Source: Trueperaceae bacterium (GTDB lineage Bacteria; Deinococcota; Deinococci; Deinococcales; Trueperaceae). From it: 64,000 bases of DNA. The notes below the pieces were generated by a model, which made no database searches, was not told the origin of the DNA, and was given only the letters and a program-made list of their open reading frames with translations. How positions within the stretch are numbered: the first letter of the stretch is position 1; the number at the start of each line of letters is the position of its first letter. Shown here in pieces: positions 1 to 64,000 of the stretch. The DNA lies in NCBI GenBank assembly GCA_965213925.1, contig OZ243927.1, positions 32,001 to 96,000 of the forward strand. The letters are read 5' to 3'. The translations under genes were made by a program, and so were the position numbers.

Positions 1-720
1 TTCGCCTTCCAAAAAGAGCATCGCTACATCGTCGTCGGCGTCCGCGAGCTTCTCGATCATGAGGTTGCGCTTCTCTTCAGCGAGTTCCGCGAATTCGGCG
101 GGCACATCCGTCACTTCGATATCTTGACCTAAGTCGTCCTTGAAGGTGTACGCCTTCATGTCGATGAGGTCGATCAAGCCTTTGAACGAATCCTCTTGCC
201 CCATCGGCCACTGGATCGGCACGGCGTTCGCCGCTAAGCGCTCCTCCATCGAATCCAAGACGAGCTGGAAGTCCGCGCCTGTCTTGTCCATCTTGTTGGC
301 GAACGCTAAGCGCGGCACGCGGTAGCGGTCCGCTTGACGCCAAACGGTCTCAGATTGCGGCTCGACGCCCTGCGACGCATCGAAGACGGCGACGGCGGCG
401 TCTAAAACGCGCATGGAGCGCTCGACTTCCATCGTGAAGTCCACGTGTCCGGGCGTGTCGATAATGTTGATGCGGGTATCCGCCCAGAACGCCTGCGTCA
501 CCGCTGAGGTAATCGTGATGCCGCGCTCTTTCTCCTGTGCCATCCAGTCCATCTGGCTCGCACCCTCATGGGTCTCACCGATTTTGTGAATACGCCCCGC
601 GTAGAAGAGGATGCGCTCGGTCAAGGTGGTCTTGCCCGCGTCGATATGTGCGGCAATCCCGATATTACGGGTCTTACTTAGGTCAACACCTGTTTTAGTT
701 CCTGTTGTGTTGGTTGCCAT
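1..720 (-). CDS. fusA: Elongation factor G (5' part; runs off window)
   Basis: Manual translation from ATG at 720: [38 protein letters not shown]...ERGITI...[12 protein letters not shown]...NKMD; follows rpsG. Confidence 0.98.
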
Positions 721-733
721 AAAAGTTCAGAAA

Positions 734-808
734 GAAGTGGGAAGTGAGAAATAGGAAGTGAGAAAGGTTCAACCTTCTAACTTCACTCTTCGTCCTTCAC
801 GCTTCAAT
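734..808. repeat. Heptamer tandem-repeat imperfect palindrome between rpsG and fusA
   Basis: GAAGTGG GAAGTGA GAAATAG GAAGTGA GAAAGG followed by CTTCTAA CTTCACT CTTCGTC CTTCACG CTTCAAT. Confidence 0.75.
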
Positions 809-823
809 CTTTTTCCTCCTCTC

Positions 824-1294
824 TTACCAGCGGTAGTGCGCGTAGGCGCGGTTAGCTTCTGCCATACGTTCGACGTCGTCTTTTTTCTTGACTGCGCCCC
901 CACGTCCGGCGGCGGCGTCTAGGAGTTCGCCTGCGACGCGCTCGCTCGCGGTGCGTTCAGGACGGGCGTCCGAGGCAGCGGCGAGCCAGCGGAGTGAGAG
1001 CGATTGGGCGCGGCGTGGGCTCACTTCAACGGGGACCTGATAGGTCGCCCCACCAACGCGGCGGCTCTTGACTTCAATCTTAGGACGGACGTTATCGATG
1101 CCCTGACGGAAGACTTTGAGCGGTTCTTGTCCACTGCGCTCTTGAATCAGGCGGCACGCGCCGTAAAAGATGCGGCTGGATAAGTTCTTCTTCCCGTCGC
1201 GCATGAGCTTGTTGATGAACGCCGTGACCGTCGTGTCGCTGTAGACGAGGTCGGGCTCGAGCCTTCTGACTTCTGCTCTTCTTCTGCGTCCCAT
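824..1294 (-). CDS. rpsG: 30S ribosomal protein S7
   Basis: SRRVGGATYQVPVEV, MAEANRAYAHYRW. Confidence 0.99.
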   Translation of the reverse strand: MGRRRRAEVRRLEPDLVYSDTTVTAFINKLMRDGKKNLSSRIFYGACRLIQERSGQEPLKVFRQGIDNVRPKIEVKSRRVGGATYQVPVEVSPRRAQSLSLRWLAAASDARPERTASERVAGELLDAAAGRGGAVKKKDDVERMAEANRAYAHYRW

Positions 1295-1296
1295 AC

Positions 1297-1686
1297 TTAC
1301 CCTTTCGGTTTCTTCGTGCCGTACTTGCTGCGGCCCTGGTTGCGCTGCACGTAACGACCTACGCCCACGCCCTGTGTATCTAACGCGCCGCGCACGATGT
1401 GGTAGCGCACGCCCGGCAAATCCTTGACACGCCCGCCGCGAATTAAGACAACCGAGTGCTCTTGCAAGTTATGCTTCTCGCCGGGGATGTACGCGGTAAC
1501 TTCATAGCCGGACGAGAGACGCACACGCGCGATTTTGCGCAGTGCCGAGTTCGGCTTCTTGGGGGTTTGTGTCTTGACAACCGTGCACACGCCACGGCGC
1601 TGCGGGCTGCCCTTGAGTGCGGGGACTTTATTCTTTTTCGGTAGGGCTTTGCGACCCTTACGCAGTAACTGGTTGACGGTTGGCAG
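1297..1686 (-). CDS. rpsL: 30S ribosomal protein S12 (probable CTG start at 1686; track gives GTG at 1695)
   Basis: [42 protein letters not shown] lies 8 nt before CTG and overlaps the GTG. Confidence 0.98.
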
Positions 1687-1850
1687 CGTGACCACTCCCT
1701 CTTTCTTTGACTTGAGCCCGCAGCAGCGCTACGGACGCAGAGCTTCCGGTTAAATAACGACACTTGTTGGACCTAAAAGGTGGGGTAACAAGCACACGAC
1801 GACGGTGCCCCCTGACTTATCGCTGCAAGCCGGGAAGGGCAAACTCAAGT

Positions 1851-1880
1851 AGTATATAGGGGTGTATAGGGAGAAATCAA
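1851..1880 (-). promoter_or_regulatory. Sigma70-type promoter of str operon
   Basis: TTGATT-18 nt-TATACT on minus strand upstream of rpsL. Confidence 0.55.
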
Positions 1881-2027
1881 GGTCTAGCCTTACGTTCTGG
1901 TACGTGAAGTGCTGAAACCTTTGAACCTCATGAGAGGTTGGGCGCGGTGAAGCGCCGGAAGTTGAGATTATGGTACGCGAATCTTTGAGGAGATGCAGTG
2001 TGGGGTTTCACGTGGAGGACGTTTCAG

Positions 2028-2438
2028 CTAACTCAACAGATTTATGAAGTCTCGCGCTGTTACGATAGAAACACCTTCAACACGCGCTAAGGCGAGCAAA
2101 TCCCCTTTATCACCGGAAACGATGTACTGCGCGTCTCCTGTAAGAGCCACCGCGATAATGGGATTATCGTCTGGGTCGGGCGAGTAGTCCACCTTTGGTA
2201 GCTCGCGGAGCATCACACCTCGCTTTCTGAGGTGATTTATTAGCGCACCAACCTGATATGGCTTGAGGAGCGGAGCCAGGTGATCGTAACGACTCACAGC
2301 CTTAATCTCTTCAATTTGCCATTCAGAGATGACGAGGTCGAAGGCTCTATCTACTCACAGGTCGAGCGCTTTATAAGGATAGCCTCTATCGGAAATTAGA
2401 GCGGAGATGAAGATACCAGTGTCGAGGACAACCCGCAT
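2028..2438 (-). pseudogene. PIN-domain toxin with in-frame TGA at codon 28
   Basis: ATG 2438 MRVVLDTGIFISALIS...ALDL*VDRAFDLVISEWQIEE...DPDDNPIIAVALTGDAQYIVSGDKGDLL; stop at 2355-2357. Confidence 0.85.
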
Positions 2439-2672
2439 TTAGCGGTTGCGCTGGCTACGGCGGTGTTCCCTGACCACATCTTCGACCATTGCTTCGATCT
2501 CTTCCGGGTCAAGGTGAGCGTTACGCTGGTGCGCCTCTTGCAACGCTTGTCGGAACAAGAAGTCAGCGATGGCTTCTTCTGCCACCTCGGACATTGCCTC
2601 CTTCTGCAACCCTCTTTCCGTAAGATATGCTTCTAAGGACTGCTCAGTCTCTTTGCTCAGTTCAATTGTCAT
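2439..2672 (-). CDS. Putative antitoxin (RHH/CopG-like) of the PIN toxin
   Basis: 77 aa MTIELSKETEQSL...; stop abuts the PIN toxin ATG (TAAATG). Confidence 0.7.
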   Translation of the reverse strand: MTIELSKETEQSLEAYLTERGLQKEAMSEVAEEAIADFLFRQALQEAHQRNAHLDPEEIEAMVEDVVREHRRSQRNR

Positions 2673-2725
2673 AGCTTAAGGATAGACGGTTTCAATAGGT
2701 CGGTCAATTGGAGCAGCTAGATAGA

Positions 2726-3538
2726 TTACGTATCTGTTGAAATATCGTCCCACTCTTGGTTCAAATAACCGATAAGCCAATTTAGAGCGTAGTGTCGCTC
2801 ATAAGTAATTCCAGAGTCCAAGTTAGAAGGCGGTTGTTGACCTTTAACTCTCGCATCCACAACCGCCCAATTATAGCGGTAAACCAAATCTGCTTGATCT
2901 AAGATTTCCGAGAATGGGCGTAGCTGCGCATCAGCAGTGAATTCCTCAGCAGTTCGAGACCACATATAGCGAACAGCTTGACCCGCATCAGCAATTGAAT
3001 CAGCGTCAGGCTTACCAAGCTCGTCAGCATATCCGAGTGCCCATAGCAACGTCCAAGCGGACTCATATCGCCAAGTGAAGTTCACTGAATCTTGCTTCGG
3101 AGGATCAGGATTGTTGATGTAATTTTTTTCTGACGGCGTAAAATGCGTCTCGAGCTGATACTTCTCAATGACCTGCTCAATGACTTCTTGGGGTAAAGGG
3201 TCGCCCTGCGAGTGACTTTCGCCTTTTACAGCGACGACCAATAGAGCTAAGCAGCGATAGGCAATTTCCTCTACTGGACGCGGTGCAGTGTTGCTTTCAG
3301 CTTCGATAACTGGCAACCAATTATTAACGGGCACACCTTGAGCTTTCAAAATCTTTTCTGAACGGACTTTTCTGTCTGAGGCTCCCTGCATATCCTTTGA
3401 TACCATCTGGCTGACCGTAAAATTTTCACTCTTGTCGGCTGCTACTTGACTGAAAGCCACGAAAGCTAGAGGTAAAAGCAGCGAAATAGGTACAAGAGCA
3501 AATCTGAATAGAATATTGGTATCAACGACGACGCGCAT
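2726..3538 (-). CDS. DUF4272-family protein with signal-peptide-like segment, N-terminus taken from a PIN toxin
   Basis: WRYESAWTLLWALG, ERHYALNWL, WDDISTDT; first 10 aa MRVVVDTNIL are a PIN start. Confidence 0.75.
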   Translation of the reverse strand: MRVVVDTNILFRFALVPISLLLPLAFVAFSQVAADKSENFTVSQMVSKDMQGASDRKVRSEKILKAQGVPVNNWLPVIEAESNTAPRPVEEIAYRCLALLVVAVKGESHSQGDPLPQEVIEQVIEKYQLETHFTPSEKNYINNPDPPKQDSVNFTWRYESAWTLLWALGYADELGKPDADSIADAGQAVRYMWSRTAEEFTADAQLRPFSEILDQADLVYRYNWAVVDARVKGQQPPSNLDSGITYERHYALNWLIGYLNQEWDDISTDT

Positions 3539-3746
3539 TTAGCACAGCTTCGTCGATAAGCCTCATGAGTTGGTCTTGGTCTTCGCCTTTGTTGCGCTCT
3601 TTAATGACGCTCACCATCTCAATGAAAACTTGAGTCAGGTCACCCTCTTGCTGCTCTAAAACGTCCATCTGTGCTGCTAATCGCTCGAGCATAGTTTCAT
3701 CGTAGCCCGCCATACGCTGCTGCAACTTCTGCTGTAATTCCTCAGA
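3522..3746 (-). pseudogene. 5'-truncated antitoxin similar to 2439-2672
   Basis: Frame reads SEELQQKLQQRM...LIDEAVLNARRR*, overlapping the PIN-like ATG at 3538; no clear start of its own. Confidence 0.5.
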
Positions 3747-4218
3747 CGCCTACATCTTGAGAAAAGACGACGAAGGAAAAAGCGTCCTCCAAGCCGCAGC
3801 GTTCTGGGTAACTGTTACCGTTCGAGATAAGCCCACAAGGTAGATGTTGATTCAGAAATTTCAGCGTGGGTTTAACGTCTCCATAAAGCTCGATATCTTC
3901 GAAGCGGTGTTTGAGATAGAGCGCGTTGAGGCGAGCAGCGAGGTTTGCGTCGTCCACGCCTATAGATTTGAGCGTTTGAACGAAGGCTTGCAGACGTATG
4001 TGCTCGAGATTCGTCACTTCACCCCTCAACGACTCAGCGACCTCGTTACGAATACGAATCATATCCTCGATGGTCATTTGAGCGGCTGAGACCTCTTTTT
4101 TCAGGTAGGCGAGCACTTTAGATAGAGCGTGACGCATCACCTTCTCAAAATCCCAAAGGGTCATATCGCCGTCGAATGAGATGGCTTGGCATTGTTGTAT
4201 TTTAGCTAAATTACTCAT
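3742..4218 (-). pseudogene. HAD-family hydrolase, C-terminally truncated
   Basis: Motif I FDGDMTLWD and motif II ISNGN present; stops at FSQDVGV just before the expected KP and GD motifs. Confidence 0.7.
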
Positions 4219-4325
4219 AAGTATTTTACCTTCGCTTATGGCTTCTCTTTTCGGTATTGGCTCGAGGCTTGTAAGAGGTAACTTTCGAAATAGAAGTTTT
4301 ACCTTTGCTCATAGCTTCTCCTCTG

Positions 4326-5006
4326 TCAGTAAAACTGACACGACCAGCGCCATTCACCCGAAGAATCTTTGAAGAAATAGCCGATACCGTTATCAGCCCA
4401 CATCCACTGAGCTTTTTCTTCGCTGCCCACTTGAAAAATAAATTCTTCGATACCTACGCCGTGCTGAACCTCTCGAGGATAACCGCCTACTTTAGTTTGA
4501 TGGTATCTGTTGAATTCCATATAGAAAGCTTCCGATGCTCTCTCATCATTGTTGACATCTGTTAAATCAACGATGTCCCAGGCATCTTCCCACCCCGGTG
4601 CATCATCACTCACAAAATTCCACCTGATAGGAAATGGTCTAACGGGTGACGAGTCAACTTCAGGTAAAGGCCCGAGTCCATCTGTAGAACTGTATTCGCG
4701 AATGAGCCAGCCCTCACCATGAGGGTTGTCGAAGGGATAGTCGTCTCTTTGAAGAAACAGAACGAGTAGCGCAACCTCTTCAAGCGCAGGGGGAGTATAT
4801 GGCAAATCAGAAACTCTGATTTGCAAAAGGGGAAATAACGGTTCACTTTTGTAAACAGGCAAACCCTCATCTGGTTTACAGACACCTCGCCCAAACCAAG
4901 AGGTTGTAGGGTCATCTGATGGGCGAAATCCACCAACTTGGGCAACAGACGCTTTCCTAAGTTTTTGCCTCAGCAAATCAAGAGTTTCCTTAGCTTCTAG
5001 TGTCAT
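4326..5006 (-). CDS. DUF1963/YwqG-family protein
   Basis: PLFPLLQI, TKVGGYP, WMWADNGIGYFF, WSCQFY. Confidence 0.7.
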   Translation of the reverse strand: MTLEAKETLDLLRQKLRKASVAQVGGFRPSDDPTTSWFGRGVCKPDEGLPVYKSEPLFPLLQIRVSDLPYTPPALEEVALLVLFLQRDDYPFDNPHGEGWLIREYSSTDGLGPLPEVDSSPVRPFPIRWNFVSDDAPGWEDAWDIVDLTDVNNDERASEAFYMEFNRYHQTKVGGYPREVQHGVGIEEFIFQVGSEEKAQWMWADNGIGYFFKDSSGEWRWSCQFY

Positions 5007-5061
5007 AACCTTGTACTACGCTCAATCCGATTTATCAGCTTTACGTGCTAATCCACAACCC

Positions 5062-5994
5062 TCACTTCTCATACGGCTTCCCAATCGCCTTAGGCGGCAC
5101 CGCCCGCCCGATAAAGCCCGCTAACACGAGCATCGTCAGGATAAAGGGAATGCTCTGCACGACGGTGGGGGGCATGAGTTGACCGCCGCCCAAAAGCGTC
5201 GCCGCCGCCTCGAACGCACCGAAGAGGAGCGTTGCGCCGAGGACGCCTAAGGGGTGCCATTTGCCGAAGATCAAGGCGGCCAGCGCGATGAAGCCGCGGC
5301 CGCCGGACATCTCCGCGATGAACTGATTGAGGTTGCCTATAGATAAGTACGCGCCGCCGAGCCCCGCCAAAACGCCCGAGAGGACGACGCCGTAGTAGCG
5401 CATCCGTTTGACGCCGATGCCGACGCTGTCCGCCGCTTCGGGGTGCTCGCCGACCGAGCGCAGGCGCAACCCGAAGGGCGTGCGGAAGACGACGTAGTAG
5501 ACAACGGGGACGAGCGCGAAGGAGAGGTAGACCAGGGGGCTGAACTGAAACGCGCCGCTGCCGATTTCGGGTAGGCGGTTGCGTATGGGCTCGCTCGTGG
5601 CGTTGTTGCCGTAGAGGGCGACGAGGAGCACGGAGGGCAGTCCTATCGCCATGAGGTTGATCGCGGTCCCGGAGATGATCTGGTCCGCCTTGTAGCGAAT
5701 CGAGATGACCGCGTGAACCCAGCCGACGAAGCCGCCGACAACTGCAGCAGCCAGAACGCCGAGCCAGGGGGCGAAGGGGACGTAGGCCCTTGGGTTCTCT
5801 GCTAAATAGGGCGCTTCGATGAGCTGCGTCGTCACGGCGGCGGCGAACGCGCCGAAGAGGATAATGCCCTCTAAAGCGATGTTGACGACGCCTGCACGTT
5901 CGCTGAAGAGCCCGCCTAGCGCGGCGAGGAGGAGGGGCGCGGTGGCGCGTAAGGTCGAGCCGATGAGCGTGAGGAGGAGCGCAGTTTCGATCAT
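5062..5994 (-). CDS. Nucleoside/simple-sugar ABC permease (BPD_transp_2)
   Basis: SERAGVVNIALEG, RLRSVGEHPEAADSVG, GRGFIALAALIFGKW. Confidence 0.92.
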   Translation of the reverse strand: MIETALLLTLIGSTLRATAPLLLAALGGLFSERAGVVNIALEGIILFGAFAAAVTTQLIEAPYLAENPRAYVPFAPWLGVLAAAVVGGFVGWVHAVISIRYKADQIISGTAINLMAIGLPSVLLVALYGNNATSEPIRNRLPEIGSGAFQFSPLVYLSFALVPVVYYVVFRTPFGLRLRSVGEHPEAADSVGIGVKRMRYYGVVLSGVLAGLGGAYLSIGNLNQFIAEMSGGRGFIALAALIFGKWHPLGVLGATLLFGAFEAAATLLGGGQLMPPTVVQSIPFILTMLVLAGFIGRAVPPKAIGKPYEK

Positions 5995-8240
5995 GCTTGT
6001 CCTCCCGTGGTGTTGCTTGCCGTATCACTCCGCACAGGTTTGCCAGGCGGGTCTAGGGGTTCGCTTTCGTCGGGGTCTAAACCCTGCTCGGTTTCGGCTT
6101 GGCGGCGGATGGGGTTGGTCAGCCTATCTGGAAGGAAACCTTTAGCGGCAATGAAGAGTACGACTAAAGCGAGAATCATGTTGACAACGTCTCTCGTCAG
6201 GTCACTAAAGGTGATGTTCAGAATCGAGCCGCCGTTCTTGAGGACCCCGAACAAAAAGGCGGACAAGACGACGCCGAGGGGCGTATTGCCGCCTAAGAGG
6301 GCGACGGCGATGCCGTCGAAGCCGTCGTTGGTGGGCAACGATTGGCGCAGGGAGTAGTCCTCTAAGGCTCCACCCAACACGTAGTGGCACGCTGTGAGCC
6401 CGGCGAACGCGCCGCTGATCGCCATCGCCAAGACGATATTACGCGAGATGCTCGCGCCGCCATACTCCGCCGCTTTCGGCGCTAAGCCTACAGCGCGAAG
6501 TTCGTAGCCCCATTTGGTGCGCCACATGAGGACGTACATGAACAAAGCGGAGAGAATCGCGAGGATAAACGAGGTGTTGAGCTTGGTCGGGGGGATGTCG
6601 GTCTCCCAAGCGGCGAGACCGGCGAGGGCGGCGACGCCGTAGACGACGCCTCCCATGAGGGCGGCTGCGCCTGCTCTGGCTCCCCAGCCGCTCAACCTCT
6701 TGTTTACTTTAGGCGCGTAAGCGAGCGCTAAAAGCGCCGCAACTATTGCGAGAGGGAGCGCGTAATTGATAGCGACCGCGTTCACCCCGACCGCACCTCT
6801 TTCCACGCCGACGAGCGCGGGCACTTGCGAGAGCCGTGCGGCTTCGGAGAGGGGGTAAGACTTAGGTTCGGAGCCGGGAGCTTTGAAAGGTAAGCCCAAA
6901 TTGACGGGCGCGTCACCCGCGCGCGGCACGCCTGCGATGACCACAAAGACCAAAAGAACGACGCCGAACCCTGCGAAGGAGAGCCTGGGGGCTCTAGCCA
7001 AAAGCCGCCGCGCAGGTGGAATGAGGCTGATGATGATAGCGATAAGGGCAAAAATCGCAATCGTCTGAATGATGCGCAGGGCGGGCGCGGCGAAGATTTG
7101 GCGGCTCGAGAGGATAAACAGTAGCAAAGACGCCGCGATATAATTCAGAAGAATCGTGTTGATGACCTCGTTCGCCCCGAACCGCGCCTTGAGCCAGCCA
7201 GGTAGCGCGCCCCACAGTCCGCCGCCGAGCGCCGCCGATAGGACCGCGAGCGGCAACACGACAAAACGCGGACCCGGCATGTAAATGCCAACGAGCCCTG
7301 CAAAAATCGCCCCCAAGACCATCTGCCCCGGCGCGCCGATGTTGAAGAGCCCCGCCCGAAAGCCGAACGCCACCGCTAAACCCGTGAAGATAAGGGGTGT
7401 GGCGAACTTCAAGGATTCCATGAAGCCGCCGAGCGTGCCCAAAGAATCGGAAAAGAGCGTCTCGTAAGAGAAGTAGAGCGTGTCGAGCCTGCCTGCTAGA
7501 TACATCAGCAGTCCGTCTATCTCGACGCCTTGTCCGACCGCCGTCGGCTGCAAGCCGAGCACGACGAACGCCGCCGCGACGAGGGCGAGGGCGATGGAAA
7601 CCGCGGGCACGGCGACGGTGGCGAAGGCGCGGTCTAACGCCCGGCTGAGGCGGGGCGAGATGCGCAAGCCTAAAAGAAGGGCGAGCCCGCCGATGGCAAA
7701 CGACAAGAACGCCGCGAAGTTCGTCCCTGAACCCGTAAAGGGCAAACGGCGCACGCGCACGCCCGCGTCGCGAATGGCGCTCAAGGTCTCATCGAACGAA
7801 GCGTCTTCGGCGTTCGCGATGGCGGCGCGTAGCGCCTCTTCGTCGAAGCGTCCGCGTCCGCGCTCTAAAGTCCTCTCCGCGCTCCGTACGATCACCCCGG
7901 TACGCGCCTCGTTGAGCGCGCCCGTCAAGTTGGCGAGCCCAGTCGCTGTCGTCGCAATGAGGATGAGACCCGAAGCGAGCCACACGGCGTAGCGCCGACG
8001 CCCTCTCAAAAACGCCCCGCCCGCAATCGCTGCGAGCGAGAGGGCGCTTACAGCCAGTACGACCCCTTGCCCCGGCACGTCGATGGGGTTAGCGCGTCCG
8101 GTGAAGTCCACCGTGCGACTCGGCAACAAGAGGAGCGAACTGCGCGCTCCGATCTCGCGTTCCAAGGTCGCCCAGGGCGCGAAGAAGAGGCTGAGGAGCG
8201 TCAAGACAGCGAGGGCGCTGAGCGCGAGGCGTTCGTTCAT
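5991..8240 (-). CDS. Nucleoside ABC permease with long N-terminal extension
   Basis: AGLFNIGAPGQ, GANEVINTILLNY, GFDGIAVALLG; ATGA overlap with downstream permease. Confidence 0.88.
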   Translation of the reverse strand: MNERLALSALAVLTLLSLFFAPWATLEREIGARSSLLLLPSRTVDFTGRANPIDVPGQGVVLAVSALSLAAIAGGAFLRGRRRYAVWLASGLILIATTATGLANLTGALNEARTGVIVRSAERTLERGRGRFDEEALRAAIANAEDASFDETLSAIRDAGVRVRRLPFTGSGTNFAAFLSFAIGGLALLLGLRISPRLSRALDRAFATVAVPAVSIALALVAAAFVVLGLQPTAVGQGVEIDGLLMYLAGRLDTLYFSYETLFSDSLGTLGGFMESLKFATPLIFTGLAVAFGFRAGLFNIGAPGQMVLGAIFAGLVGIYMPGPRFVVLPLAVLSAALGGGLWGALPGWLKARFGANEVINTILLNYIAASLLLFILSSRQIFAAPALRIIQTIAIFALIAIIISLIPPARRLLARAPRLSFAGFGVVLLVFVVIAGVPRAGDAPVNLGLPFKAPGSEPKSYPLSEAARLSQVPALVGVERGAVGVNAVAINYALPLAIVAALLALAYAPKVNKRLSGWGARAGAAALMGGVVYGVAALAGLAAWETDIPPTKLNTSFILAILSALFMYVLMWRTKWGYELRAVGLAPKAAEYGGASISRNIVLAMAISGAFAGLTACHYVLGGALEDYSLRQSLPTNDGFDGIAVALLGGNTPLGVVLSAFLFGVLKNGGSILNITFSDLTRDVVNMILALVVLFIAAKGFLPDRLTNPIRRQAETEQGLDPDESEPLDPPGKPVRSDTASNTTGGQA

Positions 8241-8318
8241 GGAGGTATTGTAACTCGGTGGACGGAGGTCCTACCCGAGTCCATTCAAATTCATGAAGTC
8301 AGAACGTAGTGAAGCGCG

Positions 8319-9089
8319 TCAGAGGTTGTGTAAGCGCCGAAGTTCCACCGCCATCTGCGCTGCTGACGGTCTCGCCTTAGCGTCCTTAGACAACAACTCG
8401 AGACACAGTGCGTCAAAGGGCGCTAACGCGGGGTCGAAGCTCGAGGGCGCTAGCGGCGTCGCCTCGCGGTGCATGGTGATGACCTCATTTACGCTGCCGC
8501 TAAAGGGGACCTCTCCGGTTAAAACGCGGTAGAGTAGCACGCCAACCGCGTAGAGGTCCGAAGCGGGTGCGGTCCTTTCACCCCTCGCCTGTTCCGGGCT
8601 GAGGTACGCAACCGTACCTGCGCTCTTCTGAGGCGGCTCATTCACGTGAACGGCTAAGTCGAAGTCGATGAGGTAGGGCGCGCCTTGTAGATCAACTAGG
8701 ATATTATCCGGCTTGATGTCGCGGTGGACGATGCCCTCGCCGTGGAGGTACTCGAGCCCCTCCAACACCTGACCCAGCAGGGCTAGAAAGCGCGACAAAT
8801 CCGCCTGAACGAGCCACTCGCTGAGCTGCACACCGCGCACGTAGGGCATGATGACGCCGGGGTAACTATCCAGCTCGAGGCCTGCTTCGACCGGATTGAG
8901 GCGTGGATGCGCTAAGCTGCAACCGACGCGCAGTTCACGCTCGGCTCTCGCGGCGAAGTCGGGCGGAAAGAGCTTCAAGACTTTGACGCTCTTTCCATCG
9001 CTCACGAGAAAAATCCGGGCAAGCGTGCCCCTAGCGAGCTGACGCACAACCCGGAAGTTCCCCCCGACGTTTGCGCCGATGACCTTCAC
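8319..9089 (-). CDS. Hanks-type Ser/Thr protein kinase (catalytic domain only)
   Basis: VLK, HRDIKPDN, DFD, GTVAYLSPEQ, SDLYAVG. Confidence 0.92.
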   Translation of the reverse strand: MKVIGANVGGNFRVVRQLARGTLARIFLVSDGKSVKVLKLFPPDFAARAERELRVGCSLAHPRLNPVEAGLELDSYPGVIMPYVRGVQLSEWLVQADLSRFLALLGQVLEGLEYLHGEGIVHRDIKPDNILVDLQGAPYLIDFDLAVHVNEPPQKSAGTVAYLSPEQARGERTAPASDLYAVGVLLYRVLTGEVPFSGSVNEVITMHREATPLAPSSFDPALAPFDALCLELLSKDAKARPSAAQMAVELRRLHNL

Positions 9090-9115
9090 GTAGGGGCATT
9101 CTACCGCAAAGCGCT

Positions 9116-9991
9116 CTAACGCCGAATTAAAATCCCCGCTTTTATAAGCGCGGCGAACGCGCTCCGCTCCAGCGCCTCTTGTTCGCGCTCCGGGTCCTCG
9201 TCGCCCACTTTGAGCAGCGTGTGGCGAAACCCCGCTTGCAGGACCGTCTTGCGGGTGCGCTCCACAAACGCAGAGACCGCCTGACGGTACGCCCTGACCT
9301 CGTCGGGTCCAACCGTGAGGCGTGCGCCGCTCTCAGCGTCGACGACCTCCAAGCGGCTAGGTTGCGGCTCTAAGTCGTTCACCGACATGAGCTGCAAAAA
9401 GCTCGCGTCGAGCTTGCGGGCGCGCAGGGCGACGAGCGACTTCTGCAGCGGCTCCTCGTCGAAGAGGTCGGAGATGATAAGCGCTAAACCCGTGCCCGCT
9501 TCGAAACGGGAACGCAGGGCGAAGTTTTTGATCGCCGCACCTGGCGGCAGCTCGCCGCTCAGCGCCGGGGCGTCGTCGATAAACGACCACGCCGCCGGAA
9601 CTTGCTGCTTGCCTGTGAGCGGCCGGCTCGTCTCCCCGCTGAAGAGGTGAATCTGCGCCGCCGAGCCCTGCGCGGCGTAGGCGAGGAGCTGCGCGACGAT
9701 GCGGGCGTAAGGGAGCTTGTTGCCTAGCGTCATGCTGGGGCTCGAGTCGAGCAAGATATGCACCGCGATGTTGCGCTCCGCCTGGTAGAGCCGCGTGTAG
9801 AGCCTGCCCGTGCGCCCATAAACTTTCCAGTCCACGTAACGAAGCTCGTCGCCCGGACCGTACGGGCGAAAGTCGTGAAACTCGACGCTCTGCCCCGCCT
9901 CGCTCGCTAAGCGCTCGCCGGAGGTGCGGCTCAGCGCCCGAGACGCTAACGTGTAGCGCTCTAAGAGGGCTCTGGAACGGGGCGAAATCAT
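9116..9991 (-). CDS. DUF58 (vWA-like) protein
   Basis: GQSVEFHDFRPYGPGDELRYVDWKVYGR, LDSSPSM, ISDLF. Confidence 0.9.
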   Translation of the reverse strand: MISPRSRALLERYTLASRALSRTSGERLASEAGQSVEFHDFRPYGPGDELRYVDWKVYGRTGRLYTRLYQAERNIAVHILLDSSPSMTLGNKLPYARIVAQLLAYAAQGSAAQIHLFSGETSRPLTGKQQVPAAWSFIDDAPALSGELPPGAAIKNFALRSRFEAGTGLALIISDLFDEEPLQKSLVALRARKLDASFLQLMSVNDLEPQPSRLEVVDAESGARLTVGPDEVRAYRQAVSAFVERTRKTVLQAGFRHTLLKVGDEDPEREQEALERSAFAALIKAGILIRR

Positions 9992-10009
9992 GAAGGCATC
10001 GGCAGCGTC

Positions 10010-10504
10010 CTAGCTCGTTCGGCGTCCCTTAGCCAACGTCGCTCTGGAGATGGCGGCGCAGAGTTCGCCGGGCTTATCCGTGCCGACGATGAGCGTACGC
10101 CCGTCCGCGAGTTTGAGTTCGACGCCTTCCGGACTGAGGAAGCCGAAAAGCCACCTCGAGGGGTCCGAGGAGAAACGCAGCCCCGTCTTGCGCCACGCGG
10201 GTATGGCGACCTCTTCGTGCCCTAAAATGTCCTCCACAGGAATCGCCACCCTATCGATTGGCAACCCGAACCAGACGACCACGCGCTCGTGCGCCACCTC
10301 CACCGTGACCGTCGAAAAGGCGTAGAGGAGCCCGCCGACGAGTGCCAGTAGGAGAAGCAAGGGTTCAGAGGGCAAGCTCGGGTACGCCAGCGTCATGACA
10401 AAGACGCCAGCAACAAGAGAGATAAAAAGCCAGCTTAGCGCCGGGGCGCGCTGGGTGTGGCGGTAAAACGCGTTCGTGTTTTGGGGCAAGTAGTTCGTTT
10501 CCAT
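10010..10504 (-). CDS. Hypothetical membrane protein
   Basis: Two hydrophobic helices then a soluble tail (IVGTDKPGEL); co-oriented in the moxR-DUF58 run. Confidence 0.65.
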   Translation of the reverse strand: METNYLPQNTNAFYRHTQRAPALSWLFISLVAGVFVMTLAYPSLPSEPLLLLLALVGGLLYAFSTVTVEVAHERVVVWFGLPIDRVAIPVEDILGHEEVAIPAWRKTGLRFSSDPSRWLFGFLSPEGVELKLADGRTLIVGTDKPGELCAAISRATLAKGRRTS

Positions 10505-10538
10505 AGGGGAACCTAAAATGGGTCAGGCGTAGACGCCG

Positions 10539-11525
<987 letters not shown>

Positions 11526-11793
11526 AGGCTCCCTAAATATCTCAACAGATGAGTATTGGCGCTCGAGGCTTATCAAACGCGACGACTAATCAGTACAGGT
11601 CAGCGACGCGTCAATGCTAAAAGCATAAACATTCTCGGCGCTAAGCTGTGTAATCGGTGGTCGAAAGGACGATGAGGGAATGAGGAAGAGCGACGCCACC
11701 TTTCCTCAATCTCTCCGCTGCGCCGTCTCCACATCCCCCACCGCCCGGAACGCAATCTGTAGCAGGGCTACCGCAAGTCACGTCAGTCGCAGC

Positions 11794-11823
11794 TTGACAC
11801 AAGGTAGACGAGGCCCATATACT
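11794..11823 (+). promoter_or_regulatory. Promoter of tRNA cluster
   Basis: TTGACA-18 nt-TATACT, 12 nt before tRNA-Lys. Confidence 0.75.
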
Positions 11824-11835
11824 GCTAAAGCTGTT

Positions 11836-11911
<76 letters not shown>

Positions 11912-11915
11912 AAAT

Positions 11916-11990
11916 GGCCCCTTCGACTAGCGGTTAGGTCACCACCCTTTCAAGGTGGCGGCACGGGTTCGAACCCCGTAGGGGTCACCA
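11916..11990 (+). tRNA. tRNA-Glu(TTC)
   Basis: GGCCCCT...AGGGGTC-ACCA; anticodon arm CCACC-CTTTCAA-GGTGG. Confidence 0.97.
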
Positions 11991-12006
11991 GCAGTTGAAA
12001 AGAGAT

Positions 12007-12039
12007 TGGTATCATCCTAGAGGTGATACCAGCTTTTTT
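12007..12039 (+). terminator. Intrinsic terminator after tRNA-Glu
   Basis: TGGTATCA...TGATACCA stem followed by GCTTTTTT. Confidence 0.6.
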
Positions 12040-12116
12040 CTCAAGAGGTATCAGAAACAACTTTAAGTCGAGCAGGTTACAACCAATAGCGCTTACTAGT
12101 TGATGATACCGACCTC

Positions 12117-12189
12117 GGGCGATTAGCTCAGTTGGAAGAGCGCCTCCCTTACAAGGAGGATGTCGGCGGTTCGAGCCCGTCATCGCCCA
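12117..12189 (+). tRNA. tRNA-Val(TAC), CCA not encoded; integration target
   Basis: GGGCGAT...ATCGCCC-A; anticodon arm CCTCC-CTTACAA-GGAGG. Confidence 0.96.
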
Positions 12190-12214
12190 CTCAAAAAAGA
12201 GCGTCAGAGACGCA
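12147..12214 (+). repeat. attL (3' half of tRNA-Val plus downstream bases)
   Basis: CCTTACAAGGAGGATGTCGGCGGTTCGAGCCCGTCATCGCCCACTCAAAAA exact 51 bp, extending to GCGTCAGAGACGCA. Confidence 0.93.
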
Positions 12215-12216
12215 GT

Positions 12217-12254
12217 AACCGGAGTAGTCAAAGAAGCTACTCCGGTTCTCTTTT
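12217..12254 (+). terminator. Element-supplied terminator after tRNA-Val
   Basis: AACCGGAGTAG / CTACTCCGGTT 11-bp stem followed by CTCTTTT. Confidence 0.65.
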
Positions 12255-12298
12255 GGCAAATGGCTGCTTAACGGCTGCTACGGATAGCAAGGCTAGAT

Positions 12299-13717
12299 AT
12301 GTCTAGCTCGCTACCATCACACAGCACAGATAAAAACTTCTTTGAAGTCGAACGCCCCTTAGAGGGTTTCAAGACAGGTATCACGCATGACGAGTGGCTC
12401 GAGCGCGTCAAGCAGTCGTTTGGCGTAGATGATGCAGGGTGGCAAACGCTCATAGAACGTAGCAGGGACACGCCTTCCCCCTTGTTACCTTCTAGGAACA
12501 ATTCAAAGCCAGCCCAAAAGCAGCCTGACCCCTGGACGGAACGCCCCGCGTTCCGCTTCCCCCGCGCTTATGTCCAAGCGTGCGGCAAAGGCACGTTGGG
12601 TCTCAAGTACGAGTCTGGGCGCATCGCCTTCAGTGCCCTTTCCTGTAACTCCTGGAGTTGCCCGTCATGCCGCCCCGCAAAATCAGCGGGATTGTTAGAT
12701 CGCCTGAGACGTGGTTTAGAATCGCGCCCCGATAGCAACCTCGGTCTAGTCACACCGACGCTTGACCCGGCACGCTTCGGCGGCGTTTGCGTGGGTACGG
12801 GCTACTACACCCAAGAAGGTCAGCCCTGGCAACCCTACGCCACGAATAAAACGCAGTTGGACACGCTGTTACGGTCAGGTCAGATACGCGCCGCGAAGAT
12901 GTACGCCGCGCCTACCCCTACGCAGTACGAACGCGCTTATAGAGCGATGAGTAAAGAAATCAACCGTCTCCTCTCTCGACTTCGCCATATTTGTAAAAAA
13001 CTCAACCTGCCTATGTTCGGTTATTTTCGCGTGGTGGAGTTGCACCGCAACGGATGGCCGCACTATCATTTAATCTTTCAACATCCAACGCTGACGGTTG
13101 ACGACGTTGCTACACAGCTTGAGGGATGGTCACTAGGGAGAATTCACTTCGAAGTGATTGAGGCTGACTTTGAGAACGGTAAGAGCGCTATTGATGTCGC
13201 TGTGGGTGAGGTTGCGCCCTACCTCGTAACCTCTGAAAGCTCGCACAAGGCGTACCAGTTTGCAGCGGACGCGCTACCCGCTAACTTTCGCTTGTGGACA
13301 TGCTCACGCGGCTTTCTAGCCGATGCACAGCCCTCCGAGTCAGAAGACCCTGTAGTGCAAGGTATCGCGCTTAAAGGGCACTTCACAGACTATCAGCGGA
13401 TGTACGAGCAGCACATGGTTTCGCGTGAACCGCTCAGCACGTCGTTAGAGCTTGTCCATGTTAAAAAAGGAACGGTGCGCGTTATACCCCCTCAACACAG
13501 ATACAGTGTTACAGCGCTCCCAGACGCGAAAAAACCGAATCAGCCTGTACGTGCAATTTCACATGTCTACCTCAAAGGAGACGACGCGCCTTTGTTCTTT
13601 GCGAACTTGGTTCACGCTGAAACGTTGCACGTGCCGCCGAAGTGGATTGCGCCTGATGGGAAGTTTAGCCAAGAGGACAGATACAAGTTTTTTAAGCTAT
13701 TAGTACGCCGTAGTTAG
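12299..13717 (+). CDS. Rolling-circle replication initiator (HUH endonuclease) with CxxxxCxxC motif
   Basis: CNSWSCPSC; motif 1-like LVTPTLDP; motif 2 VVELHRNGWPHYHLI; motif 3-like APYLV. Confidence 0.8.
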   Translation: MSSSLPSHSTDKNFFEVERPLEGFKTGITHDEWLERVKQSFGVDDAGWQTLIERSRDTPSPLLPSRNNSKPAQKQPDPWTERPAFRFPRAYVQACGKGTLGLKYESGRIAFSALSCNSWSCPSCRPAKSAGLLDRLRRGLESRPDSNLGLVTPTLDPARFGGVCVGTGYYTQEGQPWQPYATNKTQLDTLLRSGQIRAAKMYAAPTPTQYERAYRAMSKEINRLLSRLRHICKKLNLPMFGYFRVVELHRNGWPHYHLIFQHPTLTVDDVATQLEGWSLGRIHFEVIEADFENGKSAIDVAVGEVAPYLVTSESSHKAYQFAADALPANFRLWTCSRGFLADAQPSESEDPVVQGIALKGHFTDYQRMYEQHMVSREPLSTSLELVHVKKGTVRVIPPQHRYSVTALPDAKKPNQPVRAISHVYLKGDDAPLFFANLVHAETLHVPPKWIAPDGKFSQEDRYKFFKLLVRRS

Positions 13718-13751
13718 CTCGCATCAGGTATTGCTTGTGCAGCTTATCCGC

Positions 13752-13785
13752 TTGACAATTATAGGACACAACATTATTGTTGTGT
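13752..13785 (+). promoter_or_regulatory. Leaderless promoter with overlapping palindromic operator
   Basis: TTGACA(13752)-17-TATTGT(13775)-6 nt-ATG; perfect ACACAACA-TTAT-TGTTGTGT at 13766-13785. Confidence 0.75.
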
Positions 13786-13786
13786 T

Positions 13787-14347
13787 ATGATACCTCTTTT
13801 TGAAGCCAATGGGAATCTTCCACCGGGGCTTCATGAAGCTACTTGGCAAGAATTTACTTCGAGGTTTGGAGAAACTAAGCACAGGAGGGAGTTGCTTAAA
13901 GGTCTATATATCGCATTAAAAGCTTTGAAGTTGGCAGGATGTAAGCACGCCTATATAGATGGAAGCTTTACTACTACGAAAGCAGTGCCAGACTTTGATG
14001 GTTGTTGGGATGAGGAAGGAGTCAATGTAGAACTACTATTTGCCACGGAACCCGCTCTTCTTCAGTTTGACAATAAAAGGGCGGCACAGAAAGCAAGATT
14101 GCCAGACGACTTTGATGGTTGTTGGGATGAGGAAGGAGTCAATGTAGAACTACTATTTGCCACGGAACCCGCTCTTCTTCAGTTTGACAATAAAAGGGCG
14201 GCACAGAAAGCAAGATTCGGGGGTGAACTTTTTCCCTCTGGATTTCCCGCCGATAAACAACAGAGAACATTTCTTCAGTTCTTTCAGATAGATAGGGATG
14301 GTAATCCGAAGGGAATTATAGTTCTCGCATTGGAGAGCTTGCCATGA
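13787..14347 (+). CDS. DUF6932-like putative nucleotidyltransferase with internal tandem duplication
   Basis: GNLPPGLH, YIDGSFTTTK..PxDFD, FFQIDRDGNPKGII; GS...DxD nucleotidyltransferase signature. Confidence 0.75.
   Translation: MIPLFEANGNLPPGLHEATWQEFTSRFGETKHRRELLKGLYIALKALKLAGCKHAYIDGSFTTTKAVPDFDGCWDEEGVNVELLFATEPALLQFDNKRAAQKARLPDDFDGCWDEEGVNVELLFATEPALLQFDNKRAAQKARFGGELFPSGFPADKQQRTFLQFFQIDRDGNPKGIIVLALESLP
13991..14217 (+). repeat. 110-bp exact tandem duplication (13991-14100 and 14108-14217)
   Basis: GACTTTGATGGTTGTTGGG...GAAAGCAAGATT occurs twice; frame preserved. Confidence 0.95.
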
Positions 14348-15801
14348 TCAAGAATGAGCGACAATACAAGATCACAAAGAATCAAGCAGAGCGTTTTCAA
14401 GCTGCTTTAGAAGACTTAACTCGCACTCAAAATAAAGCGGACATTCACCCTATTCTACTCAAAGCTCAACAAGAGTCTTTAAGTAGTCAATTGGATGATC
14501 TCCTCGAGGAGATTGAAGAATACGAAGCTTTGCAAAGTGGTCACTACTCAGTTGTTGAACTAACCTCGCTAGAAAACTTCGCTCTTGCATTGATTCAAGC
14601 TCGTATAGCTGCAGGACTCACTCAGAATGACCTTGCTGCAAAATTGGGAATGAGAGAGCAGCAAATTCAAAGATATGAAGCAACGGAATATGCATCAGCG
14701 AGCCTTGCTGTCATACAAAAAGTGATTGATGCATTGGGAATAAGTATTCGAGAGGATATATTCTTACCAGGTGTCGATGTATCCCTCAAAAAGTTGTTCA
14801 GCCGATTAAGCAGTATTGGTATTGATCGCGAGTTCGCAACTAAAAGGCTTATACCAACTTCTATCGATCCTGACTTAGAAGAGTACGATGGAAGTCAGGT
14901 AGCTCTACAAATTGCAGCTAATGTGAACCGTGTCTTCGGTATTAGCGCTTCCCAAATCTTTGGAGATAGCACTTTGTTGCTTCCTAGTACGCCCTTAGTA
15001 GCTGCTCGTTTCAAAAAGTCGGAAGTAGTTAATGAGAATCGATTACATGCGTTTACGGTATATGCGCATTACATTGCGGCATTAGTTTTTGATGCCGTAC
15101 AACATCTACCGAAGAGAGCTATTCCCAATGAAGCTGATTTTGTTAGAGAAGCCATTCTGTCAACTGAGGGTACTATTTCTTTTGAAAGCGCTTTGAAGTA
15201 CGCATGGAGTTTAGGTATAGCAGTGATTCCTCTAGCTGACGCAGGGGCTTTTCATGGAGCATTCTGGCGCATAAGGGGGCGTAATTTGATCATACTAAAG
15301 CAACGAAATCAATCACAGGTCAGATGGCTCTTTGACCTTCTCCACGAGATGTATCACGCTGCTCAAGAACCTGAAGCTGAAGAAAGAATGATCATCGAAG
15401 AGGAAGAAATCACGCACTCTGAAGGGGGTTCGGATGATTTCAGCGATTCCGAATGGGAAGAGGTTGAAGCAAGCGATTTTGCAGATGATGTTGTGCTTGC
15501 TGGTATAGCGGATGATCTTGCTAAGCGTGCAGTTGAGCGAGCTAACGGTAGAACTGAGCGCTTGAAAGCTGTTGTGCCTCAAATTGCAGAGGAGGCAAAT
15601 GTACCCGTTGATTCTTTGGCTAATTACATTGCTTATCGTCTATCCCTACAAGGTATGGATTGGTGGGGTGCTGCCACGAATCTTCAGCAAATTGAGCCGC
15701 AGCCTTGGGAGATCGCACGAGAGTTTTTGATAGCGAATGTAGACCTCTCAAAAATTAACCCCATTGATCAAAAACTGCTTATGCAGGCTATAAGTTATTA
15801 G
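14344..15801 (+). CDS. XRE-HTH regulator fused to ImmA/IrrE (M78) metallopeptidase domain
   Basis: ARIAAGLTQNDLAAKLGMREQQIQRYE HTH; FDLLHEMYH (HExxH) and EVEASDFA; ATGA overlap. Confidence 0.85.
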   Translation: MIKNERQYKITKNQAERFQAALEDLTRTQNKADIHPILLKAQQESLSSQLDDLLEEIEEYEALQSGHYSVVELTSLENFALALIQARIAAGLTQNDLAAKLGMREQQIQRYEATEYASASLAVIQKVIDALGISIREDIFLPGVDVSLKKLFSRLSSIGIDREFATKRLIPTSIDPDLEEYDGSQVALQIAANVNRVFGISASQIFGDSTLLLPSTPLVAARFKKSEVVNENRLHAFTVYAHYIAALVFDAVQHLPKRAIPNEADFVREAILSTEGTISFESALKYAWSLGIAVIPLADAGAFHGAFWRIRGRNLIILKQRNQSQVRWLFDLLHEMYHAAQEPEAEERMIIEEEEITHSEGGSDDFSDSEWEEVEASDFADDVVLAGIADDLAKRAVERANGRTERLKAVVPQIAEEANVPVDSLANYIAYRLSLQGMDWWGAATNLQQIEPQPWEIAREFLIANVDLSKINPIDQKLLMQAISY

Positions 15802-15810
15802 GAGTTTACA

Positions 15811-16434
15811 ATGACAAAGCAAAGGCGTAAGAAAAGCGACCTTGAACCCCTGAAAATTTCTTGTACTAGTTCGAATTGCGATGAAGATTTACATTGCTTC
15901 AAAGCTACTAGACGAATGAAATTGGACGATGAAATAGGCATGTGTCGTTCTTGTGGCGTTGATCTTGTAGAGTGGGATCGCTTGAATGAGCGTAACTTAA
16001 ATGATGTCGCATATACTTTCGAAGCGTTGAGGAGAGAGCTTATAAGACATTTCTTTTGGCATGTGGATATAGATCAGAAGGCTATAAACTACGCCCGTCG
16101 TAAAGGTAAAAAAGGGATGAAAGAAGCCGTTCGCAAACGCATAGAAAGCTCAGTTGGTCCAGAGCAACCTTATCGCGACGGAACTCAAACTAAAATGCAA
16201 GATTGTGGCAACCCAATTCACTATGCACAACATGCAACCGCCTCGTGCTGTCGCACTTGCATCGAGTACTGGCATGGGATACCAAAAGGGCGTGAATTAA
16301 GTGGAGAAGAAGTAGAATACCTGTCTCAGTTAGTCATCTTGTATGTAAACGAAAGACTACCTTTTCTTTCTGAAAACGGAGAGAAGGTAGCGCCGATTCG
16401 TAAACCAAAACAGAAGGAATTGAGTGCTAAGTAA
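15811..16434 (+). CDS. DUF4186-family protein with Cys-rich N-terminal extension
   Basis: DGTQT, NPIHYAQHATASCCRTCIEYWHGIPKGRELS; N-terminal CTSSNC-HC-CRSC; AGGAG SD. Confidence 0.75.
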   Translation: MTKQRRKKSDLEPLKISCTSSNCDEDLHCFKATRRMKLDDEIGMCRSCGVDLVEWDRLNERNLNDVAYTFEALRRELIRHFFWHVDIDQKAINYARRKGKKGMKEAVRKRIESSVGPEQPYRDGTQTKMQDCGNPIHYAQHATASCCRTCIEYWHGIPKGRELSGEEVEYLSQLVILYVNERLPFLSENGEKVAPIRKPKQKELSAK

Positions 16435-17460
16435 ATGGGTTCAGCAAAAGCTATAAATACTGAGTCTGTATCTGCAAGTTATCGCTCAAAAGCTATCGAT
16501 TTAACAAATAAACGAATACTCATCACCAATTTCTTAGACACAGAACAGGAAAAAGACCTTACAACCCCGCCAAACTGTAACGGTTTTGGAAGAATAAGAC
16601 ATTTCCGCCGCCAGACAAGCGATGGTTGGCCTGTCAACCCGCTTCCTATAGACCCGGCGAGTAAGGCTCTAGGCTTATCGCATAGCGATATGATTAGGGC
16701 TCAGGTTTTCCAGAATGCTGTTTGCAATTGGAGATGTTTTTACTGCTTCGTCCCCTTCAGTCTGCTTTCGGCTAATTCTAAGTATTCAGACTGGCTTTCT
16801 GCGTCCGAACTGATGGGTCTCTATCTCGAGCAAAGCACTCCACCATCAATTATTGATCTCACTGGTGGACAACCCGATTTAGTACCCGAGTGGCTTGTAT
16901 GGATGATGCAAGAAATTACTGATCGTAAACTTGAGGAGAAAGTATATCTTTGGTCAGACGATAATCTCAGCACCGACTACTTTTGGAAATACCTTTCGAG
17001 TCGCGAGATTGATCTGATTCAGAACTATGAAGCTTATGGTCGCGTATGCTGCTTCAAAGGTTTCAATGAGTCTTCGTTTGCCTTCAATACACTGGCTGAG
17101 CCTAGCTTATTCTTCCAACAGTTTGAATTGATGAAAAGGCTGCTTTCGCTAAACCTTGATTTGTACTGTTACGTCACCTTCACCACACCTTCTCCCAAAT
17201 ATATCGAACGCGATATGAGTGATTTTATTGATCGGTTGCAAGAACTTGACGAACAGCTACCTTTGAGAACAATTCCTCTCGAAATACAAGTATTTACACC
17301 CGTAGAAAAACGCCTCAAAGATATTCATAGAACGGCGCTGGACAATCAACAAATTGCTGTGCGAGCTTGGCAGGCTGAGTTAGAGCAACGTTTTTCTCAG
17401 GAGGAACGCACACTCAACATAACAGCTATCAAGCTTAGGTCTAGGCAAAGATATAGTTAA
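16435..17460 (+). CDS. Radical SAM protein
   Basis: CNWRCFYC (CxxxCxxC), LTGGQPDL (GGEP-like); TAAATG coupling. Confidence 0.9.
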   Translation: MGSAKAINTESVSASYRSKAIDLTNKRILITNFLDTEQEKDLTTPPNCNGFGRIRHFRRQTSDGWPVNPLPIDPASKALGLSHSDMIRAQVFQNAVCNWRCFYCFVPFSLLSANSKYSDWLSASELMGLYLEQSTPPSIIDLTGGQPDLVPEWLVWMMQEITDRKLEEKVYLWSDDNLSTDYFWKYLSSREIDLIQNYEAYGRVCCFKGFNESSFAFNTLAEPSLFFQQFELMKRLLSLNLDLYCYVTFTTPSPKYIERDMSDFIDRLQELDEQLPLRTIPLEIQVFTPVEKRLKDIHRTALDNQQIAVRAWQAELEQRFSQEERTLNITAIKLRSRQRYS

Positions 17461-17480
17461 TGCTTTACTTAGAATAGCTT

Positions 17481-18011
17481 ATGATCAATCCTTCAGTCGA
17501 GCTTTATACGAAGCTCAAGAAAGCTGTATCAGGTGATGTCAAGTGGGAACATCGTATAGAAGCCCTGTCCCATCTCTACAATAGTGGAAATTCCACCCTT
17601 CACATTGCAATATTTATTGAGCCATTTCTTCAATTTGTACTTGATGGAACAAAAACATTGGAGTCACGTTTTTCGGTAAATAAACAAGCACCGTACTTAA
17701 CCTTAAATAGATACGATATCGTTTTAGTAAAACGGTCTGGAGGACCAATCGTAGCCATATCGTATGTAGAAGATGTTTGGTACTACGAACTAGACCCTTC
17801 TACCTGGAATACTATAAAAGATGATTTTTCTGTTCCTTTATGTATAAACAACACCTCTTTCTGGGATCAGAAATCTGCATCACAGTATGCAACTTTGATG
17901 CGGTTAGTCGATGTATTCCCTATTTCACCTATCGAATATAAGAAGCGTGATCAGCGAGGATGGGTAATTGTTGATTTAGAGCCTGTACAAGCGTATATGC
18001 TAGAGCTATGA
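17481..18011 (+). CDS. ASCH/PUA-domain protein
   Basis: HIAIFIEPFLQFVLDGTKTLESRFS (GxKxxExR). Confidence 0.75.
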   Translation: MINPSVELYTKLKKAVSGDVKWEHRIEALSHLYNSGNSTLHIAIFIEPFLQFVLDGTKTLESRFSVNKQAPYLTLNRYDIVLVKRSGGPIVAISYVEDVWYYELDPSTWNTIKDDFSVPLCINNTSFWDQKSASQYATLMRLVDVFPISPIEYKKRDQRGWVIVDLEPVQAYMLEL

Positions 18012-18565
18012 GCACTGTAGTAGTGAGTTTTGCTGGAGCAATAGCAAGCGGAAAAACGACGCTGACAGTAGAAGTGGCGCGGCTACTTAACTGCAAACGA
18101 GTAAGCTTTGGGGATCAAGTTCGTGCTATTGCATTGAAGTGCGGTAAAGAGCCCTCACGCGAAAATCTGCAAGCGATTGGCGAACAGCTAGTAACATACG
18201 ATATTGAGAATTTTTGCCGCGCAGTTCTCAAGCAAGGAGTATGGAAGCCAGGTCGATCTTTAGTAGTTGACGGTATCCGCCATAAAGAAGTACTAGATAC
18301 ATTGAAGATGATAGTCGCTCCGGCAAAGTTGGTACTGGTGTTTATTGATGTAAACCAAAGTACCCTTAGAGAACGTATTGAAGATAGAGCGCTATCAAAT
18401 AGAGAAATTGATGATATCCGACAGCACTCTACAGAAGTACAAGTAAGAAATGTTCTCCCTCTTGTAGCAGACCTTACGCTAGACGGTCGTAAATCGGTTG
18501 ACAAGTTGTCCAAAGAAGTAGTCGACTGGCTTTCTATGTACTCAATTCGAAACAATAAAATCTGA
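18008..18565 (+). CDS. P-loop nucleoside-monophosphate/dephospho-CoA kinase-like protein
   Basis: FAGAIASGKTT, SFGDQVR, VVDGIRH, HSTE; ATGA overlap. Confidence 0.8.
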   Translation: MSTVVVSFAGAIASGKTTLTVEVARLLNCKRVSFGDQVRAIALKCGKEPSRENLQAIGEQLVTYDIENFCRAVLKQGVWKPGRSLVVDGIRHKEVLDTLKMIVAPAKLVLVFIDVNQSTLRERIEDRALSNREIDDIRQHSTEVQVRNVLPLVADLTLDGRKSVDKLSKEVVDWLSMYSIRNNKI

Positions 18566-18632
18566 GCAACCCAATACAACATGCCGATTACATACCCTTT
18601 TTATATTGGAAGTGGAGATAGATATTCGATTT

Positions 18633-19415
18633 TCAGGCAATCTTCCACACCTCATCAACCGCTCGAGTCACATCCACCGTAAAATGAGATCGTCTTTTGG
18701 TATCGTGAATGTTACGTAGCGGGTTTATCTCAATCACTTCATCAATATGGTGCATCGCCCAAGCTTCTGCGATAAGCCTCTCGAGTAACGGCACTTTGCG
18801 CGGCATACCCTGAGTACCGCCAAGAATAGTGTTAGAACTTACCTCTCGCTTTTCGTGAAAGTAGTCTTTGTAGTCGATAAATATGCCTGATGCTCTGAGC
18901 GCCCGCTCAACATCTATAACCTCATGCTTGCTCGTAAACTTATCAAGCTCGTTGATTTTGTACCAAAAGTTTCCTAGTGCTGTCATTTCGAGTTTTCTTG
19001 GTTTTTCTTGTTCCTTGAGCAATCCCAAAAGCGTCCACATTTGCTCATACGCGCTTTTCTTTCGCTCTTCAAGCTCTCTTTTAGGAACATTAAGCCCAGC
19101 TAGGTCGTAAGCAGGGTAAATCGTAAAGGTAACGGGTCTTTCCCAGCACTTAGCAAGAATTTCTAAAGTACTAGGTCTATGCTGTAGATAACGATAGGCT
19201 ACAGCACCCTCACGAAGTTTGCGCTTCTCTTGACGTGTGATAATCGCTAGTACGTAAAGGGCGAACGCTTCATCTAGGGTGAAGCTACCTCTCTGACCAT
19301 AGTTTCCCGGCGAGCTTGGCGGCGGGACGTAACCCCTATTCCACCAGCTATAAATAGTAACCGCCGGAGTCTCGAGAAGCCTCTCCAACTCATCGCGGTC
19401 TATACGCTTCTCCAC
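18633..19415 (-). CDS. Putative element repressor with MerR-like N-terminal HTH
   Basis: DELERLLETPAVTIYSWWNRGYVPP; divergent from the xis-int operon. Confidence 0.6.
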   Translation of the reverse strand: MEKRIDRDELERLLETPAVTIYSWWNRGYVPPPSSPGNYGQRGSFTLDEAFALYVLAIITRQEKRKLREGAVAYRYLQHRPSTLEILAKCWERPVTFTIYPAYDLAGLNVPKRELEERKKSAYEQMWTLLGLLKEQEKPRKLEMTALGNFWYKINELDKFTSKHEVIDVERALRASGIFIDYKDYFHEKREVSSNTILGGTQGMPRKVPLLERLIAEAWAMHHIDEVIEINPLRNIHDTKRRSHFTVDVTRAVDEVWKIA

Positions 19416-19520
19416 GCCACACTTTACCTGTTACAATGTGAAATTCTTTACCCTAGATAGTATCTTGCGATTTACTACAAGGTAAGATAAGCTGTAACCA
19501 CCCGATAGGAGGTGGTAACG

Positions 19521-19790
19521 CTGTCTACTAAACTGGCACGCATAAGAAGCGAAACTCACCAGCAAGTTACGGAGCTTGCTGAAAGGGAGGGCGTTTCGTT
19601 CGCTGATGCTTTAGAACAGCTTGTGAGGCGCGAAGGCGAAACAGCCGATGCGACCCCGCCAGAGTCCAAAGCGAACGGTCCCATTGAATACGAGGAGCTA
19701 CCACAAGACGAAGAAAGCTCTTCTTTCGGCTCTATCGCAGTAGCGGTTATTGGAGGGCTTATAGGATTAACCCTACTGACACGACGCTAG
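19521..19790 (+). CDS. Small RHH-like protein with C-terminal transmembrane helix (probable CTG start; track GTG 19512)
   Basis: STKLARIRSETHQQVTELAEREGVSFADALEQL; C-terminal IAVAVIGGLIGLTLL; AGGAGG 8 nt before CTG. Confidence 0.55.
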   Translation: MSTKLARIRSETHQQVTELAEREGVSFADALEQLVRREGETADATPPESKANGPIEYEELPQDEESSSFGSIAVAVIGGLIGLTLLTRR

Positions 19791-19914
19791 ACCAAAAGTA
19801 AAAAAGCCCGGATGCCACCGGACTTTCTACCGAGTCACCGCGCGGTTACGCAGACTCTTTGCTTCCTAGCTATAGAGTAACACAAATTGCGTGGTGAATT
19901 CGAAAGGATTTGTC

Positions 19915-20070
19915 ATGCAATTTTTCATAGAGAGATTTCCTAAGCATTATCGCTTTCGTGTTCGTAACTTGCTCTTTGCCATGAAGCATGGTTTACCCGC
20001 GTGTAAGCGTTGGGCAAGAAGCGAACTAAAGCAACTAATAGACGACGCAAATTCAAGGCGTACTAGATGA
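19915..20070 (+). CDS. 51-aa basic protein (below ORF-track cutoff)
   Basis: GAAAGGA SD; MQFFIERFPKHYRFRVRNLLFAMKHGLPACKRWARSELKQLIDDANSRRTR; ATGA overlap with xis. Confidence 0.6.
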   Translation: MQFFIERFPKHYRFRVRNLLFAMKHGLPACKRWARSELKQLIDDANSRRTR

Positions 20071-20294
20071 GTACTTCGGCGGCGAAGCTGGAAAACTCAG
20101 ATAAACTCGAGCGTGAAGCCTACACCGTTGCTGAAGTGTCGCAAATGTTCGGCATGTCCTGTAACGCGATCTACGCTTACGTTCGTGCCGGGGACATTCC
20201 CCATAAGCGTCTCGGAAACCGCATCCTCATCCCTAAAAAGCTCTTCCACGCATGGTTAAACAGCGCTGACGCTTGGGAATCCTCCAATGGGTGA
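20067..20294 (+). CDS. xis: Excisionase / HTH_17 DNA-binding protein
   Basis: AYTVAEVSQMFGMSCNAIYAYVRAGDIPHKRLGNRILIPK; directly before integrase. Confidence 0.85.
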   Translation: MSTSAAKLENSDKLEREAYTVAEVSQMFGMSCNAIYAYVRAGDIPHKRLGNRILIPKKLFHAWLNSADAWESSNG

Positions 20295-21438
20295 GGGTAA
20301 GCGCAAGAAGAAGCGAAGTAGGGGTAACGGAGAGGGCTCAATCTACCAACTTGAAAACGGTACTTGGCGGGGACACGTTACGCGCGGTTACAACGATAAA
20401 GGTCGGCAAATCAAGAAGTGGTTTAGAGGACGCACGCGGCGTGATGTAGCCAAACAGCTTAACCAGTACCTGATGCGTTCGGGCTCACGCCTTATCTCTA
20501 TGCCTGAGAAGGTCACGGTACGTGAATGGCTCGAGCGCTACGCTTTGGAGAAAGAAGTCAAGGAGAAGACACGCGAAAGCTATCACTGGATTATACACAA
20601 TCACGTCTTTCCTGTGCTCGGAGAGATGCAGCTTTCCAAGGTGACACCGCTTCATCTCAGACAGTTTCACGCCGCACTGACAGAAAAAGAGCTTTCGGCG
20701 GACTATCGGCGCAAAATCTACTACTTCCTCAATGGAGCGTTTAGAACTGCGTTGCGCGTCGAATTGATAGAGCGTAACCCCGTCAAAGCGTTAGACCCGC
20801 CAAAATCCGCACCGCCGAAAGAAACGCCGATGTGGACGGCAAAAGAAGCGGCGGCGTTTATGAAGCATGTCAAAGAGGAACGACTATACAACGCTTACTA
20901 CATCATGCTCGCTTTAGGGTTGCGTGCTGGAGAGTGTTTCGGGCTCATGTGGGATGACCTCGAGGGCGACGCGCTTCACATAAGAAGAACGCTTACAGTT
21001 GTGAGGCACGAACTTTCTCTCGAGGCACCGAAAACGCCTAGCTCACTTCGAACGCTCTACCTATCGCCCGATCAGATTGAAATTTTTAGGTGTCAGCGTG
21101 AACAACAGAGGCTCGAGCGCAGCACCGCGAAGAGGTGGATGAAGAGCAATTTAATTTTCACTTCAAACGTAGGAACGCCGCTCAGCTTTCGTAACGTCCG
21201 CCGACGCCTTGACCAACTGACAGACCGCGCGGCGGTGACGAGGATAGGGTTACACGGTTTTAGACACACCTACGCGACGTTAGCGTTACTCAGTGGTCTA
21301 CCGCTGAAGGTTGTTTCAGAACGCTTAGGTCATAGCGACATCCGCGTTACCTCACGCATCTATGAGCACATCCACGACAAGCAGCGCCGCGCCGCCGCGC
21401 TGTCGTTGGATGAACTTCTCGAGGAGGTTGAAAAATGA
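20287..21438 (+). CDS. int: Tyrosine integrase
   Basis: RGNGEGSIYQ arm-binding N-terminus; GLRAGE, PKT, HGFRHT, LGHSD, Y catalytic residues intact. Confidence 0.96.
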   Translation: MGEGKRKKKRSRGNGEGSIYQLENGTWRGHVTRGYNDKGRQIKKWFRGRTRRDVAKQLNQYLMRSGSRLISMPEKVTVREWLERYALEKEVKEKTRESYHWIIHNHVFPVLGEMQLSKVTPLHLRQFHAALTEKELSADYRRKIYYFLNGAFRTALRVELIERNPVKALDPPKSAPPKETPMWTAKEAAAFMKHVKEERLYNAYYIMLALGLRAGECFGLMWDDLEGDALHIRRTLTVVRHELSLEAPKTPSSLRTLYLSPDQIEIFRCQREQQRLERSTAKRWMKSNLIFTSNVGTPLSFRNVRRRLDQLTDRAAVTRIGLHGFRHTYATLALLSGLPLKVVSERLGHSDIRVTSRIYEHIHDKQRRAAALSLDELLEEVEK

Positions 21439-21483
21439 ATTTGACATACGCTGTTACTGGCTGCTTCGTGGCTGCTACGGAAA

Positions 21484-21543
21484 CCCGAAAGACCTGTGAA
21501 GAGGGCAACGCGCCCCTTCACTCCTCTTCACAGGTCTTTCGGG
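21484..21543. repeat. Perfect 21-bp inverted repeat with 18-nt loop
   Basis: CCCGAAAGACCTGTGAAGAGG / CCTCTTCACAGGTCTTTCGGG. Confidence 0.9.
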
Positions 21544-21604
21544 AAAGCTGTGCAGCACGGGAAAACGTCATCACTTTATGCTTACTGGTAAAAGGGAGCG
21601 AGAA

Positions 21605-21672
21605 CCTTACAAGGAGGATGTCGGCGGTTCGAGCCCGTCATCGCCCACTCAAAAATAAGCGTCAGAGACGCA
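21605..21672 (+). repeat. attR (duplicate 3' half of tRNA-Val)
   Basis: Copy of 12147-12214 with 2 mismatches. Confidence 0.93.
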
Positions 21673-22162
21673 AAGTAGAAGCCTCGTGTAATAGCGGGGC
21701 TATCCTTTTAGCACGTTTTGACAGCTATCTTACAGCTATGGGCTCAGTTGAGCCTTTCAGATGAGCACAACATAGCGGAGGCCAGAGCCTCCGCTAATAC
21801 CTTAGAGTCGGGTTGTCCTATTACAAGTTGTTGACCTTGAGCCAATACTTATGAATACGCAACATCTCAGCGTCAGGGTGGTCTTGCGGTATTAGGTCGA
21901 GGGCGTCACCCAAATTCCCTCGATCAACGCGCCTCTATTCCAGGGGTGGCAGTCGAGCCAAACGAGTGTGCCTGTGAGGTCGCTCTCGGTGTCGCGCACA
22001 GTTGCGCCAAGGGTATAGGTGTATCAATGATATGCTGCATGTCAATCCTCCAACAGGGATTCCGAAGAGGCGAGGTTGGTAGCCGGTTGCCTCTTTGGTG
22101 CTTCTATAGTACTATCTAGTTGTACTATTGTCAACTATCTATATTAGGAGTAAGATAGTGCT

Positions 22163-22555
22163 ATGGATATACGGATACGCTTAGGAGATTACTTAGATGA
22201 GCACGACATCACCCCTTACCGCTTAGCAGCGCAGGCTGAAGGCAAAGCCGCAAAAGGCACGATCTACTCACTGTCTCGAGGTGACGTTAAACGCCTCGAT
22301 CTTGCAACTTTGTCCACTGTGATAGCTGCTTTGGAGGAGCTGACCGGGAAAAGCGTCGAAATCACCGACCTTTTGGAAAAGGTGCAGCCGCGTGAAGCAG
22401 GTATGAGTGCGGCGGGCGTGCCCTACACGGGAGACCCGGAGACCGACGCGGTACTCGACGACCACCCCGACATCTTAGAGCGCATCAAGCGCGTGGAGAC
22501 GGGAAAAGAGGGCAGTCGTCCGCTTAGCGAGGTCATGGCGGAGCTGGGGCTCTGA
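22163..22555 (+). CDS. Cro/C1-type HTH protein with antitoxin-like C-terminal tail
   Basis: IRLGDYLDEHDITPYRLA...RLDLATLSTVIAAL HTH; tail DILERIKRV...RPLSEVMAELGL; TTGTCA-17-TAAGAT-6 nt-ATG promoter. Confidence 0.75.
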   Translation: MDIRIRLGDYLDEHDITPYRLAAQAEGKAAKGTIYSLSRGDVKRLDLATLSTVIAALEELTGKSVEITDLLEKVQPREAGMSAAGVPYTGDPETDAVLDDHPDILERIKRVETGKEGSRPLSEVMAELGL

Positions 22556-22854
22556 CGTACACCGTCAAGCTCAGTGACAGCGCGGCGGCGGACTTGCGGC
22601 GCATCAAGGATAGGCGCACGCAGAAAGCCATTGCGAACGGCTTAGAGCGGCTCGAGACGGAGCCCGCGAAGCGTGGCAAGGAGCTAAAAAAAGACCTACA
22701 GGGCTACTACAGCATCCGCTTAGCGGGGCAGCGCTACCGGGCGATCTATAGCGTCGTCGTGAGTGAGGGCGAGGTAGAGGTGTTGGTTATCGGTATTAGG
22801 AAAGAGAGGGACAAGCGCGATGTTTACGAAGTCGGGAAGAAGCGTCTTCGCTGA
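22552..22854 (+). CDS. RelE/ParE-family toxin (probable CTG start in CTGA overlap)
   Basis: (M)TYTVKLSDSAAADLRRI...GKELKKDLQGYYSIRLAGQRYRAIY...IGIRK. Confidence 0.8.
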   Translation: MTYTVKLSDSAAADLRRIKDRRTQKAIANGLERLETEPAKRGKELKKDLQGYYSIRLAGQRYRAIYSVVVSEGEVEVLVIGIRKERDKRDVYEVGKKRLR

Positions 22855-22867
22855 GGAGGTGCAAAAT

Positions 22868-23113
22868 ATGACTGTGAACGACTACATGAGGCTCGAGTAC
22901 CCTCACGAGGTCATCTCTTTACCCGCCGACGAGGGTGGCAGTGTATACGTTCGCTGTCCTGACTTCGGCGCAGCAGCGGCGCAGGGCGACGGGGCGACCT
23001 TAGAGGCAGCGCTCGCCGAGGCGAACGAAGCGAAGCGCCTTACTATTGAGGTCTTGTTAGAGGACGGTCGGGATGTAGAGCCACTGCTGATCAGCAGTGG
23101 CTCTGTGCGTTAG
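22868..23113 (+). CDS. HicB-like antitoxin (orphan)
   Basis: DEGGSVYVRCPDF...GDGATLEAALAEANEAK; GAGGAGG SD. Confidence 0.7.
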   Translation: MTVNDYMRLEYPHEVISLPADEGGSVYVRCPDFGAAAAQGDGATLEAALAEANEAKRLTIEVLLEDGRDVEPLLISSGSVR

Positions 23114-23329
23114 CGCGGTTACAACCCTACAACCACAGCGTCAACCGAGGTCGTCTGGCCCAACTCTATTCTTGTAGCCTTTGCATCAATTATTGACACA
23201 CTGAGAGCGTTGCTTCGCAAAACTGCGTACACCATTGGTACAAAGCTTCGCGTCCGCGTGGTCGCGTCCCGCTAGCGACTTCGTGAACGCATCCGCTCGG
23301 GGGTCTTTAACAGGTGTGGCAAAGACCCC

Positions 23330-23573
23330 TGCAAATACTATTGGTTAAAAAGCTTGTCAGGCTTGCGGCGCTGCTTACCCTTTGCTCACCGGAAAGGTGC
23401 GCGTATACATCCACCATGAAGCCCACCTTCGCGTGACCTGAGGGTCCGCCAGCACTTTTGGGTCCATGCCCTCTCGGATGGCGAGCGAAGCGTGGAGGTG
23501 GTGCAGACCATGTAGACGAGCACGAGGCACCCCTGCTTCGACGTTGCTTGCCTCTTGCCAAATAGTGCGTCAA
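23330..23573 (-). pseudogene. Tyrosine integrase C-terminal relic (frameshifted)
   Basis: EAGVPRARLHGLHHLHASLAIREGMDPKVLAD, frameshift, then GHAKVGFMVDVYAHL; HxxR has become HGLH. Confidence 0.75.
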
Positions 23574-23655
23574 CGTTTTACAGTGGCTTCAAAGCTCACA
23601 GGAAGGCTCCGAAGCGTCGCCTAAAGAGACGCTGGAAACCAAGGAGGCAGGCAAG

Positions 23656-24699
23656 GTGATTGCAGCGCGGATACACGGCACGCGCGACGTGCGGCTCGAC
23701 GAGGTGGCGCAGCCTGAACCCGGAGGGGACGAACTGCTCGTGCGCGTCCTGTCGGTAGGACTTTGCGGTAGCGACCTGCACTACTACGCGGAGTCGGGCA
23801 TCGGCGCAGTGAAGGTGGCGGAGCCTGCGATTTTGGGGCACGAGTTCGCCGCCGAAGTGGTGGACGAACGCGCTGAGGAATTCGGGCTAATAAGAGGTCA
23901 ACTCGTCGCGGTGGACCCGGCGCTGCCCTGCTTTTCATGCGAGTGGTGCCTGCGCGGACACCACAACCTCTGCCCGAACGTGCGCTTCGCGGGTGCGCCG
24001 CCCTATCCTGGCGGGTTAGCGGAGTACTTCACCGCGCCGCGCCATCTCCTTTTTCCTGTGCCCGATACGTTCACGGCAGACGAAACTGCGCTCTTGGAAC
24101 CGCTCGGCGTGGCGATCCACGCGCTCGACTTGGCGCGGCTTAAACCTCTCGAGAGCGTCGCTATCTTAGGCGCGGGACCGATTGGGCTTTTGCTGTTGCA
24201 AGTTGCAAGGCAGGTGGGCGCAGGTGACATCTACGTCATCGACCCCTTAGCGTACCGCGCAGAGAAGGCGAAGGAACTCGGTGCGGATGAGGTCTCAACG
24301 GGCTTGGGGTCCATCCAAACCTGGACGAAAGAGCGCGGCGTGGATGTCGTGCTCGAGGCGACCAACTCACCTGAGGGCGTTCAGCACGCCATAGAAGCGG
24401 TGCGCATCGGCGGCAGAATCGTCTTGGTCGGCATCCCCGACGGAGACACGAACACCTTTACGGCGTCCCACGCGCGGCGCAAGGGGCTCACCATCAAATA
24501 TTCACGCCGCATGAACCACGTCTACCCGAGGGCGATAGACCTCCTCCGCAAAGGGCTCGTCAACCTCTCCACGCTCGTCACGCACCGCTTTTTGCTCAGC
24601 CAAACGGACGAGGCGTTCGCGCTGCAAGCGAGCTATGAGGATGGCGTCATCAAGACCGTCGTGTACCAAGAGGCGCACCAGGAGGACGAACCGATGTAA
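23656..24699 (+). CDS. Zn-dependent polyol (sorbitol/threonine-type) dehydrogenase
   Basis: [11 protein letters not shown], CxxCxxCx7C, GAGPIG. Confidence 0.92.
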
Positions 24700-24775
24700 A
24701 ACGCCAAGCATCACGCAACCGCCCCCCTACCCATCTGCCTTCCCGACGAAATCCTCGACGAAAAGGAGACCCGCT

Positions 24776-26104
24776 ATGAAACGAACCCTCGGAGCCCTGC
24801 TCATCCTCAGCTTAGGTGTTTTAGGTTACGCGCAGGAGTGGAGCTTATCCGAAGCCGCCGCGCCCTATGAGGGCACGACCATCACCGCGATGTTTTTAGA
24901 CCGCCCCGGCTACCAAGCGGCGATAGAACTCATCCCGCAGTTCGAGGAGCAGACCGGCATCAACGTGGAGTGGGAAATCTTGCCGTACGAGAACACGCGC
25001 GAGCGCGAGGTTTTGGACTTCACCTCGGGCAGTTCCGAACTCGACGTGATCTTAGTGGACGTGGTGTGGATAGGCGAGTTCGCGGCGGCGGGCTGGCTCG
25101 AGCCCTTAGAGCAGTACTACAACGACCCCGAGTTGGCCAACCCCAACCTCAACTTGGACGACTTCTTCCCGGTGCTGCTCGACTCATTCGGCACCTGGGA
25201 CGGCACGGTTTACGGCTTGCCCTTCGACAACTACTCCGGGCTGCTGTTCTACAACCAGTGCATGTTAGAAGAAGCCGGCTTTGACGGTCCGCCCGAGACC
25301 TGGACGGCGCTCAAAGACGAATACGGACCCGCACTGACGGGCGACGGTCAGTACGCTTTCGCCTTGCAGTCGCGGCGCGGCGAGACGCAGAGCGCCGACT
25401 CGTTCATGCGCGTTTTATGGCCCTTCGGCGGTGCGCTTATCAACAACGAGACCTTCGAGCCCGTCGTCGCGGATGAGAACAGCTTGCAAGGCCTCACCTT
25501 CCGGCAGGAGCTGATGGAGTACATGCCCGAAGGCATCGTGGACTACGACCACGCCGAGGCGGTGCAGGCGCTCGCGCAGGGCAACGTGGCGATGATCACC
25601 GAGTGGTCGTCCTTTTACGCCACGCTGAACGACCCGGAGCAGTCGCAGATCGTGGACTGCTTGGGGGTCGCGCCTGAACCCGCCGGTAGTGACGGGCGCG
25701 TGCCCGCGCTGGGCGGCTTTTCGCTCGGCGTCAATACGAACTCGAGCGACGACGAAAAGACCGCCTCCTGGCTCTTCATCCAGTGGGTCACCTCCGCCGA
25801 ACTCGCCGAGGAATACGTGCGGGCAGGCGGCGTGAGCGGGCGGCAGAGCGCCTACGAAGGTTCTGAGATTTTAGAGGAATTCTCCTACATCGAGCCGATG
25901 ATCGCAGGTTGGGAAGCGACTGTGCCGTATTTCCGTCCGCGCTTCCCGGAGTGGCCCGCCATCTCTGAAATCATCGCCGAGGTCGGCACGACCATGATGC
26001 TCGGTCAGATTTCGGTCGAAGAGGGGGCGCAGCAGGTCGCGGACCAAACACGCGCAATTCTGGAGCAGGCGGGCTACTACGGCGACCGGGAGAAGATTCA
26101 GTAG
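24776..26104 (+). CDS. Sugar/polyol ABC substrate-binding protein
   Basis: AGGAG SD then signal peptide [22 protein letters not shown]1 SBP pattern YGLPF. Confidence 0.9.
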
Positions 26105-26652
26105 TGTTGGAGCAAGCGGACAAGGCGCTTGACGAGGTGAGGTCGGTCTTCCAAAACCTCACCTCCGAAGCGTCCGAAACGCTCGTCCGCGAGGTAAGCA
26201 GCGCAGAGCGTCTCGCGCTCTACGGCGTTGGGCGCGAAGGGCTCATGATGAAAGCCTTTGCGATGCGGCTCTTTCACTTGGGGTTGAACGCACACGTAGT
26301 CGGCGACATGACCGCGCCACCTCTTGGCGCGGGCGACCTCTTGGTGGTGAGCGCCGGACCGGGGGAGTTCTCGACGGTACTCGCGCTCATGGGCGTCGCA
26401 AAGGAGGCGGGCGCGAAGACGCTGGTGGTCACGGCGCAACCGGGGGGCGAAGCGGCGAGGCGTGCGGACGCAGTGGTGCACTTGCCCGCGCAGACGATGG
26501 CGGATGACCAAGCAGGAGACTCCGTGCTGCCGATGGGCAGCCTTTACGAAACGGCGCAGCTCCTCTTTTTCGAGTTCATCGTGCTCGAGTTACGCGACCA
26601 TCTAAACGAAAGTGCCGAGACGATGCGCTCGAGGCACACGAACCTCGAGTAG
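26104..26652 (+). CDS. hxlB: SIS-domain 6-phospho-3-hexuloisomerase-like protein
   Basis: [28 protein letters not shown]. Confidence 0.8.
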
Positions 26653-26765
26653 AAGGAGGCCTATTTTGATTTTGTGTACGCACGTTCAACAGGCTTACTG
26701 TGGAAGCAATTCAATCTCGTGCGCACAAAATTATCTCGAGTTGAAGTCATGTTTGGAGTCTTGAT

Positions 26766-27644
26766 ATGTGGCGTGCAAGAGGTATAACCTGGCTCTTTTT
26801 ACTCCCCGCCGTCGTCACCCTGTTGGCGGTCGGGCTCTACCCGCTCCTCTTCGCGCTCAGCATCTCATTTCGCCAGTACGTCATCACTAAGCCGTACCTG
26901 GGCACGGGCTTTATCGGCTTTAGTAACTACGCTCAAGTGATGAACGACCCGACCTTTTGGTCGTCACTCGGGCGCACCTTTTGGTTTTTGGTCATCGTTT
27001 TATCGGTACAAGTGATCCTCGGGCTCTTTATCGCCCTCTTGCTCAACCGACCCGGCTTGACTTTTCTAAAACGCCTCACCCAAACGACGCTGGTCATCCC
27101 GCTCGCCACGACCTACGCCGTCGTCGGGCTTATCGGGCGGCTCATGTTCAACGACGCCTTTGGCATCGTCAACTTCTTCTTGACGCGCTTAGGTCTCGAG
27201 CGGATTCAGTGGCTCGGCAACCCCGACACCGCCTTCGCCGCGATTATGCTCATGGACATCTGGCAGTGGACGCCCTTCGTGGCGCTCGTCTTTTTGGCAG
27301 GGCTTTCGACCGTGCCCGAGGACATCAAAGACGCCGCGCGGTTAGAAACCAACAATCCCTTTAGGTTCTTTCGCGCGATTCAACTGCCCTACCTGTTGCC
27401 GGGGCTGACCATCATCCTTATCCTGCGGAGCGCCGACATCTTGAAGCTCTTCGATATGGTCTTCGTGATGACGCGAGGGGGTCCCGGCACAGCGACCGAA
27501 CTCATCAGCATCTATATCCAGCGGGTCGGCTTTCGGGTCTTCGACCAAGGGGTCGCCTCGGCGATGGCGATTCTGCTCCTTATCATGACGATCATCTTGG
27601 CGCAGCTCTACATGCGCTTCTTCTACCGCGAGGGGGTGAGCTGA
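26766..27644 (+). CDS. Carbohydrate ABC permease
   Basis: [18 protein letters not shown]. Confidence 0.92.
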
Positions 27645-28525
27645 TGGCAACACAAGCACCGACCAGGACGCAGAGCGAGGCGTCTTCGCCTGCCAAAAAG
27701 AGGGCGCGGCGGCGCTGGGTGGGCGCGGCGCTCGAGGGCGCGGCGCTCGTCCTCATCCTGCTCTTCACGCTCTTCCCCTTCTATTGGATGGTCGCGACCT
27801 CGCTCAAGACGACGAACCAGACCTTCGCGTTTCCGCCGGTCTGGTTGTTCACGCCGACCTTTGAGCACTACCAGACGGCGCTCGGTCGGGGCAACGTCGG
27901 CGGTGCACTCCTCAACTCGCTCATCGTCTCGGGGCTGACGACCTTTCTGGCGGTCGCTTTAGGTGCGCCTGCTTCCTACGCGCTGGCACGCTTCGACTTT
28001 CCCGGCAAAAAGCACCTTTTCTTCTGGTTTATCACCAACCGGATGGTCTCGCCCATCGTCTTGGCGCTGCCCTTCTTCTTGCTCGGACGCAGCGTCGGGC
28101 TCATCGACACCTACTGGATTCTGGTGCTGGTTTACCTGACCTTCACCACGCCCATCGTCGTCTGGATTTGCACCGACCAGTTTCGGACCATCCCTAGAGA
28201 GTTAGACGAAGCGGCGCTCCTAGACGGCGCGACCATCCCGACTGCCTTTTTCCGCGTCGTCTTGCCCTTGGCCCGCCCCGGTATCGTCGTCTCGGCGATT
28301 CTATGCTTTATCTTTTCTTGGAACGAACTGCTCTATCCGCTGGTCTTAACCCGCAACACTGCGACCACCGCGCCCGTCGCGGCGACCTCGTTCATGAGCG
28401 GCTACGAACTGCCTTGGGGTGAAATCATGGCGACAGGGAGCCTCATCGTCTTGCCCGTCATCGTCTTTGCGCTCTTGGTGTCGCGCCAGTTTATTCGTGG
28501 GCTCACGATGGGAGCCGTTAAATGA
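27644..28525 (+). CDS. Carbohydrate ABC permease
   Basis: EAA loop [19 protein letters not shown]. Confidence 0.92.
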
Positions 28526-29421
28526 GTGCGGCTTTCGGGCTCAACCTCTCGTTCGCCGCCAAGCGCTGGCCGGAGCCCGAGGTGTGGGCGGACAAGGTGA
28601 GAGAGCTAGACGTCACTCTCGTCCAGTTCTCCTTCGACCTCTTAGACCCCTGGTGGCCCGCCGAACTCGCCTATCCTTTAGCTAAACGTGTGCGGCAAGC
28701 GGCTGAAGCGAACGATTTGGAGATACACAGCGCCTTTGTAGGCTTGGCAGCCTACACCTACAACGCGCTCTTGCACCCCGACAGGGAGGGTCGTGAGGCG
28801 GCGCTCAAATGGTTCAAAAATGCCGTAGACCTCGCGGCGGAAATGGGCGTCAAGGCGATAGGGGGTCCGGTCGGAGGCTTGAGCGTCGCGCACGCGCAGA
28901 GACCCGAGCACGCCAGAAAGGGCTATCAGCACCTTTTGGAAAGCCTCGTCGAACTGACCGACTACGCAAAGGCTCAGGGTTTGACGGGCTGGCTCATCGA
29001 GCCGACGCCGTTAGAGAGAGAAGTCCCCTGGACGGTTCAAGGTGCGGAGACGCTGCTGAGCGATCTAGGCGAGACTGCGGTGCCCGTCACCTACACGGTG
29101 GATGTGGGGCACGCCCTTTACAGACCTCTTTACGGCGATGGTGCGGGGCTAGAACCCTGGTTCCGGGGGCTCGGTGAGCACATCGGCCTCATCCACCTGC
29201 AACAGACCGACGGGCAAAGCGACTCGCACTGGGGCTTTACGAAAGAGGGCGTTGTACGGCCCGGAGAGGTGGCGCGGTTCGCTAAGGAGGCTGGCTTAAA
29301 CGTGCCGCTAGTGCTCGAGGTCTTCTACCCCTTCGAGTTAGACGACAAAGAGGTCTGGGCGGACCTCAAAGAGAGCGTGCGTGTCTGTCAAGAGAGGTTG
29401 GGGTCTCTTCGGATACCGTAG
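28522..29421 (+). CDS. Xylose-isomerase-like TIM-barrel sugar (phosphate) epimerase
   Basis: [22 protein letters not shown]. Confidence 0.8.
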
Positions 29422-29429
29422 CGAGGAAG

Positions 29430-30932
29430 CTAACCTCTCAATCCCTGCGCTAAAGCGTAATAAAGGTCGTTTTGCCGCAATTCATCCTTGAAGTCTCTAA
29501 GCCGCGTGTCGCTGCCGATCACGACGAGTTCGACGCCCGCAATCTCAGCGAAGTCCTCCATGTGCTCCGCTCTAAGTGCGTAGCTGTACACCGTGTGATG
29601 CGCTCCGCCTGCGTAAATCCAGGCGGCGAGCGCCGTCTTAAAGTCGGGCTGGCACTCCCAGACCGCGCGGGCAACGGGTAGTTTAGGAAGGTCAGGATGC
29701 TCAACTGCCGTCACCTCGTTTAAGACGAGCCGAAAGCGGTTGCCCATATCGATGAGTGACACATTGACGGCGTCACCCGGCGGCGCGTCGAACACCAGGC
29801 GCACCGGGTCTTCCTTGCCGCCGATGCCCAAGGGGTGAACCTCGAGCCTCGGTTTACCCTTGGCGATACTCGGACAAACCTCCAACATATGCGAGCCCAA
29901 GACCTGCTGCTTGCCCGGCTCTAAGTGATAGGTGTAGTCCTCCATAAACGAAGTCCGCTCCCCGCTCGCCATCACCTTCATCGCACGGAGTAAAACGGCG
30001 GTTTTCCAGTCGCCTTCCGCCCCGAAGCCGTAACCGTCCTTCATCAAGCGTTGGACGGCTAAGCCGGGGAGCTGCTTGAGCCCGTACAAATCCTCAAACG
30101 TCGTGGTGAAGCCTTTGAAACCGCCCGCTTCTAAAAAGCTGCGGAGTCCTAATTCTTGCCGCGCTCCGTATCTGAGCGATTCGTGTTGCTCACCGCCCTT
30201 ACGAAGCTCAGGCGTCACCTCATAAGCCGCTTCGTATTCCTCTATTAGGTCATCTACTGCACCCTCAGCGACCGCGTCGACCTCTCCGACTAAATCGCCT
30301 ACGCCGTAACCGTTGACCGAGCAGCCGAACCTCATCTCGGCGGCGACCTTGTCCCCTTCGGTCACGGCGACTTGGCGCATGTTGTCACCGAAGCGGGCGA
30401 ACTTGGCACCCTGCAAATCGCTCCAGGCGTGCGCGACCCTCGCCCACACGCCGACCTCCTCTTGCACGTCAGGGTCAGACCAGTGTCCCACCACAACCTT
30501 GCGCCCCAAACGCATCCTGGAGTGCAAAAAGCCCGCCTCGCGGTCGCCGTGCGCCGCCTGGTTGAGGTTCATAAAGTCCATGTCAATCTCAGACCAGGGC
30601 AGGTCGCGGTTGTATTGGGTATGGAGGTGACAAAAAGGCTTAGTAAGTTGGGAAAGCCCGCCTATCCACATCTTGGCAGGGGAAAAGGTGTGCATCCATA
30701 GGATCAGCCCGGCGCAACTTGGGTCGGCGTTCGCGTCTAGCAGCAGCTTGCGAACGTCGTCCGGAGTGGTTAGGAGCGCTTTGTACCTGATGCTTAAAGG
30801 GACAGCGTCGCTGTCATTCAGGGCGTTCGCGACCTCTTTGGCGTTCGCCGCGACCTCGTCTAAGGGACCGGGTCCATAGAGGTGCTGCGAGCCGCAGACG
30901 AACCAGATCGAGGGGTGCTCGAGGTGCTTCAA
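29430..30932 (-). CDS. araA: L-arabinose isomerase
   Basis: [39 protein letters not shown]. Confidence 0.97.
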
Positions 30933-30953
30933 GGTGTGGTCTCACTGTTCACG

Positions 30954-31646
30954 TCACTGCCCGTAGACCTTTTGATAGCGTTCGTAAAGCTTGACGATGT
31001 TCTCCTCTTCAATAGGGATGGGCGAGCCGAGGTGCACCGCCAAGTAAGAGGTGCGAGCCACGTCTTCACACATGACGGCAGCTTTCACGGCGTCTTTAGG
31101 CGTTTTGCCGAGTGCGAACACGCCGTGGTTTTGCAAGATGAGCGCGGGCGAAAGGTGGTCTTTCAAAACGCGCACGACCTCTTTGCCGATCTCCTCGCCG
31201 CCGATGAGCGCAAAGCCGCCGATGGGAATCGGACCGCCGAATTCGTCCGCCATCGCCGTTAAAAAGCAGGGAATCTCTTTACCCACGGCTGCCCACGCCG
31301 TGGCGTAGGGGCTGTGCGTATGAACGATACCCCCGACTTCAGGCATGTGTTTGTAGATATAAGCGTGCGTCGCGGTGTCAGACGAAAACTTGTTTTCGCT
31401 GCGATTCTCCAAGGTCTCAAGCTCGACTTCGCACATGCTCTCAGGCGTTAAATCTTCAAACATCACACCCGAGGGCTTGATGACCATCGTGCCGCTGTCT
31501 AAGCGTCCGCTGATGTTGCCGCTCGTCCAACTCACCAAATTGTTTTCGGGTAGATAGGCGTGGAGTCTGCAGACCTCATGGTACAAGTTTAGGAGATTGA
31601 GGTCGGTTGTTCCGAGGGACTTTTTAGGAGGGTTGGCTGAGGTCAC
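30954..31646 (-). CDS. araD: L-ribulose-5-phosphate 4-epimerase
   Basis: GNIS, IKPSG, SSDTATH, HTHSPYAT, NHG; class II aldolase fold within ara operon. Confidence 0.92.
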   Translation of the reverse strand: MTSANPPKKSLGTTDLNLLNLYHEVCRLHAYLPENNLVSWTSGNISGRLDSGTMVIKPSGVMFEDLTPESMCEVELETLENRSENKFSSDTATHAYIYKHMPEVGGIVHTHSPYATAWAAVGKEIPCFLTAMADEFGGPIPIGGFALIGGEEIGKEVVRVLKDHLSPALILQNHGVFALGKTPKDAVKAAVMCEDVARTSYLAVHLGSPIPIEEENIVKLYERYQKVYGQ

Positions 31647-33346
31647 GTCTCTACCTCCCGAGCCCCCGCTTCCACTTGTTCTCGAGCCTCCCCCCGGCGC
31701 TTTCTCGCTTGACGCCGCACCCTCTTGAGCGTCTTCATGACACCGTTCTCGCCCCGCCCGAAGAGGTCGTAGAGCCGCTTGTACTCTCTGTAAAGCGTAT
31801 TGTAAGCCTCTTGGTTTTCGGGGATTGGGGAGATGACGTCGTCCTCGAGCTTGCCCATCTTTTCAGCCGCACGCTGAATATCGGGGTAGACCCCGGCGGC
31901 GACGGCGGCGTGCATCGCAGAGCCTAGCGCGGGCGCTTGCGACGAGCCCGCCAGCTTGAGCGTTCGTCCGGTTACGTCGGCGTAGATTTGTAGGAGCAGG
32001 GCGTTTTTGGGTAAGCCGCCCGCCGCGACAAGCTCTTTGACCTCGACGCCTTCGCGCTCGAACGCTTCGATAATTTCACGTGTACCGTAAGCGGTGCTTT
32101 CGATGAGGGCGCGGTAGAGGTCGGGGGCTTCCGTCGCCAAGGTCAGCCCGACGATAAGCCCAGAGAGGTCCGTGTCCACCAAGGTCGAGCGGTTGCCGTT
32201 CCACCAGTCGAGGGCAAGTAAACCATGTTCACCGACCTCTTGCTCGGTAGCTTTTTGCTCGAGATACGCATGAAGGTCCAGACCCGCAGCTTCAGCCGCT
32301 TTCATGTACTCACTCGGCACCGCGTTCTCCACAAACCACGCGAAGATGTCACCCACGCCCGACTGTCCCGCTTCGTAACCGTAGAGTCCGGGGATGATGC
32401 CGCCCTCGACCACCCCGCACATCCCTTCGACGTTGTGGCGCTCGCCCGCCGACATCACGTGGCACGTCGAGGTGCCCATGACCATGACCATCGTACCCGG
32501 CGATACAGCGCGAACGGCAGGGGCGGTGACGTGCGCGTCGACGTTGGCGACCGCCACCGCGACGCCCTCTCGTAGACCCGTCGCCTCAGCCCACTCAGCC
32601 GTGAGCCCGCCCGCCTTTTCACCCAACTGTGAGAACTCGCGGCTCATCTTGTCGTCCACTACATCCGCAAAGTCGGGGTGGAGGGCGGCGAAGAAGTCTC
32701 GAGAGGGATACTCGCCGCCCTGCACCAGCGCCTTGTAGCCCGCCATGCACGCATTTCTTGTCTCGGCGCCGGTGAGTTGCCACACCACCCAATCCGCCGC
32801 TTCGATGAGCCTATCCGCTTCTCGGTAAACGTCAGGCGCTTCCTCTAAAATCTGCAAGGCTTTAGAAAAGAACCACTCCGAGGAGTACTTGCCGCCGTAG
32901 CGCTTCAGCCACGCCTCCACTCGGTCTTCAGCGACCGCGTTAATCTTGTCGGCTTGGGGTTGCGCCGCGTGGTGTTTCCAGAGCTTGACCCAGGCGTGCG
33001 GATTGTCTTGCCACTGATCCAAACTTCGAAGCGGTGTGCCGTCCGCTAGGGTGGGCAGCACTGTGCACGACGTAAAGTCGATGCCCAGACCGACCACCTC
33101 TTTGCTGTCAACCCCGCTTTTCTCCAGCACAGCGGGGACGGTTTGCTTGATGACCTCTAAGTAATCCAGCGGGTCTTGTAGCGCCCATTCTGGCGCTAAA
33201 CGCTCGCCCGAAGTCGGTAACGTTTCATCAACGGCTCCGCTCGGATAGTCGAGGACGGCGCTTGCGACCTCGTCGCCATTCTCCGTATCGACGAGCACAG
33301 CGCGCCCTGACAAGGTGCCGAAGTCTAGACCTAAGGTACAACTCAT
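31643..33346 (-). CDS. araB: Ribulokinase
   Basis: GLDFGTLSGR, DFTSCT, KLWKHHAAQ, LDWWNGNRS. Confidence 0.95.
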   Translation of the reverse strand: MSCTLGLDFGTLSGRAVLVDTENGDEVASAVLDYPSGAVDETLPTSGERLAPEWALQDPLDYLEVIKQTVPAVLEKSGVDSKEVVGLGIDFTSCTVLPTLADGTPLRSLDQWQDNPHAWVKLWKHHAAQPQADKINAVAEDRVEAWLKRYGGKYSSEWFFSKALQILEEAPDVYREADRLIEAADWVVWQLTGAETRNACMAGYKALVQGGEYPSRDFFAALHPDFADVVDDKMSREFSQLGEKAGGLTAEWAEATGLREGVAVAVANVDAHVTAPAVRAVSPGTMVMVMGTSTCHVMSAGERHNVEGMCGVVEGGIIPGLYGYEAGQSGVGDIFAWFVENAVPSEYMKAAEAAGLDLHAYLEQKATEQEVGEHGLLALDWWNGNRSTLVDTDLSGLIVGLTLATEAPDLYRALIESTAYGTREIIEAFEREGVEVKELVAAGGLPKNALLLQIYADVTGRTLKLAGSSQAPALGSAMHAAVAAGVYPDIQRAAEKMGKLEDDVISPIPENQEAYNTLYREYKRLYDLFGRGENGVMKTLKRVRRQARKRRGEAREQVEAGAREVET

Positions 33347-34365
33347 GGGGTCCTCCTAAGGACGCTCTGCCGCTCGATCAACGTCGGATAGAGCACGCGC
33401 TGGTGCACGGGCGTCTCGGGCTGGCTCATAAGCGTGAGAAGATAGTCTACACTCTGCTGACCGAGCGCGGTGAAGTCTTGGCTGACCGTCGTTAAGGGCG
33501 GCTCGAAAAAAGCCGCTTCGGGGATGTCATCGAACCCGACGATGGAGACGTCTTCGGGTACGCGCAGCCCGTGCGCACGCAGCGCCCGCGCCGCACCTAG
33601 TGCGGTTTGGTCGTTCGCCGCGACCAAGCCTGAAAAGCGCTCGCCGCTCGCTAAGAGCTGCTCGGTCGCCCGGAAGCCGCCCGCAGCCGACCAGTCGCCT
33701 TCGGCGCTCGGGCCGGGGGTGAGACCCGCCGCCCGCACAGCTTCTACCCAAGCCTCGTGCCGCAGCGCCGCGTCGTGCCAGTTAAGAGGACCACTGATCT
33801 CGGCGACGTCTTGGTGTCCCAAATCTATCAGGTGCTGCGCGGCGAGCCTCGAGCCTGCCACCTGGTCTATCACCACCGAGGGCACGTGCGCCCCTTTGGG
33901 AACGTCGATCATGACGACGGGAATGTCACCGCATAGGCTTAAGACATCGGCAGGGTCAAGGCCGATAAAGGGGGCCGCCATCACAATCCCGTCTACCTGG
34001 TGGTCTCCGAGCGTGTTGATCGCGTTTCGCAACTGCTCAGTTGTAAGCTCGTCGATGCTGTAAAACGTCAGCCCATAACCGCTCGCCCTGACCGCCTTCT
34101 CGATCTTAGCGAAGGTCTGCGCGGGACCATAGTAGGTTGTGCCGAAACTGATGATGCCGATTGTGTTCGAGTTGCGCGTGACCAAGCTGCGAGCCATCCG
34201 GTTCGGGCGATAGCCCAACGTTTTGATGGAACTCAGCACGCGTTCGCGGGTGCTCTCGGCGACATGTGGGTGTCTATTAACGACACGCGAGACTGTTTGG
34301 TTCGACACACCAGAGGCTCTAGCCACGTCGCTGAGGGTGATCTGTTTGTCGGTACTGGTCGCCAT
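33343..34365 (-). CDS. LacI-family regulator
   Basis: TLSDVARASGVSNQTVSRV, VGFDD, PPLTTV. Confidence 0.95.
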   Translation of the reverse strand: MATSTDKQITLSDVARASGVSNQTVSRVVNRHPHVAESTRERVLSSIKTLGYRPNRMARSLVTRNSNTIGIISFGTTYYGPAQTFAKIEKAVRASGYGLTFYSIDELTTEQLRNAINTLGDHQVDGIVMAAPFIGLDPADVLSLCGDIPVVMIDVPKGAHVPSVVIDQVAGSRLAAQHLIDLGHQDVAEISGPLNWHDAALRHEAWVEAVRAAGLTPGPSAEGDWSAAGGFRATEQLLASGERFSGLVAANDQTALGAARALRAHGLRVPEDVSIVGFDDIPEAAFFEPPLTTVSQDFTALGQQSVDYLLTLMSQPETPVHQRVLYPTLIERQSVLRRTP

Positions 34366-34421
34366 CGCTCCTCATTCTAATTCAAACCGCGGCGGATTCA
34401 CTATCAAAGTCTCGGAGTTTT

Positions 34422-34598
34422 TTGATAACGATAACAATTTACTATCGCGGCAAATACTTTGTCAATGTACAAGAGAGTTAATATTAAGGGACAGTGTATA
34501 TACCTTGCATTCGTAAAATCGCCCAGTTTAGATTTCGTTAAGGGCTCTCAACTTGACAAACGCTCGATTATTTGGCTTAATACTGTTAGCGTTATCAA
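34422..34598. promoter_or_regulatory. Two LacI-type operators at divergent promoters
   Basis: TTGATAACGATAACA (34422-34436) and TGTTAGCGTTATCAA (34584-34598), 14/15 identical as inverted copies, central CG; TTGACA boxes on both strands. Confidence 0.7.
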
Positions 34599-34676
34599 TT
34601 TGTAGGCATTCGACGAGCTTATAGGTATGTCACCTCTGTCACGCTTTGTCTTAGCAAAGTCTCGTCAACAGAAAGG

Positions 34677-35957
34677 ATGGAGAGTATGCGTCTTATCGTC
34701 AGGTGGTCAGCTATTCTTATCGTCGCCCTCAGTGGCTCAGCTGCCGTTCACGCGCAAGAGGAGCTTTCGGGCACCCTCGAGATTTGGGGATGGCAAGCGC
34801 CCTTAGAGGCGTTGCAACTCGTCGACGCCGAATTCAACGAGCTTTATCCGAACGTCACGCTGGAATACGTGGCGCGCGATGCGGCAGAAACCTATCAGCA
34901 GATTCAGCTCGCCGTCACTGCGGGCAGTGGCGTGCCAGACGTTGCCGTAATCGAGGATTCTAACCTAGCGCAGTTCGCTCAGCTCGGCGTGCTAGCAGAC
35001 ATTACCGACTGGGTTGAGCCCTATGTCTCAGACATCAACGCCTATAAGTGGAATCAAGCGACGGTAGACGGGCGCTACTACGCCATGCCCTGGGACAGCG
35101 GTCCGGTCGCCGTTTTCTACCGGCGCGATGTGTTTGAGCAAGCGGGCATAGACCCGGCGGCCATTCAAACCTGGGACGACTACTTTCAGGCGGCTCAAAC
35201 CATCATGGAGCAGACTGGCGTGTCCATGCTGCAGCACTCAAAAGCGCGCAACAACGCCCGCATGTTCGAGAAACTACTGTGGCAGCGCGGTCTCGGCTAC
35301 ATCGATGAGGAGGGGAACGTTATCCTCGACCAGGACCCGCGCATCTTGGAGACGCTCGAGTATCTCGGCAGCTTCTGGGATGAAGGGTTGACTACAGACG
35401 CCGAAGAATGGACGGACGCCTGGTACCGCAACTTTTCTGAAGGTCGCGTGGCGACCCACCCCGGCGCGGTCTGGATGGGCACCTTCTTCAAAGGCTTTAT
35501 TGCGCCCGAGGCGGCTGGCGAGTGGGGCGTCTTTCGCCTGCCCGCTTGGGGCGACAGCGAGGTTCGGGCTTCGAACGACGGCGGCTCGAACTTGGTCACG
35601 TTCACCCAAAGTGATCGGCAGGAACTCGCTTGGGCTTATATCGAGTTTCACTTAACGCGGCAAGAGCAGCAGCTCGAGATTTACCGCGAAACCGACCTCT
35701 TTCCGAGCTTGCAAACCACCTACGACGCGCCACTTTTCACCGAGGAAGACCCCTACTTTGGCGGTCAGAGCGTGCGTCAGCTCTTTGCCGACGTCGTTCA
35801 AGAAATTCCGACCGCAGGTATTTACAGCCCTGACTATCAGGAGATGAACGGTATCCTTCAGCAAGAGATTCAGCGCTACGCCCTCGGGCAACAGAGCGCC
35901 GAACAAACCCTGCAGCGAGCCGCCAGCGCCATCCGCGACAGAACCCGCCGCCGCTAG
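34677..35957 (+). CDS. Oligosaccharide ABC substrate-binding protein
   Basis: Signal peptide, YAMPWDSGP, GGSNL. Confidence 0.9.
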   Translation: MESMRLIVRWSAILIVALSGSAAVHAQEELSGTLEIWGWQAPLEALQLVDAEFNELYPNVTLEYVARDAAETYQQIQLAVTAGSGVPDVAVIEDSNLAQFAQLGVLADITDWVEPYVSDINAYKWNQATVDGRYYAMPWDSGPVAVFYRRDVFEQAGIDPAAIQTWDDYFQAAQTIMEQTGVSMLQHSKARNNARMFEKLLWQRGLGYIDEEGNVILDQDPRILETLEYLGSFWDEGLTTDAEEWTDAWYRNFSEGRVATHPGAVWMGTFFKGFIAPEAAGEWGVFRLPAWGDSEVRASNDGGSNLVTFTQSDRQELAWAYIEFHLTRQEQQLEIYRETDLFPSLQTTYDAPLFTEEDPYFGGQSVRQLFADVVQEIPTAGIYSPDYQEMNGILQQEIQRYALGQQSAEQTLQRAASAIRDRTRRR

Positions 35958-35972
35958 CGAAAGGAGTCGCTG

Positions 35973-36920
35973 TTGCAACGCACGAATTCAAACAGGGTGA
36001 CGGCTGCCAAACAAGGTTCGGACGCGCCTGCACCGCGCCACACCCCCTGGTACCGGGTGGTGTGGCGTCACCGCTGGGCTTACATCTTCGTCTCTCCTTT
36101 CTTTATCCTCTTCGCCGTTTTCGCGCTCTACCCCATTCTCTTCTCGCTCTGGTTGAGCTTTCACGAGTGGAACGGATTTACGGCGATGCAGTTCACCGGT
36201 TTAGACAACTACCAACAGCTTTTCAGAGATTCCTACTTCTGGAATTCGATGCTCAATACCGTCATCCTCTTTTTTATCTATGTGCCGTTCATGACGTTTT
36301 CGGCTATCGTCCTAGCGACGGCGCTGCACAACAACTTCCTCAAGTTTCAGGGGCTGTGGCGGGCGCTGCTCTTCTTGCCGCACCTCACCTCAATGGTTGC
36401 AGCGGGTTTTGTCTTCAGGCTGATTCTCGACACGCAAAGTGGCATTGCCAACCAGGTTCTAGGCTGGTTTAGTCTTTCGCCTATCCCTTGGCTTGACGAT
36501 ATTTGGTGGGCGCGTGTCTCGCTCGGGCTACTGATGATCTGGGCGTGGCTCGGTTACAACACCGTTATCATGCTGGCGGGGCTCCAAACGATTTCCAACG
36601 AGCTTAACGAGGCGGCGCGTATCGACGGCGCGAACCGCTCGCAGATTTTTTGGAGCATCACTGTACCGCTGCTCAGGCCCGTCATCCTCTTTTCGGTGAC
36701 GCTCTCCATTATTGGCACCTTTCAGATGTTTACTGAGCCGTTCATCCTCACGCGCGGCGGGCCCATCGGCGCAACGGAAACACCGGTTATGCAGATTTTC
36801 TCGACGCTTTTTAACAACATTCGCTACGGCTACGCGGCAGCTATGAGCTACGTGTTCTTTGTCACCATCTTGATCGCCGCCGTGATACAGTCGCGCTTTT
36901 TCAGGGGAGGTACCTCATGA
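35973..36920 (+). CDS. Carbohydrate ABC permease
   Basis: LAGLQTISNELNEAARIDGA. Confidence 0.92.
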   Translation: MQRTNSNRVTAAKQGSDAPAPRHTPWYRVVWRHRWAYIFVSPFFILFAVFALYPILFSLWLSFHEWNGFTAMQFTGLDNYQQLFRDSYFWNSMLNTVILFFIYVPFMTFSAIVLATALHNNFLKFQGLWRALLFLPHLTSMVAAGFVFRLILDTQSGIANQVLGWFSLSPIPWLDDIWWARVSLGLLMIWAWLGYNTVIMLAGLQTISNELNEAARIDGANRSQIFWSITVPLLRPVILFSVTLSIIGTFQMFTEPFILTRGGPIGATETPVMQIFSTLFNNIRYGYAAAMSYVFFVTILIAAVIQSRFFRGGTS

Positions 36921-37768
36921 CGCAGCGAACGCCCAAGCGACGCACCCACGAGCCGCTTGTCAAATTCGCAACCTACTCGGCGCTCGTCCTGATCAGCGCC
37001 CTCATGATCTTTCCGTTTGTATGGATGTTAGTGTCATCGCTAAAGCCGTTCGAGGAGATTTTTGCGGGGACGACCTTTTTACCCCAGCAGCCCACCCTAG
37101 ATAACTACGCTCGGCTGTTTTCGCAAAACGACGCCCTGCTCAAAGTCTGGAACAGCTTTTACATCGCAACCGCGCGCACGGTTCTTTCGGTGTTTTTATG
37201 TGCTTTAGGGGGTTACGCCTTCGCTAAGTTCCGCTTCCCCGGTCGCGGCACCCTCTTCGCAATTATGCTTGGCTCAATCACCGTGCCCTTTGCTATTTTA
37301 CTTGTGCCGCTTTTCGTCATGATGCGCAACGTCTTCGGCTGGATCGATACGCCGTGGCCGCTTATTATCCCTTTTGCCGCCAATGCTTTCGGCATTTTTT
37401 TCATGCGGCAGTACATGCTTTCCGTGAGCGACGACATGCTCGACGCCGCCCGTATTGATGGTGCATCGGAGTTTGGCATCTTTTTGCGAGTGGTGCTGCC
37501 CACGACGCTGCCCGGACTCGCTAGTTTAGGCATTATCTTTTTCATGCAGTCGTGGAACGACTTCTTGTGGCCGACCGCCGTTTTGCGCTCCGAAGCGATG
37601 CAGACCGTGCCGCTCATGCTCAATTCGTTGCAAGGTCCGGCGGGTAGAACCGCCTTTGATGTGCTGATGGCGGGCTCGGTAGTGAGCCTCATCCCGATGC
37701 TCATTATCTTTCTGTTCTTGCAGCGGTACTTAGTTGCAGGAATTACGGCGGGTTCTGTAAAAGGTTAA
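36917..37768 (+). CDS. Carbohydrate ABC permease
   Basis: DAARIDGASEFGIF, SWNDFLWP. Confidence 0.92.
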   Translation: MTQRTPKRRTHEPLVKFATYSALVLISALMIFPFVWMLVSSLKPFEEIFAGTTFLPQQPTLDNYARLFSQNDALLKVWNSFYIATARTVLSVFLCALGGYAFAKFRFPGRGTLFAIMLGSITVPFAILLVPLFVMMRNVFGWIDTPWPLIIPFAANAFGIFFMRQYMLSVSDDMLDAARIDGASEFGIFLRVVLPTTLPGLASLGIIFFMQSWNDFLWPTAVLRSEAMQTVPLMLNSLQGPAGRTAFDVLMAGSVVSLIPMLIIFLFLQRYLVAGITAGSVKG

Positions 37769-37815
37769 AGGTTTATTCGGTCTCGTCTGCCTACCCATAG
37801 AGGAGGAAAGCCAGC

Positions 37816-38412
37816 ATGTATATAGTGAGCATTCGCGCACTGACGGTACTTGTAGTCAACCTTGTTCTGCTAAGCGTGCTCGCTGCTTGTCACATGACAA
37901 GCCCTAACGATGAGCTTGCGACTCAAGCAACGCGAATACTTTCGAACGAAACAGTTTGGCACGATACGAACGGCAATAAGATACTCGCGCAGGGCGGTAT
38001 GGTAACGAAGGTTGGAAGTACGTATTACTGGATTGGAGCAGAATTCCCGTCAGACGACTATCGCTTTTCGGCGATCAAATGTTACGCCTCAAATGACCTC
38101 AAAAGCTGGAGTTTTGTCAATGATGTACTTAGCGCACAGCCGAGCGGCGAGCTATCGTCCAACCACTGGGTCGGGCGACCAGACGTTATCTATAACTCTG
38201 CTACAAACAACTACGTTATGTACGTGGAGTGGGCTCCCATTGACCCACAGACGACGCGGAACCTTATTGGGGTTGCTATAAGCGATTCGATCTGCGGAGA
38301 CTATTCCTGGCGAGGTACATCTAAAGTTTTAGGTAGGACGATTGGCTTTTGGTCTGACGCAGATGCTAACCAGTGGCTGAATGTGGACGATGTGGAACTC
38401 TATAAAAAGTAA
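37816..38412 (+). pseudogene. GH43 (subfamily 24-like) lipoprotein with large internal deletion
   Basis: Lipobox LAAC; WHDTNGNKILAQGG, YYWIG, RPDVIYN, then an abrupt CBM-like end IGFWSDADANQWLNVDDVEL; too short for a five-bladed propeller. Confidence 0.6.
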
Positions 38413-38465
38413 CGCCGCTTTGAGATCGGTATACGTTCCGATAAACTCGCTGAAGAGGTAAACTT

Positions 38466-39386
38466 GTGAACAACTTGATCACCAAACGACCTTTAAGACC
38501 CCCCGAGCACCCCTTAACCAGCAACGGCTACACCCTCTCACCAGAGCATCTCGGCGCGTTGGTACCGAGCCATCCCGAGACGTCTATAGAGGATTTAAGA
38601 GAGCAGTACCGTGCCCGAGGTTATCTGTGGCTCAAGGGGTTTTTACCTCGAGACGAAGTACTAAACTTTCGCCGCCGTTTCTTCGAGGCGTTCCAAGAGG
38701 TCCGTCTTTTACAGCCTGATACCGACCCGGTCGAAGGCATCTTTTCAGGTACAGAGGACAAGCAGCAGACCAACAAAATCTTAATGGAACAAACCCGCAC
38801 CGCAGCTTATGAGTCGTTCTGCTTGCAACCGCGCCTGTGGCAGTTCTTCGACGCCTTTTTGCGAGGTCCCTCATACCTCCACAAGCGCAAGATCATCCGC
38901 CACCTCACACCGGGGAGCGCGTGGACGACACCCGCCCACTACGACCTCATCTACTTGCGGAGCGGCAGCGACAGCGTGGTGTCTTGCTGGATTCCTTTGG
39001 GTGATATTCCCCTAGAAATGGGCGGGTTAGTGTATCTCGAGCACTCCGACCGCACAGGACGTGAGCTGGAAGCCGAATTCACAAGGCAAAACGCTACGCT
39101 TCCGCCCGAGGAGCGCATCAGCGCCTACAACCAGAACATGAGCGAGGGGGGCTGGGTCGGCAAAGATTTGTCTGCAATGGCAGAAAAATATACCTCGCGC
39201 TGGCTCGCCGCCGACTACGAGGCAGGTGACGTAGTGCTGCACAGCGCCTATATGGTCCACGCGGCAACCGATAACGTTGACCAGCAGGGGCACATCCGGC
39301 TCTCGACGGATATCCGCTACCAGAACGTGCGCCGTGAGATTGACGCGCGGTGGGCTAACCACTGGTCCTTGGAGGACATGCTGTGA
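38466..39386 (+). CDS. PhyH-family Fe(II)/2-oxoglutarate dioxygenase
   Basis: PAHYD, WIPLGD, GDVVLH..MVH, RLSTDIRY. Confidence 0.88.
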   Translation: MNNLITKRPLRPPEHPLTSNGYTLSPEHLGALVPSHPETSIEDLREQYRARGYLWLKGFLPRDEVLNFRRRFFEAFQEVRLLQPDTDPVEGIFSGTEDKQQTNKILMEQTRTAAYESFCLQPRLWQFFDAFLRGPSYLHKRKIIRHLTPGSAWTTPAHYDLIYLRSGSDSVVSCWIPLGDIPLEMGGLVYLEHSDRTGRELEAEFTRQNATLPPEERISAYNQNMSEGGWVGKDLSAMAEKYTSRWLAADYEAGDVVLHSAYMVHAATDNVDQQGHIRLSTDIRYQNVRREIDARWANHWSLEDML

Positions 39387-41374
39387 GCTTTCCTTTTGGC
39401 GTGGACTACTACCCTGAGCACTGGCCGGAGGAGCGCTGGTCTGAGGACGCGCGGCTCATGGCTGAGATCGGCGTCAACACGGTGCGCTTGGCGGAGTTTG
39501 CTTGGTCGCGACTCGAGCCTCAAGAGGGCTGTTTCGACTTCGCCTGGTTGGACCGCGCGATCCATATCTTAGCCGAGAAAAACATCCGCACAATCTTAGG
39601 CACGCCCACCGCCTCTGCCCCACCTTGGCTCATGAACAAAGACGAAACGCTCTTCCTCGTGCGCGAGAACGGCGTGCGCCTCCCTTACGGTCATCGCCGC
39701 GAATACTGCCCGAGCCATCCGCTCTACTTTGAACACACCAAAGCTATCGTGACCGCGCTGGCGGAGCACTACAAAGATCATCCTAGCGTCGTCGGCTGGC
39801 AAATCGACAACGAGTTCGGCGACCGCTGCTACTGCGAGATTTGTCGCGAGAGGTTCCGCGCGTGGTTGCGGGACAAGTACAGCACGTTAGACGCCCTCAA
39901 CGAAGCGTGGGGGACGATCTTCTGGAGTCACGTTTACAACGACTGGTCGGAGATTCCCGTTCCGCTTAGCCCCGCGCCTTCGCACAACCCCGGCTTGGCA
40001 CTCGACTTCAAACGTTTCGCGTCGGACGTATACGTGAACTATCAAGACCTTCAACTCAGCGTCCTCCGCGAGCAGTGTCCCGAGCACTTCGTCACCCACA
40101 ACTTCATGGGCTTCGGCTTCGACCAGCTCAACTACTTCGACCTCGCTAAAGACTTAGACCTCGTCACCTGGGACAACTACCCGCGCGGCTTTTGGGACCT
40201 CAAGGCGCAGGTGAACGCGAGTGAGATTGCCCTCGCTCACGCCACCATGCGCGGACTTAAAGAGCAGAACTTCTGGCTGATGGAGCAGCAGTCGGGACCG
40301 GGCGGTTGGGACACGTTGAGCGTGACGCCGCGCCCCGGCGAACTCAGACTATGGGCGTATCAGGGGATTGCGCACGGCGCGGACGGGATGATCTTCTTCC
40401 GCTGGCGCACGGCGCGTTTCGGCGCGGAGGAGTACTGGCACGGGCTCCTGAACCACGACGGCACCACGGGGCGGCGTTTTGAAGAGATTAAAGAGGTAGG
40501 GCTCGAGCTGCAGCGCATCGGCTCCGAAATTCTCACCTCTAAAGTCGAGGCTGAAGTCGCTATGCTCCTCGACTACGACTCGCGCTTCGCCTTTCAAGTA
40601 CAGGCGAACAACCCGCAGTTTCGCTACCCCGAGCACTTCGCCACCATTTACGGAGCGTTTCACCGTTTGAACATCTCTGTTGACATCGTGCCGCCGGACG
40701 CGGACTTGTCGCGCTACAAGCTCGTCATTACGCCCGCGCTCTACGTCCTACCTGAAACGTTAGCTGAACGTCTTAAAACGTTCACCAAAGCGGGCGGCGT
40801 GCTCGTCACGACGCTGCGGAGCGGCGTTAAAGACGAGGCAAACGCGGTGGTCGATATGCCGCTGCCAGGACGGCTAGCCGAGCTTTGCGGCGTGACAATT
40901 CAGGACTACGACTCGCTACCAGAAGGTGCGGGACAAAAGCTCGAGTTCGCCTCCGACATCCCCTCTAAAAACGAGGCGAAAGCCGATATTTGGTGCGACA
41001 TCGTGACGCCGCAGAGCGCCGAGGTCGTCGCCCGCTACACCGCGAACTACTACCAAGACGAGGCGGCGGTGACGCGCAACCGCGCTGGGCAGGGTCACGC
41101 GGTCTACGTCGGCACAGCGGGTAACCGGGCGCTCTACGACACGCTTGCGCCGTGGCTTTTAGAGCTTGCGGGCGTTTCGGTATCTGCCGGGGAAGCGGGT
41201 CCCGAGCTTACCGAGCGCGTTAGAGGTGACACGCGCTTACGCTTCGTGCTGAATCACTCGGACCAAGAGAAGCGCGTCTATGTGCAGGGTCACGACTTAC
41301 TTTCAGACCGCTATTTGAATGGCGAAGTGACGCTGCCCCCCAAAGAGGTCTTAGTGCTGCGGCTTTCGCAGTAG
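39383..41374 (+). CDS. GH42 beta-galactosidase
   Basis: GVDYYPEHW, IDNE acid/base, CYC..C, MEQQ nucleophile, FRWR. Confidence 0.95.
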   Translation: MSFPFGVDYYPEHWPEERWSEDARLMAEIGVNTVRLAEFAWSRLEPQEGCFDFAWLDRAIHILAEKNIRTILGTPTASAPPWLMNKDETLFLVRENGVRLPYGHRREYCPSHPLYFEHTKAIVTALAEHYKDHPSVVGWQIDNEFGDRCYCEICRERFRAWLRDKYSTLDALNEAWGTIFWSHVYNDWSEIPVPLSPAPSHNPGLALDFKRFASDVYVNYQDLQLSVLREQCPEHFVTHNFMGFGFDQLNYFDLAKDLDLVTWDNYPRGFWDLKAQVNASEIALAHATMRGLKEQNFWLMEQQSGPGGWDTLSVTPRPGELRLWAYQGIAHGADGMIFFRWRTARFGAEEYWHGLLNHDGTTGRRFEEIKEVGLELQRIGSEILTSKVEAEVAMLLDYDSRFAFQVQANNPQFRYPEHFATIYGAFHRLNISVDIVPPDADLSRYKLVITPALYVLPETLAERLKTFTKAGGVLVTTLRSGVKDEANAVVDMPLPGRLAELCGVTIQDYDSLPEGAGQKLEFASDIPSKNEAKADIWCDIVTPQSAEVVARYTANYYQDEAAVTRNRAGQGHAVYVGTAGNRALYDTLAPWLLELAGVSVSAGEAGPELTERVRGDTRLRFVLNHSDQEKRVYVQGHDLLSDRYLNGEVTLPPKEVLVLRLSQ

Positions 41375-41385
41375 CGCTCCGGCCT

Positions 41386-41730
41386 ATGATCCACGGAGAA
41401 TTCAAGCTCTGGCTCTACGCGGCTGAGGAAACTGCGTATGAGCGGCTCGAGCTACCCCAGCGGCGGCTCTCCTGTTGGGTCATCAGCTACCTCGAGCAAG
41501 GAAGCGTCACCCTCAACTTACCGAACGAAAAGCGCGTGGTTAGAGCGGGAAGTGTGACGGTGCATCCGCCCAATCAACCGTTTACCGAACGCTCGAGCAC
41601 GCCAGGTGTTCATACGGAATTGCACGGTTTACTTATCCTTACCGAGAGCGTCAGAGCTTTTCAGCGGCTCAGCCACCGGCTAGCGGGTTTGGGCCGAGTT
41701 TACGTCCCATCACAGATGGGCACGGCATAG
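41386..41730 (+). pseudogene. AraC-family ligand-binding (cupin) fragment lacking HTH
   Basis: WVISYLEQGSVTL...AGSVTVHPPNQP; ends without AraC HTH. Confidence 0.5.
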
Positions 41731-41930
41731 TTTGCAAGCTATGTCGTGCAACCTCGTATCACCAGTGGCTCCTTTTGGACATCAAAGAGGGTGCAGGCGT
41801 CGAACTACTCAGGCGTCATTTGCTGCCGCGCGTTGTAACCCTCGACGCTTCCGGTAGGTTTGAAAGCTGCTTTAGTACACTCTTATACGGATTCCTTATG
41901 ACCTGCTGAAATGCTGATAGCCCCGTCTGC

Positions 41931-42920
41931 CTAAAAATTAGCGCCTCCCCTTAAAACGCCTACCGTGATGTAGCCGATATAAACCGCATAAATCGCCAAA
42001 ACGACGAGCCCCTCAATCCGCGTGAACTTGAGGCGCAACGTTAGAAAAATCGCGACGACAACGCTAACCCCGATCATCGTCCAGAAGTCCGGGCTATAGA
42101 ACTCAGGCGGCACATTGAGCGGCACGACCATCGAGGTAATGCCGATAATCGAAAGCACGTTAAAGATATTCGAGCCGACCAGATTGCCTAAAATAATGTC
42201 GCCCTCTTTTTTCAGCGCAGCCGCGACGCTCGCCGCGAGTTCGGGCAGGCTCGTGCCGACGGCGACTAGCGTAATCCCGATGACGCGCTCACTAACGCCC
42301 GCAGCCCGCGCCAAGCCCGTCGCACCGCCAACCAAAAGCTGCGCGCCTGCGACGAGCAGCACCGCGCCAACTGCAGCGAAGATAAGCGGCTTAGCGACGC
42401 CCTCATCTTCGACCTCTTCTAACTCGCTCGCCATCTCCTCGATTTCGCTCTGCTCATCGCTGCGCAAAAGGACGACGACGTAGCCGACGAGTAGACCGAA
42501 CAAGAGGAGACCCTCGAGCCGGTTGATTCGCGCTAGCCCATCCTCGCCTGCGCCAAAGGTCAACACGAGTAGTAGCAAACTCGTCCCGATCATAAAGGGA
42601 ACTTCGCGCCGCACAAAACTCTTCGTCGTCGCGAGCGGATAGATAAGCGCCGCTACGCCCATGACGAGCGCAAGGTTGGCGATGTTCGAGCCGATGATGT
42701 TACCCATGACAAGGTCGTCTGCGTTTTGAAAGGCGGCGGTCAGCGCGGCGGCGAGTTCAGGCGCACTCGTGCCGAACGCTACGACGGTTAAGCCGATAAA
42801 AAGCGTGCTGACGCCGAAATGACGCGCCAGTTTCGCCGCGTTATCAATGAGGTAGTCGCCGCCGAAATACAAACAGACGATGCCCGCAATAATGAGCCCG
42901 AAGGCGAGGAAGATATTCAC
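41931..42920 (-). CDS. Ca2+/Na+ antiporter (YrbG family)
   Basis: Two alpha repeats GTSAPE...GSNIAN and GTSLPE...GSNIFN. Confidence 0.93.
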   Translation of the reverse strand: MNIFLAFGLIIAGIVCLYFGGDYLIDNAAKLARHFGVSTLFIGLTVVAFGTSAPELAAALTAAFQNADDLVMGNIIGSNIANLALVMGVAALIYPLATTKSFVRREVPFMIGTSLLLLVLTFGAGEDGLARINRLEGLLLFGLLVGYVVVLLRSDEQSEIEEMASELEEVEDEGVAKPLIFAAVGAVLLVAGAQLLVGGATGLARAAGVSERVIGITLVAVGTSLPELAASVAAALKKEGDIILGNLVGSNIFNVLSIIGITSMVVPLNVPPEFYSPDFWTMIGVSVVVAIFLTLRLKFTRIEGLVVLAIYAVYIGYITVGVLRGGANF

Positions 42921-42986
42921 GTAAAAGTCCTTTGGTGTAGAGAGTTGAGTAGCGTCTCAGCAGAGAGGTTGAATAGTTTGGCGTAT

Positions 42987-43052
42987 ACAGCATTTCAGCC
43001 AGTCAGCTTATCAGATTTTTCCTGACCTGCTGACTAGCTGACCGGCTGATTG
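42987..43052. repeat. Octamer tandem-repeat palindrome
   Basis: TCAGCCAG TCAGCTTA TCAG...CTGACCT GCTGACTA GCTGACCG GCTGA. Confidence 0.7.
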
Positions 43053-43089
43053 GTTTTTACAGTACGAATTGCGCTACCTTAGTTCTCAC

Positions 43090-43668
43090 TTAGAGGTGAG
43101 GCGTAATCGACGGCATCAGGTTATCAAACGTCCGCCCCGAAGCGTTCTGCCCAATGGCTTGAAACTGCCAGCTATTTCCCTCACGGTAGACTTTCGTCAT
43201 GATCTGCGCGGTGTGGTTTCCTTGCGCCGAGAGGTCGAAGCGGGCGATTTCCTCGCCCGTGCTCTTGTCCACCAAACGGCAAAACGCATTCTCAATCTGC
43301 GAGAAGTTCTCGCCCGTAAAGCTGTTGACGACGAAGACGATGGTCGAGACCTCGCTCGGCACGCCGCTCAAATCTACAATGATTTGCTCATCATCCCCTT
43401 CGCCCGCGCCCGTGCGGTTGTCGCCCGTGTGGATAATGCTCCCGTCACGGCTGCGAAGTTGGCGAAACCAGACCTCATCCACCTTCTGCTTCTGCGCGTT
43501 GAACAAAACCGCGCTCGCGTCCAGGTCGATATCTTGCTGGCGCTTGCCGAAGCCGAAGAACCCGCCTGTTTCCTTCGCGTCCCAGCCGAGCCCCATCACG
43601 ACCTCTTTCAAGCCGCTGCCGCCTTTTTCTAGGCTGATTTTTTGTCCCTTGCTTAAACTTACGCTCAT
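43090..43668 (-). CDS. TerD-family protein (TerZ-like)
   Basis: [37 protein letters not shown]. Confidence 0.92.
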   Translation of the reverse strand: MSVSLSKGQKISLEKGGSGLKEVVMGLGWDAKETGGFFGFGKRQQDIDLDASAVLFNAQKQKVDEVWFRQLRSRDGSIIHTGDNRTGAGEGDDEQIIVDLSGVPSEVSTIVFVVNSFTGENFSQIENAFCRLVDKSTGEEIARFDLSAQGNHTAQIMTKVYREGNSWQFQAIGQNASGRTFDNLMPSITPHL

Positions 43669-43730
43669 GAAGTTCCTTTCGCTGATAATGGTAAGTGCTG
43701 ATGTATTACGGAGATAAACCGCTTAGTTGA

Positions 43731-43800
43731 AAGGACTGAGAGAAAAGGACTGAGGACTGAGTAAAACCCTCTTTTCTCTCAGCATTCAGTCCTTTTCTCT
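43731..43800. repeat. AGGACTG heptamer palindromic repeat, copy 1
   Basis: 24-bp TGAGAGAAAAGGACTGAGGACTGA (43737-43760) identical to 47265-47288, followed by an inverted arm. Confidence 0.8.
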
Positions 43801-44954
43801 TACTTCCTTCCTGCTCTCCAATTAAACCCAAACCCGTAATGCTCATCCGCCTCACGGTGTCCCGCGAAGTAACGCTCCTCTTTCGTAATCAGAACGTCGC
43901 CTTGGCGGTTTTCAATCGTGCAGATGGCGCAAAAGGTACGCTTAGGGTCGGGGTTATCCAAATTGATGACGATTTCGCGCCCGTTCGGGTCGGTGAGGCT
44001 GAGCCGCGCGTTGACCTCGCCGAAGCCGCGTGCGCCCTCGTAGATAAAGGTGAAGACCATGACCTTGTCGATGAGGTCGGGGCGAAATATCGTCAAGTTC
44101 TCGCCGTCTTGTGATGCGCCGCTGCGGTCATCCTTATCCAAAAGGATATAGGGCGACTCGCCCTTTACGCCGAAGTAGCCGCCGACGGGCTGGATGACGT
44201 GCGAGTCGCCGTCTTGCATCATGAACATGCAGCCCAAGTCGAGGTCGGGCGCTTTTTGGGCAAACCTGCGCTTTTCGGGACTCTGCCAGTTGAGGTTGAC
44301 GTGAACTTGATTCGCGCCGCGTTTGCTGAGGTTGACGCGCTGCTGATCGCCGCGTTTCTCCAGAGTGACTTTGCTCAGATTGACGGTAGGAGGAGGCGCA
44401 GGCTCCGGTTCAGGCGTCGCGGGTTTGATCTCTTCGCCGCCAAAATGCTCGAGAAGAGCACTCAGACCGCCGTTAAACCCTTGCCCCACCGCTGAAACGC
44501 GCCACTCCTCTTTGCGGTAAATCTCGAGCAAAATAATCGCTTTTTCGCTCGAGAAGTCACTCCCCGAAAACTCAAAGCGCATGACCTCTTGGTCGGACGC
44601 GCTGAGGCGAACGTAGCCACTATTTAAGCCGTTCATGCTGCCCGTACCGTCGAGCGACACGGTGAGAACGAGCCGTTCAATCGTATTCGGCAGCTTATCC
44701 AAGTCAATGCGGAACTGCTCGCGCTCGAGCATGTTCCCACCCAACGACTCTAACGCCCCCTCGGGGCTGCGCTTTTGGTTATAAAAGATAAAGTAGCGGT
44801 CGTCGGAGAGCTTGCCGTTCGCGTCCACTCCAAAGAGGCTCACGTCCATATCGCCGGGGACTTGGCTGGATAAGCCGACGCCTAGCTCGAGCCTCTTCTG
44901 CGGGGTCAACGCACTTAACTTGCTCTTCTGACCGCGAACGAAGGTTTGAGACAC
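43800..44954 (-). CDS. TerD domain plus TerA-like C-terminal domain protein
   Basis: LSDDRYFIFYNQ; Pro linker; DLDLGC, PYILLDKDDRSG, GENL, FIYEG. Confidence 0.85.
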   Translation of the reverse strand: MSQTFVRGQKSKLSALTPQKRLELGVGLSSQVPGDMDVSLFGVDANGKLSDDRYFIFYNQKRSPEGALESLGGNMLEREQFRIDLDKLPNTIERLVLTVSLDGTGSMNGLNSGYVRLSASDQEVMRFEFSGSDFSSEKAIILLEIYRKEEWRVSAVGQGFNGGLSALLEHFGGEEIKPATPEPEPAPPPTVNLSKVTLEKRGDQQRVNLSKRGANQVHVNLNWQSPEKRRFAQKAPDLDLGCMFMMQDGDSHVIQPVGGYFGVKGESPYILLDKDDRSGASQDGENLTIFRPDLIDKVMVFTFIYEGARGFGEVNARLSLTDPNGREIVINLDNPDPKRTFCAICTIENRQGDVLITKEERYFAGHREADEHYGFGFNWRAGRK

Positions 44955-44957
44955 CCT

Positions 44958-46523
44958 TTACCGACCCCCGCTGATGATGTCGCCTAAGAGCCCCGAACCA
45001 CCTGCGCCGCGCTGCTCGCCCGTCTGCCGCCTGAGAGCGGACTTTAGCCGGTCGGCGAGTCTCGACAACGGTAAGCTCTGCAAGTAGATACGCCCCGGAC
45101 CCTTCAAGGTTGCCATAAAGAGACCCTCGCCGCCGAAGAGCGCGTTTTTGAAGCCGCCGATGAACTCGATGTTGTAGTCCACCGTGGGAGCCATGCCGAC
45201 TAAGCAACCCGTATCTACGCGCAAGGTCTCGCCCGATTTAAGGTCACGCTGGACGATCGCGCCGCCCGCGTGGATAAAGGCGCGTCCGTCCCCCTTAAGC
45301 CGCTGGAGGATGAACCCCTCACCGCCGAAAAAGCCCGCGCCGATGCGCTTGGTGAAGGCGACGCTGATGTCTACGCCCTTCGCGGCACATAAAAAAGCGT
45401 CCTTTTGACAGAAGAACTCGTTGCCGAATTCGTTCAGGTCAAGCGGAACGATGCGCCCCGGATAGGGCGCGGCGAAGGCGACGTGCCCTTTGCCCTGACC
45501 CTGATACACGAACGAGGTGATGAAGAAGCTCTCTCCGCTGATGGCTCGTCGCAGCCCGCCTAAAAGCCCCTGCATGATGCCGCCGTCACCACCGCCCATG
45601 CCCGTATTCATTTTGATACCGTCGCCCATGTACATCATCGCGCCGACCTCGGCTTGGACGGATTCGCCGTGGTCGAGTTCGACTTCGACGAGCTGCATGT
45701 CGTCACCGAAAATATGATAGTCGATGACGTCGGCGCTACCGCCCTGGTTCATAGTCTGTCCACTGCTCCTCCGAATACTCTCCGCCCCTTGCATCCCTGA
45801 GCCCGACATGGCGGCTCTCTGTTGTTGCGTGGATCCTTGTTGGAAACTTGAGCTTCCCGACGAGGAGGTATTAGAGGCACCAGGCGGCATATTCGGCTTC
45901 GAAGTCTGCACGCTCGGCATGGGCGGCGTGGTCTGTCCGGTGTACTGTCCGTATTGGGTATTGGTCTGAGGGGGCGGCTGGTAATTAGGGTGCGCTTGCG
46001 GCGGCTGGGGTGGAGGGGGCGAGGCGGACTGACCGCCGAAGTGCTCCAAGAGCGCCTCCAACCCTCCCTGAAAGCCTTGCCCTACCGCCGCGAGTCGCCA
46101 CTCATCCTTGAGGTAAAGCTCCGCGAGGATAAGCGCTTTTTCGCCCGAAAGTTCGGCGGCGGCGGTGCTGTAGGTGGCAAAGCCACCATCTGAGCCCGTC
46201 AGCGTGAACTGCGTGTTGCCCGGTCCAGCCTGCTCGCCCGTCACCGTGAAGACGAGCCGCTGCACCTGTGGTGGCAACTTAGCAAGGTCAACATTCACGT
46301 TGACCCTGCCGCTGCTCGCCGGACTCGCGACGATGGCTCCTTCGGGCGAGCTTAACTGGTTGTAAAAGATGAAGTAGCGGTCGTCGCTGAGCCGCCCCGC
46401 GCCGTCCACCCCGAACACGCTGATGTCAGCGTCACTACGGTCGCTGCTCATCGCCACTTGCAAGTTCGTGCTGCGCGTGATTTCCCCCAGCTTCGTCTTC
46501 TGTCCGCGAACGAGGGTGGTCAT
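44958..46523 (-). CDS. TerD domain - Pro/Gln/Ser linker - AIM24 (TIGR00266-like) fusion
   Basis: N-terminal SDDRYFIFYNQ; C-terminal GDDMQLVEVEL, CQKDAFL, FGGEGF, GPGRIYLQSLP. Confidence 0.85.
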   Translation of the reverse strand: MTTLVRGQKTKLGEITRSTNLQVAMSSDRSDADISVFGVDGAGRLSDDRYFIFYNQLSSPEGAIVASPASSGRVNVNVDLAKLPPQVQRLVFTVTGEQAGPGNTQFTLTGSDGGFATYSTAAAELSGEKALILAELYLKDEWRLAAVGQGFQGGLEALLEHFGGQSASPPPPQPPQAHPNYQPPPQTNTQYGQYTGQTTPPMPSVQTSKPNMPPGASNTSSSGSSSFQQGSTQQQRAAMSGSGMQGAESIRRSSGQTMNQGGSADVIDYHIFGDDMQLVEVELDHGESVQAEVGAMMYMGDGIKMNTGMGGGDGGIMQGLLGGLRRAISGESFFITSFVYQGQGKGHVAFAAPYPGRIVPLDLNEFGNEFFCQKDAFLCAAKGVDISVAFTKRIGAGFFGGEGFILQRLKGDGRAFIHAGGAIVQRDLKSGETLRVDTGCLVGMAPTVDYNIEFIGGFKNALFGGEGLFMATLKGPGRIYLQSLPLSRLADRLKSALRRQTGEQRGAGGSGLLGDIISGGR

Positions 46524-46538
46524 CTTTAACCTACCCGA

Positions 46539-47117
46539 TTAACCGACGTTGACGCCGAAATTCCGCGCCAACGGTCCTAAGCCGCCGTTATAGCCCTGCC
46601 CGACGGCTCTAAACTTCCACTCGTTGTTATGGCGGTAGAGTTCGCCGAAGATCATTGCCGTTTCGGTGCTCGCGTCTTCCGAGAGGTCGTAGCGGGTGAT
46701 TTCGTTGTTACTTTCAGCGTTCACCACACGGATAAAGGCGTTTTGGACCATGCCGAAGTTCTGCTTACGCGAGTCGGCGTCGTGAATCGTTACAGCCACG
46801 ACGAGCTTTTGCACGTCATTGGGCACGCTCGGAAGCTGCACTTTAATCGCTTCGTCGTCCCCTTCGCCCTCGCCCGTGCGGTTGTCGCCCGTGTGCTCGA
46901 CAGAGCCGTCCGAGCTTTTCAGATTGTTATAGAAGATGAAGTCCTGGTCACTGCGAATCTTGCCCGACTCGTTCAGCAAAAAGACGCTCGCGTCGAGGTC
47001 GAAGTCCGAGCCGTCCGTGCTGCGCACGTCCCACCCTAAGCCGACCATCGCGCTCTTTAAGTTCGGGTCTTCCTTGCTGAGACTGACGTTGCCACCTTTT
47101 TGTAGACTGACTGCCAT
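46539..47117 (-). CDS. terD: TerD/TerE protein
   Basis: [38 protein letters not shown]. Confidence 0.93.
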
Positions 47118-47189
47118 GTTGTGCTCCTCTCGAGATTTATCTTGATAGTTTATTATGCCAAATGTACGTTAAGAATGCGTCAACATCAG

Positions 47190-47362
47190 GAGAGCAATGA
47201 GTTCCGAGCAATTCCCTTTCGGGGTTACGCAGTTTTCCGAAGGAAACGAACGGTGAGCAATAGGTGAGAGAAAAGGACTGAGGACTGACGACTGAGGTTT
47301 GGTCTTTACTTTTCTCTCAGTCCTCAGTCCTTTAACCTTATTTTATCATTGCTCATTGCTGC
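47190..47362. repeat. Nested palindromic heptamer repeats (AGCAATG outer, AGGACTG inner)
   Basis: GAGCAATGAG...TGAGCAA...AGGACTGAGGACTGACGACTGAG...CTCAGTCCTCAGTCCT...TCATTGCTCATTGCT. Confidence 0.75.
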
Positions 47363-47368
47363 TTACAC

Positions 47369-47944
47369 CTAAGCGTTCACCCCGTAGGAAGACGCCAGCG
47401 GTCCCAGTCCACCATTAAACCCCTGCCCCACCGCGCGAAACTTCCACTCGCCGTTGTGACGGTAAACCTCGCCAAATACCATCGCCGCTTCAGTGCTGGC
47501 ATCTTCGGAGAGGTCGTAGCGGGCGATTTCGTTGTTACTTTCAGCGTTCACAACACGGATGAAGGCGCTCTGCACCATCCCGAAGTTTTGGCGGCGGCTC
47601 TCGGCGTCGTGAATGGTTACGGTGACGACGACTTTTTGCACGTCGTTCGGGACGCCCTCTAAATTCACTGCGACGACTTCGTCATCGCCCTCACCCTCGC
47701 CCGTGCGGTTGTCGCCTAAGTGCTCCACTGCGCCGTCACTGCTCTTGGCGTTGTTGTAGAAGATGAAATCCTGGTCGCTACGTACCTTGCCCGACTCGCT
47801 GAGCAAAAACGCGCTCGCGTCTAAGTCGAAGTCTGCGCCGTCCGTCGCCCGCAAGTCCCAGCCTAAACCCACGTTAATTTTTTTAAGTCCGGGCTCCGAC
47901 TTGGTCAGCGAGACGTTGCCGCCTTTTTGCAAGTTGACTGCCAT
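47369..47944 (-). CDS. terD: TerD/TerE protein
   Basis: Close paralog of 46539-47117 with the same motifs. Confidence 0.93.
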
Positions 47945-48130
47945 ATGTGCCTCCTTTACTTCTTCTATTTACGTTAGCATCAGTTTAGTATAGAGATACC
48001 GTTAGAAATGTTACAGGTTATTGGCATCTTAGCTAGTCAGCATTTTAGATAGCCAGGAAAAGCCTCTCGAGCTTCGGCTAACATGCACCCCGACACCGCA
48101 GAGAAAGAAGCTCTATATCTCTTTCAACCT

Positions 48131-49087
48131 CTACATCACGTTCACCGGAACGAACTCGTGATGCAGTTCTTCTGCACCTAAGGGCGTCACCTCGAGCCCG
48201 TAATGCGCCGCTCTTTGCACAATCTGCTCCGCCCACTTTCTATGCGTGTTCGGCTCGCAGAGTCGCCCGTTGCGCAAAAAGACGGCGGGCGCGTCCGCTT
48301 CTAAAATGGCTTGCGCGCTCTCCCACTCCCGCGGGTTGACCTTGTAGCACGCTTCGATAACCGGGATTTGCTCGGGGTGAATCGCCGTTTTGCCGAAGAG
48401 CCCGTGTTGCAAGTCGAGCTTGACCTCTTTGGTTAGCGTTGCGGGGTCGTTCACCGCGTCGTAAACGGGCGCACTGAGGTTGAAACCGAAGGGTTTGAAT
48501 AGCGTAACGAGGCGGTCAACTACGTGCGAGAGAGGCGTGTCGTAAAGGAGCACGCCGCGCTCGCGCCGCAAGGAGAGCAAATTCAAGAGGTCGTTGCCGC
48601 CGATGCGAAGGGATAAGACGCGCCGCCTAATGTGGGGTGAAAGGAGCGTCTCTCTAAGCTGGGTCATGCTCGCTTCGCTAAAGACCTCTTGCGTCTCGAG
48701 CGTCAGCATCAGCGAGAGGTGGCTCTCGATAGGCAAGAGCCCCAAGTAGTGCGCCAAGCTCTCCACCGTCACCTTGGGCAAGACTAAACCGTGCAAGGGA
48801 GCGGTGTTCATGGCGAGGACGTGGCGCATGACCTCAGCGTTGCGAACGCGCACAAAGCGCATAGGCGCGGCGTCGTCGTCCAAGCTGAGGGTGTTTAGAG
48901 CCGTTGCCAGATTATGCAGCGCGTAAGGCAGTTTGGACAATCCTACCGCGTCCTCCGTGCAGTAAATCAGCGAGCGAAGCGGAAACTTCCGACCTCTTCC
49001 GATCGCGACGAGGTCGGGGTGTGTAGCGGGAACGTACAGACTTGCGCCGAGGGCGAGGGCGTCATTCGTGTGAACCGTCGAGGTCAT
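48131..49087 (-). CDS. HpcH/HpaI aldolase / citrate-lyase-like protein (Ter-associated)
   Basis: LGASLYVPAT, CTEDAV, LPK, RIGGNDL, GKTAIHPEQI. Confidence 0.88.
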   Translation of the reverse strand: MTSTVHTNDALALGASLYVPATHPDLVAIGRGRKFPLRSLIYCTEDAVGLSKLPYALHNLATALNTLSLDDDAAPMRFVRVRNAEVMRHVLAMNTAPLHGLVLPKVTVESLAHYLGLLPIESHLSLMLTLETQEVFSEASMTQLRETLLSPHIRRRVLSLRIGGNDLLNLLSLRRERGVLLYDTPLSHVVDRLVTLFKPFGFNLSAPVYDAVNDPATLTKEVKLDLQHGLFGKTAIHPEQIPVIEACYKVNPREWESAQAILEADAPAVFLRNGRLCEPNTHRKWAEQIVQRAAHYGLEVTPLGAEELHHEFVPVNVM

Positions 49088-50193
49088 ACGAGCCGCCGGA
49101 TGAGGGAGACTGCCTCGTAAGGCGTGGCGCTGTCTTGCTCGGTAGGAACACCTTTCTCCTCTGCCAAAACGCGCAGGTGTTCAGTGTCGGGGTCGGTCAT
49201 GTCGCGCAAGATGACTAGCGCAGGCGTACGCCGCAAAAGGACGCGGGTCGCCTCGCCGATACCCGGTTTGACGAGGTTTTCGTCCTCTATCTTGTGCTCT
49301 GCTTTGAGATGATCTAAGTATTGGCGGCGATTCTTGAAGAGGTCGGGGGTGGGCTCGAGCGTCTTTATATTTGGCGTGAGGGAAGTTGCGACCTCCTCAA
49401 TCTGTTCGATAAACCAGCGGCTCCGGTCGAAGGGCGAGAGGTCATCCAATAACACGCAGCCGTGAAAGTCATCCTCTTCAATCTGCTCATTCAAAATTGA
49501 ACGGCTGACGAGCCCGCTCACGACGCCGCCCAAAATCGCACTCGGGATGAGGTAATCTTGACTAGTCGCGCTGTGCGCCGCGCTGCCGCAGAGGTCACTC
49601 ACGGCGAGAAGCTTAGTAGGAAGGTCCGTGCCGTGCGCAGCGTTGAACGCTGTGATGCTCTGCTGAAGCTCCCTAGCGATCACTCCTTTGCCCGTCCATC
49701 CATCCAGAAAATGAATTCGGTCTTCCGGGTGATGATTCAAGATAAAACGAAGGGCGTTCGCGTCAATCCCCCGGTCACGAATGATGCTTACGGAGTAATG
49801 CTGCACCGCTCGGTTAAAGCGGCTGCGCAAGAGGCGCGTCAGGGCGACGCCGACGGGCGTTCCCGCTCTCGCCAATGAAACGAGGACGACTTCGCCGCTC
49901 GGGGTAACTTCGTCCGAATAAGCCGCCAAGTCCAAGAGGTGCTGAGCAAACCGCGTCAAATTCCGCGCTATCGCCTCGTCAAAGACGCGCCAATACGCCG
50001 CGCTCGGGGCGCGTTCACGGCTTATCATCTCGCTGTAATGCTTCGCGCCGCTCTGAATGTAACGCTCTTTTTCAGCTACGGGCGTGGGCTCGAGCCTCAA
50101 CACTTTGAGCAAAAACGTCACGTCGCTCGGCGCGTAAGACCCGCTTAGTCCCCTTTGCATTTCATTTCTAAAGCCGTCAATGACCTGAGACAT
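49084..50193 (-). CDS. StiP-like protein with PELOTA-like C-terminus (Ter-associated)
   Basis: GSYAPSDVTFLL, HYSEM, SLARAGTP, DGWTGKG, KPGIGEATRVLLRR. Confidence 0.88.
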   Translation of the reverse strand: MSQVIDGFRNEMQRGLSGSYAPSDVTFLLKVLRLEPTPVAEKERYIQSGAKHYSEMISRERAPSAAYWRVFDEAIARNLTRFAQHLLDLAAYSDEVTPSGEVVLVSLARAGTPVGVALTRLLRSRFNRAVQHYSVSIIRDRGIDANALRFILNHHPEDRIHFLDGWTGKGVIARELQQSITAFNAAHGTDLPTKLLAVSDLCGSAAHSATSQDYLIPSAILGGVVSGLVSRSILNEQIEEDDFHGCVLLDDLSPFDRSRWFIEQIEEVATSLTPNIKTLEPTPDLFKNRRQYLDHLKAEHKIEDENLVKPGIGEATRVLLRRTPALVILRDMTDPDTEHLRVLAEEKGVPTEQDSATPYEAVSLIRRLV

Positions 50194-50944
50194 AATGTTC
50201 CAACCCCTCCTCTCGAATTTGCGAACGGCTGGGCAGGACCGCGTAGTCGCAACCCAGCATATAACCCAGGTCGCTCAGACTGTCGCCCAAGCCCAGCGTC
50301 ACGACCTCTTCACGCTGTTCAAAACGTTCTTTTAAGTAGGTGACTGCGTTTGCTTTACTTATCGCCTCGGGCAAAACGGCGACGTTGTTGCCGTTGGCGA
50401 TTACGCGCAACTCGGGCTCGTTCTCGAGCAACTCCTGACAGAGACGGTGCGCCTTTCCTACCGCTTCTAAGTCCGCCCGGGGATGCTTAATGACCAGATA
50501 GACCTCTTGCCCGAAGTCCCCGATGAGGCGTACACGTAAGCCTAAAGACTCGCTCTCGCTAAGGTGCTCGAGTTCTTTCACCACCTTGTTCAAGACCTCT
50601 TGCGTTTGCGCTAAGACCTCTCCGACGTGCGCCAGCCAACCCTCGTCAGGGCTGCCGTCAGCCTGCAAAACCGTGCCGCCGTGGTTGACGATTGCGCCGT
50701 GTGCGAAGCGGCATCCGCTCGGGAGCTTCACGCGAGAGAGCGCCGCCGCGTCGCGCCCCGTCGTTGGGATAACGGTGGTGGTGCTGAGGAGCCACTCGAG
50801 TAGGGTCCTCTGCGCAGGCGTCATAAAGGAGAGCGGTTCGCCCGTTTTGCTGATCGCGCCAACTTCAAGTACCGCGTCAGGCGGACACTTGCGCCGGGTT
50901 TGAAAGATCGTGTCGTCCAAATCCAAAAAGGTCAGGATGCGCAT
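50177..50944 (-). CDS. HAD phosphatase (Ter-associated)
   Basis: DLDDTIFQT, PTTGR, SK, GDSLSD. Confidence 0.88.
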   Translation of the reverse strand: MRILTFLDLDDTIFQTRRKCPPDAVLEVGAISKTGEPLSFMTPAQRTLLEWLLSTTTVIPTTGRDAAALSRVKLPSGCRFAHGAIVNHGGTVLQADGSPDEGWLAHVGEVLAQTQEVLNKVVKELEHLSESESLGLRVRLIGDFGQEVYLVIKHPRADLEAVGKAHRLCQELLENEPELRVIANGNNVAVLPEAISKANAVTYLKERFEQREEVVTLGLGDSLSDLGYMLGCDYAVLPSRSQIREEGLEHYVSGH

Positions 50945-52092
50945 AAGGTCTCCTGCACCGCTAAAGTAATAGGGATTCCACCCAGTTGTTCGGATAGGTC
51001 GTGCTCGGGGTGAATATCTGGTGTGTCGTAGAGAATGAGGACTGTGCCGTATTGACCTCTTGTGACGTTATAAAGGTAGTTAGGCGTCGTACCGTCCACC
51101 GGGTCAGCAAACCGTAAGATGCTGCCGATACTCTCCCCTTCTAAAATGGGGGAACGGGTGGTGCTCTGAAAGTAGACGGTGTAGCCGCGCTGCTCGAGGT
51201 CCAAAGCGAGGCGGTAAGGTAGATGCAAATGTTCACCTGTGCCTAAAACGAGGATGTTTTCGTCTGGAGATAGGTTCAAGGACTCGAGCATTCTACTTGC
51301 ATCCACCTCTAAAGCTGCTCGTTTACCCAAGCGCCCATACTCACGGCTCACCTCGACCATCTGACCTCTTGACTCATAGCTCAAATCGGGTGGACGAAAC
51401 GAGGGGTTCGGCTCAAAGGTGTAGCGCCCTTGCAAGAGGTTGATGCGGGTCAGCGGCGCGGGCATACTGCGCTTCACCTCTCGGGGCTCACTCAACCAAT
51501 CCGTGAGGCTGACGAGGGTGATATGTTCGACGTTCGGGTTAATCTCGGCGTAGCTTCGCGCAAGGTTCGTCAGGGTCGTTCCGGTGCTTATTTCGTCGTC
51601 AACGAGCACGAGACTTCTGGCGCTCTTAAAAATCCGCTGACTTTCCGCGTTATTCGGTCTATAAATAAGGTGTCCCGTCGCGTGTGAGTGAGGTTCCCTA
51701 AAGCTGAGGGCGACGCTCGCGTCCTCTAGCTGCGCTCTCGTCGTGTGGATGAAAAGCGCATCGTCTAAACCTCTTTCTAAGCACGCCTCGAAAACGCCTT
51801 GCCCTAACCCCGTCGCCGTCTCCGCCATCGCGATAAAGAGGATAGGCTCGGGAAGTTGTAACGCCGCAATCTTTTCTGCGAGTTTCTGGTGAGTCGCCTT
51901 CACCGTGCTCGGTGGCACGCTCAAATGCTTACCCAACACCTTGCTGACGAACAAAAAGCCGCGTTTCGGGTTCGCCCGAACTGCGAAGCCGCATAGCTCG
52001 TCCAAAGCCCAATCTTGCCGAGAAAGCTCGAGTCTCAAAACCCCACTAGGCAACCTAACCATGTGCGTATCAGCAGGAGAAATGCGGCTCAT
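50932..52092 (-). CDS. Phosphoribosyltransferase plus TRSP domain (Ter-associated)
   Basis: RANPKRGFLFVSKVLGKH, AETATGLG, EPHSHA, LVDDEISTGTT, STTRSPI. Confidence 0.88.
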   Translation of the reverse strand: MSRISPADTHMVRLPSGVLRLELSRQDWALDELCGFAVRANPKRGFLFVSKVLGKHLSVPPSTVKATHQKLAEKIAALQLPEPILFIAMAETATGLGQGVFEACLERGLDDALFIHTTRAQLEDASVALSFREPHSHATGHLIYRPNNAESQRIFKSARSLVLVDDEISTGTTLTNLARSYAEINPNVEHITLVSLTDWLSEPREVKRSMPAPLTRINLLQGRYTFEPNPSFRPPDLSYESRGQMVEVSREYGRLGKRAALEVDASRMLESLNLSPDENILVLGTGEHLHLPYRLALDLEQRGYTVYFQSTTRSPILEGESIGSILRFADPVDGTTPNYLYNVTRGQYGTVLILYDTPDIHPEHDLSEQLGGIPITLAVQETLCAS

Positions 52093-53150
52093 CCCGCAAC
52101 CTCTTGTTCAACCTCTCCCAAGGCGAGCGCCGCGCTCCCCATCGCCACGCGCAAGCCCGTGCGCGGCTGCGGCACATCATGAGGTTCACACCTGCCTGTA
52201 AGCAGTTGCAGCGCCCAGTGGTAAAAGTTCAAGCCGCTCAGCATCGCCATCGGCAAGCCGCCGGAGGCTCTCGGGTTGATCTCCAAGAGGTAAGGTACGT
52301 CCCGCTCATCATCCTTGAACTGAATGTTGTACACCCCCGTGAGCTTCAAAGTTTTTGTCAACGCCGCCGCCATCTCGACAACGTCAGGATTGTCCTCCAA
52401 CACCTGCGCGGACCCCTCCCCTTTGCGCCGCACTACACACCGGACGAGTTCGCCTTGATGCGCCAAGCAGTCCACGCTACGCTCGTCGCCAGCTAGATAT
52501 CTCATGACTAAAAACGGGGTAAATTCGCCCGTTTCCATCTCTGCTGCTGACATGAGGTCGCGCAGATGCGCAGGCGAGATGATGAGCGCGTTGCGCAAGA
52601 GGTGGCTGAGACGCACCTCGCCCAACACGCGAAAGCCGCTCGCGAAAATGCCCTCTATAGGTTTGATGCAAAGTCTACCGTTTGGGCTGTCAGGTGAATA
52701 CTCGAGTTCTTCTAGCGCCTCGTCAAGCTCGGCCGCCGTTTTGACGACGCGGTGAAGAGGTATAGGGGCTAAGTCGGGAGGCAAGGCGGCGTAGAGGGCG
52801 GCCTTGTTCTCAACGAGTTCCAACACAGCCGGCTCTGCCGCAACGAGTAGGCGCGTTCCCACCTCTTCAAATTTCGTCCGGTTCTTAGCCAGCTCGAGCT
52901 TGTGCCGTTCGGGAATCAGCACGTCTATCTGGTGGTTTCGGCGTAGATTCAACGCCCACCGGAGATACCGCTCAACCTCTTCTCTACTTTCGGAAGTTGC
53001 GTTAGGCTCGAGCACCCTCTTGTCCGCCGCACTAAGCATCACTGCGTTGGCGCGCTTGTGGCTCGCGGTGATGACGTAGTCGCCTTCAGCTTTAAGATTT
53101 TGAATAAGCTGCGCGGTGCTCGAGAAGTTGTGATTAAACCAGATATTCAC
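52089..53150 (-). CDS. ATP-grasp protein (Ter-associated)
   Basis: MNIWFN, CIKP, ERSVDCL, NIQF, LLEINPRASGG. Confidence 0.88.
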   Translation of the reverse strand: MNIWFNHNFSSTAQLIQNLKAEGDYVITASHKRANAVMLSAADKRVLEPNATSESREEVERYLRWALNLRRNHQIDVLIPERHKLELAKNRTKFEEVGTRLLVAAEPAVLELVENKAALYAALPPDLAPIPLHRVVKTAAELDEALEELEYSPDSPNGRLCIKPIEGIFASGFRVLGEVRLSHLLRNALIISPAHLRDLMSAAEMETGEFTPFLVMRYLAGDERSVDCLAHQGELVRCVVRRKGEGSAQVLEDNPDVVEMAAALTKTLKLTGVYNIQFKDDERDVPYLLEINPRASGGLPMAMLSGLNFYHWALQLLTGRCEPHDVPQPRTGLRVAMGSAALALGEVEQEVAG

Positions 53151-53236
53151 GTTGCAAACCTCTAGGTGGACGAGTTAAGGAAAGACTCTACCGTAAGCCT
53201 TTTTACATTTTCACCACTATAACGCCTTTATTCCCG

Positions 53237-54835
53237 CTATTCCCGCGAGGATTTCGGTTTCGACTTGCGGGGCGGTTCTCGGAATTGGGTGGTGCGGTAA
53301 GGCGCTAAGTCCTCAGCGAGTTGCTGGGCTAGCTCGAGCCTTTTCGGTTTCCCCGTCGTCGTGTAGGGGACCTCTTCGCCGAAAAGGACGACTTTGGGGC
53401 ATTTTGCAAAGGGAAGTTTCGTCTTTGCGTACGCCAAGACCTCCTCTTCGGTGAGCGTGACCTCTTTTTCAGGCACCACGTAGAGCGCGACCTCTTCGCC
53501 GTAATAATTATTCTCGAAGGGAAAGGCGAGCGCAAACGCCACGCCGGGAAGGTCTCTCAGCGCCTCGTCAATCTCCAAGGGCGAGAGGTTGACGCCGCCC
53601 CGGATAATGAGTTCTTTCATCCTTCCGCTCAAGAAAAAGAACGCGCGCCCCGACTCGTCTAGTTCATAGAACCCTTGGTCGCCGCTCCAGAACCAACCGT
53701 GTTTGAACGCTTTGGCGTTCGCTTCGGAATCGTCCAGATACCCCGCCATCACGCTCTCGCCGCGCACCGCGATTTCACCGGGCTCGCCGTGCGCGGCTTT
53801 TTCTCCATTCGGCTTTAGGATGGCGACCTCGTTACAAGGGAGTGCGCAGCCGACGCTCGGAAAGCCGTAGTCCACGTACCAGCGCCGCCGCGCGTCGTCC
53901 TCCAAACTCATCGGAAACTGCGTGTTGTACGCTGTCGTCTCGCTCATGCCGAAGCCGTGGCAGATGGGCACGCCGAAGCGTTTCTCAAAGCGGAGGACGG
54001 TCTCGCTCAGAAGAGGTCCCGCGCCGCACAAGAGGGTGCGCAAGTGGCTGAGGTCGTAGCGCGAAATATCCTCGTCAGCGGAGAGAAGAAATTCTAAGAG
54101 CGTCGGCACGACGGACGCGACTACCGCCTTTTCAGACGCTAAACGCCGCCAAAAGGTTTGAGGGGAAAATTGGCGGTTCAAGATGTTGCGCCCGCCCGCT
54201 AAAAAAGAGGTCAAGCCCGTCACGACTGCGCCGTTGACGTGGTGGATGGGCAACACGGTCATCACGCCGTCGCCCGCGCCTAGAGCGTGCCAGTCGGCGG
54301 TTGCCTGAGCGTTCGCAAGCAGATTCTGTTGACTGAGCAAGACGCCCTTAGGGTCGCCTGTGGTGCCCGAGGTGTAGACGAGGAAGGCACCTCTTTCGGA
54401 GGAGGTGTGGGAGGGCTCGAGCGGCTCCAAAGCGCGAACCTCTGCCAACACATTTCCTATTGGAATCACTTGAACCGGAGCGTCCAGCTCGCCCAACCAA
54501 GCTGTCTCAGCCAGCAAGACCTCACACGCCGAGCGGCGCAGGATAAACGCTTTGCGCTCTGCGCTCTCCTCCACATTCACCGGACACGCGCACGCGCCCG
54601 TGAGCCAACATGCGAAGTAGCTGAGCAAGACTTCGGGGCGGTTTTTCGACATAATCGCGACGCGCCCACCCTCATTTACACCGCGCTGCTTCAAAAACGC
54701 CGCTAAACGTAAAGCGTCCGCCGCAAACTCCCTATAAGACCACGCACTCCGCGTTCCTTCGTCATCGTAAAAGATGAGGTAAGGCGCGTCGCGAAGGCGC
54801 GCCACAACGTCTTCAAAGGTCCCTTTGAAGTTCAC
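53237..54835 (-). CDS. Acyl-CoA synthetase (ANL superfamily)
   Basis: YTSGTTGDPKG, GFGMSET, SGD, GRMKELIIRGG, TTGK. Confidence 0.92.
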   Translation of the reverse strand: MNFKGTFEDVVARLRDAPYLIFYDDEGTRSAWSYREFAADALRLAAFLKQRGVNEGGRVAIMSKNRPEVLLSYFACWLTGACACPVNVEESAERKAFILRRSACEVLLAETAWLGELDAPVQVIPIGNVLAEVRALEPLEPSHTSSERGAFLVYTSGTTGDPKGVLLSQQNLLANAQATADWHALGAGDGVMTVLPIHHVNGAVVTGLTSFLAGGRNILNRQFSPQTFWRRLASEKAVVASVVPTLLEFLLSADEDISRYDLSHLRTLLCGAGPLLSETVLRFEKRFGVPICHGFGMSETTAYNTQFPMSLEDDARRRWYVDYGFPSVGCALPCNEVAILKPNGEKAAHGEPGEIAVRGESVMAGYLDDSEANAKAFKHGWFWSGDQGFYELDESGRAFFFLSGRMKELIIRGGVNLSPLEIDEALRDLPGVAFALAFPFENNYYGEEVALYVVPEKEVTLTEEEVLAYAKTKLPFAKCPKVVLFGEEVPYTTTGKPKRLELAQQLAEDLAPYRTTQFREPPRKSKPKSSRE

Positions 54836-54840
54836 CTAAG

Positions 54841-55362
54841 CTACGAGACCAACCGAATCGTCAGCGGATACTCGTACGGCTTGCCCTCGCTCACCCGAAT
54901 CGTCGCCACGATCGTTAAAACGATCTGCAGGACAAAGAGGACGGGGATGAGCAAAAAGCCGATGAACACAACTGCTAAAAGCGCGGCGACAATGCCGTAG
55001 ATCGTCAGCGAAATTTGAAAGTTGAGCGCCTCTTTCGCCTGTTGCTCGGCGTAAGGGGACTCGTCCTTTTTGATAAGCCAGACGACGAGCGGTCCTAAAA
55101 TATTGCCGAAGGGGATGCCCAGGTAGAGCGACAAACCCGAGAGGTGCGCCGCGACTGCCCAATTGCGAGCAGTTTTGTCTGCACCGGTTGCTACATTCGC
55201 ACTTGTGGTTGGATTCGCCGCTGTACTTGTTGCCGCTGTACTGCCAGACGTATTTCCGTCTCGCGGTGTCTCTCGTGTGCCTTGCGCCGCGCCTTTCGAA
55301 AGCGCCACGCCGCTCTCGCTCACTGCGCTTTCGCTCGCTACATTCTGTTTAGAGTCGTTCAT
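54841..55362 (-). CDS. DUF4870 membrane protein
   Basis: AHLS, GPLVVWL, AKEALNFQIS, YEYPLTIR. Confidence 0.85.
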   Translation of the reverse strand: MNDSKQNVASESAVSESGVALSKGAAQGTRETPRDGNTSGSTAATSTAANPTTSANVATGADKTARNWAVAAHLSGLSLYLGIPFGNILGPLVVWLIKKDESPYAEQQAKEALNFQISLTIYGIVAALLAVVFIGFLLIPVLFVLQIVLTIVATIRVSEGKPYEYPLTIRLVS

Positions 55363-55419
55363 GGTTCTAAGGTAGCAGGTTTCTTGATGCGTAGCATCAG
55401 ACGAAAGTATGAACGGGAC

Positions 55420-55463
55420 CTCGTACAGATGCCTCTTTCAACTCGTACAAATGCCTCTTTCAA
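55420..55463. repeat. 22-bp tandem duplication in divergent promoter region
   Basis: CTCGTACAGATGCCTCTTTCAA CTCGTACAAATGCCTCTTTCAA. Confidence 0.85.
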
Positions 55464-55491
55464 ACCTAAATTGAGGCGTTATGATACGTTT

Positions 55492-56568
55492 ATGGGGCAG
55501 TTGATTAGAATGTGGCAGTATTCATATATTCGTGTGCTTTTCTTCGTCGTCGCTGCAGCTATTCTTTACTTCTTTTTAGCAGCGACCACGGCCGTTTGGG
55601 TAAGCTTTTTGATCGCTTATACGCTCGCTTATATCGCCAATCCAGTCGTGAGCAAACTCGAGCGTGTGCGGGTGCCGCGTTGGGCGGGTGTGGCGCTCAC
55701 GATGCTCTTACTCGCCGCCTTACTGAGCGTCGCGTCATTTGTTTTAGGGCGTATCGGCTTGGAGTTGACGGGCTTTGTCGAAACGTTGCCGGAGACCGCT
55801 GCGACCGTCGAGGAGCTACCCGAGCGCATCGAACGCAATTTGTCCAACGAGTGGCAACCTTTCTTTCGGCAGAGCTTTAACACATTAGAAGCTTGGGTTG
55901 GGGGTCAGGCGAGCCGGGCGGCGGGGTGGCTCGAGGCCCACAGCAGTGACCTCATCGCGGGCTTCGCTAGCTTAGTCGGCGGCATTTTCCAGTTCTTTAT
56001 CACCTTGGTCTTGACCACGTATCTGCTCTACAGCTTCCCCGACTTTAGCCATAGCTTCTATAGGCTCTTCCCGCCGAGACACCGCGAAGGCGTCAGAGAA
56101 GTCGCCTACAAGCTCGACAACGTCGTGGGAAGTTATGTGCGGGCGCAGCTCCTCGTCGCCGCGCTCGTCGGGCTCTGCGTCTGGCTCGGTCTTTGGGCGT
56201 TGGGCGTTCCGCTCCCTCTCGCCATCGGGTTTTTAGCGGGCGTCGGCAACCTCGTTCCCTTTCTAGGACCGATTTTAGCCAGCATCCCCGCGCTGCTGCT
56301 CGCCGTAGGCGAAGGTTGGGGACAAACCCTCGGGACGCTCGCCCTCTTTCTCATCGTCAACCAGGTGGACACGCACGTCTTTAGCCCGCTCATCTTGTCA
56401 AAAAGTAACCACATCCACCCTGTCACGGTGATTTTAGCGGTGCTTTTAGGGCTCAGCTTGTGGGGTATTTTAGGGGCACTTGTCGCGGTGCCTGTGGCGG
56501 CAGTTATCAAGCTCTTATACGAGGAATATTACTTGGAGAGCCGCTGGTACCGAAAGTCTAGGGCGTAA
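55492..56568 (+). CDS. AI-2E family transporter
   Basis: LAYIANP, YVRAQL, VPFLGP, HPVTVILAVLLG...GALVAVP; TATGAT 6 nt before ATG 55492. Confidence 0.9.
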   Translation: MGQLIRMWQYSYIRVLFFVVAAAILYFFLAATTAVWVSFLIAYTLAYIANPVVSKLERVRVPRWAGVALTMLLLAALLSVASFVLGRIGLELTGFVETLPETAATVEELPERIERNLSNEWQPFFRQSFNTLEAWVGGQASRAAGWLEAHSSDLIAGFASLVGGIFQFFITLVLTTYLLYSFPDFSHSFYRLFPPRHREGVREVAYKLDNVVGSYVRAQLLVAALVGLCVWLGLWALGVPLPLAIGFLAGVGNLVPFLGPILASIPALLLAVGEGWGQTLGTLALFLIVNQVDTHVFSPLILSKSNHIHPVTVILAVLLGLSLWGILGALVAVPVAAVIKLLYEEYYLESRWYRKSRA

Positions 56569-56701
56569 TACGAATTCCGATTGATTGCTGCATAAAATCT
56601 TGCAGAGTTTCTTCCGTTCCCGACGCTACGCGCTTCTGCGGAGTCAGGAGTACTTCGTGAAACTCACCTGCATCCGTATCTTTTTCAACTTGTTACATCC
56701 A

Positions 56702-56735
56702 GGTCAAATACGAAATGTTTATTTCGTATTTGACC
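56702..56735. terminator. Perfect 15-bp hairpin between convergent genes
   Basis: GGTCAAATACGAAAT-GTTT-ATTTCGTATTTGACC. Confidence 0.65.
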
Positions 56736-56745
56736 GGAAACCGTA

Positions 56746-57957
56746 TTATCGCGGGGTCTCGAGGGCGCGCAGCAGCACGGTCTCCAACTGCTTCGCCAGG
56801 TCGTCGCGGGAGAAGCGCGTCTCGGCGAGGTGCCGCGCCCGCTCGCCCGCGTGCGCTAACCACGCTTGGTCACGCAGCCTCCCTAGTAGCGTCTGCGCCG
56901 AACCCGCCACATCGTGAGGGTCTAAAACCAAGCCCGCGCCGTATTCGCTCAGGAGTTCCGCCTGCCAGCCGCCGTAGTTGATGGCGACGGGCGTCCCCGC
57001 GGCGAGCGCGTCGAAGAACTTGTTCGCGGAGTTGACCCACATCTCCTCTAAGTCGATGAAGAGCGAGGTCGCCACCGTGGTGGCGGACAGGATGGCGGGC
57101 ATGTCGGCTTTAGGCACTTTAGGGATCATGAAGAAGCTCCGGTCCAGCACGCCTAACTCGCCCGCTAGCGCGCGGACCTTCGCCTCATCCGGACCGTGAC
57201 CGATGACCAAGAAGCACACGCCGGGCGCGCGCTCTCTAAGCGCGCCCGCGAGTCGCGCCAGGTAGCCGACGCCGTTGATCGTCCCGAGCGTACCCGCGTA
57301 GAGGACGAGCGGTCTGTCCCCTAACCAAGGGTACGCCGCGCGAAACGCCGCGCCCGCCGAGGCGGGCACGCGAAAGAGGTCTAGGTCCGCGCTGTTAGGG
57401 ATCACGTGAACGCGCGCTGCCGGATAGCCTGCGCGCACTACGCCCTCTTTCATCCCTGGTGAAAGGGCGACGACCTGCGCCGCGTTGCGGTAGGCAAAAT
57501 TCTCCAGCCAGCGCGCCGCCGCGACGAGCGGCCAGCCTTTAAGCGTGCCCATCGCAACGGGCAGCTCGGGCCAGAGGTCGCGCACCTCGAAAACCATCGG
57601 GATGCGTTTGCGTTTGGCGGCGTAAACCGCGGGTAGGGCTACTGTCAGCGGGGTGCTCGTCGCGAAGACGAGGTCGCCCTCTAGCTCCGCCGCCTTACGC
57701 GCCGCGCGCCAAGCGAACCTCAAGAACGCCTGAATCCGTCCGTAGGTGCCGAGCATGTTCGAGTAGGGGACAGGAAGCCAATAGACTTGGATGCCCGCTT
57801 CTCGGCTTTCGTACGCGCCGCGCGTCGCCTCTCTGTCGGCGGTGATGAGGTGAACCTCGTGACCCCATTCCACGAGACGCCGCGCCATCTCATAGGAGCG
57901 GATGCTGCCCGCCACGGCGGGCGTGTGAAAATACTGGTGCAAGTAGATGATACGCAT
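56746..57957 (-). CDS. GT4 glycosyltransferase (WbuB-like)
   Basis: MRIIYLHQYF, FEVRDLWPE, YAGTLG, NKFFDALAAG. Confidence 0.9.
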   Translation of the reverse strand: MRIIYLHQYFHTPAVAGSIRSYEMARRLVEWGHEVHLITADREATRGAYESREAGIQVYWLPVPYSNMLGTYGRIQAFLRFAWRAARKAAELEGDLVFATSTPLTVALPAVYAAKRKRIPMVFEVRDLWPELPVAMGTLKGWPLVAAARWLENFAYRNAAQVVALSPGMKEGVVRAGYPAARVHVIPNSADLDLFRVPASAGAAFRAAYPWLGDRPLVLYAGTLGTINGVGYLARLAGALRERAPGVCFLVIGHGPDEAKVRALAGELGVLDRSFFMIPKVPKADMPAILSATTVATSLFIDLEEMWVNSANKFFDALAAGTPVAINYGGWQAELLSEYGAGLVLDPHDVAGSAQTLLGRLRDQAWLAHAGERARHLAETRFSRDDLAKQLETVLLRALETPR

Positions 57958-58113
57958 GGTGCCCCGTCCGGTCGCTTCGCTAAGCACGCCCTCTATCTCG
58001 AGCCTCGCCGCCGTTCTATAAAGGATGCTTGCCGCCGAGAAGCGCGCGACCAACGCGCGTCGGCGCAGCTAGTGGCGTGGTGGAGACTTCACACCGCCTT
58101 CAAACCAACCCGG

Positions 58114-59391
58114 TCAAGGGGAAGGGTTGGGCATATTCTCGGGCACAGTCTTGCGTTTAACCGCCGAGAAGCGCGCCTGTTTTTCGCCCACGAGCGCGCG
58201 CCACGTGTCCTTATAAAAGACCGCGAGCCTGTCGCTGTCGAAGTGGCGCTCCAGGTGTTCGTAGGCCGCTTCGGTCAGCCTCCGAGCGGAGATATCGTCG
58301 GCGAATACCTCTGCGATGTGGCGAGCAGCCTCCGCCGCGTCGCCTTGCGCCACCACGAAGCCGTGCTCGCCGTGCACGAGCAACTCTTCGATGCCGGGCG
58401 TTCGGGTCGTCACGCAGATGCAGCGGCACCCCATCGCCTCCTTGATGACGTTAGGTAGACGCTCCGCGGTGTGCTGCGACATGAGCAAAAAGACCTCGGC
58501 TTGCGCCATCTCCGCGAACACGTCCGCGTGGGCGACGTGACCGCGGAAGGTGACGGCGTGGTCGATGCCGAGCGAACGGCTGAGCGCTTCTAAGCGCTCG
58601 CGCTCGGGTCCGTCGCCGAGCACCACCAGAGTCGCGTCGGACCAGCGCTCGAGCGTCCGCTGGAACACCCTCAGCACGTCGTCCATCTTCTTAAACGAGG
58701 CGAGCCGACCCGCCGTGACGATGCGCCTCTCTACTTTGCGCTGCCAGTCCACCTGTTCGAAGCGCGCCAGCTTGACGCCTCTATAGGCGACGTGGATGAG
58801 ACCTTCCTCGACCCCGAGCTGCTTGATCTCTTCGACGTTCGCTTGCGTGTGCGTCCAGACGATGTCGGCTTGGCGGGCTACGGGCGCACTGCCGCCGTAA
58901 GCTGTTTTGAGGTCGTACGCACCTAAAAAAACCGAGCTGACGATCTCCGGGTGGTGCGCCTGAACGAGGTACGCGAACATCGCGGGGTAGTGACCCCAAA
59001 AGAGGTGAACGACGTCGGGTTTGTCCCGCTCGAGCTGGCCGAAAAGCTGCAGGGAGCGCGGCACGAGCAAGGCGCTCTTGACGAGTTGCTCCAAGCGCTT
59101 GTCACGCTCCGCGCTGCCGAGACTACGACGGGCAATCCAAATGAGCAGCCGAAAGGCGAGGCTGGGCTTTCTAAGCATCATCACCAAACCGCCGAGCATG
59201 GCCCTTGCACTGCTCTGCGTTATCGGCACGTCCGCCAGGTGCCGCGCGGTCAACTCGGGCGCGGCGGGCTGCGCGAAGCGCAGCGAATGAACGGAGACGT
59301 CGACGTCGGCGTCTTTCAGCGTGCGCACGTCGTTGATTGCAAAGGTCTCTGCTAGGATGGGGAAATTCATGGTGACAAACCAAACCTTCAT
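58114..59391 (-). CDS. GT4 glycosyltransferase
   Basis: ETF, AGRL..KK, GDGPER, ERLPNVIKEAMG. Confidence 0.9.
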   Translation of the reverse strand: MKVWFVTMNFPILAETFAINDVRTLKDADVDVSVHSLRFAQPAAPELTARHLADVPITQSSARAMLGGLVMMLRKPSLAFRLLIWIARRSLGSAERDKRLEQLVKSALLVPRSLQLFGQLERDKPDVVHLFWGHYPAMFAYLVQAHHPEIVSSVFLGAYDLKTAYGGSAPVARQADIVWTHTQANVEEIKQLGVEEGLIHVAYRGVKLARFEQVDWQRKVERRIVTAGRLASFKKMDDVLRVFQRTLERWSDATLVVLGDGPERERLEALSRSLGIDHAVTFRGHVAHADVFAEMAQAEVFLLMSQHTAERLPNVIKEAMGCRCICVTTRTPGIEELLVHGEHGFVVAQGDAAEAARHIAEVFADDISARRLTEAAYEHLERHFDSDRLAVFYKDTWRALVGEKQARFSAVKRKTVPENMPNPSP

Positions 59392-59622
59392 AGTGTCACT
59401 CTATCACCCACACGCTGTATCGTAATCCTGCTCTCATGGACCAACTCTCATAACAATTGTCTATTGACTAGCCTAGGCGCAACACTTGCCCCTCTTTGCG
59501 GTCTATACTCTAATGTAGCACCACAAGGCTACCGCTATGTGATCATTTTACAACGACCCCCATGAGATAGATACTTCACAAAGCGTGTGCAACCTCAGTG
59601 CATATAGAATCTAGTCGTTGAC

Positions 59623-59660
59623 GTGGGGTCTATAATGTGGGGCCTATGACATGGGGCCTA
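59623..59660. repeat. Three 14-bp-period direct repeats in divergent intergenic region
   Basis: GTGGGGTCTATAAT GTGGGGCCTATGAC ATGGGGCCTA. Confidence 0.7.
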
Positions 59661-59772
59661 GCTCATCCAATTTGCTACACTGTTAAGAGGTGCGGCTCAG
59701 CGCCTCTCTCGAGACGAAATGTGCAAACACTATGACGCCGTTGCCAACGGTTGAACTGAAGGGACTGTAAAG

Positions 59773-60759
59773 ATGGAAAGACGTGACGAAGCAGATCGCG
59801 CAGCGCAGAGGAGCGCGCGCCCTTGGCGTTTAAGCGCACGCTGGTTCGCTGTCAGCTTAGCCCTGAGCATGGCGGTTGCGTTCGCACAGATCAGTGCGCC
59901 GCTGTCGCAAGAGGCGCGCGCCGCGCTAGACCGCGCTCAAGCGACTGCCGCCGAAGCGCTGCAGACGTACGAGACGTACCGCCCCGACCAGCCGCTCTTT
60001 CAGGAGGCGGTGCGCTACGGACGCGAGGCGGCGCAGCTCGCGCCCGGCAGTCCCGAACCGCTCCGCTTTTTGGCGGAGGTCTACAGCGTGACGAACTTTT
60101 ACGGTCCGGCCTTCCGAAACTGGCAGGCGTACCTAGACGCAGGCGGCACGCTGACGCGCGACATGAGGGAGCAAGCCGTCGAGGTCGGCACGGAACTCGC
60201 GTACGAGCGCTATAACCGAGACGACAAAGAGGAGGCGCTACGCCTCTACCAAGAGGTCATCGACCTCGTACCTGACAACCCCGAGGCGTACGTGTGGGCA
60301 GGGCGCATCCTTTTGGAGACGGACCGCCCCGATGAGGCCATCGCCTACTGGCAAGAGGTCGCCGACCTTAAACCCGGCGACGAGAGCGCCGAATACTTCT
60401 TAGGTCTGGCACAGGAGAGGGCGCGTTACGGCACCGAAGCGGTGACGGCGTTTAGAGAAGGGGTCAGGCTTTACGAAGCGGGCGACCGGCGCGCGGCGCG
60501 CGAGCAGTTCGCGCGGGCGACGAGCTTTAATGACCGCTACCCGGCGGCTTGGGCTTATCTAGGGCGCACCGCCTTCGAGACCGGGAACTATACCGCCGCC
60601 GAGACCTTCTACCAGAACGCCTCACAGCTCGCGCCAAATAACCAGACCTACCGCTACTTCTATGAGGAGTCGCAGCGGCGGCAGGGCGAGCAAGCGGAGT
60701 CTGAAGACGAGCAGGATGCTCAGGGCGAGCGTCCGTTCAGAGAAGAGAGCGGGAATTAG
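59773..60759 (+). CDS. Exported tetratricopeptide-repeat protein
   Basis: Signal-peptide-like segment and several TPR units (ALRLYQEVIDLVPDNPEAY). Confidence 0.85.
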   Translation: MERRDEADRAAQRSARPWRLSARWFAVSLALSMAVAFAQISAPLSQEARAALDRAQATAAEALQTYETYRPDQPLFQEAVRYGREAAQLAPGSPEPLRFLAEVYSVTNFYGPAFRNWQAYLDAGGTLTRDMREQAVEVGTELAYERYNRDDKEEALRLYQEVIDLVPDNPEAYVWAGRILLETDRPDEAIAYWQEVADLKPGDESAEYFLGLAQERARYGTEAVTAFREGVRLYEAGDRRAAREQFARATSFNDRYPAAWAYLGRTAFETGNYTAAETFYQNASQLAPNNQTYRYFYEESQRRQGEQAESEDEQDAQGERPFREESGN

Positions 60760-60832
60760 GTCGAGGCTCGAGCTTAGACGCGGAGTAGGGACGGTTCATG
60801 AATCGTCCCTGTCTTTTGCCAGCTTCTACACA

Positions 60833-61412
60833 CTACTGTCGGCTCTCCTCGAACCAGACATTAAGCCGCTCACCCTCGAGCCCGTACTCCCGCATCCGGT
60901 AGTACGCGAGAAAGCGCGGCAAGACCAGGTGCCTGCGCCGCTTGCCCACGCGGATGAGGAGCGCGTCCCCCATCTGCTCCACCTCGGGGGTGTCTTCTTC
61001 GACCCGCCCCACGCCCTGCCACTTAAAGACGGTCAGCAGAAGCTCTCTGACGCTGCCGTGATGCTTTCTCATCGAGTAGTATAGCAAGTATCATTTGGTT
61101 TGAGACGCTCTCACGATGTAGAACACCGTGCAGCACGCACATTTGAGAATGATACTTGCGCTATTCCAATCAGTACTTATGTTAATTGCTATACACGTCG
61201 AGTTCTTGGGCGAAGAGGTTCGGCTGCACCTCTTCGGGCTCGGGACCGAGCGGTCTCGCTAGGGCGTCGGCTAGGCTGTGTGCGGGGTCCACGGACAAGA
61301 CGAGGGTCTTGTAGCCCTGCTGCGCGGCTCTTAGCGCGGTGGCGGCGGCAACCGTCGTCTTGCCTACGCCCCCTTTACCCGTGAAGAGGAGTAGCCGGGT
61401 GCGCTCAGCCAT
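60833..61412 (-). pseudogene. ArsA/Get3-like ATPase, only N- and C-terminal fragments remain
   Basis: 61182-61412 [22 protein letters not shown]; 60833-~61000 QMGDALLIRVGKRRRHLVLPRFLA (HSP20-like tail). Confidence 0.75.
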
Positions 61413-61543
61413 GACGAAACCTAAGCAGCCTCTGTAAAACGGGCAAGAAAGGCTCGAGTTTCGCAGAAACAGTCTGAAGTTCCCACCGCTTCACGAATAC
61501 ACTGAGCAGGTGGCTAAATGCTCTATCAGTTACAAAATAAGTG

Positions 61544-61673
61544 ATGTCATTCTGAACCCTACAGCGAGCTATAGGATAGACTCCACGAAGTGGAGTGAAA
61601 GAATCTCGTCTAGCAATCTCGCTTAGCTGAGAATGCAAAACGAGACCCTCACGCCTCCGGCTCAGGGTGACAT
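61544..61673. repeat. Palindromic REP/MITE-like element with GTCA(T/C)-CTGA ends
   Basis: Ends ATGTCATTCTGA / TCAGGGTGACAT; internal CTCCAC-GAA-GTGGAG hairpin. Confidence 0.55.
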
Positions 61674-61788
61674 TCGCGTTGCAAAACTTGACCGATAGTG
61701 TACCAAACTGGTTCAAGAGATAATAACGCAACACACGACCAGTGTGGGACCAAAAGGCGGCGCTGACTGGGGACGGCTTTACACTCGT

Positions 61789-62937
61789 TTACTTTTGTGA
61801 CAGCGCCTCTAGGATCGCCTTTTCGAACGCGCGGGGGGCGGTGCCCACCGCGAACGCTTCGGCTCTCGCCGGACCGAGGCTGCTCAGCGCCTTCATCCGC
61901 TCGGGGTTACAGAGGAGCGCGTGGACGCCCTGCGCTAGCGCGTCCGGGTTGTCGCTCTCGACGAGCACGCCGTAGCGTCCTCCTTGCAAGACCTCGGCGG
62001 GACCGCTCGGGCAGTCGGTGGCGACCACGGGCGTGCCTACCGCCAACGCTTCAGCGATGACGCGGCAAAAGCCCTCGTAGCGCGAACTCGAGACGAACAG
62101 CTCCGCCCCGCGAAGCCAGGGATAGGGGTTGTCGATAAAGCCCGGCATGAGGACGTGGTCTCGGACGCCGAGCTGCGCGGCGAGTCTCTCCAGGCGCGTT
62201 CTATGCACCCCGTCTCCTAAGATGACGAGCGTGTGCCCAAAGCCCTGCTTCCTAAGCGCCGCGTACGCGCGGATCAGGAGGTCGAAGCCCTTCTGGTGGC
62301 TGAGCCGACCGGCCGCGATGATATAAGGCTGCGGCGGCAAGGTCGCGCCTCGCCGCGACGCCGCCCTGATCTGCTCGACCTCGATGAGGTTATATGCCGT
62401 CGTCGTCCGCCGCTTTAGGGCGGGCACGAGTTTCTGCAGGCTCTCCCGAACGCCGTCAGATACGGCGACCGCGCCCGTAAGGTGAGGATAGAGCCAACTG
62501 ACGAGCGTACGGTGAGCGCTCGGCATCTGCCCCAAGTGGTCGGGGAGCGAGTTCTGAATCAGACCTAAGACGGGCTTGCGGGCGAGTTTCGCCGCGAGGA
62601 TCGCGAAGTACGTCGAGGACGCCTCTTGCGCGCCGACGACGACGTCCGCTCGCCGCGTCGCTCTAAAGAGTTGACGCAACCATAAGGGCGAGTAGTGCGG
62701 CCACGTGCGGTAAGGTGCTAAGCCGTGAACCACCCTAACGCCGTCTAGGAGAGGCTGCCAGTAACCCGGCTCGTTAGGGTGTTCTGCCAGAAATAAGACG
62801 GGCTCGAAGCGCTCTTTCTCGAGGTGCCTCATGATGCTGAGTACGCTCAGCACCGCGCCATTCTTGTTGAGCTTGGTCAGCACAAAAAGAACGCGCACCT
62901 TCCTTGCGGGCGCTGACGGGGGTAAGGTCTCGAGCAC
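61789..62937 (-). CDS. GT4 glycosyltransferase
   Basis: AVSDGV, AAGRLSHQKGFD, SSRYEGF, EALAVGTPVVATDCPSGP. Confidence 0.92.
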   Translation of the reverse strand: MLETLPPSAPARKVRVLFVLTKLNKNGAVLSVLSIMRHLEKERFEPVLFLAEHPNEPGYWQPLLDGVRVVHGLAPYRTWPHYSPLWLRQLFRATRRADVVVGAQEASSTYFAILAAKLARKPVLGLIQNSLPDHLGQMPSAHRTLVSWLYPHLTGAVAVSDGVRESLQKLVPALKRRTTTAYNLIEVEQIRAASRRGATLPPQPYIIAAGRLSHQKGFDLLIRAYAALRKQGFGHTLVILGDGVHRTRLERLAAQLGVRDHVLMPGFIDNPYPWLRGAELFVSSSRYEGFCRVIAEALAVGTPVVATDCPSGPAEVLQGGRYGVLVESDNPDALAQGVHALLCNPERMKALSSLGPARAEAFAVGTAPRAFEKAILEALSQK

Positions 62938-63167
62938 GCGGTTAGCTGCGCCGTGACCCGGCGGTAGGATGAATAAAAATCAGCTCAGTCACAATTGGAT
63001 AGGTCATTTAGATAGGCCATTTGAAGAGGTCGTTAAAGTAATCGCGCCACAACACGCTGAAGCGTTGCGCGACGACTTGCGGGTAGGCTAGCAGAGCGAA
63101 TCGTTGGAAGGGTGAGCGGAAGAGGTTCCCGCGCACGTACCGTTCAAACGCGAGTATACCAGTGAAA

Positions 63168-63217
63168 GATACCTGCTAGAGGTGCATATGCCCTCTCTTC
63201 TATCTCTAGCAGGTATC
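63168..63217. repeat. 14-bp inverted repeat in intergenic region
   Basis: GATACCTGCTAGAG / CTCTAGCAGGTATC. Confidence 0.7.
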
Positions 63218-63411
63218 ATCTGGTCAGAGACACTCTCACTTTGTAAAATGATGTCTAACACGCACTTTAAGGGATGATGCCTGCGCTCAACTGTCTCAGT
63301 ATGTCATGGGACTGCTATCTACACGCTAACCCATCCCTTTTCGGTACGTCAGCCCGCTCATGGTAGCCCTCTGCGCGTTTTAGCGTGCAGGACGCGGTAT
63401 AATCTTCCTTT

Positions 63412-64000
63412 GTGAATGTGAGCGCTGCAACTCTCCAAAAGCTTGACTTTCCTCGCGTGCGAAGGGCGCTAGCGGACCGCGCTGCGTCGTCTCTGGGTGT
63501 GGAGCGGGCGCTCAGGCTCGAGCCAACTTTAGACCGCGCCGACACCGAACGCGCCTGGGCGCGGCTCGGCGAAGCGGTCAGCGGCACCGACCTCTCGCTG
63601 GGCGGCGTCCACGACGTGCGTCCACTGACCGATAAGGTCAAAGACGGGCGCGTCTTAGAAGGCTTGGAGATTTTAGAGATCGCCTATACGATGGACGCCG
63701 CCGGCACCATCAAGCGCGCGATTCTCACCTCGGAGCGTCCGGCGCTCTCCGAACTCGCTGAAGGGCTCGGCTCCTTCGACGGCGCACTCAGACTTGTGCG
63801 CGAACAGCTCGACACCGACGGCAGCGTCCGCGACGACGCTACACCCAAACTCCGCGACATCCGCCGCCGCTTGAATCCGCTGCGAGGGCGCATCCGCAGC
63901 AAGCTCCAAGAGCTTTTGCAGCGCTACGCCGACAGCGTGCAAGACGCGATCATCACCCTGCGCCGCGACCGCTACGTGATTCCGGTTAAGGCGAGCGCGC
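63412..64000 (+). CDS. mutS2: MutS2 (5' part; runs off window)
   Basis: Manual translation MNVSAATLQKLDFPRVRRALADRAASSLG...VRDDATPKLRDIRR...TLRRDRYVIPVKAS; TATAAT just upstream. Confidence 0.88.
   Translation, partial: MNVSAATLQKLDFPRVRRALADRAASSLGVERALRLEPTLDRADTERAWARLGEAVSGTDLSLGGVHDVRPLTDKVKDGRVLEGLEILEIAYTMDAAGTIKRAILTSERPALSELAEGLGSFDGALRLVREQLDTDGSVRDDATPKLRDIRRRLNPLRGRIRSKLQELLQRYADSVQDAIITLRRDRYVIPVKASA

Follow-up and report, generated by a model that had tools for sequence, protein, structure and literature searches.

The combination of an integrase with a rolling-circle Rep is an already known layout, found in pSAM2-type elements and in streptococcal IMEs. The pSAM2-type ICEs of actinomycetes carry int, xis and a rolling-circle Rep, integrate at tRNA genes and replicate after excision; pSAM2 itself also encodes an FtsK-like transfer protein together with spread genes, and its genes are arranged in a rep-xis-int operon. 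In phiX174 and P2, the gene A proteins nick at origins located inside gene A, and in Vibrio the satellite RS1 depends on CTXphi. Streptococcal IMEs with RCR-type Rep proteins or relaxases and no other transfer gene have been published, and the replication of excised IMEs is described as unstudied in the part of the review cited here (PMC5704250).

Analysis of a 64-kb stretch of DNA (the window; 64,000 nucleotides) from a Deinococcus-type bacterium revealed a 9.5-kb low-GC mobile island inside a valine tRNA gene (Table 1). The element spans 12147-21672, and the site of integration is the 3' half of tRNA-Val(TAC). With pSAM2-type elements (RepSA, PF20199) it shares int, xis, a rolling-circle Rep and a tRNA site, and 9 of 40 distant relatives of its Rep matched RepSA weakly, the element's own Rep giving no RepSA match at E <= 0.01; unlike pSAM2, it has no FtsK/Tra domain detectable with the four libraries searched, and its rep lies across attP from int. 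Like the phiX174 and P2 gene A proteins, its Rep is an HUH initiator with an origin, here a candidate one, in its own gene, but the Tyr pair is 11 residues apart (Y308, Y319) and not YxxxY, and there is an N-terminal Cys cluster. Inovirus prophages and satellites (Pf4-type, RS1) resemble it in tRNA integration with an integrase and in that relatives of its Rep occur on Zot-bearing genomes, and its HUH Rep family carries a Pfam name derived from inovirus G2P and plectrovirus ORF2; the element differs from them in having no Zot/pI, coat or ssDNA-binding gene. It lies outside the reach of the inovirus survey PMC6813254, since that survey, in the part cited here, uses pI as the defining gene.

The streptococcal IMEs IME_Sga2069_rpmE and IMESag-rpsI, as presented in the cited part of PMC5704250, likewise combine a rolling-circle-type HUH protein and cargo with a tyrosine integrase that inserts at the 3' end of a conserved gene, and genes for a mating pore are absent from them too. 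The present element differs from the IMEs covered there in phylum, in its target (a tRNA gene versus ribosomal-protein genes in the two named IMEs), in its Rep family (a PF23343 clade versus Rep_trans, Rep_2, PHA00330 and Viral_Rep), in lacking a coupling protein and in its candidate origin inside rep. Archaeal "cryptic integrated elements" such as NitAQ6f-E2, compared by description only from part of PMC6563490, are also small and integrase-bearing, with an RCR Rep and neither virion nor conjugation genes, but have an archaeal host and an SNJ1/IS91-related Rep. A first-pass annotation of this DNA knew of no such layout in Deinococcota; our literature search found no Deinococcus description of an element with integrase and rolling-circle Rep, although the layout in general is known from the streptococcal IMEs of the cited part of PMC5704250.

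Table 1. Features of the element and its target site (window coordinates)
Feature	Position	Strand	Remarks
tRNA-Val(TAC)	12117..12190	+	ARAGORN and Rfam; final member of Lys-Glu-Val tRNA cluster
attL, 77-nt repeat	12138..12214		exact core 12147-12197 (51 nt), anticodon arm to beyond tRNA 3' end
Terminator-like hairpin, 12 pairs then CTCTTTT	12217..12247	+	element-supplied; between att core and rep
Two tandem 11-nt units (..GGCTGCT..)	12259..12282	+	counterpart pair at 21458-21479
rep, 472-aa HUH endonuclease	12299..13717	+	PF23343 9e-8
Candidate nick site/double-strand origin, CCCTTGTTACCTTCTAGGAACAATT, imperfect palindrome	12479..12503	+	within rep
DUF6932 protein, cargo	13787..14347	+	PADLOC PDC-M63A 3e-11
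485-aa HTH_3 protein, cargo	14344..15801	+	RmrA 7e-8, spr1629 6e-7, PHROG 18577 5e-18
DUF4186 protein, cargo	15811..16434	+	
Radical SAM protein (CNWRCFYC), uncharacterised family, cargo	16435..17460	+	
ASCH-like protein, cargo	17481..18011	+	language-model lead only, high score
P-loop nucleotide-kinase-like protein, cargo	18008..18565	+	AAA_18 3.5e-12; PADLOC VakA 1.7e-6
Orphan 260-aa ORF	18633..19415	-	divergent from orf92-xis-int side
orf92, 92-aa ORF	19512..19790	+	N-terminal part weakly like ribbon-helix-helix YlcI/YnfO (8e-4)
Terminator-like hairpin 3' of orf92	19801..19828		
orf59, 59-aa basic ORF	19891..20070	+	stop overlaps xis start; no family
xis, excisionase-family HTH_17 protein	20067..20294	+	HTH_17 1e-12; TIGR01764 excisionase 4e-8
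int, 383-aa tyrosine recombinase	20287..21438	+	Phage_integrase 9e-20; PHROG 1 2e-65
Second pair of 11-nt TGGCTGCT units	21458..21479	+	counterpart of 12259-12282
Perfect inverted repeat, 21 bp	21484..21543	+	between int and attR; DNA fold -26 kcal/mol, z -7.4
attR, partial tRNA-Val copy	21596..21672		covers anticodon arm through tRNA 3' end, then 24 nt; 51-nt exact core at 21605-21655

The tRNA gene is the integration target, and its 3' half is restored by the element's own copy. The two att repeats are 92% identical over 77 nt; their exact core begins at the anticodon arm, in keeping with the att repeats from the anticodon loop described earlier, and a 30-nt piece of it was found exactly twice in the window and not at all in 100 shuffles. 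The GC content is 0.60-0.65 in the flanks versus 0.38-0.53 within the island. The integrase and excisionase had been called intact, and their family matches and open frames agree with this. The two reading frames share 8 nt, and residues R213, K249, H323, R326, H349 and Y359 were found in Int, their assigned roles being our reading. As a whole, the earlier observation of tRNA-Val, att repeats, intact integrase, excisionase and HUH Rep was confirmed; from its interpretation, site-specific integration and a replicative HUH Rep were retained, but not the switching-on of rep in the circle, the repressor label or the term "minimal".

Rep falls in a small, unnamed clade of PF23343. It contains a Cys cluster (C95 ... 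C116-x4-C121-x2-C124), motif I (T152/T154), the HUH motif H255-Y-H257, Y308, E313 and Y319; the Cys cluster, motif I, HUH and Tyr residues were invariant in an 18-sequence alignment, which upholds the annotated HUH Rep with a CxxxxCxxC motif. In a structure search of 48,161 chains both top matches were HUH nucleases, namely 2x3g (Z 8.2, rmsd 3.7, 114 aligned) and the Helitron HUH domain 7lcc (Z 7.4, rmsd 3.4, 177 aligned), with AAV5 Rep (5.6) and RepB (5.4) lower down. A weak Phage_GPA match (0.0048) was below the family cut-off, and some relatives scored stronger.

Relatives of Rep were located almost exclusively on 2-6 kb circular metagenome contigs, comprising Rep-only mini-replicons and Zot-bearing, inovirus-like genomes. 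Half of the related loci (32/64) are regarded as circular because their contig ends overlap by 95-163 nt; longer contigs were head-to-tail concatemers of 2-6 kb units, and contig sizes recurred within clusters (e.g. 2299-2302 nt). Zot was present in four related loci, one of which also has a secretin. PF23343 was matched by 32 of the 40 distant relatives, with weak second matches, besides those to RepSA, to Rep_1 (5) and Phage_GPA (2), and none of the 40 matched the Y1/Y2 transposase families. These data support a Rep of the replicative rather than the IS91/IS200-type transposase kind, as had been proposed. The element encodes no relative of any small accessory protein from the mini-circles.

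A 21-24-nt DNA motif inside rep was retained in 62 of 65 related loci (60 by the strict rule plus two indel variants), with unrelated flanks. The copy in the element has one extra T, as in the related locus L022, and upstream of it another frame is read (LLPSRNNS versus LVTSRNNS); with the frame shifted around the motif, it is therefore the DNA and not the peptide that is conserved. The motif occurs once in the 4.7-Mb genome, the reversed control giving no hit. It folds into a weak hairpin (-3.3 kcal/mol, z -0.9) that shows no compensatory changes. We infer that this motif is a candidate nick site.

We conclude that the locus is probably a self-replicating integrative element, which excises by Int and Xis, replicates by rolling circle through Rep and re-integrates at tRNA-Val. 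Mobility in nature is suggested by a decayed copy at this tRNA-Val in G258, a genome of the genus, and by marine metagenome contigs that resemble the element, both described below. Int and Xis, produced from the overlapping orf59-xis-int unit under a putative divergent regulator, would excise the 9.5-kb circle; Rep would nick the plus strand at the motif within its own gene and drive rolling-circle replication. The long hairpin adjoining attP, which could be either an int terminator or a single-strand origin, may prime the complementary strand. Int would then re-integrate the circle via the 51-nt core, which in the circle lies between the two pairs of 11-nt repeats, candidate arm-type Int sites flanking attP. 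No capsid, packaging or T4SS/conjugation genes were found in the element with the four libraries, as the first-pass annotation had noted, and it must therefore depend on transformation or a helper to spread.

The adjacency and co-orientation of int, attP and rep in the circle follow from the geometry, as previously pointed out. Read-through into rep, as a basis for the accompanying proposal that rep could be switched on only in the circle, is not supported: there the terminator-like hairpin at 12217-12247 intervenes between int and rep, as does the 21484-21543 inverted repeat. No promoter-like site was found upstream of rep, and such sites were no commoner than in shuffles. The annotated "divergent repressor" is an opposite-strand ORF with no family match and a weak MerR-type HTH lead only, so that "repressor" was an interpretation rather than an observation; it is at present a candidate regulator.

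The least improbable alternative, though an unlikely one, is a capsid-less derivative or satellite of a filamentous phage, in which cargo has replaced the morphogenesis genes and an inovirus-type Rep and origin are kept, the element being packaged as ssDNA and exported only with a helper inovirus supplying coat proteins and a Zot-type assembly ATPase. Rep relatives on Zot-bearing genomes have genome sizes of 5.5-8 kb, and in the Rep tree the Zot-bearing loci (L059/L060/L049, L057 with secretin, and L063/L064) occupy at least three separate places among Rep-only circles. Inovirus prophages often have att sites in tRNAs or adjoining integrases, according to the cited part of PMC6813254, and orf92 ends in a hydrophobic helix and a basic tail (RR). 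However, Zot (PF05707) is absent from both the element and the 96.9%-complete genome, nothing resembling a coat protein, an ssDNA-binding protein or a packaging signal was recognised in the element, and those members of its Rep clade (with P0001-P0003) that could be inspected have no link to Zot.

We give less credence to a fixed relic, an island that has lost excision and replication and persists only for its cargo. In its favour, the assembly holds one, chromosomal, copy of rep and no episomal contig of the element, one cargo gene (DUF6932) has an in-frame 117-nt tandem duplication (13991-14100 = 14108-14217), and a relative occupying this tRNA-Val in another genome of the genus (G258) is decayed, with a rep 3' fragment only, an inserted TA pair and no int or attR. 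Yet no backbone ORF is interrupted, the two copies of the att core match at all 51 positions, the origin motif is undamaged, and Rep and Int retain all their invariant residues. Furthermore, marine metagenome contigs (two runs, another study) cover 12204-20283 at 90-99% and break at the att core, and one contig continues into different sequence where int begins here; a near-identical rep-cargo-xis backbone with different sequence after xis argues for recent exchange.

Still less probable is an integrative mobilizable element whose HUH protein is mainly a relaxase nicking an oriT, and which reaches new cells through a conjugative element's mating apparatus. Putative relaxases resembling RCR initiators are encoded by 118 of 144 streptococcal IMEs, 35 of the 118 without a coupling protein (cited part of PMC5704250), and elsewhere in this genome a T4CP gene (PF02534, 2e-32) lies some 13 kb from the most similar paralogue of the integrase (46% identity), with ArdC-, ParB- and SSB-like neighbours. 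Against this, VirB4 (PF03135) was not found in the genome, the T4CP-bearing island looks mosaic and IS-ridden, and the Rep relatives examined were all on replicons so small that they can only be self-replicating circles or phages. An IS91-/IS200-type transposase, with the island merely containing an insertion sequence, is highly improbable despite the Cys cluster that precedes the HUH domain, an arrangement shared with IS91 transposases, a weak Zn_Tnp_IS91 match (1e-4) in one of the 40 distant relatives and the Helitron structural match, as neither Rep nor those relatives matched Y1_Tnp/Y2_Tnp, gene and motif are single-copy in the genome, and the relatives lie on circular contigs and concatemers, some of which carry Zot.

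Low-GC cargo of unknown or defence-like function makes up about half of the element (~5 kb), which does not fit its description as "minimal". The DUF6932/HTH pair and the DUF4186 - radical SAM - ASCH-like - kinase group plausibly have an anti-phage role. The C-terminal part of the HTH_3 protein shows a weak likeness to metallopeptidase/antitoxin regulators. The radical SAM protein is weakly viperin-like, with scores far below curated cut-offs, and its few named relatives among the matches listed are cyanobacterial (63-66% identity).

Screening with ARAGORN found three tRNA genes in the window, for Lys, Glu and Val(TAC), the last at 12117-12190, and Rfam was concordant. The 3′ part of the tRNA-Val gene was found to form one copy of a 77-nt direct repeat (12138-12214 and 21596-21672, 92% identity), in which an exact core of 51 nt runs from the anticodon arm to beyond the 3′ end of the tRNA, in keeping with the first-pass annotation, which had let the att repeats begin at the anticodon loop. 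A 30-nt piece of this core occurred in exactly two copies in the window, against 0 of 100 shuffles. The G + C content was 0.60-0.65 in the flanks and 0.38-0.53 in the interior, and both this drop and the repeat positions agree with the borders proposed earlier for the element.

The integrase and excisionase genes, previously described as intact, proved to be so: int has a Phage_integrase match and the R-K-H-R-H/W-Y set, read from the sequence as R213, K249, H323, R326, H349 and Y359, residues to which we assign these roles by known motifs, and xis scored above the cut-off of its model. The genes orf59, xis and int have overlapping start and stop codons. Among 128 genomes of the family, 42 (including G324) carry a related integrase at E <= 1e-30, and the closest of these integrases have 45-46% identity to that of the element. 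The features are listed in the table below.

Features of the element and of the segment to its right, with their rank in the predicted circle when read from the int stop across the att core to the rep start
Feature	Position	Strand	Rank in circle	Remarks
att core, 51 nt	12147-12197 = 21605-21655		4	
12-bp terminator-like hairpin and T run	12217-12247		5	
Two further 11-nt GGCTGCT units	12259-12282		6	
rep	12299-13717	+	7 (ATG, 12299)	PF23343 'replication-associated protein ORF2/G2P', 32.8 bits vs cut-off 27.8
Candidate origin motif	12479-12503			Inside rep
DUF6932 protein	13787-14347	+		PADLOC PDC-M63A 3e-11
HTH_3 protein, 485 aa	14344-15801	+		C-terminal part weakly like RmrA/spr1629-type regulator-peptidases
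DUF4186 protein	15811-16434	+		
Radical SAM protein	16435-17460	+		
ASCH-like protein, 176 aa	17481-18011	+		Language-model search, 0.98, lead only
P-loop kinase-like protein	18008-18565	+		PADLOC VakA (viperin-associated kinase model) 1.7e-6
orf260, orphan, 260 aa	18633-19415	-		No family match
orf92, 92 aa	19512-19790	+		Weak ribbon-helix-helix match; one C-terminal hydrophobic helix
Terminator-like hairpin	Between orf92 and orf59			
orf59, basic, 59 aa	19891-20070	+		Between hairpin and xis
xis, recombination directionality factor	20067-20294	+		TIGR01764 4e-8, 33.5 bits vs cut-off 28.8
int, tyrosine recombinase	20287-21438	+	1 (stop, 21438)	Pfam 9e-20; PHROG 1 2e-65
Two tandem 11-nt TGGCTGCT units	21458-21479		2	
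21-bp perfect inverted repeat	21484-21543		3	-26 kcal/mol, z -7.4
HTH ORF	22163-22555			Right of attR
ParE/RelE-like ORF	22594-22854			Right of attR
HicB-like ORF	22820-23113			Right of attR

Besides its PF23343 assignment, Rep gave a weak Phage_GPA match; a literature search for PF23343 found no mention of the family. Alignment of the window protein with 17 relatives revealed that C95, C116, C121, C124, T152, T154, H255, Y256 and H257 are invariant in 18 of 18 sequences, which upholds the first-pass description of an HUH Rep with a cysteine cluster; Y308, E313, K317 and Y319, downstream of the HUH motif, are equally invariant, and either tyrosine could be catalytic. An AlphaFold model of Rep (pLDDT 71.6) gave nothing at E <= 0.001 with Foldseek, and when the Rep profile was run against PDB sequences the best hit reached only E 0.39. 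With VIA-align, the top two of 48,161 chains for this model were HUH nucleases, namely SIRV1 ORF119 (2x3g; Z 8.2, rmsd 3.7, 114 of 116 residues aligned) and the Helitron HUH domain (7lcc; Z 7.4, rmsd 3.4, 177 aligned), with AAV5 Rep (Z 5.6) and RepB of pMV158 (Z 5.4) ranking lower. These middling Z values are consistent with the motifs, and the predicted structure points to an HUH fold.

An exhaustive HMM search of 1.84 billion sequences returned 19 Rep representatives at E <= 1e-30, 33 at <= 1e-10 and 585 at <= 0.001, with a gap between 1e-41 and 1e-17; the clade is therefore small, and rare at that depth of search. Of 40 proteins beyond the gap, 32 match PF23343, and their weak second matches are to RepSA of pSAM2 (9), Rep_1 (5), Phage_GPA (2) and Zn_Tnp_IS91 (1). 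A reading of Rep as an IS91/IS200 transposase, a grouping raised as a check in the first-pass annotation, was rejected, with Y1_Tnp and Y2_Tnp domains absent from the window protein and from all 40 distant relatives, and the gene single-copy in the genome.

A k-mer count across the loci carrying a related Rep, mostly metagenome contigs, found CCTTGTTACCTCTAGGAACAACT to be common far beyond its surroundings. With two substitutions allowed per half, this candidate origin motif of 21-24 nt was present in 60 of 65 loci; indel variants in L017 and L029 bring the total to 62, and none was found in L006, L063 or L064. The reverse-strand control gave one match over all loci, and both flanks of the motif are unrelated between clades. 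The window copy carries one additional T in the central TCTA, like L022, and upstream of it the frame differs, reading P-L-L-P-S-R-N-N-S versus L-V-T-S-R-N-N-S in most relatives, so that it is the DNA and not the peptide that is conserved. Its codons are AT-rich relative to the 60% GC lineage. In the 4.7-Mb genome the motif is single-copy, with 0 matches for the reversed control; a loose match at 56262 of the window, well away from the element (up to two substitutions per half), is lost with a one-mismatch pattern and is probably due to chance. The motif is an imperfect palindrome in which 98.7% of cells pair; it is near-invariant, shows no compensatory changes and folds at only -3.3 kcal/mol, and for these reasons the hairpin itself is not established. 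Phages phiX174 and P2 have their replication origins inside gene A. By analogy, the motif would serve as the recognition and nick site of Rep, and the sequence so named is open to a simple nicking assay.

On excision, the segments beside attL and attR would be joined in the order ranked in the table. The 11-nt repeat pairs flanking the core look like arm-type integrase sites, and the 21-bp inverted repeat is no more than a candidate single-strand origin. It had been proposed that rep is switched on only in the circle, where it follows int; the two hairpins lying between int and rep oppose simple read-through, and activation of this kind was not retained. No promoter-like site preceded rep in a scan whose total of sites was not above that of shuffles.

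With the integration genes, Rep and the intragenic motif taken together, we favour, with some reserve, the reading of an integrative element that looks intact, has an HUH Rep of the replicative kind and a plausible origin, and would excise and replicate. Such an element would be a testable example of a minimal rolling-circle replicon turned chromosomal island, in a phylum for which few mobile elements have been described, and its rep and origin cassette of about 1.5 kb could be a small vector backbone for Deinococcus.

Searches of Pfam, NCBIfam, PHROGs and PADLOC were concordant in finding no capsid, terminase, portal, Zot, named-family relaxase, coupling or mating-pore protein in the element, and the first-pass statement that capsid, packaging and conjugation genes are missing was borne out. 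The cargo includes a low-GC (0.38-0.44) four-gene cassette at 15811-18565, encoding the DUF4186, radical SAM, ASCH-like and P-loop kinase proteins. The radical SAM family has 3249 relatives, and the few named ones among the matches listed are cyanobacterial, with 63-66% identity; against viperin the protein scored 17.6 bits with NF038283 (cut-off 180) and 2e-4 with PADLOC pVip, a weak likeness. The cassette is a candidate for an undescribed nucleotide-modifying defence system. The DUF6932 gene, on which a literature search found no paper, contains, as assembled, a 110-nt exact copy at 117-nt spacing (13991-14217) that would duplicate 39 codons in frame; the duplication may or may not be real, since it is collapsed in all Logan contigs, from source and metagenomes alike (joint 13985->14100), a form to which k-mer assembly would lead in any case. 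For the divergent orf260, no relative was found among 5.8 billion proteins in a word-limited search or in the PDB, and the sole lead is clustering with MerR_1 in 13-22% of members (score 0.92); the earlier label of repressor is not supported, and the protein may be a regulator.

The distribution of Rep relatives bears on a wider reading. A word-indexed search found 104 Rep-related proteins, all unnamed except for one partial 'hypothetical protein' and most of them on contigs of 1.4-3.7 kb, whose sizes recur within Rep clusters (e.g. 2299, 2300, 2301, 2301, 2302). No relative was found by tblastn in PLSDB plasmids or INPHARED phages, in a first scan of genome contigs with a single Rep protein, or in IMG/VR with two peptide patterns, a pattern-limited scan that is no proof of absence. 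The 185,579 species genomes contained one relative, on a 3640-nt contig (L002) of a 'Deinococci bacterium' MAG. When 364 genomes of the phylum were screened with the Rep profile, only three yielded strong matches. These were the window's own genome; G325, which is that same MAG, belongs to the same family as the window's genome and has a locus (L067) contained in L002; and G321, with a partial gene at the end of a contig (L096). This last contig, of 6.8 kb and low GC, comes from a fragmented MAG and has no tRNA or int. Another family contributed weak matches (1e-6 to 1e-9), in 6 of 19 genomes.

From the metagenome scan, 63 Rep loci were retained. Identical ends of 95-163 nt were found in 32 of 64 loci (L002-L065), which are thus taken as circular, since such ends are the signature of circular molecules in k-mer assemblies. 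Longer contigs are head-to-tail concatemers, with three units of ~2.2 kb in L007, two each in L020 and L026, and about 3.5 units of about 5.9 kb in L049. Many circular contigs of 2.0-2.6 kb (L003-L065) contain only Rep and one or two ORFs of 90-130 aa, and are among the smallest Rep-bearing circles, with a host indicated only by the one Deinococci MAG bin; their accessory genes encode a ~100-aa protein in 34 loci and an RHH-like protein in 28, neither with a Pfam family.

Pfam scanning of 72 ORFs from 12 loci identified Zot in L057, L059, L063 and L064, with a secretin also in L057, SieB in L027 and an IS200-type gene in L043; L049 and L060 were labelled Zot-bearing from their L059-like ORF layout and near-identical Rep, not from a scan of their own. 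L051 (7919 nt) contains two copies of the element-type Rep family, a Rep_trans initiator (PF02486, 1e-13) and ribbon-helix-helix genes; the contig is a co-integrate or else an assembly chimera joining different small replicons. In a quick IQ-TREE tree of 69 rows, from which two loci with a Rep match of <250 residues were left out, the Zot-bearing loci were scattered among the Rep-only circles, in at least three positions, and the window's Rep grouped with P0001, P0002 and P0003 (SH-aLRT 97), its closest relatives, which lie on contigs of 11.2, 9.95 and 7.5 kb. These data suggest a continuum from 2-kb Rep-only circles to filamentous phages, which the element would link to a cultivable host.

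It is conceivable, and in our view rather improbable, that the element and the circles of 2-6 kb form one undescribed Deinococcota-associated lineage of ssDNA replicons with the origin inside rep, ranging from mini-circles with Rep alone, by way of filamentous phages that bear Zot, to the element, and that the latter, its virion genes replaced by an integrase and by anti-phage cargo, became an integrating capsid-less satellite, exported as ssDNA by a helper inovirus. If so, this would be a defence island travelling as a phage parasite. Only Rep is common to both groups: the 11 other element proteins gave no match by blastp to 1164 ORFs of the 64 loci, and HMMs of six mini-circle accessory clusters gave none in the six frames of the element. 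Zot (PF05707) was found neither in the genome as a whole (96.9% complete) nor among the 13 element ORFs with Pfam and PHROGs.

Transfer by a conjugative helper was considered as well, and Rep could double as a relaxase for the mating pore of such a helper. VirB4 (PF03135) is absent from the 96.9%-complete genome, in which a single coupling-protein gene (PF02534, 2e-32) lies at a distance of 13 kb from the most similar int paralogue. No functional helper is evident in the genome. The paralogue (46% identity) lies outside the window in a mosaic island (G000:C1:2622000-2647000; L117, L118) with type I restriction fragments, a Gp49/HTH_37 pair, IS elements, ArdC-like, ParB-like and SSB genes and a TraG/VirD4-type coupling protein; the island resembles a ruined conjugative element.

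In elements of the pSAM2 type, rep, xis and int are accompanied by an FtsK-like Tra. Unlike these, the element has no FtsK/SpoIIIE-type match in any ORF (Pfam, NCBIfam, PHROGs, PADLOC). It differs from PICI-type satellites in having no primase-replicase or capsid/packaging-redirection match (PHROG, Pfam), and from inoviruses in lacking pI/Zot. As regards small membrane coat proteins and an ssDNA-binding protein, orf92 has one C-terminal hydrophobic helix, and neither a family match nor a relative of the accessory proteins from the Zot-bearing loci was found. According to an inovirus survey, these phages are defined by pI and are present in Deinococcus-Thermus (PMC6813254). Two further papers describe streptococcal IMEs, 118 of 144 with RCR-initiator-like putative relaxases and 35 of these without a coupling protein (PMC5704250), and, from Thaumarchaeota, a 'cryptic integrated element' whose Rep is of the RCR type (PMC6563490). 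The first-pass annotation knew of no described element with this layout in Deinococcota; literature searches for such an element in Deinococcus found nothing relevant, and that part of the claim stands, whereas the combination of integrase and RCR Rep is of a known kind. What is new is the Rep clade, the intragenic motif, the tie of that clade to mini-circles and to Zot-bearing genomes, and the host phylum.

Public sequencing runs were compared as Logan contigs, with four runs laid out. Among the joints listed, none turned back to the element's start or skipped the element, which carries no weight for or against a circle because the contigs end at the 51-nt att core. Of the element's words, 86-98% are present in two runs from one sample, the probable source, and three marine-metagenome runs of another study contain 22-39%. 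In the likely source run, contig depth is 9-13 in the element and 14-25 in the flanks, a figure that is not a copy number. Contigs of runs X3 and X4 cover 12204-20283 at 90-99% likeness, with 39 differences in 3575 nt in the cargo piece 13637-17325 and ~8% differences in the rep pieces; in one X3 contig the match ends at 20283, the point at which int starts, and 149 letters of different sequence follow. The backbone of rep, cargo and xis thus exists elsewhere with a different sequence after xis. Absence is not to be concluded from the lack of cover of 20588-21361 (int) in X3 and X4, of the element and flanks in X8, or from X7 and X8 holding nearly none of the words.

A second insertion was found in G258, a genome of the same genus, where a tRNA cluster is followed by 94.6% identity to window 12114-12261, a match that extends past the att repeat and takes in the left end of the element itself. 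It is followed by a DUF433 and DUF5615/PIN-like pair, a rep fragment that corresponds to residues 372-472, the last 101 codons, with 75% identity, and then phenylacetate-catabolism genes; no int or second att copy was found within 15 kb. By these remains, the insertion (about 13337-14800 of locus L114, G258:C4:4268000-4283400) is a decayed relative of the element at the same tRNA-Val. The first-pass annotation had suggested looking in relatives for the same backbone with other cargo at this tRNA; the copy at tRNA-Val is decayed, and the marine backbone retains the cargo and diverges after xis.

In G257, another genome of the genus, a homologue of window 23077-23174 (78%) begins 7 nt after tRNA-Val, which allows an indirect empty-site comparison. 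It follows from this arrangement that window 21673-23076 is also extra relative to G257. This segment of 1.4 kb to the right of attR has a GC of ~0.52, and is probably what is left of a previous insertion into this tRNA gene. Judged from these insertions, the tRNA-Val site is an insertion hotspot.

Follow-up and report, generated by a model that had tools for sequence, protein, structure and literature searches.

In the CapH/CapP, ImmR/ImmA and DdrO/IrrE pairs, repression is relieved by an M78 peptidase. By prediction, ASCH/PUA-like domains read modified bases, and ASCH is repeatedly paired with AAA_17 in operons with a predicted role in base modification (PMC7641849). PDC-M63AB, a related two-gene candidate, did not protect E. 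coli NILS69 (PMC12409345). Here, we describe a locus at positions 13752-18565 of a 64,000-nt stretch of a Trueperaceae genome (contig OZ243927.1; hereafter, the window). We give it about an even chance of being an intact-looking six-gene copy of an undescribed mobile cassette that serves as an inducible, nucleotide-chemistry defence operon. No description of the gene set was found in the literature searched or in PADLOC (2023), where, as anticipated in the original prediction, the six genes matched no named system.

The locus consists of six coupled ORFs, all co-oriented on the + strand (13787-18565) as originally predicted, with one promoter and one palindrome ahead of them. Genes 1 and 2 overlap by ATGA at 14344, genes 2 and 3 are separated by 9 nt (15802-15810) with an AGGAG that overlaps the TAG stop, the ATG of gene 4 immediately follows the TAA of gene 3 (16432-16437), genes 4 and 5 are separated by 20 nt (17461-17480), and genes 5 and 6 again overlap by ATGA at 18008. 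The G+C content of the cluster is 40-44%, compared with 55-64% for the majority of 1-kb windows elsewhere in the stretch. The operon is carried by a 9.5-kb integrative element at tRNA-Val (12138-21672), which is bounded by 77-nt direct repeats that are 92% identical (attL, 12138-12214, the 3' part of tRNA-Val; attR, 21596-21672) and encodes rep (12299-13717), xis (excisionase; 20067-20294) and int (integrase; 20287-21438). The operon had been called the only cargo of this element, which is approximately right: the operon does lie within it, but so do a 260-aa ORF (18633-19415, - strand) and small ORFs that belong to no known family. None of the 80 cassette loci described below contains a relative of rep, xis, int or the 260-aa ORF, and the carrier element is outside the cassette proper.

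Both the promoter and the operator that had been proposed are present before the ATG at 13787. The sigma-70-like promoter (13752-13780, + strand; TTGACA at 13752-13757, a 17-nt spacer and TATTGT at 13775-13780) places the predicted transcription start at or beside this ATG, making a leaderless start plausible, and the operator, a perfect 8+8 palindrome (ACACAACA-TTAT-TGTTGTGT; 13766-13785), ends 1 nt before the start codon. A generic promoter scan of the region found 8 promoters versus 11.2 expected (i.e., not above chance); we regard this site as more than chance because it is conserved in relatives. Among 58 DUF6932-led cassettes (57 loci and the window), TTGAC lies 35-40 nt upstream of the start in 31 and at exactly 35 nt, the geometry seen in the window, in 17, while an SD-like motif is found in only 3. 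The strict pattern CACAA-N5-10-TTGTG matched 47 times in 1,188,426 bp of 80 related loci, and all 47 matches were ≤120 nt upstream of a DUF6932 start; it was present in 43 of the 57 loci having a DUF6932 gene and in none of the 23 lacking one, and its single match in the 64-kb window is the palindrome above. The palindrome ACACAAC-N-GTTGTGT accompanies the cassette across phyla, as does a -35 box placed 35 nt ahead of a leaderless start.

Gene 1 (N; 13787-14347) encodes a DUF6932 protein (Pfam PF22014, E 5.9e-38; PADLOC PDC-M63A, E 3.3e-11). It had been labelled a nucleotidyltransferase, a name that no profile backs: searches with N returned neither a PDB match nor a nucleotidyltransferase profile match, and a GS...DxD-like motif is the only such signature detectable. 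The product is 186 aa long, versus about 146 aa in relatives, and contains an exact in-frame tandem duplication of 117 bp (13991-14217, 100% identity), with two identical 110-nt stretches (13991-14100 and 14108-14217) at a period of 117 nt, or 39 codons. This repeat (P-D-F-D-G-C-W-D...QKAR) is an insertion relative to 32 of 32 other aligned DUF6932 homologues. Gene 2 (H; 14344-15801) encodes an XRE-type HTH (residues about 80-137; HTH_3, E 6e-11), an ImmA/IrrE-type (M78) zinc peptidase with the motif HEMYH at residues 334-338, and a C-terminal domain; it matches RmrA (E 6.7e-8) and capH (1e-5) in PADLOC and spr1629 in NCBIfam (6e-7). HExxH is invariant and HTH_3 detected in 36/36 H sequences, and 23/36 match the Peptidase_M78 profile. 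H is predicted to be the autorepressor of the operon.

Gene 3 (D; 15811-16434) encodes an N-terminal Cys/His zinc-ribbon-like segment and DUF4186 (PF13811, E 2.5e-28), with the conserved motif H-A-T-A-x-C-C-R-x-C and the family-invariant residues C18, C23, H28, C45, C48 and C146; its AF2 model (pLDDT 91) matched none of the PDB folds at E≤0.001. Gene 4 (R; 16435-17460) encodes a radical SAM enzyme (C97-x3-C101-x2-C104) with a conserved N-terminal extension of ~90 aa and two additional invariant cysteines (C48 and C206), and its AF2 model (pLDDT 83) has a radical SAM fold. Gene 5 (A; 17481-18011) encodes an ASCH/PUA-like protein with an N-terminal helical extension. The ASCH label held in part: the window protein has no Pfam match, ASCH included, but an orthologue matches the ASCH profile (E 3.9e-5, above cutoff), RefSeq uses that name, there are weak PDB matches to ASCH proteins, and D-G-T-K-T-L-E-S-R-F fits the ASCH motif GxKxxExR. 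Gene 6 (K; 18008-18565) encodes a P-loop nucleoside-monophosphate-kinase-like protein (G-A-I-A-S-G-K-T; AAA_18, E 3.5e-12) whose profile matches the archaeal AdkA-like proteins 3lw7/3h0k over its full length (E 1e-13) and adenylate kinase 1 (1e-8). The DUF4186, radical SAM (CxxxCxxC), P-loop kinase and HTH_3 plus HExxH labels were therefore confirmed, and invariant family motifs are retained in all six window proteins.

Using R as an anchor across 185,579 species genomes, we found an R relative encoded in 182 of 268 candidate stretches. In the best 80 of these 182 loci, tblastn detected H in 77, D in 77, A in 68, K in 66 and N in 57. Gene order is conserved, i.e., the homologues are not scattered, and no further family recurs in the flanks. 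The cassette spans at least 15 phyla, with R identities of only 49-68%; R occurs in Cyanobacteriota, Chloroflexota, Acidobacteriota, Planctomycetota, Bacteroidota, Actinomycetota, Pseudomonadota, Bacillota, Verrucomicrobiota and others, as well as in one Thaumarchaeota MAG. The prediction that the six genes form one conserved unit in many phyla was thus upheld, but six is not the full set, since the commonest form has seven: NHDRMAK accounts for 38 of the 80 loci, HDRMAK for 7, NHDRAK (the window type) for 4 and NHDRK for 3. To judge from the NHDRK forms, catalysis may need no more than R and K. Split forms also exist, with R(M)AK on one strand and H-D on the other. At the level of sequence, gene fusions connect H, D, R, A and K with one another (D-R in L001 and P0122, H-D in P0121, D-A in L031 and L053, and A-K in L035). 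The original prediction had K, R and N make or attach a modified nucleotide that A and D would sense or read. Because D is fused to the repressor H, the radical SAM enzyme R and the ASCH protein A in different lineages, however, it looks less like a simple reader than like a hub or adaptor.

The seventh gene, M, encodes a wHTH and a DPPW methyltransferase-like domain and is located between R and A in 62-66 of the 80 loci. Its D-P-P-W-Y motif is invariant, and it weakly matches the N6-adenine methylase PF10237 (5.6e-4), PADLOC mad2 (3.8e-4), the HI0767 methylase and METTL3. There is no trace of M in the window (tblastn E > 4), and it is also absent from a scattered minority of relatives: on the R tree its presence requires 16 label changes, which are not clustered and at least 9 of which are forced by supported branches, although in some cases the apparent loss is a contig end. 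The six genes thus form a genuine operon, probably self-regulated, that is a reduced copy of the seven-gene cassette. Because M is missing and N carries the 39-residue duplication, the window copy may be partly disabled or differ in its working from the canonical form. M and ASCH together point to modification of a polymer (DNA/RNA) at least as much as of a free nucleotide.

The neighbourhood is the one line of evidence from which we infer a defence role. As raw counts, 30 of 144 nearest-flank ORFs of cassette loci match PADLOC models at E≤1e-10 and another count gives 18 of 144 that encode transposases, recombinases or conjugation functions, which places the cassette among defence and mobile genes, as had been expected. 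The matches include dGTPase (six), pAgo and its Cas4-like nuclease, SoFic (three), Pycsar and CBASS cyclases, TIR (two), AbiEi and R-M methylases. R is also found on 7 plasmids, 6 of them conjugative. The cassette contains no obvious effector (nuclease, pore or NADase). In the mechanism we propose, H would sit on the operator and hold the operon off until an infection or DNA-damage signal activates its M78 peptidase domain and repression is lifted; the predicted stress- or infection-induced expression fits, by analogy, an HTH and M78 protein with a conserved operator. The induced enzymes, with R and K as the core, A (and M in most relatives) assisting and D organising, would then produce a modified nucleotide or altered nucleic acid that blocks phage or plasmid replication. 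N and H would form a portable front-end module, toxin-antitoxin-like or regulatory. In a strict-pattern scan of the 80 loci, the R-M-A-K half of split loci lacked any operator copy, and therefore H need not control that half everywhere.

An unlikely alternative is that the cassette is an epigenetic or R-M-like system, in which M, R, K and A would place a complex base modification on DNA or RNA and recognise it, with N, H and D guarding against nucleic acid that lacks it; the M-less window copy would then be an orphan or disabled version. The frequency and position of M, its invariant motif and weak methylase matches, the zinc ribbon of D, and the predicted role of ASCH/PUA-like domains and ASCH + AAA_17 operons (PMC7641849) all favour such a system. 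However, M has been lost repeatedly in scattered lineages with the rest intact (contig ends explaining some cases), profile searches detected no nuclease or other restriction component in the cassette, and K resembles small-molecule NMP kinases rather than polynucleotide kinases. Furthermore, a tblastn search of 50,697 phage records for R, K, H and N returned no relative, which leaves no link to phage hypermodification pathways. It is less probable still that a conflict function belongs to N-H alone, as a pair for toxin-antitoxin activity, addiction or control of the element (likened to RosmerTA, PDC-M63AB and ImmR/ImmA), and that D-R-(M)-A-K is a metabolic operon carried along with no immune role; nucleoside or cofactor salvage and a small natural product are the metabolic options. 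N occurs on 34 plasmids, of which only 7 carry R, and in three of three other contexts inspected the gene after it is of the ImmA/IrrE or XRE/HTH type, with D, R, A and K absent. Since this pairing also exists on plasmids without the radical SAM cassette, N is more likely a portable front-end module than a member of a nucleotide-making pathway. The PADLOC matches of N and H agree with this division, and YneG, the E. coli DUF4186 protein, belongs to a glutaminase/succinic-semialdehyde operon (PMC9283627). Yet H and D occur together in 77 of the 80 loci, even without N, and the H-D, D-R and D-A fusions bridge the supposed halves. Among plasmids, D has its zinc ribbon in precisely the 7 that carry the cassette, the remaining 41 plasmid matches being shorter YneG-like forms, and the cassette loci show no transporter, other biosynthetic gene or recurrent metabolic neighbour, their flanks being defence and mobile genes instead.

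The window copy may also be decaying, and the strongest version of this reading, in which a recent arrival from a low-G+C donor has lost M, had N disrupted and is now a functionless passenger, we consider improbable. The exact duplication in N, the missing M, the low G+C content and the absence of Deinococcota, the host phylum, from the phyla of the 80 loci are consistent with decay. Against it, the duplication is in frame with both copies perfect, none of the other five ORFs is truncated or lacks an invariant residue of its family, and translational coupling, promoter and operator are intact with modal geometry. In addition, M-less loci with A and K intact occur in unrelated lineages (L027, L041, L067 and L048), and another public contig (P0001) encodes an R protein 99% identical to that of the window.

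We therefore return to an inducible defence operon as our preferred reading, and we consider the cassette a strong candidate for a new system of immunity or nucleotide modification. We rejected R as a viperin (17.6 bits against the NCBIfam viperin cutoff of 180); the likeness is confined to the generic cluster-binding region, and in Foldseek the PFL-activating enzyme, QueE and SkfB are the best matches and viperins rank lower, with TM about 0.4 for the PFL-activating enzyme, QueE and viperins alike. K weakly resembles VakA, the viperin-associated kinase (PADLOC, E 1.7e-6). For H, the model is the M78-relieved repression of CapH/CapP, ImmR/ImmA and DdrO/IrrE.

The operon spans 13787-18565 of the window, and the six open reading frames (ORFs) of the original prediction were recovered at their positions, all on the + strand: N (DUF6932; 13787-14347, 186 aa), H (HTH-M78 peptidase; 14344-15801, 485 aa), D (zinc-ribbon-DUF4186; 15811-16434, 207 aa), R (radical SAM, rSAM; 16435-17460, 341 aa), A (ASCH; 17481-18011, 176 aa) and K (NMP-kinase-like; 18008-18565, 185 aa). 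The predicted junctions were likewise confirmed, namely two ATGA overlaps, a 9-nt gap at which AGGAG overlaps the stop codon, an abutting TAA-ATG and a 20-nt gap. The operon promoter consists of TTGACA (13752-13757), a 17-nt spacer and TATTGT (13775-13780), and a perfect palindrome, ACACAACA-TTAT-TGTTGTGT (13766-13785), ends 1 base 5' of the ATG. A generic promoter scan of the whole region returned 8 sites against 11.2 expected, which is not above chance, and the promoter site in the window would thus prove little alone. The G+C content of the cluster is 40-44%, while most other 1-kb windows of the stretch lie at 55-64%; other stretches of lower G+C (46-52%; 2001-5000, 34001-35000 and 37001-39000) may be other acquired islands.

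The operon is carried by a 9.5-kb element bordered by 77-nt direct repeats that are 92% identical, one of which is the 3' part of tRNA-Val. Genes for a rolling-circle-type Rep, an excisionase and a tyrosine integrase are present. The claim that the operon is the only cargo is approximate, because the element also holds a 260-aa ORF on the opposite strand and two small ORFs of no known family. None of the 80 cassette loci described below contains Rep, the excisionase, the integrase or the 260-aa ORF, and the idea that the cassette is the element's own immunity or excision switch was thus rejected. Between the integrase end (21438) and attR (21596) lies a perfect 21-nt inverted repeat with an 18-nt loop (21484-21543), which could be a terminator or a recombination-directionality site. 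Small ORFs just outside attR (22163-23573) resemble by eye an HTH protein, a RelE/ParE-like toxin and an antitoxin, and the - strand of this interval resembles by eye a tyrosine recombinase fragment; the interval could be what is left of a previous insertion into this tRNA gene site. The flanking MoxR-family ATPase (10539-11576, - strand) is 77-80% identical to Trueperaceae and Truepera radiovictrix proteins, which makes the host a probable member of the Deinococcota, a phylum that is not represented among the 80 cassette loci.

The cassette is a conserved, mobile, self-contained operon with its own promoter and operator. An R alignment with 3,249 relatives (E<=0.001) was used to scan one genome per species; in about 185,000 species genomes, 268 stretches emerged as candidates, and 182 of these encode an R relative. 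Locus counts refer to the best 80 of these 182 R relatives. Among the 80 loci, tblastn detected H and D in 77 each, A in 68, K in 66 and N in 57, and several of the missing genes reflect contig ends. Gene order and strand are almost always as in the window, which bears out the predicted conservation of an ordered gene set across phyla. The commonest form has a seventh gene, M, between R and A (NHDRMAK, 38 loci); HDRMAK occurs in 7 loci, the window form NHDRAK in 4 and NHDRK in 3, and in several loci RMAK is combined with H-D on the opposite strand. The flanks of the 80 loci share no further recurrent family, indicating that the cassette is self-contained. Hosts span at least 15 phyla, one archaeal MAG included, and R is found on 7 plasmids, 6 of them conjugative. 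In a quick tree of R, M-less rows were scattered rather than clustered, with 16 label changes, at least 9 of which are forced by supported branches; the window R stands alone on this tree, with a best identity of 68%. Cassette proteins are also fused to one another, as D-R (L001 and P0122, the latter 50% identical to window R), H-D (P0121, 30% identical to window H over 489 residues), D-A (L031 and L053) and A-K (L035). Any single fused ORF can be an error, and it is unlikely that five different joins are all draft-assembly errors. We have next to no doubt that the conserved system is real. An insertion in a Tolypothrix plasmid is listed by gene names alone in the accessible part of one publication (PMC9679502).

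H was predicted to be an HTH-ImmA/IrrE protein, and this label stands. Its XRE HTH (HTH_3, E 6e-11) is found in 36 of 36 relatives, and the peptidase motif HExxH (H334, E335 and H338) is invariant in the same number. Peptidase_M78 (PF06114) was matched by 23 of the 36 relatives (best E 5.5e-9) and was not detected in window H itself at E<=0.1; the peptidase region of window H matches PADLOC RmrA and NCBIfam spr1629. The 80 loci (1,188,426 bp) contain 47 copies of a strict operator pattern, CACAA-N5-10-TTGTG, each located no more than 120 nt 5' of the start of N. The pattern is present in 43 of the 57 loci with N and in 0 of the 23 without, and the 14 remaining N loci mostly carry one-mismatch versions. 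The 64-kb window contains a single occurrence, at the operon. Across 58 N-led cassettes, no more than 8 nt separate the end of the operator from the start codon in 34, TTGAC lies 35-40 nt upstream in 31 (at 35 nt in 17, a geometry that includes the window), and an SD-like motif is found in only 3. This operator position, the TTGAC geometry and the scarcity of SD motifs indicate, at the level of sequence, that the leaderless promoter with its overlapping operator is part of the mobile unit. Together with the conserved HTH, this is strong indirect evidence for H as the operon repressor, and H probably autoregulates the operon. Two tandem operators ~30 nt apart lie upstream of N in cyanobacterial cassettes L001, L002 and L009-L012.

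Window R scores 22 bits against Pfam Radical_SAM, below the cutoff of 29.5. The radical SAM label is nevertheless upheld by C97, C101 and C104 (CxxxCxxC), which are invariant in 34 sequences, and by the fold of the R model (pLDDT 83). Foldseek returned 17 matches at E<=0.001, with a probability of 1.00 to PFL-AE, QueE, SkfB and SuiB; PFL-activating enzyme, QueE and RiPP maturases match best, viperin structures do not appear above rank 30, and all have a TM of about 0.4. A profile search of the PDB found only CteB (E 0.005). Additional features of R are an N-terminal extension of ~90 aa, which is conserved, and further invariant cysteines. Three more specific identities were rejected. The viperin model NF038283 (NCBIfam) scores 17.6 bits against a cutoff of 180 and covers residues 95-161 only, and PADLOC pVip matches R at E 2.3e-4 over model positions 8-65 of 257. 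A glycyl-radical activase was ruled out because a glycyl-radical enzyme is not nearby, and QueE because the other 7-deazaguanine genes are absent.

K fits the predicted nucleotide kinase as far as the NMP kinase fold is concerned: the Walker A residues G10, G15 and K16 are invariant, and its profile matches 3lw7/3h0k (archaeal AdkA-like) at E 1e-13 over positions 4-172 and adenylate kinase 1 (AK1) at 1e-8. PADLOC VakA is matched weakly (E 1.7e-6), and all NCBIfam curated kinase equivalogs score far below cutoff. On a Rhizobium sp. WYJ-E13 plasmid, a DUF763 gene (L082:10327-11589) that is co-oriented with the kinase gene overlaps its end and may be a lineage-specific eighth gene. Window A has no Pfam match itself, and its ASCH label was sustained through its relatives. 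The Tolypothrix orthologue matches ASCH (PF04266) at 24.7 bits against a cutoff of 21.2, RefSeq names A orthologues ASCH, and an alignment of 35 sequences has K58 and R63 invariant and G56 and E61 nearly so (GxKxxExR, which we take to be the ASCH motif); matches to the PDB ASCH proteins 2z0t and 5y7d are weak (E about 0.7).

D matches DUF4186 as predicted (PF13811, 98.7 bits against a cutoff of 25) and features an N-terminal Cys/His ribbon and a conserved C-C-R-x-C motif. Among 48 plasmid matches, the full-length zinc-ribbon form is found on exactly the 7 cassette plasmids; DUF4186 is also fused to AraC-type regulators in Streptomyces. The D model (pLDDT 91) had 0 Foldseek matches in the PDB at E<=0.001 (best TM about 0.2), and its profile found nothing meaningful there. 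The sole structural neighbour of the model (15811-16431) is an uncharacterised Pithovirus protein in BFVD (E 1.4e-5, TM 0.49, 25% identity over 131 columns), a match that carries no functional information on D. N is a DUF6932 protein (E 5.9e-38). The prediction that it is an NTase found nothing in its support beyond the motif D-G-S-F...P-x-D-F-D, in which G59-S60 and D110 are invariant and D108 nearly so. All 33 family members examined with Pfam match DUF6932 alone, the N profile has no PDB match at E<=5, and the matches listed from a search of 1.84 billion representatives include strong DUF6932 members only. The 12 longest N relatives lack a second Pfam domain and provide no informative fusion.

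Cassettes lie in a defence-island context. The nearest flanking ORFs, one per side where available, numbered 144, and 30 of these match PADLOC models at E<=1e-10, as a raw count. These matches include dGTPases (6), pAgo with a Cas4-like nuclease, SoFic (3), Pycsar and CBASS cyclases, TIR (2), AbiEi, TerY, WYL and R-M methylases, and at least three of the 30 (ABC transporter, RelA/SpoT and TniQ) are probably not defence genes. Another five of the 144 are dCTP-deaminase-like, and 18 encode transposases, recombinases or conjugation functions. A dGTPase-like gene (HD + HD_assoc) lies directly 3' of the cassette kinase in cyanobacterial loci L004, L005, L006, L007 and L012, and a dCTP-deaminase-like gene of varying orientation is found in the flank of Chloroflexota loci L016, L022, L028, L037 and L053. 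Both types of enzyme are nucleotide-depleting defence enzymes, and these neighbours could be there by chance, as part of the island, or because they are functionally tied to the nucleotide chemistry of the cassette. R, K, H and N had no tblastn match in 50,697 phage records, and ESM Atlas searches returned the proteins' own families alone.

We lean slightly towards a defence role for the cassette, and tentatively propose that it performs nucleotide-level chemistry. CapH/CapP, ImmR/ImmA and DdrO/IrrE are switches that consist of a repressor and an M78 peptidase, and by analogy H would repress the operon until its M78 domain relieves repression on a signal. Since NHDRK forms exist, we infer that R and K would be the catalytic core. 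A and M would extend this chemistry, D would serve as a hub or a partner of R, and invaders would be blocked by the product, either a modified nucleotide or a modification of nucleic acid.

Alternatively, the cassette may be a DNA/RNA modification system. M occupies an extra 1.3 kb between R and A in most loci (e.g., L003:9002-10303 and L081:10005-11306) and encodes a methyltransferase-like protein of ~430 aa. The N-terminal region of this protein is winged-helix-like, its D-P-P-W-Y is invariant, and its C-terminal domain, of no assigned fold, is conserved (S-V-S-R-R-D...W-T-S-G-N-R). The matches of M to N6-adenine methylase PF10237, PADLOC mad2, HI0767 methylase and METTL3 are weak. Restriction-modification and MADS were rejected, as the window has no methyltransferase-like gene and the M of relatives matches mad2 only at E 3.8e-4. 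Family and PADLOC profile searches found no nuclease family in any cassette gene.

The cassette could also be a TA pair plus unrelated metabolism. Only 7 of the 34 plasmids with N have the cassette, and in 3 of 3 other contexts inspected N is followed by an ImmA/IrrE or XRE/HTH gene, with no other cassette gene. Thus, N-H looks like a portable two-gene front end related to the candidate defence pair PDC-M63AB. In the cassette, the fusions physically link H, D, R, A and K. A third possibility is that the window holds a decaying copy. It lacks M, of which tblastn found no remnant (E > 4 throughout), and its N contains an exact in-frame 117-bp tandem duplication (13991-14217, two identical 110-nt copies) that repeats the segment bearing the motif; none of the 32 aligned homologues has it. 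This duplication arose either very recently, by slippage, or as an artefact of assembly, and N may be disabled by it. All invariant residues of their families are kept in the remaining five window proteins.

If the cassette is a defence system, it would be a widespread one built on an rSAM core outside the viperin family, with relatives in 182 genomes, at least 15 phyla and conjugative plasmids. It would imply that antiviral nucleotides or nucleic-acid marks are also made through a second radical route, and would provide a first function for DUF6932 and for DUF4186, including relatives of E. coli YneG. Many bacterial phyla have the same combination of operator, -35 box and leaderless start, and the operator is also found in one archaeal MAG locus; such a portable regulatory unit would help the cassette to be expressed after transfer to distant hosts. 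If the cassette does not act in defence, the tight linkage of seven genes and their fusions would still define a nucleotide-related pathway.

As the original prediction anticipated, the cassette corresponds to no named system in PADLOC-DB 2023, which gives weak single-gene matches only, and its RefSeq annotation is generic. In a search of the open-access literature, no paper was found on DUF6932 and no DUF4186 paper concerned this gene set; works examined on ASCH, radical SAM and defence do not describe it. The cassette resembles pVip with VakA in that an rSAM gene adjoins an NMP-kinase-like P-loop gene in defence islands. However, window R fails the viperin model and fits the fold of PFL-activating enzyme and QueE at least as well, its N-terminal extension and extra cysteines set it apart, and it is accompanied by H and D, which to our knowledge are missing from viperin loci. 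Ophion is a validated defence system around a non-viperin rSAM enzyme, with proposed nucleic-acid interference. Its partners are a PHP phosphatase and a phosphoribosyltransferase, and it is a three-gene system of Gammaproteobacteria; by description rather than by sequence, only the rSAM superfamily is in common.

Other likenesses concern individual genes. H matches several RmrA models of RosmerTA (best E 6.7e-8) over parts of the models only, and RosmerTA was rejected as an identity because the RmrT toxin models gave no match to either gene 1 or gene 3 at E<=0.01. The similarity of N to PDC-M63A (E 3.3e-11) spans just model positions 11-73 of 152, and PADLOC listed no M63B match for gene 2 at E<=0.01; N-ImmA/XRE pairs stand alone on other plasmids, whereas in the cassette the pair is joined to five more conserved genes. 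The accessible part of one report (PMC12409345) records no defence by PDC-M63AB in the one test found there. As far as the available text of PMC7641849 describes them, conflict-related (PIN)-GNAT-EVE operons have ASCH next to an AAA_17/18-type small P-loop protein, much as A and K overlap by ATGA in the window, but the cassette has no GNAT, EVE or PIN and its partners are radical SAM, DUF4186 and the DPPW methyltransferase-like protein.

CapH/CapP (CBASS), ImmR/ImmA (ICEBs1) and DdrO/IrrE (Deinococcus) share with the cassette an XRE HTH, an M78 HExxH peptidase and a palindromic operator over the promoter. Cassette H differs in joining both activities in one ~485-aa polypeptide with an extra C-terminal domain, and the cassette differs in that its operator and leaderless promoter travel across phyla. 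Still more tentatively than the nucleotide chemistry itself, we suggest that the cassette may be a pan-phylum mobile immune system of a kind not yet described, in which R with D, K and A would produce a novel antiviral nucleotide or, where M is present, a novel DNA/RNA modification, and a self-cleaving H would switch the operon on through its travelling leaderless promoter-operator.
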